Assembly (NCBI GenBank): GCA_963675915.1 | Contig: OY780959.1 | Span: forward strand, 600,001 to 632,000 | Reading direction: 5' to 3' | From: Coprobacillaceae bacterium | GTDB lineage: Bacteria; Bacillota_I; Bacilli_A; Erysipelotrichales; Coprobacillaceae | DNA: 32,000 nucleotides | Shown here: positions 1 through 32,000 of the stretch, one piece after another | Position numbering within the stretch: position 1 is the first letter of the stretch | Layout of the letters: the number at the start of each line of letters is the position of its first letter | Made by a program: the position numbers and the translations under genes | Notes under the pieces: generated by a model | The model's input: the letters and a program-made list of their open reading frames with translations, nothing else | Told to the model about the DNA's origin: nothing | Database searches by the model: none

Positions 1-1
1 T

Positions 2-312
2 ACGAAACAACTTAAATACGAGAGCACCACTGACAACTTAGATGATGAATTGATTAATGGAATTTTAAGGCAATTGTTTTACAAAGTTGATAAAAATGAA
101 ATTCCTCAAAGCAGATATAGAAAGCTACAAGTAATAAATAAAGAATTATTATTTTTGAAAATTTTATTGTTTATGATTGTCTGTTTTCTTTTAAGTTTCT
201 ATGCATTTGAAAATGCTAAAATGACTTTTTTAGGTTTTTTAAAAAATGCGCAAAATAATTTTGGTATAGATGGCTTAAATATATTCATACTTGCATTATT
301 ACTTCTTGTAAT
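2..312 (+). pseudogene. Upstream part (cut by the window edge) of a YobI/KAP-like transmembrane P-loop NTPase gene, interrupted by IS66 #1
   Basis: The frame is open from the window edge (TKQLKYEST...). It has two hydrophobic helices (LLFLKILLFMIVCFLLSFYAF and LNIFILALLLLV). The apparent stop at 314-316 is created by the IS end. Removing 313..2755 joins it in frame to 2756 onward. Confidence 0.7.
305..312. repeat. Target-site duplication CTTGTAAT, left copy, IS66 #1
   Basis: Identical 8-mer at 2748..2755, directly abutting both IS termini. An 8-bp TSD is typical of the IS66 family. Confidence 0.9.
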
Positions 313-409
313 GTAAGCGTCAAATAGAAGGCACCTACAAATGAAAAGAGCCCCAGTGTATAATGGGCTCAGTTGGATATTTACGTTGATGCACTAAAAG
401 ATCATATTT

Positions 410-1981
410 CTATGATTTTTTAGTGATATACAGTTCTTTTGGCAGTTTTGCCCACGGCATTACTGTTTCCAATGATTTTTCATCAGTTATATCCAGATCC
501 GGCAAACGGTCTAGGATATACTGGAAATAATCATATGGTTTGAGATTGTTCATTTTGGCTGACTCAACCAAGCTGTAAATGTAGGAACTGCTATTGGCAC
601 CTTTAACTGTATTCATAAACAGCCAATTCTTGCGGCCGACAGTGAACGGTCTGATGATGTTTTCAGCTGCATTGTTGCTGATATCTATTCTCCCATCACT
701 AATATATGTTCTCAACTTTGATTCTTGATTGTAAGCATAGTTGATTGCTTCGCCTAAATGAGATTTAGGTAGAGCAACCTTTTTAAGTTCATGGATTTTT
801 TTGAAGAATTCATTCACTTTCTTCAATGACTTTTCCTGCCGAATTTTGGTCAGTTTGTCATAATCGCAATCTTTGTGCTTTCTCTCTATGGCGAACAGCT
901 CGTTGATCATTGCGAAACATTTATATGTCTCGGTAGACTCAAGATTGACATTTTTAGGAACCAGATCCAAAGCTTCTTTGAATTTCCTTCTAGCATGAGC
1001 CCAACAACCTGCCTGAGTTACACCTTCGACTTTGTCATATGCCTGGTAACCGTCTGATATCAAAACTCCTTTGAAATCTTCAAGGTAATTAACGGCGTGC
1101 TTATGGGCGCGGCTTGGCTCGTAGTTAAACAGTACGTATTGATTGGCTTCGCTTCTGCCAGTCATATAGACCCACATGTATGATTTCGATGATGCCGCTT
1201 TACCTGGTTCATGTAGCACTTGGACGCTGGTCTCATCGGCATTGATATACTGGGCCTTCATCAGCTGTTTATACATGTAGTCAATCAATGGTTTGAAGTA
1301 GTTATTTGATACCCTGATCAGCCAGTTTGACATGTTCTGACGATTCAGATTGATCCTCATTCTTTGATAGGAAACTTCCTGACGGTATAACGGCAACGAT
1401 TTGACATACTTGTCATTGATGATATTTGCCACCAGTGAAGCTGAAGCAATGCTACCGCTGATCAATGGCGTTGGTCCATTAGCTTTGATAATGGTTGCTT
1501 CGATGTCGTTCTTCTCGCAATTGCGGCAGCTGTAGATGTGTTCGACATGATTAATCACTTCCACTTTGGCAGGAACGAAAATAAGTTCTTTGCGAACTTT
1601 TTTCGACATCTCATGCAATTCATGATTGCATTTAGGACAAACCTTTTCATCAGCACTCAAAACATAATCAATCGTAGTGTTCTTCAAGGAATCCAAATCC
1701 ATAATTCTTGATTTCTTTTTGCGCTTATGAGATTTTACTTCGGTGATATTTGATTCATCATTGATCGGTGTTGATTCAAATTCAATCTCATCAAACAAAG
1801 ACAACTGATCAACATGAACTTTTTCAGACGATTGACCAAACAATTTCTTCTGCTGCAGTCTGACCTGTTCCTTGTACCAGCTGTTCTCTTGAGATAATTG
1901 TTCTACTTTTGTATGTAAAGCCATGTAGGATTTTTCTAATTCCTCACGTGACATTTTCTTGATATTAACGGTATTTTTCAT
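410..1981 (-). CDS. tnpC: IS66-family transposase TnpC (523 aa)
   Basis: N-terminal coiled coil, Cys-rich zinc-finger stretch (CPKCNHEL...CRNCEK), then a DDE-type core (ADETSVQVL..., SDGYQAYD, CWAHARRKF). It follows tnpA/tnpB as in IS66. Confidence 0.9.
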   Translation of the reverse strand: MKNTVNIKKMSREELEKSYMALHTKVEQLSQENSWYKEQVRLQQKKLFGQSSEKVHVDQLSLFDEIEFESTPINDESNITEVKSHKRKKKSRIMDLDSLKNTTIDYVLSADEKVCPKCNHELHEMSKKVRKELIFVPAKVEVINHVEHIYSCRNCEKNDIEATIIKANGPTPLISGSIASASLVANIINDKYVKSLPLYRQEVSYQRMRINLNRQNMSNWLIRVSNNYFKPLIDYMYKQLMKAQYINADETSVQVLHEPGKAASSKSYMWVYMTGRSEANQYVLFNYEPSRAHKHAVNYLEDFKGVLISDGYQAYDKVEGVTQAGCWAHARRKFKEALDLVPKNVNLESTETYKCFAMINELFAIERKHKDCDYDKLTKIRQEKSLKKVNEFFKKIHELKKVALPKSHLGEAINYAYNQESKLRTYISDGRIDISNNAAENIIRPFTVGRKNWLFMNTVKGANSSSYIYSLVESAKMNNLKPYDYFQYILDRLPDLDITDEKSLETVMPWAKLPKELYITKKS

Positions 1982-2013
1982 ATCTAGATTATACCAAAAA
2001 ATCGGCCAAGTTA

Positions 2014-2373
2014 CTAGATAATAAGCCGATTTTCCATGTTTTTAAATGCATATTTTTGATCGATTTCAAGGCCCTCGAGCAACCAGCGAAACTGTCTTTC
2101 ATCAATGACTCTGGTGTTTGAATTCTCATCTTCACGAACCTTGAACTTTCCGCTTTCAAGCCGTTTGAGAAACAGCCAAAACCCACCATTTTCGTAATAA
2201 AGAATCTTCATCCTGTTGCGAGCCCGGTTGACAAAAATGAACAAGCTGCCGTTCATCACATCCAAATCAAACTCCATGGCCACTATCAAAGACAAACCAT
2301 CGATTGACTTGCGCATGTCGACATGTCCAGTGGCAAGATAAATATGTTTGACATCATCAGTGTTGATAATCAT
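2014..2373 (-). CDS. tnpB: IS66 Orf2-like accessory protein TnpB (119 aa)
   Basis: Characteristic ~115-120 aa IS66 TnpB pattern (IYLATGHVDMRKSIDGLSLIV...FIFVNRARNRMKILYYENGGFWLFLKRLE). It overlaps tnpA by 4 nt. Confidence 0.9.
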   Translation of the reverse strand: MIINTDDVKHIYLATGHVDMRKSIDGLSLIVAMEFDLDVMNGSLFIFVNRARNRMKILYYENGGFWLFLKRLESGKFKVREDENSNTRVIDERQFRWLLEGLEIDQKYAFKNMENRLII

Positions 2374-2663
2374 TTGATAGCCCCAATCACTTTACAAAGC
2401 AGAGACTCATCAAATGTCAGTTCCACATCGTTGACAGTGATTGTAATCTTCCTGGTGGGATTGTCAATCAATACCGGGGCGAAGAAACGGCCATCAGACT
2501 TAACCGGTTGGCTGAGTTCATCAGTATCAATGATCTTACGCCATTTATAAAACGAATTCTTGTTGATCCCATTTTCCATGCACCAACGGCTAATGGATTT
2601 CCCGGAAATCCGCCAATTTTTAACTAGACCATTCCAATAATCATAACGCTCTTGAGCATTCAT
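2370..2663 (-). CDS. tnpA: IS66 Orf1-like accessory protein TnpA (97 aa, HTH-like)
   Basis: First gene inside the IS end, with an ATGA overlap onto tnpB. Small HTH-like protein (SISRWCMENGINKNSFYKWRK). Confidence 0.8.
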   Translation of the reverse strand: MNAQERYDYWNGLVKNWRISGKSISRWCMENGINKNSFYKWRKIIDTDELSQPVKSDGRFFAPVLIDNPTRKITITVNDVELTFDESLLCKVIGAIK

Positions 2664-2747
2664 AAAAAGTACCTCCTGTTATAACTTACAACGAAATTAT
2701 AACCCGAGGCACTAAATTTTAAAACGTGTCATCTATTTGACGCTTAC

Positions 2748-2755
2748 CTTGTAAT
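2748..2755. repeat. Target-site duplication CTTGTAAT, right copy, IS66 #1
   Basis: Identical to 305..312. Confidence 0.9.
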
Positions 2756-5700
2756 TGTGGTTTATTTGATAGAAAAAATTGTATTAATGGTAGTCTCTCG
2801 AATTTCAATAAAAGAAATAAAATTTAGTGATAAAGCCGGAGCAACATTAGATAGCAGTGATGAGAACACGATATTTCATAAAAATATGGATGAGGTTGTT
2901 TATTTCTTTGAATCCACTGGTTATAATGTAATGTTTATTGAAGATTTGGACCGATTCAAAAATCAAAATATATTCATTAAGTTAAGAGAGATAAATACTA
3001 TTTTGAACCAATATGAGAATATCAAAAATAGAGTTGTGTTCGTTTATGCTGTACGAGACGATTTATTTAATGATACAGATAGAACTAAATTTTTTGAATA
3101 TATTATACCAATTATCCCGGTTATTAGTTCTACTAATTCAAAAGAATTATTATTAAAACGGCTAGACAAGGATAATGATAAATATGATGATATTGAAATA
3201 GATGAAAGCTATATTGATATGGTTTCGCCATATATTAATGATATGCGATTGTTGACCAATATTTACAACGAGTTTGTAACATACAAAAAGTCGTTGCAAG
3301 GTACGTACACTTTAAAGTTAAAAGATATTCAGCTGTTTTCACTAATTCTATTTAAAAATTTATTCCCGAAAGACTTTTCAGATTTGCAAAATGATGAAGG
3401 TATAGTTAAAAAGGCTTTCGAAGTAAAGAGATTAATCATAAGTAAACAAAGAATACAGCTCGAGTCTTCTCGAGACAGATGTCTGGATCTATTGGAACGA
3501 ATCGATAATGATGTTCTAAACAATATGAGGGAAGTCAAAATATCTATGTTATATTTTTTAACTGGAAATAAAGGTATGTTTAAAGAAGCTCATATTTCAG
3601 GTAGATGGTATAGTCATGAATATATACTAAATGATACATATGACATTGATAACTTGAGGTTGGTTAATAATGTTCACTACTGGGGTTCAGTACATAATAA
3701 TCCGCTGTCTTATAATTTTGGTTCGGCAAGCGATTTGGAAGAACTTGACAATTATATTATCCGATGTAAAGAAATAAAAAGTAAATCAGCTTATGAAAAG
3801 GAGAAACTTAAATATAAGATTGAAGATTTTGCGAACGAGATTCATAGACTTTCTAGTAAATCTATTAAAGAACTAATTGTTGATTATGGAATAGAATATG
3901 TATTACCTGAAGAAATAAGAGAGAATAAATTATTGACCTTCTTGATTAGAAGTGGGTTTATTGATGAGGAGTATTACAACTATATTAACTATTTCTATGC
4001 AAACAGTATAACTCAAGGAGAAATGAACTTTATTTTAAGTATAAGAAATCTTGAAGCGTTGGATTTTAACTATTCACTAATTAACGTAGATCAAGTTATC
4101 AAGAGACTGCAAGTTTATGAATTTGAGCAAAAAGAAATATATAATTTCGATTTATTAGATTTCTTGCTGCGAAATATGCAGCATGCGGAAAAATTGGATT
4201 TATTTATTACTCAACTATCTGATGAACATGAAATATCTTTAGCGTTTATCGATGAATATATTAAGATTTCAAAAGATTTGGAGAAATTCGTTCACATATT
4301 AAGTAGTATGTGGCCAAATATGTGGAACTTTATCTACAATAACAACACATTTACAAGTGAGCGAAAGAGTCGGTATTTGGAATTAATATGCAATTATTCT
4401 GATACTGACAAGATTGTAGAAATGAATCAAACAGGAGTATTAAAAAAATATTTTGAAGAGCAAAAAGATATACTCATTACTATGCGTTATGTTCCAAAAG
4501 ACAAAATTACCACTATTATTCAAAAACTCGACATAAGATTTAGCGATATAACTGTTGGCAATTATGAAATCGATTTATTTGATTGGATTTACGAAAATAA
4601 ACATTTTGTTCTCAATATGGCCATGATTGAAAAGGTTTTTGAGATTAAATACCCTAATGAATTAGAATATTTATTTTTAAGTAATTTTTCTACAATAAAT
4701 CGATTAGAATGTCACCCATTATTGGATTTAATAGAAGAAGATGTTCATGGGTATATCAAAGATATAGTACTCGGAATTTCGACTAATAATGATGAAAGTA
4801 TTGAATGTACACTTGAACTAATTAGAAAAGCTGAAGATGTAACTATTGCGCTTGGTCTTGTTGAAAAGGAAAGTGTAATGTTGGATTATTTGACTAAATG
4901 TGATTTTCCATATCTTAATGAAGATAAAAGGAATCCACTTAAACTGGTTTGGAGTCTATGGATTACTCTAAATAAGCTGGCTGCTTCGTATGAAAATTTG
5001 ATAGAATATTGGAATAATTTTGGGTTCGATGATATCATGGACACCTATTTGGCTAATAAAGTAGATGATTTAATTGAAATGAAAATTCCAGAAGATATTG
5101 ATGAAGAATTATTAAAAGATATTTTAACATCAAATTTGGAATTATCAATATATGAAAAATATATTGCTATATTGCCTCGAATCGGAAATATAATTTCTTT
5201 GTCAAAAATTAATCGTGATCACATGATTATACTATTGGAATCAAATTATTTCGAATTTGATGAAGAATTTGCAAAACAACTTAATAAAGAACATTCGGAT
5301 CTTTATACTTATGGTCTTATCCTAAACAAGGTCAAAGTTTTGGACACCACAACTGGTTACGTTATTAGCATAGAAGATATTACGAAAATAGTTGAATCAG
5401 TTAAGTTATCTGAAAAAGAAAAAATAGAATTTATAAAAATTAGTTCGATTCAAGACTATAATACAAAAATTGCTTTGTTTTTGAGAAATACGAAAATCCA
5501 AATAGATATTGATATGTTTAATAATGCATGGGAGGTTTTGGAAGTTAAAGACCGATATGAGCTATTAATTAATCAAATTCAAATTTTGGATAATGACGCA
5601 TTATCAATATGTTTTAGTGAATTGGATGATGAGTATAAAAAATTAACATTTAGAGAAAGAAGTAGAAAGGTGATTTTGACTCTAAATGCTTATAATGAAA

Positions 5701-5792
5701 AATTAGTAGAGCATTTAAAAGAAATGAAGTATATTACAAGTCATCCAATAGAAAATGGCCACATCGCCTGTTGGGTGAAGAAAGTAAAATAG
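2756..5792 (+). pseudogene. Downstream ~1011 codons of the IS66-split YobI/KAP-like P-loop NTPase
   Basis: NVMFIEDLDRF (2937..) is the Walker-B-like signature I associate with YobI-family NTPases. It is followed by a long helical C-terminal region. The sequence continues the hydrophobic helix of fragment 2..312 in frame (…LLLLV-I-VVYLIEKIVLMVV…). Confidence 0.65.
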
Positions 5793-5808
5793 TATAAGTC
5801 TGAACTTT

Positions 5809-5843
5809 GAAAAACCAAGGATTTTGTCCTTGGTTTTTCATTT
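5809..5843 (+). terminator. Rho-independent terminator after the NTPase gene
   Basis: GAAAAACCAAGG-ATTTTGT-CCTTGGTTTTTC, a perfect 12-bp stem with a T-rich tail, 17 nt after the stop codon. Confidence 0.75.
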
Positions 5844-5981
5844 AATTAAAGTTCGAAATACGTTCTTTTAAAGGTTCTTTAGTAATGTGGAATGGAAAAT
5901 GACTTAAATGAATATTTAGATGAAGAGTTAAAGGGATAAACTATTTTCAAAGTTTATCCCTTAATAATTTGAGGTAAGTAA

Positions 5982-6407
5982 ATGAAAATAGCTGATGTAA
6001 AGATAAAAAATGGAATTTCTAAAAAAATTGAGCACCAAAATACCTATCGGTTTTTATGTCCGGAAGATTTAGAAGTGGACATCGGGGACTATGTTTTAGT
6101 AGACACTAAGCAAGGAAATAAGGAGTATCATAACGAAAATTTTAGGGTTGCCAAAATATTAGCTCTTAAAGAGGTTGATTTTGAAGAACTGATTTCAGAT
6201 AAAAGCCAGGTTAAACCATATCGCTATGTTGTTGCTAGATTATCAGAAAAAAATTTTGATAGAAGATGCATCAATACAACTAAAATCAGAGCTAAACTAT
6301 TTGATAGTTATCAAAAGATAGATCAATTGTCACGCATGAGAACGAAGAAAAATAACACGATTATAAAGTCAAAAAACGGAGGTAATAAAAAATTCAAGAT
6401 TAAATGA
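5982..6407 (+). CDS. Small basic hypothetical protein, paralog 1 (141 aa)
   Basis: RBS GAGGTAAG sits upstream of the ATG. It shares V(K/R)xxNGxxKKI…VxxGxYVxVxTxQ…ENFRV…FDRxC…KIRAK with the next ORF. Confidence 0.7.
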   Translation: MKIADVKIKNGISKKIEHQNTYRFLCPEDLEVDIGDYVLVDTKQGNKEYHNENFRVAKILALKEVDFEELISDKSQVKPYRYVVARLSEKNFDRRCINTTKIRAKLFDSYQKIDQLSRMRTKKNNTIIKSKNGGNKKFKIK

Positions 6408-6440
6408 TGAAAAATACATAACTATTGAAAGGGGCTTACT

Positions 6441-6809
6441 ATGAATGCAGTAAAAGTAAGATTTAGAAATGGGACCAATAAAAAAATTAGATTGACTCAA
6501 CCTTTGATTACATTTATTTGTCCTATAGAAGTTGAAGTTGGTGAGTATGTGGTAGTTGAAACCGGACAACCACATAAAAAACATAGTGATGAAAATTTTA
6601 GGGTAGGAAGAGTGGAGGAGATATTTGAAGGAACAGAGCTGATTAAAAAGGAGCGGCTTTATCACTTTGTACTGAGTAAGATTGATGTAGATGATTTTGA
6701 TCGGCAGTGCAGGAAAATAAGTATACTGAAATATAAGATTCGGGCAAAGTACCGCGAAGCAAAGAAACAAAAAATTGAAAGCATGAAATCGACTGCTGAC
6801 AAAGACTAA
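6441..6809 (+). CDS. Small basic hypothetical protein, paralog 2 (122 aa)
   Basis: RBS AAAGGGG upstream. Roughly 35-40 percent identical by eye to 5982..6407, on the same strand, 33 nt downstream. Confidence 0.7.
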   Translation: MNAVKVRFRNGTNKKIRLTQPLITFICPIEVEVGEYVVVETGQPHKKHSDENFRVGRVEEIFEGTELIKKERLYHFVLSKIDVDDFDRQCRKISILKYKIRAKYREAKKQKIESMKSTADKD

Positions 6810-6813
6810 CCTA

Positions 6814-6839
6814 GTGCAGAAAACGGCCGTTTTTTGCAC
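6814..6839 (+). terminator. Possible terminator hairpin
   Basis: GTGCAGAAAACGG/CCGTTTTTTGCAC near-perfect palindrome just after the stop codon. The T-run lies inside the stem, so this is a weak call. Confidence 0.35.
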
Positions 6840-6962
6840 GGTGTCGCAATTAGTGGTGTGAGTGAGGATTTAGACGATATTAGAGTGCTTTAATTGGTGT
6901 TTTTATCAAAGTGCAAAATCGAAAACTAGAATACGTTTTTAGAACAGAGTTGGGAGGTAATT

Positions 6963-7532
6963 ATGATATTTGGATATGCTAGAGTCAGCACTGACGATCA
7001 GAATCTAGATTTACAAATAGATGCGCTAAGTAATTATGGGGTTGATGAGATATTTGAGGAGAAAATATCAGGAAAGAAAATTGACCGTGAAAAATTGAAT
7101 GAGCTATTAATTAAACTAAGAGCAGGCGATACACTAGTTATTTGGAGATTGGATAGATTGGGGAGGACAATCAAGCAACTGTTGGATCTAGCGGAAGATT
7201 TTGAGAGGAAAGAAATCAAGTTAGTGAGCCTACGTGAGAACTTTGATACGGCGACACCAGCTGGTAAATTTGCATTTCATTTATTTTGTGCAATGGCTCA
7301 AATGGAAAGGGATGTTATATCTGAAAGAACAAAGTCCGGATTGGAGGCCGCCAGGAAAAGGGGACGGGTTGGTGGAAGAAAACCCATAGAAGATAAGACG
7401 ATTGAAACTGCAATGAAAATGTATTTTTCAAATAGTTTTTCTATTGAGGAAATTCTTTCTGTAACTGGTGTCAGTAAGTCGACATTATACAAATATATAA
7501 GGAAATCTAAGGAGAATCTAAAGAATCTATAA
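6963..7532 (+). CDS. Small serine recombinase (resolvase / Hin-Gin-Pin invertase family, 189 aa)
   Basis: N-terminal GYARVSTDDQNLDLQ with the catalytic Ser, then LVIWRLDRLGR, AQMERDVISERTKSGL, and a C-terminal HTH (GVSKSTLYKYI). RBS GGGAGG upstream. Confidence 0.92.
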   Translation: MIFGYARVSTDDQNLDLQIDALSNYGVDEIFEEKISGKKIDREKLNELLIKLRAGDTLVIWRLDRLGRTIKQLLDLAEDFERKEIKLVSLRENFDTATPAGKFAFHLFCAMAQMERDVISERTKSGLEAARKRGRVGGRKPIEDKTIETAMKMYFSNSFSIEEILSVTGVSKSTLYKYIRKSKENLKNL

Positions 7533-7614
7533 AGATTTGAGAATCCTCTTTTATTTTTTTCTCATTTTGTATATTATGTGAAAGCGACTGATTTTTTAGG
7601 TAACAGAATATTTT

Positions 7615-8613
7615 ATGAGGAGTGATATAATGATAGCAGGATATGTTCGGGTCTCGACCCAAAGACAAGCAGATGAAGGCGTCAGTATAGAAATGCAAAA
7701 GAATTTAATTGCAAAGCACGCACACATGATTGAAATATTAGGAAAAAATGATGATATTGTATTTTACGTTGATGATGGATTTTCAGGATCATCGTTGCAA
7801 CGTCCCAAAATGGTGGAGTTAATTGATGACATGAAAAGCGGCAAAATCAGTGTTTTACTCGCATACGATCTATCTCGAATTAGCAGGGATCTTTTTGATA
7901 GTAATTCTTTTATGAGAATAGCTCGTAAATATGGAGTTGTAATTAAATGTATCTACGATGATATTGATATTGAAACAGCAGCTAATAGATTCAGTACAAA
8001 TATCAAAATACTAACAAATCAATACGAGCGGGAAAGGGTAATTGAGAGAACTAATGATTCATTAGTATCAATAGCTGATAGTGGTAGATATCCTGCAGGA
8101 GGTAAACCGCCTTTTGGATATTATCGCGGTCCTGACAAGATGGTTTGTATCGATGAGCACGATTCCAAAATAGTAATAAAAATATTTGAAATGATGAGAA
8201 AGGGCTATGACATAAAAGATGTTGTTAGCTATTTGGGATTTGAAACTGACAAGTTGAAAGCCAATAAAGATACGGTGTTGCGTCTCGTCCAAAATACCAA
8301 GTACATCGGTATATACAAGTTCAAAGGCAAAGAGTATGATGACTTGATTCCGCCGATAATTGATAAGAAAACTTTTGAGATCGTAAATCGGTCATTTAAA
8401 AAAATTGAAGTCAAAAAAGACGATAATTACCTCTTTGACGGAATGGTTTTCTGTGAAAAATGTGGGTGCTTGACCAAATGCTCACATTCGATCAATCATC
8501 AAGGTAAAAAATATTATTACTACGTTTGTTATAGTTGTAAAAAGTCGGTGAGTCAGAGCACCCTAGAGAAACATCTGTTCAGTGTTCATATTCATCATAA
8601 CCCCATGTGTTAG
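7615..8613 (+). pseudogene. Large serine recombinase, N-terminal 331 codons, truncated by the IS3 insertion
   Basis: GYVRVSTQRQ catalytic motif, YDLSRISRD, a recombinase domain (GRYPAGGKPPFGY) and a Zn ribbon (CEKCGC…YYYVCYSCKK). The terminal TGT TAG codons belong to the IS3 left end. Confidence 0.85.
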
Positions 8614-8676
8614 GATAGTTGTCGTATAGAGGGATTTGGATTATACTTATAAAAACCGATCCAAGGAGACCAAGAA

Positions 8677-9153
8677 ATGACTAAAACATATACGACTGAA
8701 GAAAAAATAAAATTGATCAATCAAACATTGCCACCACTCAACAAAACTGTTGTTCAGATTGCTGCTGAAACTGGAATCAAAACTTCGACTCTTTATTCCT
8801 GGAAGCGTAGATACCTAAAATGTGCCGTTAATTCCAAAATCAAGGAACGTTACAGCAAGGCTGAAAGATTCCACTTTATCGTCGAATCCGCTTCGTTGAA
8901 CGAACACGAACTTGGAGAATATTGCCGGCAAAAAGGAATTTATCCTGATGAGCTGACAAAGTGGAAAAATGAATTTCTCAATGTTTCCAGTCAAGATGAT
9001 TCTGCGAAGGCCGAATTGCACAAGGAGCGAAGAAAACGTAAAGAGCTGGAAAAAGAACTCAAGCGCAAAGAAAAGGCTTTGGCTGAAGCTGCTGCGCTAC
9101 TGGTTCTTGAAAAAAAGCTCCAAGCAATTTGGGACGAAGAAGAGGAAGATTAA
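8677..9153 (+). CDS. IS3-family transposase OrfA (HTH + leucine-zipper-like, 158 aa)
   Basis: HTH (IAAETGIKTSTLYSWKRRY), then a charged coiled coil (KERRKRKELEKELKRKEKALAEAAALL) ending at the slippery site. Confidence 0.88.
   Translation: MTKTYTTEEKIKLINQTLPPLNKTVVQIAAETGIKTSTLYSWKRRYLKCAVNSKIKERYSKAERFHFIVESASLNEHELGEYCRQKGIYPDELTKWKNEFLNVSSQDDSAKAELHKERRKRKELEKELKRKEKALAEAAALLVLEKKLQAIWDEEEED
9111..9117 (+). promoter_or_regulatory. Programmed -1 ribosomal frameshift heptamer A AAA AAG
   Basis: A_AAA_AAG read in the orfA frame (gaa aaa aag). The orfB frame (-1) is open from 9111, immediately after a TGA at 9108-9110. This is the classical IS3/IS150/IS911 signal. Confidence 0.8.
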
Positions 9154-10232
9154 CCTCTCTCAAATTGCGTAAACTAATCGTTTCATTGATCAAAGACGCC
9201 AACGAAAATGGTGCTCGATTGATTCCGGCGTGTAAAGTGGTTGGAATATCCAAACGAACATATGAACGGTGGACCAATGAAACAGATGTGTTGGCTGACA
9301 AACGAACGACAGCTATTAGACCTGTGCCGGCCAATAAGCTAAGCGATGATGAGCGCCAAGTCGTAATTGACACTGTCAATTCTCCTAAATACAATTCTCT
9401 GCCTCCATCAACGATAGTGCCTAAGTTAGCTGACGAAGGTAAATATATTGGCTCAGAATCAACCATTTACCGCATTCTAAGGGAAAATAAACAATTGAAA
9501 CATCGTGGAAGAAGCAAGGAGCCTCAAAAGCAGGTCCCGACAACACATATTGCCAAAGCACCCAACGAGGTTTGGAGTTGGGATATTACTTGGTTGCACC
9601 GTAAGGATGTTAGGGGAGTTTATTACAAGTTATACATGATAATGGATATTTTCAGCCGGAAGATTGTCGGACATGAAGTGTGGGAAACGGAAAATGCCGA
9701 ATATTCCCAAACTCTTATAAAAAGGACACTGTTAAAAGAAAAGATAAGTGGCAGATCGCTTGTGCTGCATTCAGATAATGGTGGCCCAATGAAAGCATCA
9801 TCATTCCTGGGAACGCTTGAAAAATTAGGTGTGCAAAGCTCGTTTTCAAGGCCGAGAGTAAGTAATGACAATCCATATTCGGAAGCACTGTTCAAAACGC
9901 TAAAATACATTCCTAAGTATCCAACCAGCGGGTTTGAATCACTGGAACATGCCCGAGAATGGACTAGTGAATTCGTCCATTGGTACAATGAAGTCCATTA
10001 CCATAGCGGCATCAATTATGTAACCCCAGGAAGCAGACATCGTGGCGAAGATATCGAGATATTGAAGAATCGCAAAAGTGTTTACGCCCTTGCAAGAATG
10101 AAGCATCCTGAGAGATGGAGCGGTAATACTAAAACCTGGGAATATCAAACAACGGTTGCCCTGAATCCAACCGATGAAGAAAAAAACATGATCCAGAAAA
10201 AGAAATATCAAACAAACCAAATCTACGCATAA
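9129..10232 (+). CDS. IS3-family transposase OrfB (DDE integrase core), probably made as an OrfAB fusion
   Basis: rve-type core: WSWDITWL…, LHSDNGGPM, NDNPYSEALFKTLKY, WYNEVHYHSGINYVTP. It lies in the -1 frame relative to orfA. Confidence 0.88.
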   Translation: MGRRRGRLTSLKLRKLIVSLIKDANENGARLIPACKVVGISKRTYERWTNETDVLADKRTTAIRPVPANKLSDDERQVVIDTVNSPKYNSLPPSTIVPKLADEGKYIGSESTIYRILRENKQLKHRGRSKEPQKQVPTTHIAKAPNEVWSWDITWLHRKDVRGVYYKLYMIMDIFSRKIVGHEVWETENAEYSQTLIKRTLLKEKISGRSLVLHSDNGGPMKASSFLGTLEKLGVQSSFSRPRVSNDNPYSEALFKTLKYIPKYPTSGFESLEHAREWTSEFVHWYNEVHYHSGINYVTPGSRHRGEDIEILKNRKSVYALARMKHPERWSGNTKTWEYQTTVALNPTDEEKNMIQKKKYQTNQIYA

Positions 10233-10265
10233 TTAATTCAAAAAAATGCGTCAACTATATTGACA

Positions 10266-10395
10266 AACTCCGATAATGACAAACAAGAATATAAAGATTT
10301 ATTGATGAAAAGTGTCAAAAATGTAAAATCGAAAATGAAACGAGTCAAAGACAAATATTTGTCGGGTCAATTTAATGAGGCAAAGTATTTTAATG
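10266..10395 (+). pseudogene. Middle fragment of the large serine recombinase, between the IS3 and IS66 #2
   Basis: Reads NSDNDKQEYKDLLMKSVKNVKSKMKRVKDKYLSGQFNEAKYFN, which is like the C-terminal coiled-coil region of large serine recombinases. It continues in frame across the IS66 #2 TSD junction into 13160..13353. Confidence 0.65.
10388..10395. repeat. Target-site duplication TTTTAATG, left copy, IS66 #2
   Basis: Identical 8-mer at 13152..13159, abutting both IS ends. Confidence 0.9.
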
Positions 10396-10463
10396 GTATG
10401 CGTCAAATTGAGCGGTGGGAGAATATTCGAGGGTAAGTGAAAAGGAATCCGGGGGACAGTTTG

Positions 10464-12245
10464 TTACCGTCTTGGGATTCCTTTTTTGAGGCCCTTGATC
10501 TCCTTCGTGGTCAATTGACGCAGGTATGTTGGCAGTTCCTTATTGTAGGGTAGTAGTTTTCTAATTTCTTCTTCATCAGTAGGATCGATTCCCGGCAGCC
10601 TTTCCAGTACGTACTCCATGTACATGTACGGTGACAGCTTGTTTTCCTGGGCGCTTAACAGTATCGAATAGATTATCGCTGCGGCTTGCGCTCCTTTGGG
10701 GCTTGTATAGAATTTACATCGATTCCTTGATACGACAAACGGTCGTATAGCCCGTTCCGTGCTTGAATTGTCGAATGGAACTTTCGGGTTATTAAATACC
10801 TCGCTGAATTCCTTTTCGTGGTTCATCAGATATTTGATTGCCTTAAGCAAGGTTGGTTTCATATTAACTTCGGGCAACAGGATTATTTCTTTAAGGTACG
10901 CTAAAAACTTATCGTAGATTGGCTTTACGACATCATTTCGGCCCTTATGAATATATTGGAAATATTTATCCTGGTTCTTTGAGTATTTTCCCTTAGCAGC
11001 CTGTTCAATTTTGTTTTTTGCTTCGAATACTTTTTTGTAATAGCGATAGCAAGTGTATTCGTAACTTTGATTTTTATCGGTGCCTTTTGGCAGTACATCC
11101 AAGGCTTCCCGGAAATAGCGAAAGGCATGAACGTGGCAAAAACAGTTGGTGACATTATCAAGCGACTCGTAAGCACCATAGGCGTCTGTTACCAGATAGT
11201 GGGAGTAATCACCGATGAAGTCTTCAACAACCCGTTTTGAACGACTAGGATCATAACGGTACAAGATAATTGGTTCGTCATACTGATTGCTCCGTAGAAC
11301 CCAAAGATATGATTTGCTTTGCGCTGGTTTGCCGTCTTCCTTTAGAACCTGGGTGGTGGTTTCATCGCAGTGGATCACTTCCATGGACAACAAGTCTTTG
11401 TGCATGCACTCAAACAACAGGTTAAGATGAACCGATGCCTTGATCATCCAGTTGGCCATATTCTGTCTAGGGATGACGATGTCATTTTCAAGGAAACGTT
11501 TTTCCTGAGCAGCCAGTGGCAAACCCTTTAAATATTTCATGTCCATTATAGTTGCAATCAGTGATGGCGATGCAATGCTTCCCTTGATAACCGGTTGTCT
11601 TCCAGGAACTTTCTTGTACGATGATTTACCTTCCAAGTTGTGTTCCTGACAAGCAACACATTCGTATACCGGTGTACGGTAAATATTCAATTCAACTTTG
11701 GCGGGTGTATAGACAAGTTCTTTTCTTTCATCGTATTTTTTGATTGTCATAGTTGTACCACAAAGATCGCAAACGTCGAAACCATCAGGAGTTTCTTCTG
11801 TAATTATATTGGTTTTGAGATGGTCATAATTGATATGTTTTTCTTTGGGGATTCTAACTTTTCTTTTGTAACCTTTGATTTCCGTAGTTTCGAATTCTTC
11901 GGTTTCAGTAGCATTATCAAAATCAACACCGATTAGACTAAACAGATCAGGACCTTGGTTATATTCCTTAATATTGTTGCGTTGGGAGCTGTAGCGGGCG
12001 TTTTCCAATAATTTGATGTATTCGTTTTTCTGTTGTAGTTCAAGTTTGCGTTCTTTGATTTCAGCTGCCATTTTATCAATATCGGAAGTCAATTTCTTAT
12101 TATCGGCAGATAAATTCTTCTTTTCTTTAATAAGTTTTTCTTTTGAAATACGGTCGGATTCGATTTTGGCATAGAGTTCCTGTTCACGTTGTTTGAACGC
12201 TTCGATAAGTTCTTCTTTTGTCATATCTTCCATCAATTTGATCAC
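10464..12245 (-). CDS. tnpC: IS66-family transposase TnpC (593 aa)
   Basis: Coiled-coil N-terminus, Zn finger (CDLCGTTM…CVACQEH) and DDE core (HCDETTTQVL…, TDAYGAYE, CFCHVHAFRYF). Paralogous to the protein at 410..1981. Confidence 0.9.
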   Translation of the reverse strand: MIKLMEDMTKEELIEAFKQREQELYAKIESDRISKEKLIKEKKNLSADNKKLTSDIDKMAAEIKERKLELQQKNEYIKLLENARYSSQRNNIKEYNQGPDLFSLIGVDFDNATETEEFETTEIKGYKRKVRIPKEKHINYDHLKTNIITEETPDGFDVCDLCGTTMTIKKYDERKELVYTPAKVELNIYRTPVYECVACQEHNLEGKSSYKKVPGRQPVIKGSIASPSLIATIMDMKYLKGLPLAAQEKRFLENDIVIPRQNMANWMIKASVHLNLLFECMHKDLLSMEVIHCDETTTQVLKEDGKPAQSKSYLWVLRSNQYDEPIILYRYDPSRSKRVVEDFIGDYSHYLVTDAYGAYESLDNVTNCFCHVHAFRYFREALDVLPKGTDKNQSYEYTCYRYYKKVFEAKNKIEQAAKGKYSKNQDKYFQYIHKGRNDVVKPIYDKFLAYLKEIILLPEVNMKPTLLKAIKYLMNHEKEFSEVFNNPKVPFDNSSTERAIRPFVVSRNRCKFYTSPKGAQAAAIIYSILLSAQENKLSPYMYMEYVLERLPGIDPTDEEEIRKLLPYNKELPTYLRQLTTKEIKGLKKGIPRR

Positions 12246-12392
12246 TTGAATACACCTCTTTCCACTAGTGGCATTGTAGCATAAAAAGCCCTGAAAGTCT
12301 TGATTTCACGGCAATTTATAAAAGATGTGAATAACTTCAAAAGGCAAAAGATAAACCCACAAAAAAATGTGAATTAATCTTATGCGTAGGGG

Positions 12393-12752
12393 CTATATCA
12401 TTACTGAAATGTCCTTGAATGCCCTTTTCTGTTCAATTGCCAATCCATCAAGCAACCAACTCAACTGACGGATGTCAACAACCATTGAAGTGATATCTTC
12501 ATCACCCTTGGGCCAGAAGAACTTATCTTTATTAAGCAGCTTCTTGGAGTGGATGACAAATCCGTTCTTGTCGAACTCCAGCATCTTGATGCTTTTCTTG
12601 GATCTGTTGCAAAAGATGTACAGGTTATTGGCGGTGGGGTCAAGATACAGGCTGTGGGATACAATCGCGCTTAACCCGGCGTAGCTTTTCCTAAGATCAG
12701 TTGCCCCAGGAACCAAATAGATATTGTCGAAGTCTTCAAACCTAAGCTTCAT
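12393..12752 (-). CDS. tnpB: IS66 TnpB (119 aa)
   Basis: IYLVPGATDLRKSYAGLSAIV…YIFCNRSKKSIKMLEFDKNGFVIHSKKL matches the IS66 Orf2 pattern. Confidence 0.9.
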   Translation of the reverse strand: MKLRFEDFDNIYLVPGATDLRKSYAGLSAIVSHSLYLDPTANNLYIFCNRSKKSIKMLEFDKNGFVIHSKKLLNKDKFFWPKGDEDITSMVVDIRQLSWLLDGLAIEQKRAFKDISVMI

Positions 12753-13104
12753 TGATCATACCTATCAGTTTAGCCAGAGTTTCCAAGTCTGTCGAGTCGT
12801 CAACCGAAATAGTAGCCTTGCCAATATTGACATCGAACCCCTTGGAAACAACTTTACTGTTGCAATCAACAATATCCAGCCTGACAAGAGCTGTAGTAAA
12901 TCCAGAATCCTTAACTTCATCTCTTGAGCGATTCAAATATGGCTTAGAATACTTGTGGTAGCAAAAAGCATTGTACGAAACATCGTTAGCCAAACACCAT
13001 TTTTTAATGGTCAGATCACTATTGGCAGCCTCAGTAAATATCACCTGCCACTGATCATCAGAATAATTCAAATCATCACACCTCCAATTCGATGTGATAA
13101 TCAT
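12742..13104 (-). CDS. tnpA: IS66 TnpA (120 aa)
   Basis: First ORF inside the IS end; overlaps tnpB by 11 nt. Confidence 0.75.
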   Translation of the reverse strand: MIITSNWRCDDLNYSDDQWQVIFTEAANSDLTIKKWCLANDVSYNAFCYHKYSKPYLNRSRDEVKDSGFTTALVRLDIVDCNSKVVSKGFDVNIGKATISVDDSTDLETLAKLIGMINEA

Positions 13105-13151
13105 ACCATCAATGACCTCGACAACCTACCACCGCTCTATTTGACGCATAC

Positions 13152-13159
13152 TTTTAATG
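13152..13159. repeat. Target-site duplication TTTTAATG, right copy, IS66 #2
   Basis: Identical to 10388..10395. Confidence 0.9.
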
Positions 13160-13353
13160 TGATGACAATGCTTGAAGAGGAATTGTTTGAGATACAATAT
13201 AAATTGGTTGGCATTAATTTAAATATCAATAAGGACGAATACAAGAATTTGGTGTTAATGGCTGACAAAAAACAGTTTATCCAAATGCACATCAAATTAA
13301 TTATGATAAATCTAAACAACAAGAAAATATCGAAAATCGAATTTGTTGAATAG
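13160..13353 (+). pseudogene. C-terminal fragment of the large serine recombinase
   Basis: (V)MTMLEEELFEIQYKLVGINLN…KISKIEFVE*. It is in frame with 10266..10395 once IS66 #2 and one TSD copy are removed. The track ORF 12955..13353 is a chimera of IS antisense sequence plus this tail. Confidence 0.7.
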
Positions 13354-13387
13354 AGTATATTTTGTTATCTTTTGATGGCCGACTAAT

Positions 13388-13422
13388 GTAGCCAAGGGGG
13401 ATTCCCTTGGCTACATTTTTTT
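13388..13422 (+). terminator. Rho-independent terminator after the recombinase gene
   Basis: GTAGCCAAGGG-GGATT-CCCTTGGCTAC, an 11-bp GC-rich stem, followed by ATTTTTTT. Confidence 0.8.
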
Positions 13423-13434
13423 GTGCCGGGCATG

Positions 13435-13568
13435 GAATATAAATTGGTGGTGCAAGGCCACTAGTAATTATGGTTGACAAGAGACAGTTTATATTGACTC
13501 ATATTAAAATAATTTGTATAAATTTATATAATAAGAAGATTTCGAATATTGAATTGGTTGGGTTTTAA
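13435..13568 (+). pseudogene. Degenerate second copy of the recombinase 3' end
   Basis: AATATAAATTGGTGG…TTATGGTTGACAAGAGACAGTTTATATTGACTCATATTAAAATAATTTGTATAAATTTATATAATAAGAAGATTTCGAATATTGAATTGGTTGG aligns at roughly 70 percent by eye with 13195..13350. It contains several in-frame stops. Confidence 0.55.
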
Positions 13569-13799
13569 ACTTATTTAGATAATGAGTTATGGTTTTTATT
13601 ATCAACCGGAAAGATTTCCAGTTTATTTATGTAGGGAAATGTATTTTTCTGGAATGAGAGTATGAGCTCTACTCTGTGCCAAGTAGTATTTTCGAACATT
13701 AAAAGCAAATATTTTTGCTCATTAGCTATATAAAAACAGTTGTTTTATACGAAGTTAACATGTTTTATGTATAGTTATGAGAATATTGTTGCCCATGTG

Positions 13800-13828
13800 T
13801 TGAGATTCATGTGTAATTATGCCATAAT
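13800..13828 (+). promoter_or_regulatory. Candidate sigma-A promoter for the methyltransferase operon
   Basis: TTGAGA, a 17-nt spacer, then CATAAT, about 70 nt upstream of the ATG at 13897. Confidence 0.35.
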
Positions 13829-13896
13829 AATTTAGAATATGGTTATAACTAAGGGGATGAATTGATTGAAATTAAGTAAGAGAGGGGCTAGAACCA

Positions 13897-15024
13897 ATGG
13901 CAAATGAGAGATTATCAAATGCTAAAAACGCAAAAAAAGACGAATTTTATACACAATATGAAGACATTCAACGAGAGGTTAATGCATATTTGGAATATGA
14001 CCAAGAAGTATTCAAAGGGAAAACAGTGCTTTTACCTTGTGATGATCCCGAGTGGAGTGAATTTACAAGATTTTTTGCTCAAAATTTTGAAAGATTTGGG
14101 TTAAAAAAACTAATAAGTACAAGCTATGCAACAGAAAGTAAAAAGCTGAGAAATTATCAGCTGTCTTTATTTGAAGAACAGTCGCCTCAGTATGATAGTT
14201 CAAAAACAAAGACTAATGGAAAGATTTTTACTCTTACTCGCGATATAAACGAATCTGGAAATGTTGATATCGATGATTTGGAGTGGAATTATTTGGAGGG
14301 GGATGGTGACTTCAGAAGCAAGGAAGTAATTGAACTCAGAAATGAAGCTGACATAATTGTCACAAATCCTCCATTTTCACTTTTTAGGGAATTTATTGAG
14401 TGGATTTTTGAAGAAGACAAGAAATTTTTAGTTATCGGAAATCAAAATGCAATCACGTACAAAGATATTTTTTCTTTAATAAAAGACAATAAGTTATGGC
14501 TAGGTAATGGATTTAAAGGAAACATTGGTTATTTCAAATCTGTATATGAGGATATTGCAGTTGCATCTCAACATAAAGAAGGGTTTATTCGTATTTCAGG
14601 CGTAATGTGGTTTACAAATATCGAACACGGTAGAAGACATAGGCCCTTACAGCTTATGTCAATGAATGATAATTTAAAATATAGTAGACACAAACAAATT
14701 AAGGATAGTGGCTATATGAAATATGAGAATTATGATGCTATAGAGGTACCGTTTACGGATTCGATTCCATATGATTATTTAGGGATAATGGGAGTTCCAA
14801 TCACATTTATGAGTAAATATTGCCCGGAACAATTTGAAATATTAGGTATGTGTGAAAACCTTGATCTATACGGGTTAAAGACTCGAATATACAGTTCGCA
14901 GGAGTGTAGGCAAAGATATTTTGAGATTTTCGGAAGAAAAGGTACTTATGATTTGAATGCATCTGGAGTTATTAATGGAAAAAAGGTGTATCAGCGAATT
15001 TTAATTAGACGCAAGGAGATTTAG
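13897..15024 (+). CDS. N6-adenine DNA methyltransferase (EcoRI-methylase-like family, 375 aa)
   Basis: [10 protein letters not shown]…[10 protein letters not shown]…, then catalytic [14 protein letters not shown] (NPPF at 14365..14376). RBS AGAGGGG upstream. Confidence 0.85.
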
Positions 15025-15026
15025 TA

Positions 15027-16190
15027 ATGAAAACAGTGTTAAGAACAGATATTTCAATTGAAGATATCTGTAAGGGTTTTGTTTATAATGAGTATGAAGG
15101 AAAAGGTCTTTTTGGGCTATCAGGAAAACTAACTATTCAACCAGAATACCAACGCAATTATATTTACGCAGATGGAAAAAAGGATGTTGCTGTCATTGAG
15201 TCAATACTCAAGGGATATCCTTTGGGCCTGATATACTTCACAAAAGTTGGTGAGGAAAAATATGAAGTACTTGATGGTCAGCAAAGGATCACTAGTTTTG
15301 GGAGATTTGTATCTGGTAAATTTGCAATAAAAAATGAAAACGGAATACCACAATATTTTAGTGGTTTAGCTGGGGACATGCGAGATCTAATAATGAAAAC
15401 CAAACTTACAATTTATGAATGTGAGGGTTCAGAAAGCGAAATTAAAGAATGGTTTAAGACAATCAATATTGTAGGAATACCTCTAAACGAACAGGAGCTG
15501 TCAAATGCTATTCATTCTGGACCTTTTGTGACACTGGCAAAAGAAGAATTTAGTAATAGCCAGAATGCAAATATTCAAAAATGGGGTTCTTATATTTCTG
15601 GTAATGTAATTAGGCAAGATTACTTGCGCACAGCAATTAAATGGGTTAGTAAAGATAACATTGATGCCTATATGAGCAAACATCGACATGACAATAATAT
15701 TGACGAATTAAGAGTATATTTCACTAGTGTTATCGATTGGATATCTAGTGTTTTTGTAGATGTTGAAGATACGATGAAAGGTTTAGAGTGGGGAAAATTA
15801 TATGAGGAGTATCATGGCAATTCTTATAATCAACAGACGGTCTCAAAAATGGTAAAAACATATTTGAAAGATTATTATGTCATTGATAAAAAAGGCATCT
15901 ATGAATTTATTCTTGGCGGTTGCAAAGATTCAAAACTTTTAAACATAAGAGTTTTTAATGAAGTGACGAAGAAAAATGCATATGAAACTCAGACAGAACA
16001 GGCTAAATTAAAAGGCGAATCAAATTGTCCTCTATGCGCCTTGGGAAAAAATAATAACAGTAAACGAATTTGGAAAATTAAAGAGATGGACGCTGATCAC
16101 GTAACTGCTTGGAGCAGAGGAGGTATAACAGACATTACAAATTGTGAGATGTTATGTAAAACACACAATCGTGCAAAGGGAAACAGATGA
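15027..16190 (+). CDS. DUF262 (GmrSD N-terminal / ParB-like) domain protein with a C-terminal HNH nuclease (387 aa)
   Basis: IQPEYQRNY…[10 protein letters not shown] (DGQQR at 15273..15287). C-terminal CPLC…[33 protein letters not shown] is an HNH motif. The start is 2 nt after the MTase stop, and its RBS AAGGAG lies inside the MTase 3' end. Confidence 0.85.
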
Positions 16191-16213
16191 TTTTAGAGGA
16201 TTGTATAGCTCTT

Positions 16214-16243
16214 TTGAATACTTACATTATTTCGGGATAATAT
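16214..16243 (+). promoter_or_regulatory. Possible internal promoter ahead of the helicase gene
   Basis: TTGAAT, an 18-nt spacer, then TAATAT, within the 112-nt gap. Confidence 0.3.
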
Positions 16244-16302
16244 CACTACATTAATTTGATTATACCGAATATTTTAATAAAGATTTTGTCAGGGGGTAAG
16301 AA

Positions 16303-19026
16303 ATGCCAAGTGAAACACAACTAAAAATTGATGGACAAATACGCAATATTGATAAAGTTATATGCCGCAACATTGATGGTATAGGAAATAGTACAAGAGG
16401 GGCGGTATCTCAAGATATTTTGGCACAATTAAGGAACTTCGTTGAACACATAATGCTTAAATTTTATGCTGACGGTCAAGATATAGAAGACAGTTATGAT
16501 AATATTTGTAGTGCAATTAATTTCGTGAAAATTAAAGGAGAATTAAAGGTGTTGTGGAGGTTTCATGATTATCTTCAAATTGTTGCATCTCATTTCACTC
16601 TTGATGAGGAAAATTCGGAACGATTAATGCTAAAATATTACGAGTACCTTTTAAGAATTAAAGGTTTGCTTAAGGAAAAATATGATATTGATGTCTTAGG
16701 TAATATTGAGAAATTTCCTGTAAAAAAAGATCCTAACTTGCAAGAATATTATAATAAGATAGCTAAAAAAATTCAATCTTATCAACTACAAAATGTAGAA
16801 TTGCCAAACAAATATTATATACAAAAAATCAAACCTTTTTTTGTAGGGCAAAATATATTTTATGAGGTCACATTTGCTCCGGCAAATGACTGCGCGAGTA
16901 AATTTAACCGGGCTATAGCTTTTACAAGTATAGATATATTAAAAAATTATTCAGTAAGGTTGAATATAGTAGAGGATAGTATTAAAATTTTTGGAAAAAG
17001 TATGCCAATTTTAGTTATTGTAGGATGGGAGGTTGCAATTAGAAATTGCGAGTATAAAAATTTTACAAGTTTAATCAGAGGTTACCCTGCTAGAACTAGA
17101 TATTCAGAACAAAAGGGAGTTTCAATGTTTTTGTCTCATACGGGGTTAACTTTGCTTGAGGTAGTTGATTTTCCGTGTGAAAATTTTCAAAGAGTCAGAA
17201 ATTGGGCAACACAACATACAAAAGATGTTGTGTTCTTTGATGATTTAGAAGTGTGTCGCCAAATATTGCAAAAAAATAGTCCAGGAAGTAACGTGATAAG
17301 ATATTTACTTTATTGTATGAATAATAAAGTGATAAAAAATCAATATCATCCCAGTGAAAACCATCTATTATCTGGACTTCATCTGAAAAATGGGTGTATA
17401 CCGTTTGATAAAATTCCTTTTAACGCTTCTCTCTTAGGACATAATCCTAAACTTATGGATTTATTTGGGTGTATTGAGACTCAAAATAGACAACATGAAT
17501 TACTGGCGAGATTGGTGAGAAACAATACAGAAATGGAAGGGATTTTATTTACACCTATCAAAGATATTAAGGGATTTGCTGATGTTTCGCATCTAGCGAT
17601 GTTATATAATTCTAAGCTGTGGTCCGGTCATGTTGAAAATAGCAAATTAGTTATAGAGAATGGTCATATTTTTATAAATGGTTATAAGAATGACACGAGT
17701 GTTATTATCGGCAAACTAAAAAAAATGGCTAAGAATGGTGTTCAAAATTATTCTAATTCAGTTTTAGAGTGGTTAAATACTCCAAATAATGGGGTTGATT
17801 GTGATGAGAAGAGAGAGGCTTTAGTTCATATGTTTGATAAATCCAGTGTCGCACTTGTATATGGTGCTGCCGGTACTGGAAAATCGACTTTTATTAATCA
17901 TGTAGCTCATTTTTTTTCAAATAAAAGAAAACTTTTTTTAGCTCAGACTCACCCGGCTGTCGATAATTTGAAACGTCGAGTTAATGCATCCAACTGTGAG
18001 TTTATGACGATTGCAAAATTCTTAAATAAACAAATACCTGTGACTAAATTTGATTTGATAGTGATAGATGAATGCAGTACTGTAAACAATAAGGATATGA
18101 AAAATGTCTTGGAAAAGGGCAAATGCCAACTTTTGGTTCTAGTTGGAGATTCGTATCAAATATCGTCAATACGTTTTGGCAATTGGTTCAGCATAGCGCC
18201 ATATTTTATCTCTAAAAATTCAGTTTTGAATTTGACTATGCCCTATAGAAGTAATAGTGAGAAATTACTTGTTTTGTGGAATAGAGTGCGTAAAATGGAT
18301 GATAGAATTTTAGAGATAATTACTCGCCAAGGATATTCATCAACGTTAGACGATTCTATTTTTGTTGCAAATGAGATAGACGAAATAATACTTTGTCTTA
18401 ATTATGATGGATTATATGGAATTAATAACATCAATCTTTTTTTGCAAGAAAACAATCCTAACACAGCTGTACATTGGGGAATACAGCAGTACAAGATGGG
18501 CGATCCAATTTTATTTAATGACGTTGAACGTTTTTCTCCAATAATTTATAACAATATGAAAGGTCGTATTAAAGACGTTAAGATAATCAAGAGTGAAAAC
18601 AATGCTGAACGTATACAATTTGATATTGAGTTAGATAAGGCAATAAATGGGATGGATGCATTTGGCCAGGATTTTGAGTTATTGGAAAGCGCAAGTAATG
18701 GTAATTCAATTATTAGATTTTATGTAAATAAAGACAAGAGTGTTGACGATGATGATTCTGGGTCCTCAATGTCTATAGTGCCTTTTCAAGTCGCTTATGC
18801 TGTATCTATTCATAAGGCCCAGGGGCTTGAATATAACTCTGTAAAAATAGTCATAACTAACGAAGTAGATGAATTAATTACTCACAATATATTTTATACG
18901 GCTATTACGCGTGCAAGAAATCACTTAAAGATTTACTGGACACCGGAAATTGAAAAGAGAATTTTAGGTAATATTGAACCTAAAAAAAATAATAAAGATG
19001 CTCATCTTTTGAGAAGATACTTATAG
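16303..19026 (+). CDS. 907-aa protein: unknown ~500-aa N-terminal region + RecD/Dda-like SF1 helicase
   Basis: Helicase motifs in order: GAAGTGKST (17863..), AQTHPAVDNL, LIVIDECS, LVLVGDSYQISSI, MPYRS, VSIHKAQGLEYNSV, FYTAITRARNHLKIY. RBS AGGGGG upstream. Confidence 0.85.
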   Translation: MPSETQLKIDGQIRNIDKVICRNIDGIGNSTRGAVSQDILAQLRNFVEHIMLKFYADGQDIEDSYDNICSAINFVKIKGELKVLWRFHDYLQIVASHFTLDEENSERLMLKYYEYLLRIKGLLKEKYDIDVLGNIEKFPVKKDPNLQEYYNKIAKKIQSYQLQNVELPNKYYIQKIKPFFVGQNIFYEVTFAPANDCASKFNRAIAFTSIDILKNYSVRLNIVEDSIKIFGKSMPILVIVGWEVAIRNCEYKNFTSLIRGYPARTRYSEQKGVSMFLSHTGLTLLEVVDFPCENFQRVRNWATQHTKDVVFFDDLEVCRQILQKNSPGSNVIRYLLYCMNNKVIKNQYHPSENHLLSGLHLKNGCIPFDKIPFNASLLGHNPKLMDLFGCIETQNRQHELLARLVRNNTEMEGILFTPIKDIKGFADVSHLAMLYNSKLWSGHVENSKLVIENGHIFINGYKNDTSVIIGKLKKMAKNGVQNYSNSVLEWLNTPNNGVDCDEKREALVHMFDKSSVALVYGAAGTGKSTFINHVAHFFSNKRKLFLAQTHPAVDNLKRRVNASNCEFMTIAKFLNKQIPVTKFDLIVIDECSTVNNKDMKNVLEKGKCQLLVLVGDSYQISSIRFGNWFSIAPYFISKNSVLNLTMPYRSNSEKLLVLWNRVRKMDDRILEIITRQGYSSTLDDSIFVANEIDEIILCLNYDGLYGINNINLFLQENNPNTAVHWGIQQYKMGDPILFNDVERFSPIIYNNMKGRIKDVKIIKSENNAERIQFDIELDKAINGMDAFGQDFELLESASNGNSIIRFYVNKDKSVDDDDSGSSMSIVPFQVAYAVSIHKAQGLEYNSVKIVITNEVDELITHNIFYTAITRARNHLKIYWTPEIEKRILGNIEPKKNNKDAHLLRRYL

Positions 19027-19187
19027 AAATATTAACATTTCTTCAATAATATTTGGTTTACCTTCTGAATTTTAATAAGTATATTGATTTGATAGACGAA
19101 AGTATCTTTGTAACTTATTACAGAGTAAAAAAATAAAATAAGTATACTATGTAGATCAGTTTAATATTTCCAAAAATACTTTAAAGG

Positions 19188-19195
19188 TGTATAAT
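19188..19195 (+). promoter_or_regulatory. Extended -10 element TGTATAAT ahead of the OLD-family gene
   Basis: TGnTATAAT match about 50 nt upstream of the ATG at 19247. The -35 is weak (TTTCCA at 17-nt spacing). Confidence 0.35.
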
Positions 19196-19246
19196 GTCAA
19201 CATAGAGTGTTGTAAAATGCTTATATTTAATATGAGGGGTAATAAA

Positions 19247-21175
19247 ATGATCAAGTTGCTAAATGTCAAAGTAAAAAAGTATAAATGCATTGAAACTGAA
19301 CAAAATTTTAAGGTAGAGGATGATGTGACGGTTCTAGTTGGGATGAACGAATCAGGAAAAACAAGTGTTCTAGAAGCGATAGCTAAAGCAAATTATTTTG
19401 AAGATGACGATATTTTTAAATATAATAAAACTCATGATTATCCACGGAAACAAGTAAAATCAATTAAGAAAAATACAGATGCACCTGTGGCTGTACTCTT
19501 GTCTTATGAATTATCAGATGATTTAGTTGCGCAAATAAGCGATGATCTTGGATTGAAGATTGATTGTAAATATATTGAATATATTGCGAAATACGATAAT
19601 ACGTTCACTGTACTTGGGATAAAGCCGTTATTTTCGGTTAGAGAGTTTTTGGAATTGAAATTAGGTGGTATTAATCTCGAAAATGGTGAATTGGAAAAAA
19701 TCTATAAAGAATTTGAAGTAGTAAAAGATAAAAAAAGTTTTGGCACTACTATCAATTCTTTCAAGAGTTTTTTGCATGAAAATGGGATAACGATGCTGAC
19801 ATCACTAGAAAAATATTTTTCTAATGAAGGTAAATGGGAAAATCCTATAATTTACTATATTTGGAATTCTCATATAAAGCCAAGGATACCCAAATTCATG
19901 TATTATGATGACTACTATTCTTTGCCTTCTAGAATACCACTTGAAGATATTCAAAGGAATAATGCTTTAGAACCATCTAATAAAACGGCAAAAGCGCTAT
20001 TAGAACTTGCCGATATAGACTTAGATAATCTTCTAAAATCGGACGATTTTGAAGATTTTAAGGCTGAACTAGAAGCTACACAAGAAAATATAACCTCAGA
20101 GCTTTTTAAGTACTGGAATACTAATTCAAATCTAAGTATTAGGTTTGATGTAGACACAAAAGAAGTCACAAAGCCAAATAATCAAAAAGTAACCAAACAT
20201 ATACTTGATATAAGGGTTTGGAATGATAGAAATAGGGTATCTTTACCATTGAAGAATAGAAGTAAGGGATTTAATTGGTTTTTCTCATTTTTAGTTTGGT
20301 TTAAAAAAATCCAAGAGGATGATTCAGGTTCATTTATTTTACTATTGGATGAACCGGGCTTAAACTTGCATGCCATGGCTCAGAATGATTTATTAAGGTT
20401 TATTTACGATCTTACTTCTGAATATCAAATCATTTATACAACACATTCACCTTTTATGATTGATTCTGAAAAATTAGATAAAGTTAGGACTGTAGTTGAA
20501 AAGTCTGATGGAACTCATATTTCTGATAGCCTGCAAGAAAAAGATCCGAGCACGCTGTTTCCACTTCAAGCCGCATTAGGATACACTTTAGCGCAAAATT
20601 TATTCGTTTCACCTAATAATCTTATTGTTGAAGGGATTGCTGATTTGACATTTATAAATATTATATCTGGAGTTTTGGAGGCTAAGGGCAGGTCTGGATT
20701 AGATGGTAAAATTACTGTTGTTCCAGTAGGTGGAGCTGATAAAGTTGCAACTTTTGTTTCTTTAATGAGGGGCAATGAATTGAATGTTGTCTGCTTATTA
20801 GATACGTTTAGTGATAAATCTGCTGAAGCGCGTTTACAACATTTGGTTAAAGGAAAAATCATATCAGATAAGAAAATTATGTTTTATGATGAATTCATAG
20901 ATAGTGATTTTGCTGATGTTGAGGACTTATTTACTAAGGATGATTACTTGCATCTATATAACAATAATTTCGGTGAAAGCATATCAATCTCCGATTTGGA
21001 ACCAGATGAACCCATCCTAGATCAGATCAAAAAAATTAGAGGAGGGAAAAATTTTAATCACTATGGTCCGGCTAATTATTTAGCTAAACATATTCAGGAT
21101 GTAAATTTATCTTCTGGAACGTTGGATAGATTTGAAAAATTATTAGAAAAGGTCAATAATAAGTTTGTAAAGTAG
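19247..21175 (+). CDS. OLD-family nuclease-like protein: ABC-type ATPase + C-terminal TOPRIM (642 aa)
   Basis: The start is moved to the ATG at 19247, with RBS GAGGGG 8 nt upstream. Walker A GMNESGKTS, signature-like SKGFNWFFSF, Walker B ILLLDEPG and H-loop YTTHSP. TOPRIM-like LIVEGIADL…VVPVGGADK…CLLDTFSD (about 20609..20836). Confidence 0.8.
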   Translation: MIKLLNVKVKKYKCIETEQNFKVEDDVTVLVGMNESGKTSVLEAIAKANYFEDDDIFKYNKTHDYPRKQVKSIKKNTDAPVAVLLSYELSDDLVAQISDDLGLKIDCKYIEYIAKYDNTFTVLGIKPLFSVREFLELKLGGINLENGELEKIYKEFEVVKDKKSFGTTINSFKSFLHENGITMLTSLEKYFSNEGKWENPIIYYIWNSHIKPRIPKFMYYDDYYSLPSRIPLEDIQRNNALEPSNKTAKALLELADIDLDNLLKSDDFEDFKAELEATQENITSELFKYWNTNSNLSIRFDVDTKEVTKPNNQKVTKHILDIRVWNDRNRVSLPLKNRSKGFNWFFSFLVWFKKIQEDDSGSFILLLDEPGLNLHAMAQNDLLRFIYDLTSEYQIIYTTHSPFMIDSEKLDKVRTVVEKSDGTHISDSLQEKDPSTLFPLQAALGYTLAQNLFVSPNNLIVEGIADLTFINIISGVLEAKGRSGLDGKITVVPVGGADKVATFVSLMRGNELNVVCLLDTFSDKSAEARLQHLVKGKIISDKKIMFYDEFIDSDFADVEDLFTKDDYLHLYNNNFGESISISDLEPDEPILDQIKKIRGGKNFNHYGPANYLAKHIQDVNLSSGTLDRFEKLLEKVNNKFVK

Positions 21176-21399
21176 GATGCAGATTTGATAAAACATTGAT
21201 AATTTTGCAGCTATTTTTGCTATTCGTGTTACGTATCGTAGTTATCACGATTAAAAAGACGATAATTGCATTGCAATTGTAATATAAAAGTAGAAAAACT
21301 ACTAAGAAAATAATTGTCTTAACAGGCTTTCTACTTTTATCATGCTTAAATTTGCATGGAAGCAAATTGATGATTATATCTTGCTTGCAGTGATTGAAA

Positions 21400-21520
21400 G
21401 TAAGCGTCAAATAGATACACGGTTTAAAATTGAGTGCCTCGAGTTAGAATATCATTTTAATTTATAACAGTAGGTACTTTTTATGAATTCTCAAGAGCGT
21501 TATGATTATTAGAATGGTCT
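21400..21520 (+). mobile_element. Solo end / remnant of an IS66 #1-like element
   Basis: GTAAGCGTCAAATAGA IR plus ~105 nt matching the tnpA-proximal end of IS66 #1 (reverse complement of 2630..2747) with scattered mismatches. The tnpA start reads MNSQERYDY* (TGG changed to TAG). Similarity is lost after 21520. Confidence 0.75.
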
Positions 21521-21575
21521 GAGCTTGTCCGTTTGAGGTCCAAAAAACAGCCGCATCCCCAATTGATTACTTTTA

Positions 21576-21583
21576 GATTAACA
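21576..21583. repeat. Target-site duplication GATTAACA, left copy, IS66 #3
   Basis: Identical 8-mer at 24339..24346. Confidence 0.9.
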
Positions 21584-21630
21584 GTATGCGTCAAATAGAG
21601 CGGTGGTAGGTTGTCGAGTTCATTGATGGT

Positions 21631-21993
21631 ATGATTATCACATCGAATTGGAGGTGTGATGATTTGAATTATTCTGATGATCAGTGGCAGGTGATATTTA
21701 CTGAGGCTGCCAATAGTGATCTGACCATTAAAAATTGGTGTTTGGCTAACGATGTTTCGTACAATGCTTTTTGCTACCACAAGTATTCTAAGCCATATTT
21801 GAATCGCTCAAGAGATGAAGTTAAGGATTCTGGATTTACTACAGCTCTTGTCAGGCTGGATATTGTTGATTGCAACAGTAAGGTTGTTTCCAAGGGGTTC
21901 GATGTCAATATTGGCAAGGCTACTATTTCGGTTGACGACTCGACAGACTTGGAAACTCTGGCTAAACTGATAGGTATGATCAATGAAGCTTAG
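21631..21993 (+). CDS. tnpA: IS66 TnpA (120 aa)
   Basis: One aa difference from 12742..13104 (K versus N). Confidence 0.75.
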   Translation: MIITSNWRCDDLNYSDDQWQVIFTEAANSDLTIKNWCLANDVSYNAFCYHKYSKPYLNRSRDEVKDSGFTTALVRLDIVDCNSKVVSKGFDVNIGKATISVDDSTDLETLAKLIGMINEA

Positions 21994-22342
21994 GTTTGAA
22001 GACTTCGACAATATCTATTTGGTTCCTGGGGCAACTGATCTTAGGAAAAGCTACGCCGGGTTAAGCGCGATTGTATCCCACAGCCTGTATCTTGACCCCA
22101 CCGCCAATAACCTGTACATCTTTTGCAACAGATCCAAGAAAAGCATCAAGATGCTGGAGTTCGACAAGAACGGATTTGTCATCCACTCCAAGAAGCTGCT
22201 TAATAAAGATAAGTTCTTCTGGCCCAAGGGTGATGAAGATATCACTTCAATGGTTGTTGACATCCGTCAGTTGAGTTGGTTGCTTGATGGATTGGCAATT
22301 GAACAGAAAAGGGCATTCAAGGACATTTCAGTAATGATATAG
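21983..22342 (+). CDS. tnpB: IS66 TnpB (119 aa)
   Basis: Protein identical to 12393..12752. Confidence 0.9.
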   Translation: MKLRFEDFDNIYLVPGATDLRKSYAGLSAIVSHSLYLDPTANNLYIFCNRSKKSIKMLEFDKNGFVIHSKKLLNKDKFFWPKGDEDITSMVVDIRQLSWLLDGLAIEQKRAFKDISVMI

Positions 22343-22489
22343 CCCCTACGCATAAGATTAATTCACATTTATTTGTGGGTTTATCTTATGCCTTTTGAAG
22401 TTATTCACATCTTTTATAAATTGCCGTGAAATCAAGACTTTCAGGGCTTTTTATGCTACAATGCCACTAGTGGAAAGAGGTGGATTCAA

Positions 22490-24274
22490 GTGATCAAATT
22501 GATGGAAGATATGACAAAAGAAGAACTTATCGAAGCGTTCAAACAACGTGAACAGGAACTCTATGCCAAAATCGAATCCGACCGTATTTCAAAAGAAAAA
22601 CTTATTAAAGAAAAGAAGAATTTATCTGCCGATAATAAGAAATTGACTTCCGATATTGATAAAATGGCAGCTGAAATCAAAGAACGCAAACTTGAACTAC
22701 AACAGAAAAACGAATACATCAAATTATTGGAAAACGCCCGCTACAGCTCCCAACGCAACAATATTAAGGAATATAACCAAGGTCCTGATCTGTTTAGTCT
22801 AATCGGTGTTGATTTTGATAATGCTACTGAAACCGAAGAATTCGAAACTACGGAAATCAAAGGTTACAAAAGAAAAGTTAGAATACCTAAAGAAAAACAC
22901 ATCAATTATGACCATCTCAAAACCAATATAATTATAGAAGAAACTCCTGATGGTTTCGATATTTGTGATCTTTGTGGCACAACCATGAAAATAAAGAAGT
23001 ACGATGAAAGAAAGGAACTTGTCTATACTCCTGCCAAAGTTGAATTGAATATTTACCGTACACCGGTATACGAATGTGTTGCTTGTCAGGAACACAACTT
23101 GGAAGGTAAATCATCTTACAAGAAAGTTCCTGGAAGACAACCGGTTATCAAAGGAAGCATTGCATCGCCATCACTGATTGCAACTATAATGGACATGAAA
23201 TATTTAAAGGGTTTGCCACTGGCTGCTCAGGAAAAACGTTTCCTTGAAAATGACATCGTCATCCCTAGACAGAATATGGCCAACTGGATGATCAAGGCAT
23301 CGGTTCATCTTAACCTGTTGTTTGAGTGCATGCACAAAGACTTGTTGTCCATGGAAGTGATCCACTGCGATGAAACCACCACCCAGGTTCTAAAGGAAGA
23401 CGGCAAACCAGCGCAAAGCAAATCATATCTTTGGGTTCTACGGAGCAATCAGTATGACGAACCAATTATCTTGTACCGTTATGATCCTAGTCGTTCAAAA
23501 CGGGTTGTTGAAGACTTCATCGGTGATTACTCCCACTATCTGGTAACAGATGCCTATGGTGCTTACGAGTCGCTTGATAATGTCACCAACTGTTTTTGCC
23601 ACGTTCATGCCTTTCGCTATTTCCGGGAAGCCTTGGATGTACTGCCAAAAGGCACCGATAAAAATCAAAGTTACGAATACACTTGCTATCGCTATTACAA
23701 AAAAGTATTCGAAGCAAAAAACAAAATTGAACAGGCTGCTAAGGGAAAATACTCAAAGAACCAGGATAAATATTTCCAATATATTCATAAGGGCCGAAAT
23801 GATGTCGTAAAGCCAATCTACGATAAGTTTTTAGCGTACCTTAAAGAAATAATCCTGTTGCCCGAAGTTAATATGAAACCAACCTTGCTTAAGGCAATCA
23901 AATATCTGATGAACCACGAAAAGGAATTCGGCGAGGTATTTAATAACCCGAAAGTTCCATTCGACAATTCAAGCACGGAACGGGCTATACGACCGTTTGT
24001 CGTATCAAGGAATCGATGTAAATTCTATACAAGCCCCAAAGGAGCGCAAGCCGCAGCGATAATCTATTCGATACTGTTAAGCGCCCAGGAAAACAAGCTG
24101 TCACCGTACATGTACATGGAGTACGTACTGGAAAGGCTGCCGGGAATAGATTCTAGTGATGAAGATGAAATCAGGAAACTACTACCATACAATAAAGAAC
24201 TGCCAAGATATCTGCGTCAATTGACAGCGAAGGAAATCAAAGAACTAAAAAAAGGAATCCCAAGACGGAAATAA
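22490..24274 (+). CDS. tnpC: IS66-family transposase TnpC (594 aa)
   Basis: Near-identical to 10464..12245. GTG start with RBS AGAGGTGG upstream. Confidence 0.9.
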   Translation: MIKLMEDMTKEELIEAFKQREQELYAKIESDRISKEKLIKEKKNLSADNKKLTSDIDKMAAEIKERKLELQQKNEYIKLLENARYSSQRNNIKEYNQGPDLFSLIGVDFDNATETEEFETTEIKGYKRKVRIPKEKHINYDHLKTNIIIEETPDGFDICDLCGTTMKIKKYDERKELVYTPAKVELNIYRTPVYECVACQEHNLEGKSSYKKVPGRQPVIKGSIASPSLIATIMDMKYLKGLPLAAQEKRFLENDIVIPRQNMANWMIKASVHLNLLFECMHKDLLSMEVIHCDETTTQVLKEDGKPAQSKSYLWVLRSNQYDEPIILYRYDPSRSKRVVEDFIGDYSHYLVTDAYGAYESLDNVTNCFCHVHAFRYFREALDVLPKGTDKNQSYEYTCYRYYKKVFEAKNKIEQAAKGKYSKNQDKYFQYIHKGRNDVVKPIYDKFLAYLKEIILLPEVNMKPTLLKAIKYLMNHEKEFGEVFNNPKVPFDNSSTERAIRPFVVSRNRCKFYTSPKGAQAAAIIYSILLSAQENKLSPYMYMEYVLERLPGIDSSDEDEIRKLLPYNKELPRYLRQLTAKEIKELKKGIPRRK

Positions 24275-24338
24275 ACTGTCCCTGGATTCCTTTTCACTTA
24301 CCCTCGAATATTCTCCCACCGCTCTATTTGACGCATAC

Positions 24339-24346
24339 GATTAACA
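24339..24346. repeat. Target-site duplication GATTAACA, right copy, IS66 #3
   Basis: Identical to 21576..21583. Confidence 0.9.
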
Positions 24347-24565
24347 AATACACTTATTTAAAATAACTTGATGATTATTTATAACATTCACAAGCTACAC
24401 TTAGAAAACTATATACGTGTAAGTTTGTTGAGCAAGTTAAATAAAATTACTGTTTTTGCAGCGATAGTGTTGTTGTTTATAGAGTTGAATTCTTAATAAA
24501 TTTTTAAGATTACATAAATATAGTTAAATATTTCTAAAATTGTGCTATAATATAATAGCAAAGTA

Positions 24566-24600
24566 AAAAGAAAAAACACTTACTTCGTCAAAAGTAAGTG
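24566..24600 (-). terminator. Rho-independent terminator (minus strand), downstream of the tRNA pair
   Basis: The minus strand reads CACTTACTT-TTGACG-AAGTAAGTG followed by TTTTTTCTTTTT. Confidence 0.55.
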
Positions 24601-24722
24601 CTTGAAACAGCAATCTATAAGCCTAGATCACTGAATTATTGATGCTATTTTATAGCTTATTTATATATAATTTAGATACAAATTTTGTATCGTTATTATA
24701 TCATGGATAATAATAATAAATC

Positions 24723-24767
24723 AAATCCAGTCTAGAAACGCTGTTTCTTAATTGGATTTTTTATTTT
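24723..24767. terminator. Hairpin with flanking T/A runs (possibly a bidirectional terminator)
   Basis: AAATCCA…GAAAC-GCT-GTTTC…TGGATTT followed by TTTTTATTTT on the plus strand. It lies about 90 nt beyond the tRNA-Trp 3' end. Confidence 0.35.
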
Positions 24768-24848
24768 GTTGCAGATAAAAACTATATATCTCAACGAATT
24801 GCGGTACAAATATTACACAATATTTGGACAACACGTAAAAAATAAAGA

Positions 24849-24922
24849 TGGCAGGGGCGGCAGGAGTCGAACCCGCATCAACGGTTTTGGAGACCGGTAT
24901 TCTACCATTGAACTACGCCCCT
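24849..24922 (-). tRNA. trnW: tRNA-Trp (anticodon CCA), 3' CCA encoded
   Basis: Reverse complement: AGGGGCGTAGTTCAATGGTAGAATACCGGTCTCCAAAACCGTTGATGCGGGTTCGACTCCTGCCGCCCCTGCCA. It folds into a cloverleaf with a 7-bp acceptor stem, a TTCGA T-loop and anticodon loop CT-CCA-AA. Confidence 0.93.
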
Positions 24923-24929
24923 ATTTAAT

Positions 24930-25005
24930 TGGTGACCCGTACGGGATTCGAACCCGTGAATGCATGCGTGAAAGGCATGTGAGTTAACCGTTTCTCCAAC
25001 GGGCC
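24930..25005 (-). tRNA. trnE: tRNA-Glu (anticodon TTC), 3' CCA encoded
   Basis: Reverse complement: GGCCCGTTGGAGAAACGGTTAACTCACATGCCTTTCACGCATGCATTCACGGGTTCGAATCCCGTACGGGTCACCA. The anticodon stem is CATGC/GCATG with loop CT-TTC-AC. Confidence 0.93.
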
Positions 25006-25024
25006 AAATTTCAAGTGCCCATAA

Positions 25025-25053
25025 ATAATAACATGTGATATGGGATATGTAAA
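25025..25053 (-). promoter_or_regulatory. Promoter of the tRNA-Glu/tRNA-Trp unit
   Basis: The minus strand reads TTTACA, a 17-nt spacer, then TGT-TATTAT (extended -10). The -10 ends about 20 nt upstream of the tRNA-Glu 5' end. Confidence 0.55.
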
Positions 25054-25364
25054 GCGTTTTTGCGAAAAAATATTGAAATAATTGGATCGGTTTTCTCCTC
25101 TTTTTAAGGAGGTGAAAAGAGCTTTTGAAATTTGGTTGAATCCATCGCTGTTTATTCGCTGAGTGTTTAAAAAGCGTTACGCCATAATTGATGAAATTTT
25201 TTTTATGTATCTGTTTTTAGGTGGGATTTTCCTGGACGGATACTTTTTTTGTGTCCATGACAGCGTTTTACTGAAGTAATATAGTTATAATTGATGGATT
25301 TACTTTGATTTTATCAATTATTTATGTAATAATACTCTAGATAAAAAACTAGAGGAGATAATTA

Positions 25365-26963
25365 ATGATTTCAACACAAAATATAACATTACGATATGGT
25401 GATCGTGCTTTGTTTGAAAATGTTTCGGTTAAATTTACTGCCGGGAACTGTTATGGGATTATCGGTGCCAATGGTGCAGGTAAATCAACGTTCTTAAAAA
25501 TATTATCTGGTGAGATTGAACCAAATAAAGGTGATGTAGTCATCGAACCAAACAAACGTCTTTCATTCTTGAAACAGGATCATTTCGCTTATGATGAATA
25601 TGAAGTTGTAAAAACAGTTATCATGGGGAATAAAGAACTGTTCGACATTATGGAACAAAAAGAAGTTCTTTATGCTAAAGCTGATTTTACTGATGAAGAT
25701 GGTATCAAACTGGCTGAACTTGAAGGTGAGTTCGCTGAAATGGATGGATGGAATGCCGAAGTTGATGCGGAAATCCTGCTTAACGGTTTGGGGATTACCA
25801 GCGAATACCATTATATGAAAATGAAGGATCTTGAAGGTGGACAAAAAGTCAAAGTTCTTTTGGCTCAGGCTTTATTTGGAAACCCTGATATCCTGTTATT
25901 GGATGAGCCGACCAACCACTTGGACTTAGACAGTATCCGTTGGTTGGAAAACTATTTGCTAAACTTCCAGAACACAGTAATCGTTGTATCCCATGACCGT
26001 CATTTCCTTAACAAGGTATGTACGCATATTGCGGATATTGATTATTCTAAAATCCAACTTTACATCGGAAACTATGATTTCTGGTATGAATACAGCCAAA
26101 TGCAATTGGCTCAGGCTAAAGAAGTAAACAAAAAAGCGGAAGCTAAAAAGAAAGAACTTGAAACGTTCATCGCCCGTTTCTCGGCAAACGCATCTAAAGC
26201 CAAACAAGCAACTTCAAGAAAGAAATTGCTGGACAACCTGGAAATGGTTGATGTCAAACCTTCACTTCGTCGTTATCCGTTCATTGAATTCAAAGCGGAA
26301 CGTGAAGTCGGGAATATCATATTGAACGTTGAAAACCTGACTAAGGTGGAAGATGGACAAACAATCATCAACAATGTTTCTTTCAGTATCAATCCCAAAG
26401 AAAAAGTTGCCTTCGTTGGAGATGAAAGAGCGACAACTGCGTTCTTCAAAATCATCACTGGTGAAGATACTGACTTTGAAGGAAGCTTCAACTGGGGTGT
26501 TACAACATCTCAATCATACTTTCCAAAAGACAACTCTAAGTACTTCAATAATTCTGACTTGACTTTGATCGACTGGCTGCGCCAATTCGCAAACAAAGAC
26601 ATGTACGAACAAGACATCCGTGGATGGCTGGGAAGAATGTTGTTTAGAGGGGAAGAAGCTTTGAAAAAAGCTGATGTCCTTTCCGGAGGGGAAAAAGTTC
26701 GTTGTATGCTGGCTAAGATGATGATGAGCGAAGCCAATGTAATCATTCTTGATGAACCGACCAACCACTTGGATCTTGAAAGTATCCAAGCCTTGAATGA
26801 AGGGTTGATCCGTTTCAAGGAAAATATCCTGTTCACATCTCATGACCACCAGTTCGTTCAAACAATCGCGGATCGCGTCATCGAGTTCAACGCAGAAGGT
26901 GTTCTTGATCGTCTGGGTACATTTGATGAATATCTTGACTTTAAAGACAGCTTGAAAAAATAG
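25365..26963 (+). CDS. ABC-F family ATPase (YbiT/YkpA-like, 532 aa)
   Basis: Two ABC cassettes (GANGAGKST…LLLDEPTNHLD and LSGGEKVR…IILDEPTNHLD) joined by a charged linker (AKEVNKKAEAKKKELETFI). No transmembrane domain. RBS GGAG upstream. Confidence 0.9.
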   Translation: MISTQNITLRYGDRALFENVSVKFTAGNCYGIIGANGAGKSTFLKILSGEIEPNKGDVVIEPNKRLSFLKQDHFAYDEYEVVKTVIMGNKELFDIMEQKEVLYAKADFTDEDGIKLAELEGEFAEMDGWNAEVDAEILLNGLGITSEYHYMKMKDLEGGQKVKVLLAQALFGNPDILLLDEPTNHLDLDSIRWLENYLLNFQNTVIVVSHDRHFLNKVCTHIADIDYSKIQLYIGNYDFWYEYSQMQLAQAKEVNKKAEAKKKELETFIARFSANASKAKQATSRKKLLDNLEMVDVKPSLRRYPFIEFKAEREVGNIILNVENLTKVEDGQTIINNVSFSINPKEKVAFVGDERATTAFFKIITGEDTDFEGSFNWGVTTSQSYFPKDNSKYFNNSDLTLIDWLRQFANKDMYEQDIRGWLGRMLFRGEEALKKADVLSGGEKVRCMLAKMMMSEANVIILDEPTNHLDLESIQALNEGLIRFKENILFTSHDHQFVQTIADRVIEFNAEGVLDRLGTFDEYLDFKDSLKK

Positions 26964-26966
26964 CTC

Positions 26967-26992
26967 AAATCCTGGGAAACCAGGATTTTTTT
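26967..26992 (+). terminator. Rho-independent terminator after the ABC-F gene
   Basis: AAATCCTGG-GAAA-CCAGGATTT followed by TTTTTTATTT. Confidence 0.8.
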
Positions 26993-27002
26993 ATTTGGTA
27001 TG

Positions 27003-27053
27003 GTTTCCTGGCGAACTAAAATGGTTGCACAGGAAACTAAATAGGTGTAAGAT
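27003..27053 (+). promoter_or_regulatory. Candidate marR-operon promoter with an overlapping inverted repeat (possible MarR operator)
   Basis: TTGCAC (27025..27030), a 17-nt spacer, then TAAGAT (27048..27053). A perfect 8-bp inverted repeat GTTTCCTG (27003..27010) / CAGGAAAC (27030..27037) overlaps the -35. Confidence 0.35.
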
Positions 27054-27069
27054 AAGGCGAGGTGAAAAT

Positions 27070-27540
27070 ATGGATACAATAATAATTGATAAATTGATGT
27101 TGGAAATCGTCAAATCATATGAGGCAATGTTCAAGGAAGAACTTGCTCGCCACGAAACCAACTTCGACTATAACTACAGTTATTTCAGGTACTTGTTGAT
27201 TGTGATGAACAATCCTGGAATGACCCAGAACGAACTGGGCTCGGCAATGAATGTGCTCAAATCATCAGTCTCAAAAGCAGTCAGGTATCTGATCAACAAC
27301 AAATTGATCAATCTGGTTCAAGATGAAAGCGACAAGAGGCGCAATTGTCTTTATATAACAGCCAAGGGTGAAAGTCTCGCCCGGGAGTATCTCGAATTTT
27401 TGATTGATCTAAATGCCAAATTGCTTGAAGGTTTCAGCAATGAGGAAATCGAGCTATTCAAAAGGATGCTGGTAAGGATTTATAAAAACATTACCAAATC
27501 CAACCAAAGCAAATTCAAGGATGATCTCAAGAAGGAATAA
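27070..27540 (+). CDS. MarR-family transcriptional regulator (156 aa)
   Basis: The start is moved to the ATG at 27070 (RBS GAGGTG). Winged-HTH pattern: MTQNELGSAMNVLKSSVSKAVRYLINNKLINLVQDESDKRRNCLYITAKGE. Confidence 0.85.
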   Translation: MDTIIIDKLMLEIVKSYEAMFKEELARHETNFDYNYSYFRYLLIVMNNPGMTQNELGSAMNVLKSSVSKAVRYLINNKLINLVQDESDKRRNCLYITAKGESLAREYLEFLIDLNAKLLEGFSNEEIELFKRMLVRIYKNITKSNQSKFKDDLKKE

Positions 27541-27542
27541 CA

Positions 27543-29633
27543 ATGAAAAACAGTATCAAAGTCTTTAAAAATGAAGTGTCTAAAACAATCAAAAACCCGA
27601 TTGCTTTGATCATCATCATCGCAATTTGCGTGTTGCCTTCGCTTTATGCCTGGGTTAATATAGCGGCTAGTTGGGATCCCTATCTCAAGACCTCATCGAT
27701 TCCGGTGGTGGTCGTCAATAATGATGAAGGGTGCGACTTCAATGGTGAAACCATCAATGTCGGTGCCCAGGTGGTCGACCAATTGAAACAAAACGATTCG
27801 ATTGACTGGCAGTTCGACAATGAAAAGCAAGCCAATCTGGGGTTGTATGATGGAACATACTATGCGCTGATTGAAATCGATGAGGATTTCTCCAAAGACC
27901 TGACCTCGCTTTTAAGCGAGGATCCGATCAAGCCGACGATAATCTATAAGATCGACAACAAGGAAAATCCGGTCATCTCCAAAATCACCACCATCGCTCA
28001 AGAAACGGTGGTTGCTCAGATTAAGACCAATTTCTTGAAAACTGTCAATGAAACGGCCTTTGAGAGCCTTAATGGCGTCGGGGCCACCCTTGAGCAAAAC
28101 CGGAGCGAGATTTTGGCCTTGAAAGATATAATCATTCAAGTTGACCGCAATTATGACACCATTATCGGTCTTCTTGAAAGCAACGAAGCCCATGCCGGTA
28201 ATTTCAACAATCTTCTTGCTACCAACGGTCTCCTGCTTGAATCGATGAACGATTTGATTGGTAATTACCAAGACAATTTTGATCAGGATAATGGTTCGTC
28301 AAATGGGGTCCTGCCACTCGTTGAAAATAATCTTGATGCAATTGAAGTACAACTTGAAGCGATGATTGTTGAATTGCGATTGGATGCTGATCAAATCAGT
28401 GCTGGAAAAACTCAGTCAATTGAGGAAATGAATACCAAGGTTGAAACGATTAATACCATCATTGATGGGCTTGACAATTACCTGGAAGCAGTCAATGTGA
28501 CCGACAGTGAAATAATCGATAATTACCGCGACTCGCTTGCTAAGATCCAACAATATCTTGACCAGTTAAGCAATTCAATCCAGGATCACAATTCCGATTA
28601 CAGTAATATTGAAGAATCTCTTCGCGCTTTGGCGAGTGATCTTAGCCAAGTAAAAGAGCGTTTGGAAAAAGAGATCGCTCCAGTTATCCAAACTCTCGCA
28701 ATTAGTTATGATCAGATTGGCGCTAATGTTGAAAACACCTTGGCGAACTCGTCCGATACCATCACCAGTCTCATCGGCATCAATGATAACCTGATGGCGG
28801 CCAGTGACTTGAATCAGGATGTTTCCGCCAGTCTGGTAGGGGAGTTGGAATACTATCATGATATGATCCATAATCTGGCTCTTGAACTTGAATCGGTTGA
28901 CGATGATGATTTGGCTTTGATTACGGCAATTCTCCAATCCGATCCGAATTTGATGGGCGAATATCTGGCCAATCCATTCACCATTGAAAATGAGGCCATT
29001 TTCCCGATTGCCAATTATGGTTCGGGAATGACTCCGATCTACACGGTTCTGGCAATCTGGGTTGGAGCCATCATTCTTACTTCAATCCTGTCGCCTAAAG
29101 CGGCTCGTTTTGCCGGGGACGAAATGATTAATGTCAGGCAACGCTATATCGGCAAATTGCTCTATTATCTGCTGTTGGGCTTTTTCCAGGGATTGATCAT
29201 GGTTTTGGGTAATAAATTCATTTTGGGAGTCCAAACTGCCAATCCAGGTTTGTTTGTCATTTTCGGTATCATTACGGCGTTGACATTCACGACAATTGTC
29301 TATACCAATGTGGCCTTGTTGGGTCCGGTAGGCAAGGCTCTTAATATCGCTTTGCTGGTGTTCCAACTGGTTGGATCGGGTGGTTCCTATCCGATTCAAG
29401 TCGATGCCTTGGCATTGCGGATGGTTCAGCCGTTCTTTCCTTTCACTTATGCCCTTAGTGGTTTTCGTGAGGCAATCGGTGGGGTTGTCGCCAGTCAGGT
29501 GATTGTTGATTTGACCGTACTGGGAGCTTATGTGGTTCTATCTCTGGTGATCGGCATTGTCTTTTATGGAAGAATCCATCATCAGGTCGACAAACTGCAT
29601 CATCATCTTGAAGATACGGGGTTAATAGAATGA
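27543..29633 (+). CDS. YhgE/Pip-domain membrane protein (696 aa)
   Basis: N-terminal TM helix + SLYAWVNIAASWDPY, a long helical extracellular region, and a C-terminal multi-TM block with GSGGSYPIQ…PFFPFTYAL. It starts 2 nt after the marR stop. Confidence 0.85.
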   Translation: MKNSIKVFKNEVSKTIKNPIALIIIIAICVLPSLYAWVNIAASWDPYLKTSSIPVVVVNNDEGCDFNGETINVGAQVVDQLKQNDSIDWQFDNEKQANLGLYDGTYYALIEIDEDFSKDLTSLLSEDPIKPTIIYKIDNKENPVISKITTIAQETVVAQIKTNFLKTVNETAFESLNGVGATLEQNRSEILALKDIIIQVDRNYDTIIGLLESNEAHAGNFNNLLATNGLLLESMNDLIGNYQDNFDQDNGSSNGVLPLVENNLDAIEVQLEAMIVELRLDADQISAGKTQSIEEMNTKVETINTIIDGLDNYLEAVNVTDSEIIDNYRDSLAKIQQYLDQLSNSIQDHNSDYSNIEESLRALASDLSQVKERLEKEIAPVIQTLAISYDQIGANVENTLANSSDTITSLIGINDNLMAASDLNQDVSASLVGELEYYHDMIHNLALELESVDDDDLALITAILQSDPNLMGEYLANPFTIENEAIFPIANYGSGMTPIYTVLAIWVGAIILTSILSPKAARFAGDEMINVRQRYIGKLLYYLLLGFFQGLIMVLGNKFILGVQTANPGLFVIFGIITALTFTTIVYTNVALLGPVGKALNIALLVFQLVGSGGSYPIQVDALALRMVQPFFPFTYALSGFREAIGGVVASQVIVDLTVLGAYVVLSLVIGIVFYGRIHHQVDKLHHHLEDTGLIE

Positions 29634-31741
29634 GAAAAAACGTAAAATCAATATTCAAAATATTCCTTCGCGATGTTAAAACCATTGCCACAAACAAAGC
29701 GGCCCTGGTTATTTTCGTCGGGCTGATGTTCATCCCCTCTTTATATGCCTGGGTCAATATCGGAGCCAACTGGGATCCTTATGCCAATACCGGAAATATC
29801 CCGATTGCAGTAGTGAACAATGACAACGGGGCGGTGATTGACGGAGAATATGTCAACGTCGGGGATGAAATCATCGACCAGCTCAAAGAAGAGGAGGGTA
29901 TGGATTGGGTCATCACATCCGATTTCGAAGCAGGATATGGGCTCCATATGGCTGATTATTATGCCTTGATCGAGATTCCCGATGACTTCAGCAGTGACCT
30001 GGCCACTTTCACCACGGCTACGGTGATTAGGCCGGAAATCATCTATCGTTCCAATGAAAAGGCGAATGCCATTGCCACCAAGATCACCGATGTCGCCAAA
30101 ACCCATCTCACTGACAGCATCCAGTCGCGGTTGATTCAAGTTGCGACCGGCAAGGTTTTTGGCTATCTCAATGACTTGGGAGGGACGCTTGAAAGCGATA
30201 AAAATCAATTGTTTCATCTGATTTCTGTCTTGGATGATTCAACTGAATATCTAAGTCAAACTTCCAATCTGATTATTGATCAGATCGACCAGCTTGAGGA
30301 CTTGGAAGATAATCTCAACCGTACGTCGACCAATTTGGCGCAAATTGATGCGGCTTTGGGTCAGTTTGCCAAAATTGGCAATGCATCGAATCAATATCTA
30401 AGAACAAGCGCGGCACAAAAGAGCTCCCTGGCTAACCGGCTTAACAGCGATATGCTGGAATTTCAAAGTGATCTGACAACCCTGAATCTGGCGGTTGAAA
30501 ACTATCATCTGGCCCAAAATTCCGCCCCGGCCAACAATCTTGATGATCAAATAGGTGCCATAACTGTTGCTTCTACCAATTTGATTCAAGATATCTATAA
30601 TCTGAATACGGACCTTGATCTTTTCCATCTTTATCAGCCCATCGGGGCACACGACCAAACTGCCAATCAATTTGCCCAGCTTGCAGGCGATCTGACTGCA
30701 ATCAATCAGGCCCTGGCTAATCAGGATGGATTGGATCAGGCCGTGATGACAACCCTTGAAGATGCCAATGATCTGGTAACAAGCTATAATCAGACAACCA
30801 GACCGCTGACCGACAGTCTGGTCGGGGGTGGGGCGGTATTGCCGTTTGCTAATACGCTTAGCAATACCCGGATGACAAACTCGATGTTGCAGTCTTTAAG
30901 TGCCGTTGGATCCAACGGGGTGGCCAATACGATTGCAGATCTGTCAAGTTCCAATCAACTGATTCAAGATTACCAGGACTCGCTTGAAGATATCCAGACC
31001 ACTCTTGATGGTTTTGATGAAGCATCATTTGATAAGGTTGTGAACATCATGAAAACCGATCCTGATACCATCGCCGATTTCCTGGCCAATCCCATCAATG
31101 TGGAAACCGAGGACATTTATGGCGATTATCCTTTCGGGGTGGGACTGACGCCTTTTTATACCGTTTTGTCGATTTGGGTGGGAGTTTTGCTGATGATGGC
31201 TCTGGTGACAACCAAAGTTAAACCTTTACCGGCTACTGGCAAACCCAAATTCTATGTCGGTCATTTAGGCCGAATGGGGCTGATTATCGCCATGTCTTTG
31301 ATTCAAACTACAATTGTTCTATTTGGTGATGTGTTCTTGCTCCAGGTGCCTACCGGAAGCCGGATGCTGTTTTTTGGTGCCGGATATTTCACTTCGCTGA
31401 CTTTCACCATCATCATTTATACGCTGGTTTCGCTTTTTGGCAATGTCGGCAAAGGAATCTGCGTAGTTGTCATGGTCTTCCAGATAGCCGGAAGCGGAGG
31501 GATTTATCCAATCCAAACCAACCCGGAAATATTTGGAGTTTTGCATCCCTTCTGGCCGTTCACTTATGCGATTGACTTGCTTCGTCAGGCAATTGCAATT
31601 CCCAACGGCATCAAGGTTGCGGGGGATTTCAGGATGCTTGGCTGCTTCATGGCAATCTTTATGGTCTTGGGGCTGTTTAAGAAGCTGTTCTACCCGCTGA
31701 CTAACTGGCTTGACAGCGAATTCCATCGAGCCAATCTTTAA
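29630..31741 (+). CDS. YhgE/Pip-domain membrane protein, tandem paralog (703 aa)
   Basis: Same architecture (SLYAWVNIGANWDPY…GSGGIYPIQ…PFWPFTYAI). ATGA overlap with the upstream gene. Confidence 0.85.
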   Translation: MRKNVKSIFKIFLRDVKTIATNKAALVIFVGLMFIPSLYAWVNIGANWDPYANTGNIPIAVVNNDNGAVIDGEYVNVGDEIIDQLKEEEGMDWVITSDFEAGYGLHMADYYALIEIPDDFSSDLATFTTATVIRPEIIYRSNEKANAIATKITDVAKTHLTDSIQSRLIQVATGKVFGYLNDLGGTLESDKNQLFHLISVLDDSTEYLSQTSNLIIDQIDQLEDLEDNLNRTSTNLAQIDAALGQFAKIGNASNQYLRTSAAQKSSLANRLNSDMLEFQSDLTTLNLAVENYHLAQNSAPANNLDDQIGAITVASTNLIQDIYNLNTDLDLFHLYQPIGAHDQTANQFAQLAGDLTAINQALANQDGLDQAVMTTLEDANDLVTSYNQTTRPLTDSLVGGGAVLPFANTLSNTRMTNSMLQSLSAVGSNGVANTIADLSSSNQLIQDYQDSLEDIQTTLDGFDEASFDKVVNIMKTDPDTIADFLANPINVETEDIYGDYPFGVGLTPFYTVLSIWVGVLLMMALVTTKVKPLPATGKPKFYVGHLGRMGLIIAMSLIQTTIVLFGDVFLLQVPTGSRMLFFGAGYFTSLTFTIIIYTLVSLFGNVGKGICVVVMVFQIAGSGGIYPIQTNPEIFGVLHPFWPFTYAIDLLRQAIAIPNGIKVAGDFRMLGCFMAIFMVLGLFKKLFYPLTNWLDSEFHRANL

Positions 31742-31751
31742 AACCACCCAG

Positions 31752-31771
31752 GAAGCCTTCGGGCTTCTTTT
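31752..31771 (+). terminator. Rho-independent terminator
   Basis: GAAGCC-TTCG-GGCTTC followed by TTTTATCTTT. Confidence 0.65.
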
Positions 31772-31859
31772 ATCTTTCTGTAAACCCTTACATTTTTGCT
31801 ATAAATTGTCTATGATTTATGCTAAAATGAGGTTATGAACTATAAAGGAGGATTTATAT

Positions 31860-32000
31860 ATGGCTCTTCAAAATATTACAAATGTTGTTGTCCTGGGACA
31901 TAGTGGCAGCGGTAAAACCAGCATAATAGAAAACATGGCTTACCGCAGCAAATTGATTGAAAAACCAGGCAGCGTCCTTAAGGGAACTACCATCTTGGAT
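31860..32000 (+). CDS. EF-G-like translational GTPase, 5' partial (runs off the window)
   Basis: RBS AAAGGAGG, then MALQNITNVVVLGHSGSGKTSIIENM… The G1 P-loop (GHSGSGKT) at this position is typical of EF-G/TetM-type GTPases. The paralog cannot be told from 47 aa. Confidence 0.65.
   Translation, partial: MALQNITNVVVLGHSGSGKTSIIENMAYRSKLIEKPGSVLKGTTILD

Follow-up and report, generated by a model that had tools for sequence, protein, structure and literature searches.

Four adjacent defence-related genes of a Coprobacillaceae bacterium: a probable defence-island stretch of independent modules

Background

Do four head-to-tail genes for an adenine methyltransferase, a DUF262-HNH protein, a long RecD-like helicase and an OLD-family ATPase constitute a single anti-phage system, or several small ones placed side by side? 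The question is raised by positions 13897-21175 of a 32,000-nucleotide stretch of Coprobacillaceae bacterium contig OY780959.1 (hereafter, the window). An earlier note on this DNA had left the choice between one new four-component system and a stack of two to three small ones. The profile searches, structural models and neighbourhood surveys described here support stacking; co-occurrence of the genes elsewhere is almost nil, which tells against the four-component option. The segment is very probably a stretch of defence island in which three evolutionarily independent modules (a restriction-modification (R-M) pair, PDC-S53 and OLD) lie head to tail. Its significance is that of an ordinary defence island, not a new four-part system.

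Results and Discussion

Organization of the locus

The ORF listing reveals four intact, co-oriented plus-strand genes at 13897-15024 (375 aa), 15027-16190 (387 aa), 16303-19026 (907 aa) and 19187/19247-21175. The last ORF mechanically begins at GTG 19187, and we place the start at ATG 19247, which has a GAGGGG ribosome-binding site and yields the 642 amino acids of the database protein (P0121). The intergenic gaps are 2, 112 and 220 nt, as previously described, the last of them only with this start. The four genes have a G+C content of 0.31-0.34 as against 0.43 for the genes to the right (25365-31741), confirming that the segment is the more AT-rich. A scan of the 112- and 220-nt gaps revealed no terminator-like hairpin, in agreement with the earlier note, and no excess of promoter-like hexamers over shuffled sequence (53 vs 47.6 expected). 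A strong plus-strand terminator-like hairpin (13385..13417; 15-bp stem, then a run of Ts) does lie in the 737-nt non-coding stretch 5' of the methyltransferase gene, and would shield the cassette from transcription arriving from the left. Since no such structure separates the genes they may be co-transcribed, and hence might cooperate functionally. Judging by their sequences all four look functional, each with its own ribosome-binding site and intact catalytic motifs.

The segment is flanked by members of the IS66 family. The left copy (10396..13151, minus strand; terminal inverted repeats GTATGCGTCAAAT...) contains ORFs for a DDE transposase (10464-12245; Pfam DDE_Tnp_IS66), a TnpB-like protein (12393-12752; TnpB_IS66) and a 120-aa protein, presumably TnpA, without a Pfam match (12742-13104). 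Inspection of the sequence shows an 8-bp direct repeat, TTTTAATG, at 10388-10395 and 13152-13159. The right copy (21584..24338, plus strand) is complete and lies in the opposite orientation to the left one, with which it shares 98% identity; it has its own 8-bp direct repeat, GATTAACA, at 21576-21583 and 24339-24346. To its left is a solo end of a different IS66 type (21400..21520, plus strand; inverted repeat GTAAGCGTCAAATAGAT...), which shares 89.6% identity with the terminus of the IS66 element at 410-2729 and was cut off by insertion of the right copy. The boundaries first proposed, an IS66 end at 13151 and a solo inverted repeat at 21400, are thus both real, but the latter is incomplete as a boundary, with a full second copy directly behind it. 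Because each copy has its own target duplication, the two inserted separately; this rules out arrival of the segment as a composite transposon, and the description of an IS66-bracketed cassette fails if a mobile unit is meant. Two copies of one element would instead have inserted later, and independently, on either side of the modules.

The methyltransferase-nuclease pair

Profile searches (Pfam and PADLOC) and motif positions upheld the original domain assignments of all four proteins. Almost the entire length of genes 1, 2 and 3 is covered by matches to the PADLOC profiles MTase_II, REase_II and PDC-S53, respectively, and gene 4 falls into the OLD family, so that described families largely account for the locus; no match to BREX, DISARM or Type I systems is among the PADLOC matches listed for the four proteins.

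Gene 1 (13897..15024, plus strand) specifies an EcoRI-family N6-adenine DNA methyltransferase of 375 amino acids (Pfam EcoRI_methylase, E = 7.7e-124; PADLOC MTase_II, 2e-88, nearly whole length) with a ribosome-binding site and NPPF at residue 157. Gene 2 (15027..16190, plus strand), which starts 2 nt past its stop codon, encodes a 387-aa protein with a DUF262 (ParB/Srx-type NTPase) domain and an HNH endonuclease domain (Pfam GmrSD_N, 4.9e-20; HNH, 7.9e-07), a DGQQR motif at residue 83 and a match to PADLOC REase_II PDLC03418 (1.8e-83) over residues 19-386. It has more than 8000 homologs, most of them also of 387 amino acids. In four contexts that are unrelated to one another, on chromosomes or mobile elements, an EcoRI-family methyltransferase gene lies directly upstream of the nuclease homolog and overlaps it by 4 nt; in two further loci (L079 and L175) such a gene is directly beside it. 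The nearest nuclease relative noted is part of an integrative element. On sequence grounds the genes are the modification and restriction halves of a Type II R-M pair.

A DUF262 domain with DGQQR is, among characterised enzymes, typical of GmrSD, BrxU and SspE, which might suggest that gene 2 is a modification-dependent (Type IV) enzyme with a non-cognate methyltransferase beside it. We consider this very unlikely. The protein ends in a PF01844 HNH domain, not DUF1524/GmrSD_C, the match to a Type II restriction enzyme profile is full-length, and the methyltransferase gene adjoins or overlaps in every context examined, a lasting linkage not expected of a modification-dependent nuclease. Given this HNH domain, a length half that of the Type IV proteins and the constant pairing, the nuclease probably avoids modified DNA instead of targeting it. 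In the Type II reading the methyltransferase would protect host DNA while the translationally coupled DUF262-HNH enzyme would cut incoming unmethylated DNA, probably in an NTP-dependent manner through its ParB/Srx-type DGQQR domain.

The 907-aa helicase

The product of gene 3 (16303..19026, plus strand) matches PADLOC PDC-S53 over residues 8-906 with 1270 bits. An SF1B RecD/Pif1-like helicase core occupies residues ~500-890 (Pfam AAA_30, Viral_helicase1 and UvrD_C_2; Walker A at residue 521), and matches to RecD and Pif1 structures in the PDB are confined to this C-terminal part; the score against the RecD2 model TIGR01448, 105 bits, is far under its cut-off of 500. Residues 1-495 constitute an N-terminal domain without a characterised match, comprising a helical bundle, an OB-like beta barrel and a helical region; wherever it occurs, this domain nearly always opens a protein of ~900 amino acids. 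An AlphaFold2 model of residues 1-500 (pLDDT 84) gave no PDB fold match with E < 0.01. As a stand-alone candidate defence protein it would consist of a presumably 5'-3' motor driven by the family-specific N-terminal domain, the latter most likely recognising a phage replication or recombination intermediate. The closest relative (70% identity) comes after a Type I R-M system and YgjP.

The protein might instead serve mobile elements as a replication or maintenance helicase, with no role in immunity and present in the island by chance. A homolog adjoins the rep gene of a 10.6-kb mobilizable Lactiplantibacillus plasmid, two phage records contain homologs annotated as RecD- or Dda-like helicases, and the name PDC-S53, which denotes a candidate, is absent from the searchable literature. 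Against this, the copy in phage phi1605 adjoins a Type IIS R-M system, outside the replication module; the family, which PADLOC catalogues as a defence candidate, is distributed patchily across phyla at 50-70% identity, and is enriched beside R-M genes; of 80 loci, 16 have Type I components no more than four genes upstream. A purely non-immune role is, on balance, unlikely.

The OLD nuclease

[quoted passage not shown] PADLOC assigned it to Old (2e-25), although the matches to Old, AriA and GajA are partial only. Its PDB sequence match is 6p74, the Thermus class 1 OLD, which is also the top fold match (E = 1.6e-13) of the AlphaFold2 model (pLDDT 81.5). The sequence and the model identify gene 4 as a candidate stand-alone, class 1-like OLD nuclease. 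If P2 Old and Thermus OLD are a guide, the enzyme would nick or linearise DNA as well as degrade it 5'-3'. The closest relative (62% identity) comes after a Viral_Rep gene for a rolling-circle Rep protein.

Do the four genes travel together?

The full set recurred nowhere in our survey, which covered 80 loci of the helicase, 95 of OLD and four independent contexts of the nuclease. None of the 80 helicases adjoins a relative of the OLD gene, a weak 68-aa ATPase match upstream in one locus (L068) being the nearest approach, and the R-M pair lies beside the helicase once (L079). The helicase's nearest neighbours are otherwise heterogeneous; following the neighbours of the 907-aa homologs, as had been proposed, thus showed that the other genes almost never adjoin. 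The helicase is absent from all 95 OLD loci, as is any recurrent UvrD/GajB-type helicase downstream of OLD; in one of them (L175) a more distant OLD relative adjoins the same R-M family. Neither helicase nor OLD gene adjoins the R-M pair in the four nuclease contexts.

A single obligate four-component system could be argued from the co-orientation, the short gaps, the lack of a detected terminator between genes and L079, where methyltransferase, nuclease and helicase occur in the order found here. Such a system is nevertheless extremely improbable, and is largely refuted by the near-absent co-occurrence: each component is found alone in many lineages, and the nearest relatives, on separate contigs, differ in identity by gene (nuclease 78%, helicase 70%, OLD 62%). 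The modules would have come together by accretion rather than by inheritance as one block.

The same counts bear on the idea that genes 3 and 4 are a Gabija-like pair in reversed order. An SF1 helicase does adjoin an OLD ATPase-Toprim protein, with weak PADLOC matches to GajB (1.6e-06) and GajA (1.2e-20, partial). The helicase is, however, RecD/Pif1-like (SF1B) and not UvrD/PcrA/Rep-like, it lies upstream and 220 nt away, GajA ranks 28th among the fold matches of the OLD model, and neither family accompanies the other in any locus surveyed (0/80, 0/95). We thus find this reading scarcely credible, and the earlier judgement that the locus is not canonical Gabija stands.

Tail genes and R-M operons

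A modestly interesting observation is that genes of the OLD clade, like those of the helicase family, tend to come last (3') in R-M operons that are unrelated to one another. Methyltransferase-motif genes occur within three genes of OLD in 14/63 cases upstream vs 4/60 downstream, and of the helicase in 14/73 vs 5/70 (pooled Fisher p = 0.0013); they peak at position -2, against a background of 2/424 at least six genes away. The tightly coupled upstream genes (gap <=45 nt or overlap) come from R-M systems of Types I, II and III that have no relation to one another.

This enrichment could reflect functional coupling rather than stacking. The modules would then be evolutionarily separable, with OLD, and perhaps PDC-S53, as second-line or guard effectors of the preceding R-M system, which fire once a phage anti-restriction protein blocks restriction or which process restriction-made DNA ends. 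Within the Type Ic prr locus, PrrC acts in a similar guard manner. P2 Old is lethal to recBC cells, and Ocr, an anti-restriction protein, triggers the PARIS system, which is related to OLD. The directional bias, the tight coupling and one locus with the order hsdM-hsdS-OLD-hsdR (L148) are consistent with such a role, as is the report of extra genes co-expressed with R-M operons (Makarova 2013, PMC3632139). Yet the association is limited to about one-fifth of loci, most members of both families having no R-M gene nearby; the closest OLD homolog follows a Rep gene; and a place in an R-M operon may merely supply a constitutive promoter or joint mobility. We regard coupling as possible but rather doubtful. 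In the preferred reading of independent modules, a helicase and an OLD nuclease from families often appended 3' of R-M operons would both have been appended here to one R-M pair.

Comparison with known systems

Genes 1 and 2 resemble Type II R-M systems with an EcoRI-family (PF13651) gamma-class m6A methyltransferase in the full-length family match, NPPF motif IV, tight coupling to the downstream nuclease and movement as a two-gene unit, but EcoRI is a PD-(D/E)XK enzyme and the present nuclease a DUF262-HNH protein. GmrSD, BrxU and SspE have in common with the gene 2 product the N-terminal DUF262 with DGQQR and a C-terminal His-Me finger nuclease, which in them is DUF1524; their proteins are twice as long, and the gene 2 protein is always accompanied by a methyltransferase in the contexts examined.

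Gene 3 shows no sequence difference from PDC-S53, with the same fixed ~907-aa architecture and single-gene status. Nhi (nuclease-helicase immunity, Staphylococcus SERP2475), which confers defence alone, likewise joins an N-terminal effector or sensor domain to a C-terminal helicase in one polypeptide. The resemblance is architectural only: Nhi is a ~72 kDa protein with an N-terminal PD-(D/E)XK nuclease, whereas the 907-aa protein has a different, unrecognised domain there, no detectable nuclease motif and no profile match to Nhi.

Gabija (GajA/GajB, class 2 OLD) is similar in placing an OLD-family nuclease near an SF1 helicase, and differs in helicase branch, gene order, spacing and linkage. 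Gene 4 is closer to the class 1 OLD proteins (P2 Old, Thermus scotoductus OLD 6P74, E. coli YbjD), which fuse ABC ATPase and Toprim without an obligate partner gene and supply its best sequence and fold matches, though it is longer than TsOLD. Class 1 OLD genes are described as isolated, away from other defence genes (PMC10568477), unlike the present clade, which is often operonic with R-M systems. In that respect it recalls PrrC of the Type Ic prr locus and AbiL, AbiU1 and AbiR with R-M systems, NTPase-nuclease genes inside or at the end of R-M operons; in L148 OLD even has hsdS on one side and hsdR on the other, the same placement as that of prrC. PrrC, however, combines an ABC-NTPase with a HEPN anticodon nuclease, while the OLD protein would be a Toprim DNase with a putative functional link to R-M.

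Co-occurrence of the four genes

The cassette (13897–21175, + strand) is an ordinary defence island made up of three independent modules and does not represent a new kind of immune system. The earlier note had left two readings side by side, a single new four-component system or two to three small systems stacked together; the second has stood, while the first fails because the set does not recur in the loci surveyed. The survey covered 80 genomic loci carrying homologues of the gene 3 helicase (49–70% identity, up to 10 kb on each side), which range from the Bacillota to the Bacteroidota, Proteobacteria and CPR bacteria, 95 loci with a homologue of the gene 4 OLD nuclease, and four independent contexts of the gene 2 nuclease. 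The search proposed in the earlier note, for the other three genes beside homologues of the 907-aa protein, went against a joint system: a methyltransferase-nuclease pair lies directly upstream of the helicase at one of the 80 loci, and a relative of the gene 4 OLD at none of them, apart from one weak 68-aa ATPase match. Conversely, the helicase is absent from all 95 OLD loci. The closest relatives of the helicase (70% identity), the OLD protein (62%) and the nuclease (78%) occur in three unrelated settings. The PADLOC annotation likewise proposed labels genes 1, 2 and 3 as MTase_II, REase_II and PDC-S53, respectively, and covers gene 4 in part, its Old model spanning residues 374–540.

Partial recurrences of the cassette are rare. 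At the single positive helicase locus (L079, 1883–6996) a methyltransferase, a DUF262-HNH nuclease 66% identical to the gene 2 product and the helicase follow one another in the cassette order, and at another helicase locus (L048) a 40%-identical nuclease lies 5 kb off. L175 (2187–6939) carries a more distant relative of the OLD gene (36% identity) with the same restriction-modification (R-M) family after it, in the order opposite to that of the cassette.

The same counts (0/80 and 0/95) reject a Gabija variant, or a Gabija-like pairing of the helicase with the OLD nuclease. The C-terminal half of the gene 3 product is an SF1B RecD/Pif1-like helicase, matching RecD2, RecD and Pif1, which is the wrong class for Gabija, and the genes downstream of the OLD clade include no recurrent UvrD-type helicase. 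The view that this is not canonical Gabija, taken from the sequence at the outset, is thus upheld.

Organization and mobile surroundings of the cassette

The genes specify an m6A methyltransferase (gene 1, 13897–15024, +, 375 aa), a DUF262-HNH nuclease (gene 2, 15027–16190, +, 387 aa), a helicase (gene 3, 16303–19026, +, 907 aa) and an OLD nuclease (gene 4, mechanical ORF 19187–21175, +). Translation of gene 4 most likely begins at the ATG at 19247 rather than at 19187, since that codon has a GAGGGG ribosome-binding site and an identical protein in the database has a length of 642 aa. With this start the intergenic gaps are 2, 112 and 220 nt. Each of the four proteins has its own ribosome-binding site and intact signature motifs, and all are singletons at 90% identity. 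The G+C content of the genes (0.31–0.34) is lower than that of the IS66 copies (0.40) and of the genes at 25365–31741 (0.43). A consensus scan found no terminator-like hairpin in the 112-nt or the 220-nt gap. The description given in the earlier note, of four co-oriented frames with these gaps, with no convincing terminator between them and more AT-rich than the genes to the right, therefore holds. A very strong hairpin (13385–13417, +; 15-bp stem with seven G-C pairs, followed by a T run) sits in the 737 nt of non-coding sequence that separate the left IS66 from the methyltransferase gene. Sigma-70-like sites were returned by a promoter scan for both gaps (16214–16241 and 19167–19195), though promoter-like sites across the region are no more numerous than in shuffled sequence and those in the gaps are indistinguishable from chance. 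Because no terminator intervenes, the cassette could possibly be co-transcribed from a promoter near 13800–13830.

Two copies of one IS66-family element, 98% identical and mutually inverted, lie on either side of this cargo, as in a composite transposon: a left copy at 10396–13151 (-) and a complete right copy at 21584–24338 (+). The left element and the solo IS66 inverted repeat at 21400 had both been recognized previously; the repeat belongs to a different IS66 type (89.6% identity with the terminus of the IS66 at 410–2729), and the complete right copy comes directly after it. No common target-site duplication encloses the unit, whose outer flanks differ; each copy is bordered by an 8-bp direct repeat of its own (TTTTAATG around the left, GATTAACA around the right). 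The two copies are therefore independent insertions, and the segment did not arrive as a composite transposon, contrary to what bracketing by IS66 had implied. Megablast against plasmids gave no match for the cassette (13300–21500) or for the IS66 copy. Deleting the left IS66 from the sequence together with one copy of its target duplication (joining 10233–10395 to 13160–13896) yields a 118-aa open frame across the junction, and the element may have interrupted an older gene.

Mobile elements form a patchwork over the whole left 24 kb of the window. Directly after the IS66 at 410–2729 is a gene for a 1011-aa YobI-like P-loop NTPase (2757–5792, +; Pfam YobI-ATPase, 7.5e-71; G+C content 0.28), which is probably a further conflict or defence gene of the same island. 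It is followed by two serine recombinase/resolvase genes (6963–7532 and 7615–8613, +) and an IS3-like two-ORF transposase (8677–10232, +). The segment at 25365–31741 (+) encodes an ABC-F ATPase, a MarR regulator and two ABC-2-type membrane proteins of approximately 700 aa; the middle region of one of these also matches the LXG domain weakly.

Genes 1 and 2: a Type II restriction-modification pair

The gene 1 product matches Pfam EcoRI_methylase (7.7e-124) over residues 6–373, with NPPF at residue 157, and the PADLOC MTase_II model (2e-88). Gp2 combines an N-terminal GmrSD_N (DUF262) domain (4.9e-20; DGQQR at residue 83) with a PF01844 HNH domain (motif at 358–386), and residues 19–386 of its 387 match REase_II (PDLC03418, 1.8e-83). 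NCBIfam returned nothing for either protein, and a sequence search of the PDB gave no match for gp2.

An EcoRI-family methyltransferase stands directly beside the nuclease homologue in every context examined. It is immediately upstream, with a 4-nt overlap, in L177–L187, L182 and L192, and the two homologues are also adjacent in L079 and L175. In the four independent nuclease contexts the overlapping genes are otherwise alone among housekeeping or integrative-element genes, for example between ftsZ and a sigma factor, or after lysS in Clostridium botulinum. The neighbourhoods surveyed thus establish genes 1 and 2 as an autonomous R-M module. The DUF262-HNH architecture is otherwise known from Type IV enzymes, and gp2 shares with those of the GmrSD type the DUF262 N-terminal domain and its DGQQR motif. 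Such an enzyme, however, is expected to carry DUF1524/GmrSD_C and to lack a cognate methyltransferase; Pfam found no GmrSD_C/DUF1524 in gp2, which has the PF01844 HNH instead, and the Type IV reading is rejected for the obligate pairing with a methyltransferase. In the Type II module the methyltransferase would mark host DNA and the DUF262-HNH enzyme would cut unmarked DNA, possibly using NTP via a ParB/Srx-type domain.

Gene 3: the PDC-S53 helicase

Residues 8–906 of the helicase align with positions 3–893 of the 900-position PADLOC profile PDC-S53 (PDLC05035) at 1270.4 bits; NCBIfam matches are sub-threshold only. The Walker A motif (GAAGTGKS) is at residue 521. Residues 1–500, modelled with AlphaFold2 at a pLDDT of 84, have no significant match among solved structures and only weak OB-fold resemblances. 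In an exhaustive search the N-terminal domain was confined almost entirely to the beginning of proteins of about 900 aa, and the architecture is thus fixed. PDC-S53, which was named in no paper found by our literature search, is a catalogued single-gene defence candidate. One homologue is carried as cargo on a 10.6-kb plasmid, and another adjoins a Type IIS R-M system in a phage record. The SF1B motor and the family-specific N-terminal domain might act together on some phage DNA intermediate.

Within the N-terminal domain the segment HxTLDEENSERLMLKYY (residues 97–113; window 16591–16641) hardly varies between phyla, yet the model puts it in a loop predicted with low confidence (pLDDT below 50 at residues 98–104). 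This segment could be a catalytic or interaction site.

Gene 4: the OLD nuclease

Gp4 is a class 1-like protein of the OLD family, in which an ABC-ATPase is fused to a probable Toprim domain. The N-terminal part is an ABC-type ATPase (AAA_15, 3.3e-22; Walker A GMNESGKT at residue 32), and Pfam OLD-like_TOPRIM scores 21.0 bits, under the cut-off of 23.2; matches to NCBIfam are again sub-threshold. E462, D466, D519, D557, E559 and D560 are invariant across 45 homologues and fit a putative metal site. The solved structure nearest to gp4, both in sequence and in predicted fold, is that of the class 1 OLD from Thermus scotoductus (6P74, fold E = 1.6e-13); in the fold search GajA comes no higher than 28th. 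By analogy with P2 Old and TsOLD, gp4 would nick DNA and degrade it 5'-3'. Over at least 63 loci the neighbours of the OLD clade are heterogeneous, and it behaves as a single gene without a conserved partner, as in class 1 OLD. PARIS, which has its ATPase and Toprim (DUF4435) as two proteins, AriA and AriB, is ruled out by the fusion of the two in one 642-aa protein, the AriA match being limited to the ATPase part.

The closest OLD homologue (62% identity; L188–L191) follows a Viral_Rep rolling-circle gene in a small element with a Zot-like gene, which points to an integrated filamentous-phage-like or rolling-circle element as the carrier. Another defence-island context is seen in L093/L094 (2938–6929 in L093), where the OLD-clade gene is downstream of a SMODS nucleotidyltransferase and SLATT pair (CBASS-like) and a Type I hsdR.

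Association with restriction-modification operons

Neighbouring genes were called with a crude longest-ORF procedure and methyltransferases were recognized by the motif [DNS]PP[YFW], or PCQ with ENV, so that the counts are approximate. Within three genes of the OLD clade, methyltransferase-motif genes were found upstream at 14 of 63 loci and downstream at 4 of 60; the values for the helicase were 14/73 and 5/70 (upstream excess, OLD and helicase pooled, Fisher p = 0.0013). Such genes are most frequent at position -2, where a methyltransferase would stand in the order M-R-X; six or more genes away the background is 2/424. Type I components occur within four genes of the helicase upstream at 16 loci and downstream at seven. 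Tightly coupled upstream neighbours of the OLD clade include the XamI, PstI-like and Eco47II Type II enzymes with their methyltransferases, Dam-type and C5 methyltransferases, Type III Mod-Res and Type I HsdM-HsdS; these R-M systems are mutually unrelated. At L148 (1827–9413) the OLD-clade gene is inside a Type I operon, in the order hsdM, hsdS, OLD, hsdR. In the prr locus prrC lies between hsdS and hsdR, which is the position taken here by the OLD gene. The association is limited to about one fifth of the loci.

We regard it as rather improbable that the ~640-aa fused OLD clade and, separately, the PDC-S53 family are dedicated R-M riders, forming a second line of defence coupled to restriction. 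Such riders would join Type I, II and III operons at the tail or in the interior. Their trigger might be an anti-restriction protein or a failure of restriction, as for PrrC, or else they might destroy the products of restriction. The cassette would then be an R-M pair which has picked up both, and L079 and L175 fit as rare recurrences of such attachment.

Comparison with known systems

The cassette offers intact, compact examples of a Type II R-M system with a DUF262-HNH nuclease, of the candidate PDC-S53 and of a stand-alone OLD. Class 1 OLD genes have been reviewed as isolated and away from other defence genes (PMC10568477), whereas in the clade of gene 4 roughly a fifth of the loci have R-M genes immediately upstream, and these often overlap with the OLD gene. 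The neighbourhoods suggest that isolation does not hold for every class 1 OLD gene, and that one clade often shares operons with R-M systems unrelated to each other. Since 107 of 837 OLD genes were placed in species-specific operons in the original classification (PMC6755086), and co-expression of additional defence genes such as PrrC, AbiL, AbiU1 and AbiR with R-M operons has been published as a general idea (PMC3632139), the pattern at the tail of R-M operons is an extension of known ideas and not a new principle. If the link is functional, it would provide a testable trigger for class 1 OLD proteins and would extend to them the idea, drawn from PrrC and PARIS, of effectors which back up restriction.

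Follow-up and report, generated by a model that had tools for sequence, protein, structure and literature searches.

Current teaching and annotation place DUF262 nucleases among the Type IV or modification-sensing enzymes, with GmrSD, BrxU and SspE as the examples, and the searchable literature on the domain treats it only in this way. In the window, a 32,000-nt stretch of Coprobacillaceae DNA, a gene for a DUF262 nuclease lies directly 3' of a gene for an N6-adenine methylase. The question raised by this locus is whether the two genes form a restriction-modification (R-M) system, in which the nuclease is held in check by methylation, or whether a Type IV enzyme rides with an orphan methylase. 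A first-pass annotation of the sequence had offered both options. The features that bear on the question are the following.

13385-13417: strong terminator-like hairpin, 5' of the candidate promoter
13800..13828, + strand: candidate sigma-70-type promoter (TTGAGA-17-CATAAT with a TG), ~70 nt 5' of the methylase start, by consensus match only
13897..15024, + strand: EcoRI-family N6-adenine DNA methyltransferase (Pfam PF13651), 375 aa, the probable modification subunit
15013..15029, + strand: coupling junction, comprising AAGGAG, the methylase TAG, a 2-nt spacer and the nuclease ATG
15027..16190, + strand: DUF262-HNH nuclease, 387 aa, homologue of R.BanLI and the probable restriction subunit
15132..15515, + strand: DUF262/GmrSD_N domain of the nuclease, aa 36-163, with a ParB/Srx-like nucleotide-binding fold (Pfam PF03235, E 5e-20)
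16080..16187, + strand: zinc-ribbon HNH nuclease domain, aa 352-387 (Pfam HNH PF01844, E 8e-7)
16303-19026, + strand: SF1 helicase, PADLOC single-gene candidate PDC-S53, 3' of the nuclease
19187-21175, + strand: OLD-family ATPase-TOPRIM protein, 3' of the helicase

The methylase ORF is covered in its entirety by the Pfam model EcoRI_methylase (PF13651; E 8e-124, residues 6-373 against model positions 2-345 of 345). It carries the NPPF motif as IVTNPPFS and matches the PADLOC model MTase_II PDLC03297 (E 2e-88). Its stop codon, a TAG read from the sequence at 15022-15024, is separated by the spacer TA (15025-15026) from the nuclease ATG at 15027-15029. The AAGGAG occupies 15013-15018, within the final methylase codons and 8 nt 5' of that ATG. 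The first-pass annotation had placed the methylase stop and the nuclease start 2 nt further on exactly to the base, and the ribosome-binding site that it saw inside the last methylase codons was confirmed. Upstream of the methylase, promoter-like sites were no more numerous in the region than in shuffled sequence. The ORF list held no ORF of at least 60 aa on the + strand from 13354 to 13896, so no C-protein-sized gene is evident there.

Pfam searches of the nuclease confirmed the earlier description of a DGQQR-bearing DUF262 protein with a C-terminal HNH motif, and DUF1524 (PF07510) was not found by the same searches. The DUF262 motifs are YQR (aa 41-43), DGQQR (aa 83-87, nt 15273-15287) and QE..N (aa 156-160). 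Among 51 diverse family members, Q42, R43, D83, G84, R87, Q156, E157 and N160 of this part are invariant. The HNH domain is preceded by a CxxC at aa 334-337; its predicted catalytic residues D357-H358 are encoded by nt 16095-16100, and N372 and N381 come after them. In the same 51 members, C334 and H358 are invariant, and C337, D357, N372, C377 and N381 are found in at least 90%. The RefSeq label for this family is merely 'DUF262 domain-containing protein'. The AlphaFold model of the nuclease had a mean pLDDT of 92.7, and Foldseek matched the protein to the Gme HNH nicking endonuclease (4h9d) with a probability of 0.93. Further Foldseek matches, to BrxU (7p9k), ParB-CDP (6sdk) and PadC (6ryk), were globally weak.

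Several of these results could be taken to indicate a plain Type IV enzyme of the GmrSD/BrxU kind standing beside an orphan or phage-derived methylase with which it has no functional connection. GmrSD and BrxU, like the window nuclease, have a DUF262 domain (ParB/Srx-like, with DGQQR) at the N-terminus and a His-Me-finger nuclease after it. By Foldseek, the best fold match in the PDB is BrxU, which is also the only solved DUF262 nuclease among the search returns; as a modification-dependent enzyme it counts against an R-M reading. Homologues of the window nuclease are named 'McrA' by JGI auto-annotation, and lone EcoRI-family methylases do occur in phages such as mycobacteriophages. However, the resemblance to BrxU is slight, with a global TM-score of just 0.24, and a PDB sequence search with the nuclease returned BrxU as its sole match at an insignificant E value of 0.63. 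The C-terminus differs as well, being a zinc-ribbon PF01844 HNH in the window nuclease and a DUF1524 domain in GmrSD and BrxU, and the proteins differ in length (~390 aa against ~580 aa).

The genomic distribution of the pair bears on this alternative more directly. The nuclease has more than 8000 database relatives at E<1e-5, and its family comprises 429 clusters of 50% identity at E<=1e-30. Nucleases 56-78% identical to that of the window were located at 80 genome loci, from at least ten phyla and one archaeal MAG, plus plasmids. The phyla include Bacillota, Bacteroidota, Chloroflexota, Patescibacteria, Actinomycetota, Pseudomonadota, Spirochaetota, Verrucomicrobiota/Kiritimatiellota and others, and CPR bacteria are among the carriers of this subfamily. 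Linkage was assessed at the 74 loci where the DNA 5' of the nuclease gene extends for at least 1150 bp. An EcoRI-family methylase was encoded upstream on the same strand at 72 of them, and the two others end at contig edges. The methylase was thus present at every checkable locus, across many phyla, and it usually abuts or overlaps the nuclease start: the stop-to-start distance was between -20 and +60 nt in 60 of the 74 loci, and a 4-nt ATGA overlap was seen in 26. A lack of linkage in other genomes had been named beforehand by the first-pass annotation as one of the results that would refute its reading, and the genes proved to be linked. Its statement that DUF262 enzymes normally have no cognate methylase proved too broad, since this subfamily always has one and since SspE and BrxU themselves adjoin modification systems. 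Its account of DUF262 enzymes as modification-dependent or modification-sensing agrees with the searchable literature on the domain. GmrSD/BrxU-type enzymes act alone, whereas the linkage of methylase and nuclease in this family is obligatory.

All-against-all ORF clustering of the loci returned the methylase and the nuclease as the only two conserved genes, and neither a second methylase nor a third partner gene was found by it. The divergence of the two proteins was correlated (Spearman 0.23, a value reached in 0 of 300 label permutations). On plasmids, the link persists down to ~38% nuclease identity. The pair was found on a 9-kb Moraxella plasmid, on 9-10-kb plasmids of the lactobacillus group and in a Flavobacterium phage, and it moves as one unit on such small plasmids and in phage. 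Since the coupling has been kept through much horizontal transfer, the two genes are not independent. Operon adjacency alone would be unremarkable; its recurrence in essentially every relative examined exceeds chance. The B. choerinum plasmid pBC has kept an intact methylase, whereas a cmx insertion divides its nuclease gene, a pattern of decay that fits R-M logic. Markov-corrected statistics of 4-6-mers, computed on the 0.9 Mb of pooled carrier loci only, revealed no system-specific motif avoidance, which counts against the R-M reading. The avoided words were generic palindromes alone (CTAG, GATC, GGCC and CATG), and AATT-type and RTCAGG-type signals were absent from this DNA.

A named precedent for the pair exists in BanLI, an R-M system of Bifidobacterium animalis subsp. 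lactis that REBASE lists as Type II (O'Connell Motherway et al. 2014, PMC3990576). We found the BanLI locus in metagenome contigs by searching them for the published primer sequence. Its genes are in the same order as in the window, methylase then DUF262-HNH nuclease on one strand, and are joined by a 1-nt stop/start overlap where the window has a 2-nt spacer. Both BanLI proteins are 40% identical to those of the window over their whole length (M.BanLI, E 4e-79; R.BanLI by BLASTP, E 1e-93, window aa 19-387 against 13-372), and the sizes are close, at 370/372 aa for BanLI and 375/387 aa for the window. The proteins of both systems also match the same PADLOC models, PDLC03297 and REase_II PDLC03418. 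The latter aligns to the window nuclease with an E value of 2e-83 (19-386 against 13-371 of 372). R.BanLI scores 905 bits on it over positions 1-372 of 372, a near-self score from which the model appears to have been built on R.BanLI. The first-pass annotation had judged that an R-M module of this kind would be an unusual restriction-enzyme architecture; that view gives way to a Type II precedent and to a PADLOC model covering the whole window protein. The window pair is an ordinary member of the BanLI family, which is widespread and barely studied. In the literature searched, which included a Bacteroides methylome paper, descriptions of a methylase with a DUF262-HNH nuclease were found only in Bifidobacterium papers of 2014 and 2026. 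Unlike R.BanLI, the window nuclease belongs to a much larger and better conserved clade of gut Clostridia and other phyla, the one with 56-78% identity. The host of the window is a low-GC bacterium, with Clostridia MAGs as the nearest relatives.

Expressed in E. coli, M.BanLI modified RTC(m6A)GG on one strand only (PMC3990576). Because the window proteins are only 40% identical to those of BanLI, RTCAGG cannot be transferred to the window as a recognition sequence. The cloned BanLI locus cut P1vir plating to ~0.1 (~10-fold), and pre-methylation of plasmid raised transformation 1.8-fold (PMC3990576). This restriction phenotype is weak, and to that extent it counts against the R-M reading. The test construct also held an upstream integrase gene, as the RM.BanLIF primer matches the integrase start. 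Both E. coli and Bifidobacterium stably maintain the BanLI methylase together with the nuclease (PMC3990576), which also speaks against a Type IV enzyme next to an unrelated methylase. The single methylase was taken by the BanLI authors to indicate a Type IIS system that had degenerated by losing its second methylase (PMC3990576). Our locus survey and ORF clustering show that a single methylase is native to the family as a whole.

Linkage across phyla, conservation of exactly two genes, correlated divergence and the BanLI precedent together strongly favour the R-M option of the first-pass annotation. The same evidence disfavours its other option, and we consider a Type IV enzyme with an orphan methylase highly improbable. 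With a probability of roughly 0.8, the window pair is a self-contained, horizontally mobile R-M system of the BanLI family that operates as follows. The methylase would be translated first and would set N6-methyladenine at a specific short sequence of the host, and the nuclease would then be translated by ribosomes coming from the methylase gene. From the linkage we infer that the two enzymes share one site. The nuclease would recognise this sequence in unmethylated incoming DNA and cut through its zinc-ribbon HNH site, and methylated host DNA would escape. The helical middle of the protein (~aa 165-330) may carry recognition of the site and of its methylation state, and the DUF262 domain may gate or license cleavage by NTP binding, as in GmrSD and BrxU. 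Cleavage by GmrSD and BrxU is NTP-stimulated, which suggests a role for the conserved DUF262 motif in the window nuclease. An NTP requirement is plausible in view of the invariant ParB/Srx-type motifs and would be atypical for Type II. GmrSD and BrxU need modification for cutting, whereas the window nuclease would be blocked by it.

Marking of one strand, as by M.BanLI, leaves one daughter duplex unmarked after replication, so a simple enzyme that cuts any unmethylated site would be intolerable and the mechanism must be more elaborate than plain Type II. Type III and Type IIL (MmeI-like) enzymes also mark one strand of an asymmetric site, and they need extra logic against the cutting of freshly replicated host DNA, such as two inversely oriented sites and NTP-dependent communication. 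M.BanLI has this one-strand marking of an asymmetric site in common with them. The methylase and nuclease of Type III and Type IIL systems are united in a single complex or polypeptide, with domains that are helicase-like or fused. In contrast, the window encodes separate small proteins, and the sole candidate for NTP binding is the ParB-like domain. It is conceivable, though we hold it to be unlikely, that the family forms a distinct R-M class in which the one-strand mark of a single monomeric methylase, one methylase being the rule at all 72 checkable loci, is combined with a ParB-like, NTP-gated switch or sliding clamp that permits cutting only when two unmodified sites or two enzyme molecules communicate. 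If so, Type III-like discrimination of self from non-self would have been built from a ParB/Srx fold and an HNH domain instead of a helicase-like motor, and the DUF262 scaffold would serve modification-blocked as well as modification-dependent restriction.

Obligatory linkage is equally compatible with an activation mechanism resembling that of SspE. Here, the nuclease would be activated by sensing host m6A through its DUF262 NTPase domain and would then nick or cut unmarked DNA, with the methylase as both activator and self label. The invariance of the DUF262 nucleotide-binding motifs is in keeping with this, and SspE is itself a DUF262 nuclease working with a host DNA-modification module, as we propose for the window. 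In the Ssp system, however, SspABCD makes a phosphorothioate modification and the nuclease carries a DUF1524 domain, whereas the window protein ends in a PF01844 HNH. The ssp genes are absent from the window, and in place of an ssp/dnd context the neighbours are IS elements, the PDC-S53 helicase and the OLD-family protein. Protection also explains the BanLI data more simply, as pre-methylated plasmid transforms better. Activation of this type therefore seems improbable, and we retain the R-M reading with a nuclease blocked by methylation.

The nuclease and methylase of the probable R-M pair of the window are encoded by separate genes, and the methylase is of the same family (PF13651) as that of EcoRI. 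The methylase found beside a gene annotated 'type-2 restriction enzyme EcoRI' on E. coli plasmids is 38% identical to that of the window. The nucleases, in contrast, are unrelated: the plasmid protein bears the EcoRI annotation and the window protein is a DUF262-HNH enzyme, not an EcoRI-type PD-(D/E)XK partner. The gene order differs as well: the nuclease gene comes first in EcoRI and the methylase gene first in the window. A very large DUF262 subfamily, found in most bacterial phyla, is always tied to a methylase of the EcoRI type in what looks like a classical R-M pair, which affects the annotation of defence islands and methylomes. The subfamily is also a likely obstacle to the transformation of gut Clostridia, enterococci, lactic acid bacteria and bifidobacteria. 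As an unexplored enzyme class, the family could also give new sequence-specific, perhaps NTP-gated, nucleases.

The methylase, nuclease, helicase and OLD genes lie on one strand and are flanked by two IS66 copies, an arrangement that might be read as a single four-gene system. One other locus (L032) also has the helicase directly 3' of the M-R pair. Among the 87 other loci searched, however, this was the only one in which the helicase adjoins the pair, and the OLD protein adjoins it in none. No conserved third gene emerged from the ORF clustering, gaps of 112 nt and 160 nt follow the nuclease and the helicase, respectively, and PADLOC lists PDC-S53 as a candidate consisting of one gene. Given this lack of conservation around the pair, we rejected the four-gene system, which is barely credible. 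The IS66 pair was also considered as a composite transposon and rejected in this role: each copy is flanked by an 8-bp target duplication of its own, indicating that the two copies inserted separately.

Both ORFs of the methylase-nuclease pair, the TAG stop, the TA spacer, the ATG start and the AAGGAG motif were re-read in the sequence. The coordinates and junction details of the first-pass annotation proved exact:

13897..15024, + strand, EcoRI-family methylase, 375 aa; stop TAG at 15022-15024
15013-15018, AAGGAG, 8 nt 5' of the nuclease ATG
15027..16190, + strand, DUF262-HNH nuclease, 387 aa; ATG start, separated from the methylase stop by the dinucleotide TA

Pfam searches placed EcoRI_methylase (PF13651) over the whole length of the methylase (E 8e-124), GmrSD_N/DUF262 over aa 36-163 at the nuclease N-terminus (E 5e-20) and HNH (PF01844) over aa 352-387 at its C-terminus (E 8e-7); DUF1524 was not found in the nuclease. 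With the motif positions (DGQQR at aa 83-87; the HNH Asp-His pair at aa 357-358, with CxxC ahead of it), these matches bear out the earlier description of a DUF262 protein ending in HNH rather than DUF1524. Neither protein has an NCBIfam model. The PADLOC model 'REase_II' PDLC03418 matches the nuclease end to end (E 2e-83, 19-386 against 13-371 of 372), and the methylase matches 'MTase_II' PDLC03297. Matches to the DUF262-only PADLOC candidates (NsnA, PD-T4-2_A, HEC-05/06) are confined to the N-terminal domain of the nuclease.

Database relatives of the nuclease number more than 8000 at E<1e-5. The top 120 share a length of ~387 aa and 73-78% identity, and 429 representatives of 50%-identity clusters score E<=1e-30. 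A genome scan with a 51-member alignment, one genome per species, confirmed 341 stretches, and linkage was examined in the best 80 of these (nuclease 56-78% identity), with the window methylase as tblastn query against every locus. The 80 loci come from Clostridia, Bacteroidota, Chloroflexota, Patescibacteria/CPR, Actinomycetota, Pseudomonadota, Spirochaetota, Kiritimatiellota and Chlorobiota, with one from a Pacearchaeota MAG. An EcoRI-family methylase ORF ends between -20 and +60 nt from the nuclease start in 60 of the 74 testable loci (those with at least 1150 bp 5' of the nuclease), most frequently through a 4-nt ATGA overlap (26 loci). In twelve further loci the methylase lies 139-3710 nt away, 5' of the nuclease and on the same strand, and contig ends truncate the last two (L033, where the contig stops beyond a Fic gene; L043, a C-terminal methylase fragment at the edge). 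The methylase was demonstrably absent from none of the 74. The question of whether the pair is linked in other genomes is thus answered by a 5' methylase in 72 of 74, the other two lying at contig ends. This universal linkage contradicts one of the two options of the first-pass annotation, a Type IV enzyme beside a functionally unrelated orphan methylase, which we consider very unlikely.

All-against-all clustering of every ORF of at least 80 aa in the surveyed loci gave two real conserved clusters only, with the nuclease in 84 loci and the methylase in 77; the seven that have no methylase are those short of upstream DNA. Other recurrent clusters, of ~100-aa ORFs, are taken to be shadow ORFs of these two genes. 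No second methylase, controller-sized partner of at least 80 aa or helicase was therefore conserved among the surveyed loci. Pairwise divergences of methylase and nuclease are correlated (Spearman 0.23; 0/300 permutations as high), the methylase evolving faster (mean pairwise identity 54%, against 64% for the nuclease).

The pair also occurs on plasmids of Moraxella, Enterococcus faecium, Pediococcus, Apilactobacillus, Leuconostoc, Macrococcoides, many actinobacteria, Aeromonas, Variovorax and Sulfitobacter, and is kept there down to ~38% nuclease identity. Flavobacterium phage vB_FspS_laban6-1 carries a complete pair with a 4-nt overlap (L090 1781-4143), moron-like, on the opposite strand and adjoining the tape-measure gene. 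On B. choerinum plasmid pBC (L083 917-3198, 9422-10588) the methylase is intact, but insertion of the chloramphenicol-efflux gene cmx has divided the DUF262-HNH gene, and no more than its C-terminal 272 aa are annotated ('HNH endonuclease signature motif containing protein'). Such nuclease loss with the methylase kept is the decay direction that R-M systems tolerate.

Seven of the twelve wide gaps hold inserted genes, encoding Bro-N (three), RhuM, DUF2806 and Schlafen AlbA_2/HATPase_c_4 proteins and two unassigned inserts; with Fic/DOC, these families occur between methylase and nuclease or directly 5' of the nuclease. They are often embedded in Type I R-M operons, and passengers of this kind seem to favour the methylase-nuclease junction as a hotspot:

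L024 5156-5998
L060 5127-5972
L030 2940-4349 and 5157-5993
L029 1308-2243
L021 5107-5970
L033 248-1288

A precedent for the pair is BanLI of Bifidobacterium animalis, whose methylase was originally aligned with M.EcoRI (PMC3990576). In E. coli, M.BanLI yields RTC(m6A)GG on one strand only; P1vir plating fell to ~10^-1 with the cloned locus, and M.BanLI pre-methylation raised B. animalis transformation 1.8-fold (PMC3990576). The REBASE Type II enzyme Ban8145ORF124P (RTCAGG) is a gene annotated 'DUF262 domain-containing protein' (2026 B. animalis paper, PMC13091528). We recovered the BanLI locus (L087) from a human-gut metagenome contig via the published primer sequences. The methylase 3'-end primer and the primer 3' of the nuclease match exactly, and the translated starts of methylase and integrase are consistent with the two forward primers:

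L087 2200-3420, phage-type integrase, 5' of M.BanLI
L087 3477-4589, M.BanLI, EcoRI-like methylase
L087 4589-5707, R.BanLI, 1-nt overlap with M.BanLI

The forward primer published for 'RM.BanLI' falls on the integrase start rather than the methylase start, so the plaque-assay construct also carried the integrase gene.

R.BanLI of this locus has the same sequence as ACL28937.1 and other entries named 'HNH endonuclease family protein [Bifidobacterium]'. It shares 40% identity with the window nuclease over the whole length (E 1e-93), and M.BanLI shares 40% with the window methylase (E 4e-79). PDLC03418 scores 905 bits on R.BanLI over 1-372 of 372, so this PADLOC model is in effect R.BanLI. The shared model and the homology of both proteins make the window pair a BanLI family member. 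The BanLI authors took the presence of one methylase to mean a Type IIS system degenerated by loss of the second (PMC3990576); across the family, direct coupling of one methylase to the nuclease is native and universal, and not a Bifidobacterium gene loss. EcoRI-family methylases also serve a nuclease unrelated to DUF262-HNH: on E. coli plasmids, a methylase with 38% identity to that of the window is placed after 'type-2 restriction enzyme EcoRI'.

Universal linkage, two conserved genes only and BanLI homology together favour the R-M-like option, and a methylation-protected R-M pair is the best-supported reading (probability roughly 0.8). The methylase would be translated first and mark host DNA, and the coupled nuclease would cut unmarked DNA through its HNH site. 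An SspE-like arrangement, in which the nuclease senses the host mark, appears quite improbable. If other members resemble BanLI, one-strand marking of an asymmetric site means that the nuclease of such an R-M pair needs some means of not cutting the daughter duplex that replication leaves without a mark; a Type III-like mechanism based on two sites or an NTP switch, should such marking be shared beyond BanLI, is possible but rather unlikely.

An AlphaFold2 model of the nuclease (51-sequence alignment; mean pLDDT 92.7, pTM 0.78) gave only domain-level resemblances in Foldseek searches of the PDB. Its N-terminal domain resembles CDP-bound ParB (6sdk), Noc and PadC, and its C-terminus the Gme HNH nicking endonuclease (4h9d) and McrA. 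The nuclease is thus predicted to combine a nucleotide-binding domain of ParB/Srx-like fold with a helical middle and a zinc-ribbon HNH. Its kinship with GmrSD/BrxU extends only to the domain kit (BrxU 7p9k, E 2e-3, global TM 0.24). Across 51 diverse whole-length members (31-60% identity), Q42, R43, D83, G84, R87, Q156, E157, N160, W238, F243, R308, F310, C334 and H358 are invariant, which places the nucleotide-binding motifs of ParB/Srx type under selection, and the zinc-ribbon HNH site as well; the invariant motifs argue for nucleotide binding by the DUF262 domain. An attempt to infer the recognition sequence of the window system yielded none, and the literature searched held no biochemical characterisation of any BanLI-family member. 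The pair belongs to a known but under-described family with the R-M interpretation favoured, and its interest lies less in the individual locus than in the way a nuclease of ParB-like and HNH domains would work as a restriction enzyme blocked by methylation.

The pair lies within an 8.4-kb low-GC (31.5%) stretch together with a helicase and an OLD-family gene, among mobile elements:

410-2373, third IS66-family element, left part of the window
2757-5792, + strand, YobI-like P-loop NTPase protein, 1011 aa (domain E 7.5e-71)
6963-7532 and 7615-8613, two serine recombinase genes, next to the YobI-like gene
8677-10232, IS3-type element, same mobile region as the YobI-like gene
10396-13151, - strand, left IS66 copy (tnpA/tnpB/tnpC); 8-bp target duplication TTTTAATG at 10388-10395/13152-13159
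16303-19026, + strand, SF1 helicase, 907 aa, directly 3' of the pair; PADLOC single-gene candidate PDC-S53, 1270 bits
19187-21175, + strand, OLD-family ATPase-TOPRIM protein (AAA_15 + OLD-like TOPRIM)
21584-24338, + strand, right IS66 copy (tnpA/tnpB/tnpC); 8-bp target duplication GATTAACA at 21576-21583/24339-24346

This proximity would suit a four-gene system of pair, helicase and OLD protein, but the neighbours are not conserved, and such a system is extremely improbable: a helicase homologue follows the R-M pair again only in an unrelated MAG locus (L032 4171-7014, tblastn 850 bits) and in no other searched locus, and the OLD protein recurs in none. Helicase and pair could have come together at L032 by chance, as defence-island neighbours, or could travel as a small block. 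Top PADLOC matches of the OLD-family protein are Old, AriA and GajA, each partial, and no obvious partner gene lies between it and the downstream IS66 copy. The gene for the YobI-like NTPase may likewise serve in conflict or defence.

The left and right IS66 copies (2.75 kb each, inverted, 98% identical) flank the methylase-nuclease-helicase-OLD block. Each has its own 8-bp target duplication, indicating separate insertions, so past movement of the block as a composite transposon is unsupported; the two copies could now mobilise it in this way. To the right of the block, GC is 41% and the genes are ABC-F, MarR and ABC-2 transporter genes. An inverted repeat of 104 nt (2626-2729 and 21417-21520; 89% complementary) has one arm next to the third IS66-family element and its other arm just within the flank of the right IS66 copy, and is possibly a remnant of another element.

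What the first reader, a model, noticed from the sequence alone, without database searches (positions are those of the whole stretch)
16303..21175. Helicase + OLD-family pair with Gabija-like logic but different parts and reversed order
Established: class 2 OLD nucleases (GajA) work with a downstream UvrD-like SF1A helicase of ~500 aa (GajB). Seen here: the helicase gene comes first and is 907 aa. Its motifs (VGDSYQISSI, SIHKAQGLEYNSV, YTAITRA) are of the RecD/Dda/TraA SF1B type, not UvrD/PcrA. The OLD-like gene follows after 220 nt that carry an extended -10 (TGTATAAT). Inference: this may be an undescribed OLD-helicase partnership, or simply two adjacent single-gene systems.
Basis: partly seen in the sequence, partly recalled or inferred. 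Interest (0 to 1): 0.8.

Follow-up and report, generated by a model that had tools for sequence, protein, structure and literature searches.

The report
Two unrelated defence genes side by side
A helicase gene and an OLD-type nuclease gene really do sit next to each other here. In 160 related loci from other organisms neither gene ever has the other nearby, so they are most likely two separate single-gene anti-phage candidates in a defence island, not a new Gabija-like pair.

Summary
A 907-aa SF1B (RecD/Pif1/Dda-type) helicase gene lies at 16303-19026. After 220 nt comes a 642-aa ABC-ATPase + Toprim (OLD-family) gene at 19247-21175.

The proposed partnership does not hold. None of 80 loci encoding OLD homologs (42-61% identity, many phyla) has this helicase within the sequence held (up to 10 kb each side). 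None of 80 loci encoding helicase homologs (53-70%) has this OLD. The closest known relatives of each gene (62% and 70%) also lack the other.

The helicase matches PADLOC's untested candidate PDC-S53 end to end (1270 bits). Its relatives often sit inside or beside type I restriction-modification (RM) operons.

The OLD protein is closest in sequence and fold to the stand-alone Class 1 OLD of Thermus scotoductus, not to GajA. No UvrD-like helicase follows any of its homologs.

Directly upstream is a self-contained type II RM pair. Its nearest relatives occur alone between housekeeping genes.

Two IS66-family copies flank the four genes, but each copy has its own 8-bp target duplication.

Verdict: an ordinary defence island holding three independent modules. 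Low interest, apart from two untested protein families.

The parts
13897..15024 (+). Type II DNA adenine methyltransferase of the EcoRI-methylase family (375 aa). First gene of a two-gene RM module.
   Evidence: Pfam EcoRI_methylase 414 bits over the full length. PADLOC MTase_II 295 bits. Paired with the same type of restriction enzyme in stand-alone cassettes elsewhere.
15027..16190 (+). Restriction endonuclease with a GmrSD_N (DUF262) N-terminal domain and a C-terminal HNH domain (387 aa). Second gene of the RM module.
   Evidence: Pfam GmrSD_N 73 bits and HNH 30 bits. PADLOC REase_II 279 bits, 19-386 against 13-371 of 372. Homologs at 76-77% identity sit directly after an EcoRI-type methylase gene between housekeeping genes, with no helicase or OLD gene.
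16303..19026 (+). 907-aa helicase. Residues 1-480 are conserved but of unknown fold family; residues ~480-907 form an SF1B (RecD/Pif1/Dda-type) core. Member of PADLOC candidate family PDC-S53.
   Evidence: PADLOC PDC-S53 1270 bits, 8-906 against 3-893 of 900. Pfam AAA_30, Viral_helicase1 and UvrD_C_2. NCBIfam RecD2 105 bits. Foldseek top matches are RecD, RecD2, Pif1 and Dda. No Pfam hit for the N-terminal 480 aa. 24 homologs show 82% mean column identity, N-terminus included.
19027..19246 (+). 220-nt spacer. It holds a -10 hexamer TATAAT (19190-19195), a weak -35 TTTCCA (19167-19172, 17-nt spacing) and a Shine-Dalgarno GAGGGG (19234-19239).
   Evidence: The TG is directly adjacent to the hexamer, so this is not the canonical TGnTATAAT. 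No terminator-like site. RNA fold z-score -0.25. No Rfam match.
19247..21175 (+). 642-aa OLD-family protein. It has an N-terminal ABC ATPase with an inserted helical region, a C-terminal Toprim domain and a terminal helical domain. By context it is stand-alone, like Class 1 OLD.
   Evidence: Pfam AAA_15 80 bits, AAA_21 50 bits, OLD-like_TOPRIM 21 bits. PADLOC Old 88, AriA 88, best GajA 72 bits. PDB profile search puts TsOLD 6P74 first at 3.9e-12. AF2 model pLDDT 79; best Foldseek match is 6p74 at 5.5e-15. Walker A K38, Walker B D368/E369, H400, E462, D466, D519, D557, E559 and D560 are 99-100% conserved in 100 members.
10396..13151 (-). IS66-family element, copy A (three ORFs of 120, 119 and 593 aa). 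Flanked by its own 8-bp target duplication TTTTAATG (10388-10395 and 13152-13159).
   Evidence: Inverted repeat of 2706 nt at 98% identity with copy B. ORFs. Ends and duplications read.
21584..24338 (+). IS66-family element, copy B. Flanked by its own 8-bp target duplication GATTAACA (21576-21583 and 24339-24346).
21397..21520 (.). Fragment of the end of a different IS66-family element, related to the one at 410-2750. It lies 222 nt downstream of the OLD stop codon, just upstream of where copy B inserted.
   Evidence: Inverted repeats I2 (2626-2729 with 21417-21520, 89%) and I8 (2718-2750 with 21397-21429). Sequence.

Best explanation
The 8.4-kb stretch between the two IS66-family copies is a small defence island. 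It holds three independent modules that happen to be neighbours.

1. A type II RM pair: an EcoRI-family adenine methyltransferase and a GmrSD_N-HNH endonuclease.

2. A single-gene helicase candidate of the PADLOC family PDC-S53. It joins a conserved 480-aa N-terminal region of unknown function to an SF1B core that would translocate 5'->3' on single-stranded DNA.

3. A stand-alone OLD-family nuclease, like Class 1 by context.

Likely mechanism of the OLD protein (inferred). It works on its own as a dimer. The ABC-ATPase heads bind and hydrolyse ATP, and the Toprim domain uses two metal ions to nick or cut phage DNA, which blocks phage genome replication. This is what has been shown for Class 1 OLD proteins P2 Old, TsOLD and Vc OLD.

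Likely mechanism of the helicase (inferred, weaker). It acts on its own and loads on single-stranded phage replication or recombination intermediates. Its N-terminal region would serve as sensor or effector.

What is shown: domain content, conserved catalytic residues, fold similarity, and the absence of any conserved partner in either family. What is inferred: anti-phage function, nuclease and helicase activity, and independence of the two genes in this particular cell.
For: Co-occurrence.
- 0 of 80 OLD-homolog loci carry a PDC-S53-type helicase. 71 of the 80 have at least 3 kb on one or both sides. The only hit is an unrelated 1495-aa SF1 protein in L050, at 29% identity over 186 aa.
- 0 of 80 helicase-homolog loci carry this OLD. 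65 of the 80 have at least 2.2 kb on one or both sides.
- Clustering all neighbours finds no conserved partner for either gene.
- The nearest relatives confirm this. OLD at 62% sits beside a rolling-circle Rep gene. OLD at 61% has no helicase nearby. OLD at 58% follows a type III RM. Helicase at 70% follows HsdM-HsdS-HsdR. Helicase at 69% sits beside an NgoFVII-type RM.
- None of the 10 tested large same-strand genes in the GajB position downstream of OLD homologs is a UvrD-like helicase.

Phyletic split. The named close helicase relatives are mostly Bacillaceae. The named close OLD relatives include Parvimonas, Oscillospiraceae, Fusobacterium and Veillonella.

Identity of the helicase. It matches PDC-S53 end to end at 1270 bits. 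PDC families are untested candidates found embedded in BREX, DISARM and type I RM systems (10.1101/2024.01.29.577857). In line with that, 11 of 80 homolog loci carry HsdR and 7 carry HsdM.

Identity of the OLD protein. It is closest to Class 1 TsOLD by profile search (3.9e-12, with GajA absent below 1e-3). It is also closest by fold (5.5e-15, against about 6e-11 for GajA).

The RM pair is autonomous elsewhere.
Against: - The two genes are on the same strand, only 220 nt apart, with no predicted terminator between them. Co-transcription here cannot be excluded.
- No relative closer than 62% (OLD) or 70% (helicase) identity exists in the searched data, so the immediate lineage of this genome could not be sampled.
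- The 160 loci are the 80 best-scoring of 317 confirmed OLD relatives and 80 of 374 confirmed helicase relatives. They are not an exhaustive census.
- Neither family has been tested experimentally.
- Physical interaction was not modelled. No multimer tool was available, and the pair (1549 aa) exceeds the 1200-aa limit of the structure tool.
Confidence: 0.85

Rival explanations
1. A newly assembled two-gene system specific to this lineage. The SF1B helicase and the OLD nuclease would cooperate as GajB and GajA do, for example with the helicase exposing or sensing DNA ends for the Toprim nuclease, but with non-homologous parts and reversed order.
For: The genes share a strand, sit 220 nt apart and have no predicted terminator between them. 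OLD nucleases are known to work with partners in Gabija and retrons (PMC10568477). The OLD protein is larger than typical Class 1 proteins (642 aa against 528 aa for the TsOLD 6P74 chain) and has an extra C-terminal helical domain.
Against: Co-occurrence is zero in both directions across 160 loci and five nearest-homolog look-ups. Both families are large (more than 7600 and more than 3400 proteins at E <= 1e-10) and persist without each other. The gene has its own Shine-Dalgarno and a promoter-like -10 before it. The named close relatives of the two genes come from different taxa.
Confidence: 0.06
2. The functional unit is the RM pair plus the OLD gene (MTase-REase-OLD), and the helicase is a later insertion between them.
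For: In L077 (Croceitalea) homologs of the same MTase (45%) and REase (39%) lie directly upstream of an OLD homolog (45%) with no helicase between them. L060 has the same MTase and REase 6.6 kb upstream. L075 has a related 400-aa DUF262 protein about 1 kb upstream. OLD homologs also often follow other RM types: type III in L001 and L180, and type ISP in L051, L055 and L058.
Against: Only 2-3 of 80 OLD loci have this RM type. The closest RM homologs (76-77%) are stand-alone two-gene cassettes between ftsZ and a sigma-factor gene, or next to lysS, with no OLD. An RM pair is a complete system by itself. Adjacency to varied RM types is what defence-island clustering predicts.
Confidence: 0.06
3. 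The helicase works with the adjacent DUF262 (GmrSD_N) nuclease rather than with the OLD protein.
For: DUF262-type proteins lie near helicase homologs in 15 of 80 loci, against 4 of 80 OLD loci. In several loci the gene starts 15-60 nt after the helicase stop (L098, L101, L102, L112, L138) or ends a few bases before the conserved helicase region begins (L094). In the window a GmrSD_N-HNH gene ends 112 nt before the helicase gene.
Against: Several of the 15 loci are redundant contigs, leaving about 11 distinct. The DUF262 proteins are of different, mutually distant types (584-1002 aa GmrSD-like, against 387 aa with HNH here), and their positions and strands vary. 65 of 80 loci lack one. GmrSD-type enzymes work alone and are themselves common inserts in type I RM operons. 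The window's DUF262 protein is clearly paired with the methylase.
Confidence: 0.05

Closest known systems
Class 1 OLD nucleases (P2 Old, Thermus scotoductus OLD PDB 6P74, Vibrio cholerae Vc OLD, E. coli YbjD)
   Same: [quoted passage not shown] The gene stands alone with no conserved partner. TsOLD is the best match by sequence profile and by fold. Counterparts of TsOLD E377, D381, D431 and the S478-x-E480 pair are conserved as E462, D466, D519 and D557-x-E559. The D-x-E form of the last pair is as in P2 Old (D541, E543).
   Different: Only distant similarity (14% identity in the structural alignment; 49 bits in the profile search). At 642 aa it is longer than the 528-aa TsOLD chain. The second Asp of the Toprim DxD motif is replaced by Phe or Tyr in 91% of 100 members, with an Asp or Glu four residues after the first. 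The family is found inside defence islands and next to RM systems, whereas a review describes Class 1 genes as not proximal to other defence genes (PMC10568477). It is untested.
Gabija (GajA Class 2 OLD + GajB UvrD-like helicase)
   Same: An OLD-family ATPase-Toprim gene lies next to an SF1 helicase gene on the same strand. GajA structures are significant fold matches (about 6e-11 to 9e-11).
   Different: The helicase is upstream, not downstream. It is SF1B, not SF1A. It is 907 aa with a 480-aa extra domain, against roughly 500 aa for GajB. The GajB model matches only the P-loop (25 bits) and the GajA models match only partially (72 bits or less). The pairing is not conserved: 0/80 and 0/80.
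PADLOC phage defence candidate PDC-S53
   Same: End-to-end HMM match at 1270 bits. Homologs are embedded in or adjacent to type I RM operons, which is how PDC families were found.
   Different: Nothing structural. This is a member at about 70% identity to its nearest relatives. Here it lies next to a type II RM and an OLD gene rather than inside a type I RM operon.
PARIS (AriA ABC ATPase + AriB Toprim; Class 4 OLD) and retron-linked Class 3 OLD
   Same: The ABC-ATPase region scores as high on an AriA model (88 bits) as on the Old model.
   Different: ATPase and Toprim are fused in one protein. The fused AriAB model matches only partially (45 bits). There is no separate AriB gene. No ORF between the two IS copies is a reverse transcriptase, and no Rfam RNA family matches there.

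Membership tests
Gabija / Class 2 OLD (GajA-GajB) | A UvrD/PcrA/Rep-like (SF1A) helicase gene immediately downstream of the old gene | tested here: not met
   Downstream of the OLD gene there are only 222 nt and then IS remnants. The adjacent helicase is upstream and is SF1B. None of the 10 tested large same-strand downstream neighbours of OLD homologs is UvrD-like.
Gabija / Class 2 OLD (GajA-GajB) | Full-length match to GajA and GajB profile models | tested here: not met
   The best GajA model scores 71.9 bits over 357-496 only. GajB scores 25.4 bits over 54 residues, the P-loop. No GajA chain appears among PDB profile hits at E <= 1e-3.
Gabija / Class 2 OLD (GajA-GajB) | Class 2-specific helical insert within the Toprim domain | tested here: inconclusive
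   Foldseek ranks Class 1 TsOLD about four orders of magnitude above GajA. No residue-level superposition could be made, and the model is weak at 431-448 and 500-540.
Class 1 OLD | N-terminal ABC ATPase and C-terminal Toprim in one polypeptide | tested here: met
   Pfam AAA_15 and AAA_21 plus OLD-like_TOPRIM. The profile alignment to 6P74 runs from Walker B through the Toprim glutamate. Fold match.
Class 1 OLD | Single gene with no conserved helicase, reverse transcriptase or AriB partner | tested here: met
   In 80 loci across many phyla the most frequent neighbours are integrases (8 loci) and a small HTH protein (8 loci). Nearest homologs.
Class 1 OLD | Conserved Toprim metal ligands (TsOLD E377, D431, D433 for metal A; D381, S478, E480 for metal B; PMC7049728) | tested here: inconclusive
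   E462, D466, D519, D557 and E559 are 99-100% conserved. The position matching D433 is Phe or Tyr in 91% of members. D523 (84% Asp, 7% Glu) may substitute. The mapping rests on the HMMER alignment for E462 and D466 and on spacing for the rest.
Class 1 OLD | ATP-dependent nuclease activity and anti-phage protection by the single gene | not testable with these tools
   This needs biochemistry and phage challenge.
Class 3 OLD (retron effector) | Adjacent reverse transcriptase and msr-msd non-coding RNA | tested here: not met
   The four large ORFs between the IS copies are an MTase, a REase, a helicase and the OLD protein; none matches a reverse transcriptase. No Rfam family matches in 13000-21700 at gathering threshold. 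Absence of an Rfam hit alone is weak evidence.
Class 4 OLD / PARIS | Separate AriA (ATPase) and AriB (Toprim/DUF4435) genes, or a fused AriAB protein matching the AriAB model | tested here: not met
   There is no second Toprim gene. The AriAB model scores 45 bits over 171-410 only. The AriA model (88 bits) covers only the generic ATPase part. PDB AriA scores 2.3e-4 over 43 residues.
PADLOC PDC-S53 | Full-length match to the family HMM | tested here: met
   1270.4 bits, residues 8-906 against profile 3-893 of 900.
PADLOC PDC-S53 | Demonstrated anti-phage function | not testable with these tools
   The source paper describes the 145 PDC systems as untested candidates (10.1101/2024.01.29.577857). 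No paper in the library mentions PDC-S53.
SF1B helicases (RecD, RecD2, Pif1, Dda) | Sequence and fold of the two RecA-like domains closest to RecD/Pif1/Dda rather than UvrD/PcrA/Rep | tested here: met
   Pfam AAA_30 and UvrD_C_2. NCBIfam RecD2 105 bits and RecD 96 bits. Foldseek ranks 1-32 are RecD, RecD2, Pif1, Dda and the like. Translocation polarity was not tested.
Composite transposon (two IS copies moving the cargo as one unit) | One target-site duplication at the outer ends of the whole unit | tested here: not met
   Each IS copy carries its own matching 8-bp duplication: TTTTAATG around copy A and GATTAACA around copy B. The outer flanks differ. This shows two separate insertions. Later mobilisation as a unit is not excluded.

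The most novel reading that the evidence does not exclude
In this one lineage the PDC-S53 helicase and the Class-1-like OLD nuclease have been newly brought together and cooperate, or show synergy, as a Gabija analogue built from non-homologous parts. The event would be too recent to appear in any other sampled genome.
Probability: 0.05. Interest if true: 0.6.

Novelty: new member of a known kind. Interest (0 to 1): 0.2.

Why it matters
As a proposed new OLD-helicase system it does not hold up, so it should not be pursued as a Gabija variant.

Some modest value remains. The window gives a clean natural example of two untested but very widespread single-gene defence candidates next to a complete RM system.

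The first is a cross-phylum, Class-1-like OLD clade with an unusual Toprim motif. A 2023 review lists as open whether Class 1 OLD proteins protect on their own. Since then Vc OLD has been shown to.

The second is PDC-S53, whose 480-aa N-terminal region has no known relatives.

Testing either gene alone would add a data point on those questions.

Tried and rejected
- Gabija membership. Rejected because of helicase type, gene order, HMM scores and lack of conservation.
- Retron or PARIS context. Rejected: no reverse transcriptase, no Rfam RNA family and no AriB gene.
- Composite transposon carrying the island. Each IS copy has its own target duplication, so there is no evidence that the unit moved as a whole.
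- DNA-level search for the 8.4-kb cargo and for the IS in plasmids. No match.
- OLD protein against phage records. Only three distant hits, at 27% identity or less.
- Exact-sequence look-ups of the window's own OLD and helicase, to identify the genome. Neither is on record, and cluster look-up gave no name. The organism stays unidentified; the contig is 2.63 Mb.
- A repeated 'big helicase upstream of OLD' theme. The large upstream genes proved heterogeneous: a type ISP RM enzyme, a type III Res, an SNF2 protein, a DinG-like protein, surface proteins, and one unrelated SF1 protein.
- The 'ATP-binding protein' after a helicase homolog on a Lactiplantibacillus plantarum plasmid. It is a GHKL-type ATPase unrelated to OLD.
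- The 628-aa gene upstream of the 69% helicase homolog. It has no Pfam family on record and no similarity to OLD.
- Spacer RNA structure. Not different from shuffled sequence.

Full report
WHAT IS THERE

The window has a 907-aa ORF at 16303-19026 (+) and an ORF at 19187-21175 (+). The second gene most likely starts at the ATG at 19247. GAGGGG lies 7 nt upstream of that ATG, and the N-terminus MIKLLNVKVKKYKC aligns with residue 1 of all homologs.

The quoted helicase motifs are present. The string TGTATAAT is at 19188-19195 and contains a perfect TATAAT. However, the TG touches the hexamer, whereas the canonical extended -10 is TGnTATAAT, and the scan does not count it as extended. Promoter-like sites in this 30% G+C DNA are as common as in shuffled sequence (53 against 46.4 +/- 7.3). 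The spacer has no terminator-like site, no unusual RNA fold (z = -0.25) and no Rfam match.

THE HELICASE

Residues ~480-907 form an SF1B core.
- Pfam gives AAA_30, Viral_helicase1 and UvrD_C_2.
- The best NCBIfam hits are RecD2 (105 bits) and RecD (96 bits), both far below their family cutoffs.
- An AlphaFold2 model (pLDDT 67) finds RecD of RecBCD, RecD2, Pif1 and Dda as its top matches. No UvrD, PcrA or Rep appears in the top 50.

Residues 1-480 are highly conserved in the family (82% mean column identity over 24 sequences) but match no Pfam family.

The whole protein matches PADLOC model PDC-S53 end to end (1270 bits; 8-906 against 3-893 of 900). PDC families are 145 untested 'phage defence candidates'. 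They were found because they are embedded in BREX, DISARM or type I RM systems (10.1101/2024.01.29.577857). No paper in the library mentions PDC-S53.

THE OLD-LIKE PROTEIN

Pfam finds an ABC-ATPase region (AAA_15, AAA_21) and a sub-threshold OLD-like_TOPRIM hit. PADLOC scores are low and ambiguous: Old 88 bits, AriA 88, best GajA 72, fused AriAB 45.

A profile of 24 homologs searched against PDB sequences puts the Class 1 OLD of Thermus scotoductus (6P74) first, at 3.9e-12. That alignment runs through the Toprim glutamate (LLVEGIADL against LLVEGYGD). PtuA and AriA follow, and GajA does not appear below 1e-3.

An AlphaFold2 model (pLDDT 79) also matches 6P74 best, at 5.5e-15. GajA chains score 6e-11 to 9e-11.

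In 100 family members the following residues are 99-100% conserved: Walker A K38, Walker B D368-E369, H400, E462, D466, D519, D557, E559 and D560. The second Asp of the Toprim DxD motif (TsOLD D433; PMC7049728) is Phe or Tyr in 91%. An Asp or Glu sits four residues after D519 in 91%.

DO THE TWO GENES BELONG TOGETHER?

Starting from the OLD gene. A scan of one genome per species returned 80 loci encoding OLD homologs at 42-61% identity. They span Fusobacteriota, Bacillota, Bacteroidota, Proteobacteria, Spirochaetota, Planctomycetota and archaea. 71 of the loci have at least 3 kb on one or both sides.
- tblastn with the helicase found no homolog in any locus. The only hit was an unrelated 1495-aa SF1 protein in L050 (29% over 186 aa).
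- Clustering all 1150 neighbouring ORFs found no conserved partner. The best were integrases (8 loci) and a small HTH protein (8 loci).
- Of 11 large same-strand genes in the GajB position, the 10 tested include no UvrD-like helicase.

Starting from the helicase. 80 metagenome loci encoding homologs at 53-70% identity contain no OLD homolog.
- Recurrent neighbours are HsdR (11 loci), HsdM (7), Dcm-type methylases (7) and DUF262/GmrSD proteins (15).

Nearest relatives.
- OLD at 62% sits beside a rolling-circle Rep gene.
- OLD at 61% has no helicase nearby.
- OLD at 58% (Parvimonas) follows a type III RM.
- Helicase at 70% follows HsdM-HsdS-HsdR.
- Helicase at 69% sits beside an NgoFVII-type RM.

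The named close relatives also come from different taxa. For the helicase they are mostly Bacillaceae. For the OLD protein they include Parvimonas, Oscillospiraceae, Fusobacterium and Veillonella.

The adjacency in this window is therefore unique in the data that could be searched.

WIDER CONTEXT

Directly upstream lie an EcoRI-family methyltransferase (13897-15024) and a GmrSD_N-HNH endonuclease (15027-16190). The latter matches PADLOC REase_II at 279 bits. Their closest homologs (76-77%) form stand-alone two-gene cassettes, inserted between ftsZ and a sigma-factor gene or next to lysS, with neither helicase nor OLD.

Two 98%-identical IS66-family copies in inverted orientation flank the four genes. 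Each copy has its own 8-bp target duplication: TTTTAATG around copy A and GATTAACA around copy B. These are two separate insertions, not proof of a composite transposon.

Further upstream are an IS-truncated Tmn/YobI-type NTPase, two serine recombinases and an IS3-family element. The whole region is a mosaic of mobile and defence genes.

HOW IT MOST LIKELY WORKS

There are three independent modules.

The RM pair methylates host DNA and cuts unmethylated DNA.

The OLD protein is inferred to act alone, by analogy with P2 Old, TsOLD and Vc OLD (PMC7049728; PMC12392090; PMC10568477). It would be a dimeric ABC ATPase whose Toprim domain nicks or degrades phage DNA and blocks replication.

The helicase is inferred, more weakly, to be a 5'->3' single-stranded-DNA translocase. 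Its unknown N-terminal region would sense infection or deliver the effect.

Intact motifs and fold are shown here. All activities are inferred.

COMPARISON WITH KNOWN SYSTEMS

It is not Gabija. The helicase is in the wrong position, of the wrong subfamily and of the wrong size, the HMM scores are poor, and the pairing is not conserved.

It is not retron Class 3 or PARIS Class 4. There is no reverse transcriptase, no Rfam RNA family and no AriB gene.

The OLD protein meets the context-based definition of Class 1 and is closest to TsOLD. It remains a distant, longer relative with a variant DxD motif.

The helicase is a member of PDC-S53.

RIVAL READINGS KEPT AT LOW PROBABILITY

- A lineage-specific new partnership (about 0.06).
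- An RM+OLD trio with the helicase inserted later (about 0.06). This rests on L077, where homologs of the same MTase and REase lie directly upstream of an OLD homolog, and on L060 and L075.
- A helicase-DUF262 link (about 0.05). DUF262 proteins occur in 15 of 80 helicase loci against 4 of 80 OLD loci, but these are heterogeneous and partly redundant.

LIMITS

- No relative closer than 62% or 70% identity exists in the data.
- The 160 loci are the best-scoring hits, not a census.
- No multimer prediction or experiment was possible.
- The source organism could not be identified.

VERDICT

This is an ordinary defence island and the interest is low.

Noticed in passing
window 19247-21175; family alignment of 100 members (76 ORFs from loci L001-L080, 23 homologs, and the window protein): In this OLD clade the Toprim DxD motif reads D-[ST]-[FY]-x-[DE]. 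D519 is 99% conserved, position 521 is Phe or Tyr in 91% of members, and position 523 is Asp or Glu in 91%. All other metal ligands are invariant. This probably explains the sub-threshold Pfam Toprim score, and it may mean an altered metal-A site.
   Followed up: partly
window 2757-5792 (+), with 410-2750: A 1011-aa Tmn/YobI-type NTPase matches only positions 160-362 of 363 of the Pfam YobI-ATPase profile and 262-994 of 1273 of PADLOC Tmn. Its N-terminus, with the P-loop, is missing. The gene starts right at the end of another IS66-family element, so this defence gene appears to have been cut by an IS.
   Followed up: partly
window 10388-13159 and 21576-24346: The two 98%-identical inverted IS66-family copies each carry their own perfect 8-bp target duplication: TTTTAATG and GATTAACA. 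These are two independent insertions flanking the defence genes.
   Followed up: yes
window 21397-21520: A 124-bp end fragment of a second type of IS66-family element lies 222 nt after the OLD stop codon, just upstream of where IS copy B inserted. It is 89% identical to 2626-2729, inverted. This points to nested IS insertions at the island's edge.
   Followed up: partly
L077 2819-6908; L060 1348-11908; L075 3079-7250: Homologs of the window's EcoRI-type methylase and GmrSD_N-HNH endonuclease lie directly upstream of an OLD homolog in Croceitalea (L077) and 6.6 kb upstream in a Phototrophicaceae MAG (L060). A related 400-aa DUF262 protein lies about 1 kb upstream in L075. That makes 2-3 of 80 loci plus the window.
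   Followed up: partly
L081-L160 (for example L101 8176-11184, L102 12741-15266, L094 3234-5327): DUF262/GmrSD-type genes lie near PDC-S53 helicase homologs in 15 of 80 loci, against 4 of 80 OLD loci. In several loci the gene starts 15-60 nt after the helicase stop. Some contigs are redundant, and the DUF262 proteins are diverse.
   Followed up: partly
L008, L014, L015, L023, L026 and others, just upstream of the OLD homolog: In 8 OLD loci, those inspected being Bacteroidota, a small 104-120-aa helix-turn-helix ORF lies upstream of the OLD gene. In the five loci inspected it ends by overlapping the OLD start codon. It may be a local regulator. It is absent from the window.
   Followed up: no
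window 5982-6407 and 6441-6809 (+): Two tandem small ORFs (141 and 122 aa) with similar sequences (for example 'NENFRVAKILAL' against 'DENFRVGRVEEI') lie between the Tmn fragment and two serine recombinase genes (6963-7532, 7615-8613). One has a weak sub-threshold HAS-barrel hit (21 bits against a cutoff of 25.2). Function unknown.
   Followed up: partly
window 26995-31741 (+): Three ORFs on the same strand, of 181, 696 and 703 aa. The two large ones are similar to each other (for example 'SLYAWVNIAASWDPY' against 'SLYAWVNIGANWDPY') and read as hydrophobic. From memory they resemble YhgE/Pip 'phage infection protein' membrane proteins preceded by a MarR-type regulator, which would point to a low-G+C Gram-positive host. 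This was read from the translations only and not run against any family library.
   Followed up: no
L051, L055, L058 (Acinetobacter); L001 and L180 (Fusobacterium, Parvimonas): OLD homologs sit immediately after a type ISP RM enzyme in three Acinetobacter loci (a gap of about 17 nt). They sit after a type III Mod-Res pair in Parvimonas (L180) and after a ResIII-type 751-aa gene with a Mod-like gene before it in Fusobacterium (L001). This OLD clade therefore often lies at the 3' end of RM operons of different types.
   Followed up: partly

Follow-up and report, generated by a model that had tools for sequence, protein, structure and literature searches.

We consider it somewhat probable that the gene at positions 16303..19026 on the + strand of the window, the whole stretch of 32,000 nucleotides analysed here, encodes a member of the PDC-S53 family in which an N-terminal module of three parts recognises nucleic acid and loads or gates the motor of an SF1B helicase. 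The gene is complete, with a product of 907 aa made of this orphan module and the helicase, as recognised from the list of open reading frames and the PDC-S53 profile HMM, and a Shine-Dalgarno-like ribosome binding site (AGGGGG) is located at 16291–16296, 6 nt before its ATG. The PADLOC model of the family (PDLC05035) matched residues 8–906 with 1270.4 bits (E = 0; profile positions 3–893 of 900), and the N-terminus alone gave 602 bits against the same model. Judging from the sequence, the window gene is an intact and ordinary representative of a widespread one-gene family, and the family is not new; the match runs from end to end, the single-gene layout of ~900 aa is the same, and no difference from PDC-S53 was seen at this level. 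The expectation of an earlier note that novelty would sit in the N-terminus was therefore overstated, although the family that PADLOC has catalogued is uncharacterised; it is listed as a phage-defence candidate, and its putative role rests on genomic association. A search of the literature for PDC-S53, or for a named system equivalent to it, found no mention, and neither the text nor the searched part of the supplements of the "embedded defences" preprint from PADLOC contains the family.

The combination of module and helicase is stable across the family. In about 75 of the 85 related loci the product is a single protein of ~897–954 aa, and the other copies are contig-truncated, split or frameshifted, or N-terminally short. 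An exhaustive profile search with the module matched 1223 representatives of 50%-identity clusters, and in all of the best 150 of these, short fragments aside, the module is N-terminal to the helicase in proteins of ~900 aa; none of the 150 has it fused to other domains. Matches to the module region at E ≤ 1e-3 were obtained for 537 database proteins, well outside what chance would give, and relatives were seen in no fewer than 569 species-level genomes from many phyla. A natural division into separate module and helicase genes was considered and rejected, the N-terminal open reading frames of 535–540 aa in loci L003 and L004/L005 being frameshifted or deleted copies. Plasmid copies are seen in 17 matching PLSDB records, with coverage of at least 80% of the query in 6, and among phages the gene was found in 2 of 50,697 records, both temperate, one copy having a repressor gene beside it.

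A reading that we regard as unlikely takes the protein for a helicase that mobile elements use in replication, recombination or maintenance, with the module as an origin-, fork- or partner-binding platform that does not serve immunity. The PHROG family phrog_325, annotated as "Dda-like helicase", matches the whole protein at 2.1e-87 and the N-terminus alone at 1.3e-36, which together with the plasmid and temperate phage copies would agree with such a function, and the very high conservation described below is more usual for a core enzymatic machine than for a sensor in defence. However, the gene is very rare among the phage records, and in both phages the copy is encoded on the strand opposite to that of the phage's own polymerase, primase and helicase genes, with methylases or a type IIS restriction enzyme next to it. 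In the bacterial loci, too, the helicase usually adjoins restriction-modification or abortive-infection genes (type I RM, GmrSD, AbiJ, AIPR and KAP) and not replication genes.

The window gene is typical of the family and lies in a mobile defence cluster. Its context genes, all on the + strand, are those of an EcoRI-type m6A methyltransferase (13897–15024) and a DUF262/GmrSD_N protein with an HNH nuclease (15027–16190), both recognised by Pfam and PADLOC, and of an OLD-family ATPase with a TOPRIM nuclease (19187..21175; AAA_15 and an OLD-like TOPRIM, with PADLOC matches to Old, AriA and GajA). The four genes of the cluster are separated by short gaps with no terminator-like site between them. 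Transfer of the cluster as a composite transposon was rejected because each of the flanking IS66 copies has its own 8-bp target duplication, so that the two are independent insertions. In the 86 loci (85 related and the window) the genes next to the helicase vary greatly, and any one partner is shared by 16 of the loci at most; HsdR was found within 5 kb in 21. The gene immediately upstream is co-directional in 74 of 79 loci, and upstream genes include HsdR, HsdS, GmrSD, YgjP, AbiJ, AIPR, KAP, Eco57I and Dcm.

It is quite unlikely that the helicase is one component of a multi-gene system acting with the DUF262-HNH protein and the methylase and/or, in a Gabija-like manner, with the OLD nuclease. 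The compact co-directional arrangement in the window speaks for it, and the order of methylase, DUF262-HNH and helicase recurs in a Candidatus Kaiserbacteria MAG (L035) with protein identities of 50%, 65% and 55%. The family can also pair with a second protein, since in a clade of Clostridia and prophages the helicase always follows, at 12–58 nt, the gene of a 278–313-aa LmuA-like protein (LmuA model 2e-14, HamA weak). This partner was found in 16 loci and 2 phages, and the window has the DUF262-HNH gene in its place; its homology to the N-terminal module was rejected, with an hhalign probability of 1.4%. The multi-gene reading is weakened by the lack of any partner common to more than 16 of the 86 loci and by the PADLOC classification of the family as single-gene, and the only OLD-like neighbour in the other 85 loci is one marginal match.

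Like the helicases of the helicase-plus-nuclease systems Hachiman, Gabija and Nhi, that of the window lies in a defence island. An OLD nuclease adjoins the helicase here as in Gabija (the OLD-family GajA and GajB), but GajB is an SF1A UvrD-like helicase, the pairing is not kept in the 85 loci, and the GajB models matched the P-loop region only, with about 25 bits. Hachiman consists of HamA and HamB, and HamB is an SF2 helicase, whereas that of the window is SF1B and gave no HamB match; the partner of the one clade weakly resembles LmuA/HamA, and no adjacent gene of HamA or LmuA type was found in the window that would make a Hachiman- or Lamassu-like pair. Nhi has a fused nuclease, whereas neither a fused nuclease domain nor an Nhi match was found here.

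The SF1B helicase core spans 17803..19026 on the + strand, as seen from the Pfam and NCBIfam matches, PDB sequence matches, conservation and motif strings. The Walker A motif reported in the earlier note at residue ~521 (nt 17863) was found as GAAGTGKS at residues 521–528 (nt 17863–17886), and it is followed by the Walker B residues D589-E590 (nt 18067–18072), GDxxQ at 615–619 (GDSYQ), HKxQGxE at 837–843 (HKAQGLE) and TAITRA at 866–871. The residues fixed by these motif names are at least 97% conserved in 74 full-length sequences, comprising the window protein and 73 homologs, which were used for all conservation values. Matches to known Pfam families are confined almost wholly to residues ~502–885 and are to helicase or P-loop families (Viral_helicase1, AAA_30, AAA_19 and UvrD_C_2), and AAA_30, Viral_helicase1 and UvrD_C_2 are above the cut-off in the 907-aa protein. 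A match to RsgA_GTPase, beginning at residue 465, was below threshold. The PDB sequence matches, and the closest relatives with a solved structure, were the SF1B proteins RecD, RecD2 and bacterial Pif1 (8bns), the last from a thermophile (PMC9964779). By its motifs, which are intact, the C-terminal half is thus assigned to the SF1B helicases of RecD/Pif1/Dda type, and from the RecD2/Pif1 homology its polarity is presumably 5′→3′.

The ~400 C-terminal residues share all SF1B motifs with RecD2, RecD, Pif1 and Dda, and the RecD2 model TIGR01448 scored 105 bits against a cut-off of 500 bits. Its alignment pairs residues 445–889 with model positions 253–698. The stretch 446–500 (17638..17802, + strand), a hairpin with helices leading into the helicase core (pLDDT about 73–87), is probably part of the helicase scaffold because it aligns to this model. 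As residues 445–500 align to the pre-core region of RecD2, the unassigned part narrows to residues ~1–445, which are without counterpart in RecD2 (with its HhH N-terminus), RecD, Pif1 or Dda.

The earlier description of ~500 unrecognisable N-terminal residues, not of low complexity and attached to an SF1 helicase in a defence setting, agrees with our searches. Residues 1–510 alone gave a best E-value of 0.13 against Pfam and no match in NCBIfam, and a PDB sequence search with a profile of 36 N-terminal sequences gave a best E-value of 0.27. A Pfam scan of the 36 members found no recurrent family, apart from P-loop matches in members that run into the Walker A motif; KwaB and KaiA matched 2 of the 36 each at E > 0.01, which we treated as noise. 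That the region might be poorly conserved filler was answered by the 75 columns conserved at 95% or more within residues 1–500 and by a mean identity of 52% between the window protein and the 73 homologs over the N-terminus (62% over the helicase). The conserved-looking aromatic and cysteine positions are real as well, with Y112, Y149, Y172 and Y216 invariant, W242 at 99%, C249 at 95% and C390 at 97%. No CxxC-type pattern of a Zn or Fe-S site was found among the conserved residues C21, C249, C318, C365, C390, H49, H380, H398 and H443. The module is very highly conserved between phyla, which speaks against a rapidly evolving sensor for phage proteins, and nucleic acid binding or catalysis fits better.

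The AF2 model of residues 1–510 (pLDDT 88.2, pTM 0.84) and a separate one of residues 245–500 (pLDDT 92.9) predict a confidently folded module of three parts, namely a helical bundle, an OB-like barrel and a second helical domain. Foldseek searches with the module, a check that had been proposed in the earlier note, gave nothing at E ≤ 1e-3 among PDB or viral structures, and only weak matches of SSB/OB type to the barrel.

Domain A (residues 1–160; 16303..16782, + strand), delimited from the AF2 model and conservation, has its predicted bundle at residues 8–159 with six helices (8–27, 37–55, 65–76, 79–96, 102–127 and 144–159). Invariant residues of this domain are S36, Q37, R107, K111, Y112, N134 and Y149, with D143 conserved at 99%. 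The string R44-N-F-V-E-H49 resembles the HEPN Rx4–6H motif; however, R44 is conserved at 78% (K, T, M or I in others) and H49 at 92%, the string lies in the middle of helix 2, and neither a Pfam match to HEPN in the 36 members nor a HEPN structure among the Foldseek matches was found, so that this assignment was rejected as weak. Domain A gave no Pfam match. A PADLOC match to Cas4 (E = 0.008) falls on residues 65–169, which are all helical.

The barrel (residues 171–245; 16813..17037, + strand) has five predicted strands (171–181, 184–193, 204–208, 217–229 and 232–244 by DSSP of the AF2 model) and carries the invariant or near-invariant aromatics Y172, F207, Y216 and W242, the basic residues K177, K200, R203 and R247, and E188. 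OB folds of SSB, RPA70N and phage SSB proteins recur among the weak Foldseek matches to residues 171–244 in both libraries (TMt 0.4–0.5, probability up to 1.0, E ≥ 0.06, identity 9–15%), the SSB of Thermus phage OH3 being an example (probability 1.00, TMt 0.51, E = 0.06). The top PDB match was TTC5 (E = 0.022), a protein of TPR and OB domains with a similar helical-then-barrel order. Over the whole module the TM scores are about 0.1. The OB assignment from the model is not statistically secure, as none of these matches reaches E ≤ 1e-3 and the helix between strands 3 and 4 is absent.

The earlier note had tentatively read an ED…EYK spacing at residues ~224–252 as a degenerate PD-(D/E)xK motif, and this did not hold. 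Residue 224 is variable (N in 32, H in 9, D in 8 and E in 6 of the 74 sequences), D225 is conserved at 57% and K252 at 30%, and E250 is the sole invariant position. In the AF2 model the stretch begins in barrel strand 4 and ends in the following helix, just beyond the barrel, and is not the alpha-beta-beta-beta-alpha-beta core of that fold. Domain C (residues 246–445; 17038..17637, + strand) is predicted to be mostly helical with small hairpins, its fold running from residue 248 to ~445, and the Foldseek search of the PDB found no structural relative for it (best E = 0.19). R319, N341, Q347 and E399 are invariant in this domain, and D369, H380, C390, E410 and N436 are conserved at 96–99%.

Because domains A and C are without any relative, a catalytic or signalling role is possible, and an active or metal site would fit the invariant or near-invariant E188, E250, E399, E410, D369, H380 and C390 as well. 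It is improbable, all the same, that the module is itself an effector delivered by the helicase, whether as a divergent HEPN-like RNase (domain A) or as a new nuclease or glycosylase (domain C): the conserved polar residues, among them S36, Q37, R107, K111 and D143, and the lack of any nuclease or other effector domain visible elsewhere in the protein would suit a new catalytic domain, but no HEPN, nuclease or glycosylase profile matched the window protein or the 36 relatives, the HEPN-like string and the Cas4 match fare as described above, and the likeness of domain C to Endonuclease III/NTHL1, its top structural match, is non-significant and was rejected (TM 0.21, probability 0.23).

In the preferred reading, the N-terminal ~445 residues would be a family-specific module fixed to the SF1B helicase, with substrate recognition, motor loading or gating as its most likely role. 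The invariant aromatic and basic residues of the barrel would hold single-stranded DNA, and the helical domains on either side would contribute specificity, regulation or contacts to partners. The substrates of the protein would then be intermediates of foreign DNA, for instance single-stranded tails, intermediates of replication or recombination, or products of restriction, and any anti-phage activity could consist in unwinding or stripping them or in feeding a neighbouring nuclease. The domains visible in the sequence do not explain how the helicase by itself would arrest a phage. A bolder version, which we hold to be doubtful, is that domains A and C and the barrel form a new fold combination with an activity of its own, as a new type of sensor of nucleic acid structure or modification or as a new catalytic centre made of the invariant or near-invariant Glu, His and Cys residues. 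An SF1B helicase would then confer immunity by itself in hundreds of species from at least eight phyla, through a mechanism unlike that of the known helicase-nuclease systems.

For the N-terminal half of the PDC-S53 protein we found neither a Pfam or NCBIfam family nor a solved relative or a described function. It is a clean target, since its models are of high confidence but resemble no known structure and dozens of its polar and aromatic residues are invariant, and the module would add a new domain family for annotation. Knowing what the module binds or catalyses would explain how a helicase with no visible nuclease could act in immunity or in the biology of mobile elements.

The third of four co-directional genes in the defence cluster of the window encodes a 907-aa protein (16303-19026, + strand; ORF listing), its ATG preceded at a distance of 6 nt by the ribosome-binding site AGGGGG. 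Essentially only residues ~502-885 were recognised by Pfam and NCBIfam (Viral_helicase1, AAA_30, AAA_19 and UvrD_C_2), while the models for RecD2 (TIGR01448, 105 bits, residues 445-889) and RecD matched below threshold. The Walker A motif GAAGTGKS was located at residues 521-528 (nt 17863-17886), where an earlier note had placed it at residue ~521. All the SF1B motifs are intact and their defining residues are conserved in the homolog alignment; the core is SF1B, the nearest solved relatives being thermophilic bacterial Pif1 (8bns; PMC9964779), RecD and RecD2. Residues 1-510 alone gave a best Pfam E value of 0.13 and no NCBIfam match, in agreement with the noted unrecognisable character of the N-terminal ~500 residues, and the part lacking assignment to any profile is about residues 1-445.

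The PADLOC-DB v2 family PDC-S53 (PDLC05035) matched the protein end to end with 1270 bits, and its N-terminus alone with 602 bits. Given this match, which includes the N-terminus, the whole protein with its N-terminal module is an already catalogued single-gene "phage defence candidate", and its gene counts as an ordinary representative of that candidate family. No mention of PDC-S53 was found in the literature searched, which included the "embedded defences" preprint from PADLOC (text and available supplements) and two papers testing PADLOC candidates, and NCBIfam (June 2026) holds no PDC-S53 model.

With residues 1-510 as query, 537 proteins matched at E ≤ 1e-3. The best 120 of these show 44-68% identity, and among them every protein reaching the helicase region carries the same SF1 helicase domains; the others are shorter fragments for which no Pfam domain is on record. 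A profile of the N-terminus alone, built from 36 aligned sequences and searched exhaustively, matched 1223 cluster representatives (clusters at 50% identity; 486 with E ≤ 1e-30), and in all the non-fragment entries among the best 150 of them the module is N-terminal in a ~900-aa protein. Of the 85 related loci, about 75 encode a single 897-954-aa protein, the remainder being contig-truncated, split or N-terminally short. Several metagenomic copies (L003, 8001-10837; L004; L005) are split into an N-terminal ORF of ~535-540 aa and a helicase ORF; because their junctions near Walker A are frameshifted in L003 and have lost a short segment in L004 and L005, they were considered decayed copies or assembly errors and a natural two-gene form was rejected. 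When one genome was scanned per species, at least 569 species proved to have relatives, distributed over Bacillota, Thermotogota, Gamma- and Epsilonproteobacteria, Desulfobacterota, Bacteroidota, Patescibacteria, Elusimicrobia and Synergistota. Among 74 non-identical full-length sequences (73 homologs and the window protein), residues 1-500 were on average 52% identical to the window protein and the helicase 62%, and 75 N-terminal columns were at least 95% conserved, including S36, Q37, R107, K111, Y112, N134, Y149, Y172, E188, K200, R203, Y216, W242, R247, E250, R319, N341, Q347, D369, C390, E399 and E410, so the region is not filler.

The AlphaFold2 model of residues 1-510 (68-sequence alignment; pLDDT 88.2, pTM 0.84) contains a six-helix bundle (residues 8-159), five successive strands (171-181, 184-193, 204-208, 217-229 and 232-244), a domain made up chiefly of helices and containing small hairpins (248-~445) and, after residue ~445, a hairpin and helices running into the helicase. 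Residues 245-500 modelled separately reached a higher pLDDT of 92.9. The Foldseek comparison proposed in the earlier note returned no match at E ≤ 1e-3 in either PDB or BFVD. The top PDB match was TTC5, a TPR-plus-OB protein (E = 0.022, TM about 0.1), below which a series of small proteins with an OB fold (SSB, RPA70N, Rim1, editosome OB proteins and PltB) reached a target-normalised TM of 0.4-0.5. The leading BFVD matches were uncharacterised phage proteins (best E = 0.0045) and then phage SSB and OB proteins, including Thermus phage OH3 SSB (probability 1.00, TMt 0.51, E = 0.06). The model of residues 245-500 had no PDB neighbour, the best being NTHL1/endonuclease III (E = 0.19, TM 0.21); the N-terminal alignment profile reached E = 0.27 at best against PDB sequences, and a Pfam scan of all 36 alignment members gave no recurring family. 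As these searches were otherwise empty, the OB-like barrel (residues 171-245) is the sole positive handle on the identity of the module, plausible but not statistically secured in the predicted model; a single-strand-binding surface would be expected to show such invariant aromatic and basic residues as it carries. The N-terminal module comprises 445 well-folded, invariant-rich residues for which no relative was found.

The most likely reading, held with moderate confidence, is that the module is a recognition and loading platform for an SF1B motor acting on foreign DNA. The platform would recognise the substrate and load the motor, with the OB-like barrel gripping ssDNA; the motor would then translocate 5'->3' along foreign DNA intermediates, and immunity would arise through unwinding or stripping, or through cooperation with a neighbouring nuclease.

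That the protein is instead a helicase of mobile-element replication or recombination seems unlikely. PHROGs files the relatives in phrog_325, "Dda-like helicase" (1.3e-36 with the N-terminus alone), and 2 of 50,697 phage records carry the gene (Terrisporobacter phage TPDSL_ph1 and Erysipelothrix phage phi1605). In both, it is paired with an upstream gene on the strand opposite the replication genes; its neighbours are methylases or a type IIS restriction enzyme and, for TPDSL_ph1, additionally an annotated repressor. Such a position is the usual place for lysogen-expressed cargo. The upstream gene encodes a 278-313-aa protein 12-58 nt from the helicase, shared by a Clostridia clade (16 loci within L031-L079) and both phage records (L086, 8149-8985; L087, 8137-8973). 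It has no Pfam match; its N-terminal ~140 residues match the PADLOC LmuA model PDLC03857 (2e-14) and weakly HamA, and its C-terminal motif RTKIRNLYVKLHPD...FPYDAFIDDW is strongly conserved. The pair is possibly a two-gene variant of PDC-S53.

Positions 1-13000 of the window are dense in mobile-element genes: besides the IS66 copy at 410-2373, one of three in the window, there are two genes for serine recombinases/resolvases (6963-8613) and an IS3-type pair (8677-10232). Two inverted, 98% identical copies of an IS66-family element of ~2756 bp, each with a 120-aa ORF, TnpB_IS66 and DDE_Tnp_IS66, bracket the four-gene cluster (10396-13151, - strand; 21584-24338, + strand). Each is flanked by a separate 8-bp target duplication (TTTTAATG at 10388-10395 and 13152-13159; GATTAACA at 21576-21583 and 24339-24346), so these are independent insertions, and although the layout resembles a composite transposon there is no sign of movement as a unit. 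A 104-nt inverted repeat (89%; 2626-2729 and 21417-21520) covers the RBS and first codons of an ORF (MNAQERYDYW...); the latter copy, just left of the right-hand IS66 element, has its frame interrupted by a stop codon and looks like the 5'-end remnant of a second IS66-type element related to that at ~410-2729. A 1011-aa ORF (2757-5792, + strand) matches only the last ~200 positions of a YobI-like P-loop NTPase model (160-362 of 363, from its residue 7) and, as it directly adjoins an IS66 copy, appears N-terminally truncated.

Obligatory cooperation with the flanking nucleases in this locus is slightly more doubtful. The helicase gene is preceded by an EcoRI-type m6A methyltransferase (13897-15024, +; Pfam, PADLOC) and a DUF262/GmrSD_N plus HNH nuclease (15027-16190, +; Pfam; PADLOC type II REase, 279 bits) and followed by an OLD-family AAA_15 ATPase with OLD-like TOPRIM nuclease (19187-21175, +; start at GTG 19187 or ATG 19247), with no terminator-like site found between the four genes. 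The same order of methylase, DUF262-HNH and helicase recurs in a Ca. Kaiserbacteria MAG (L035, pair at 268-2770; 50%, 65% and 55% identity, respectively). Across 86 loci (85 related and the window), the gene directly upstream runs in the same direction in 74 of 79, with a gap of ≤100 nt in 42, and is very often of restriction or abortive-infection type (HsdR, HsdS, GmrSD, YgjP-like, Eco57I-type, Dcm, AbiJ, AIPR, KAP, AAA_13), housekeeping in a few; HsdR lies within 5 kb in 21. No single partner gene is conserved across the 86 loci, and the OLD neighbour is essentially confined to the window. The stand-alone OLD protein obtains similar scores from three PADLOC models, Old, AriA and GajA, and no conserved helicase or AriB-type partner of it was identified. 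Because domains of the GmrSD type are more familiar from type IV enzymes that depend on modification, a methylase-protected DUF262-HNH pair merits a look. The cluster (13000-22000) is markedly AT-rich (GC 0.29-0.35, against 0.40-0.47 in the right-hand flank), which fits recent horizontal acquisition.

Least probable is a new catalytic effector within domain A (residues 1-160) or domain C (246-445). Extreme cross-phylum conservation favours either catalysis or recognition of a nucleic-acid feature. No classical metal-site spacing was seen among the conserved Cys/His (C21, H49, C249, C318, C365, H380, C390, H398 and H443). The degenerate PD-(D/E)xK motif suggested earlier at "ED ... EYK" (residues ~224-252) was not supported, with E224 variable, D225 at 57%, K252 at 30% and only E250 invariant, and the segment is barrel strand 4 entering the following helix in the AlphaFold2 model. 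In helix 2, the string R44-x4-H49 is reminiscent of the Rx4-6H motif of HEPN proteins; this was rated low, since conservation of R44 reaches only 78% and neither a profile nor a fold of HEPN type matched.

The same conservation argues against a sensor of fast-evolving phage proteins, and a platform recognising foreign DNA remains the preferred reading. Although the gene belongs to a known candidate family, its N-terminal region is of interest in itself, and the overall interest is moderate.
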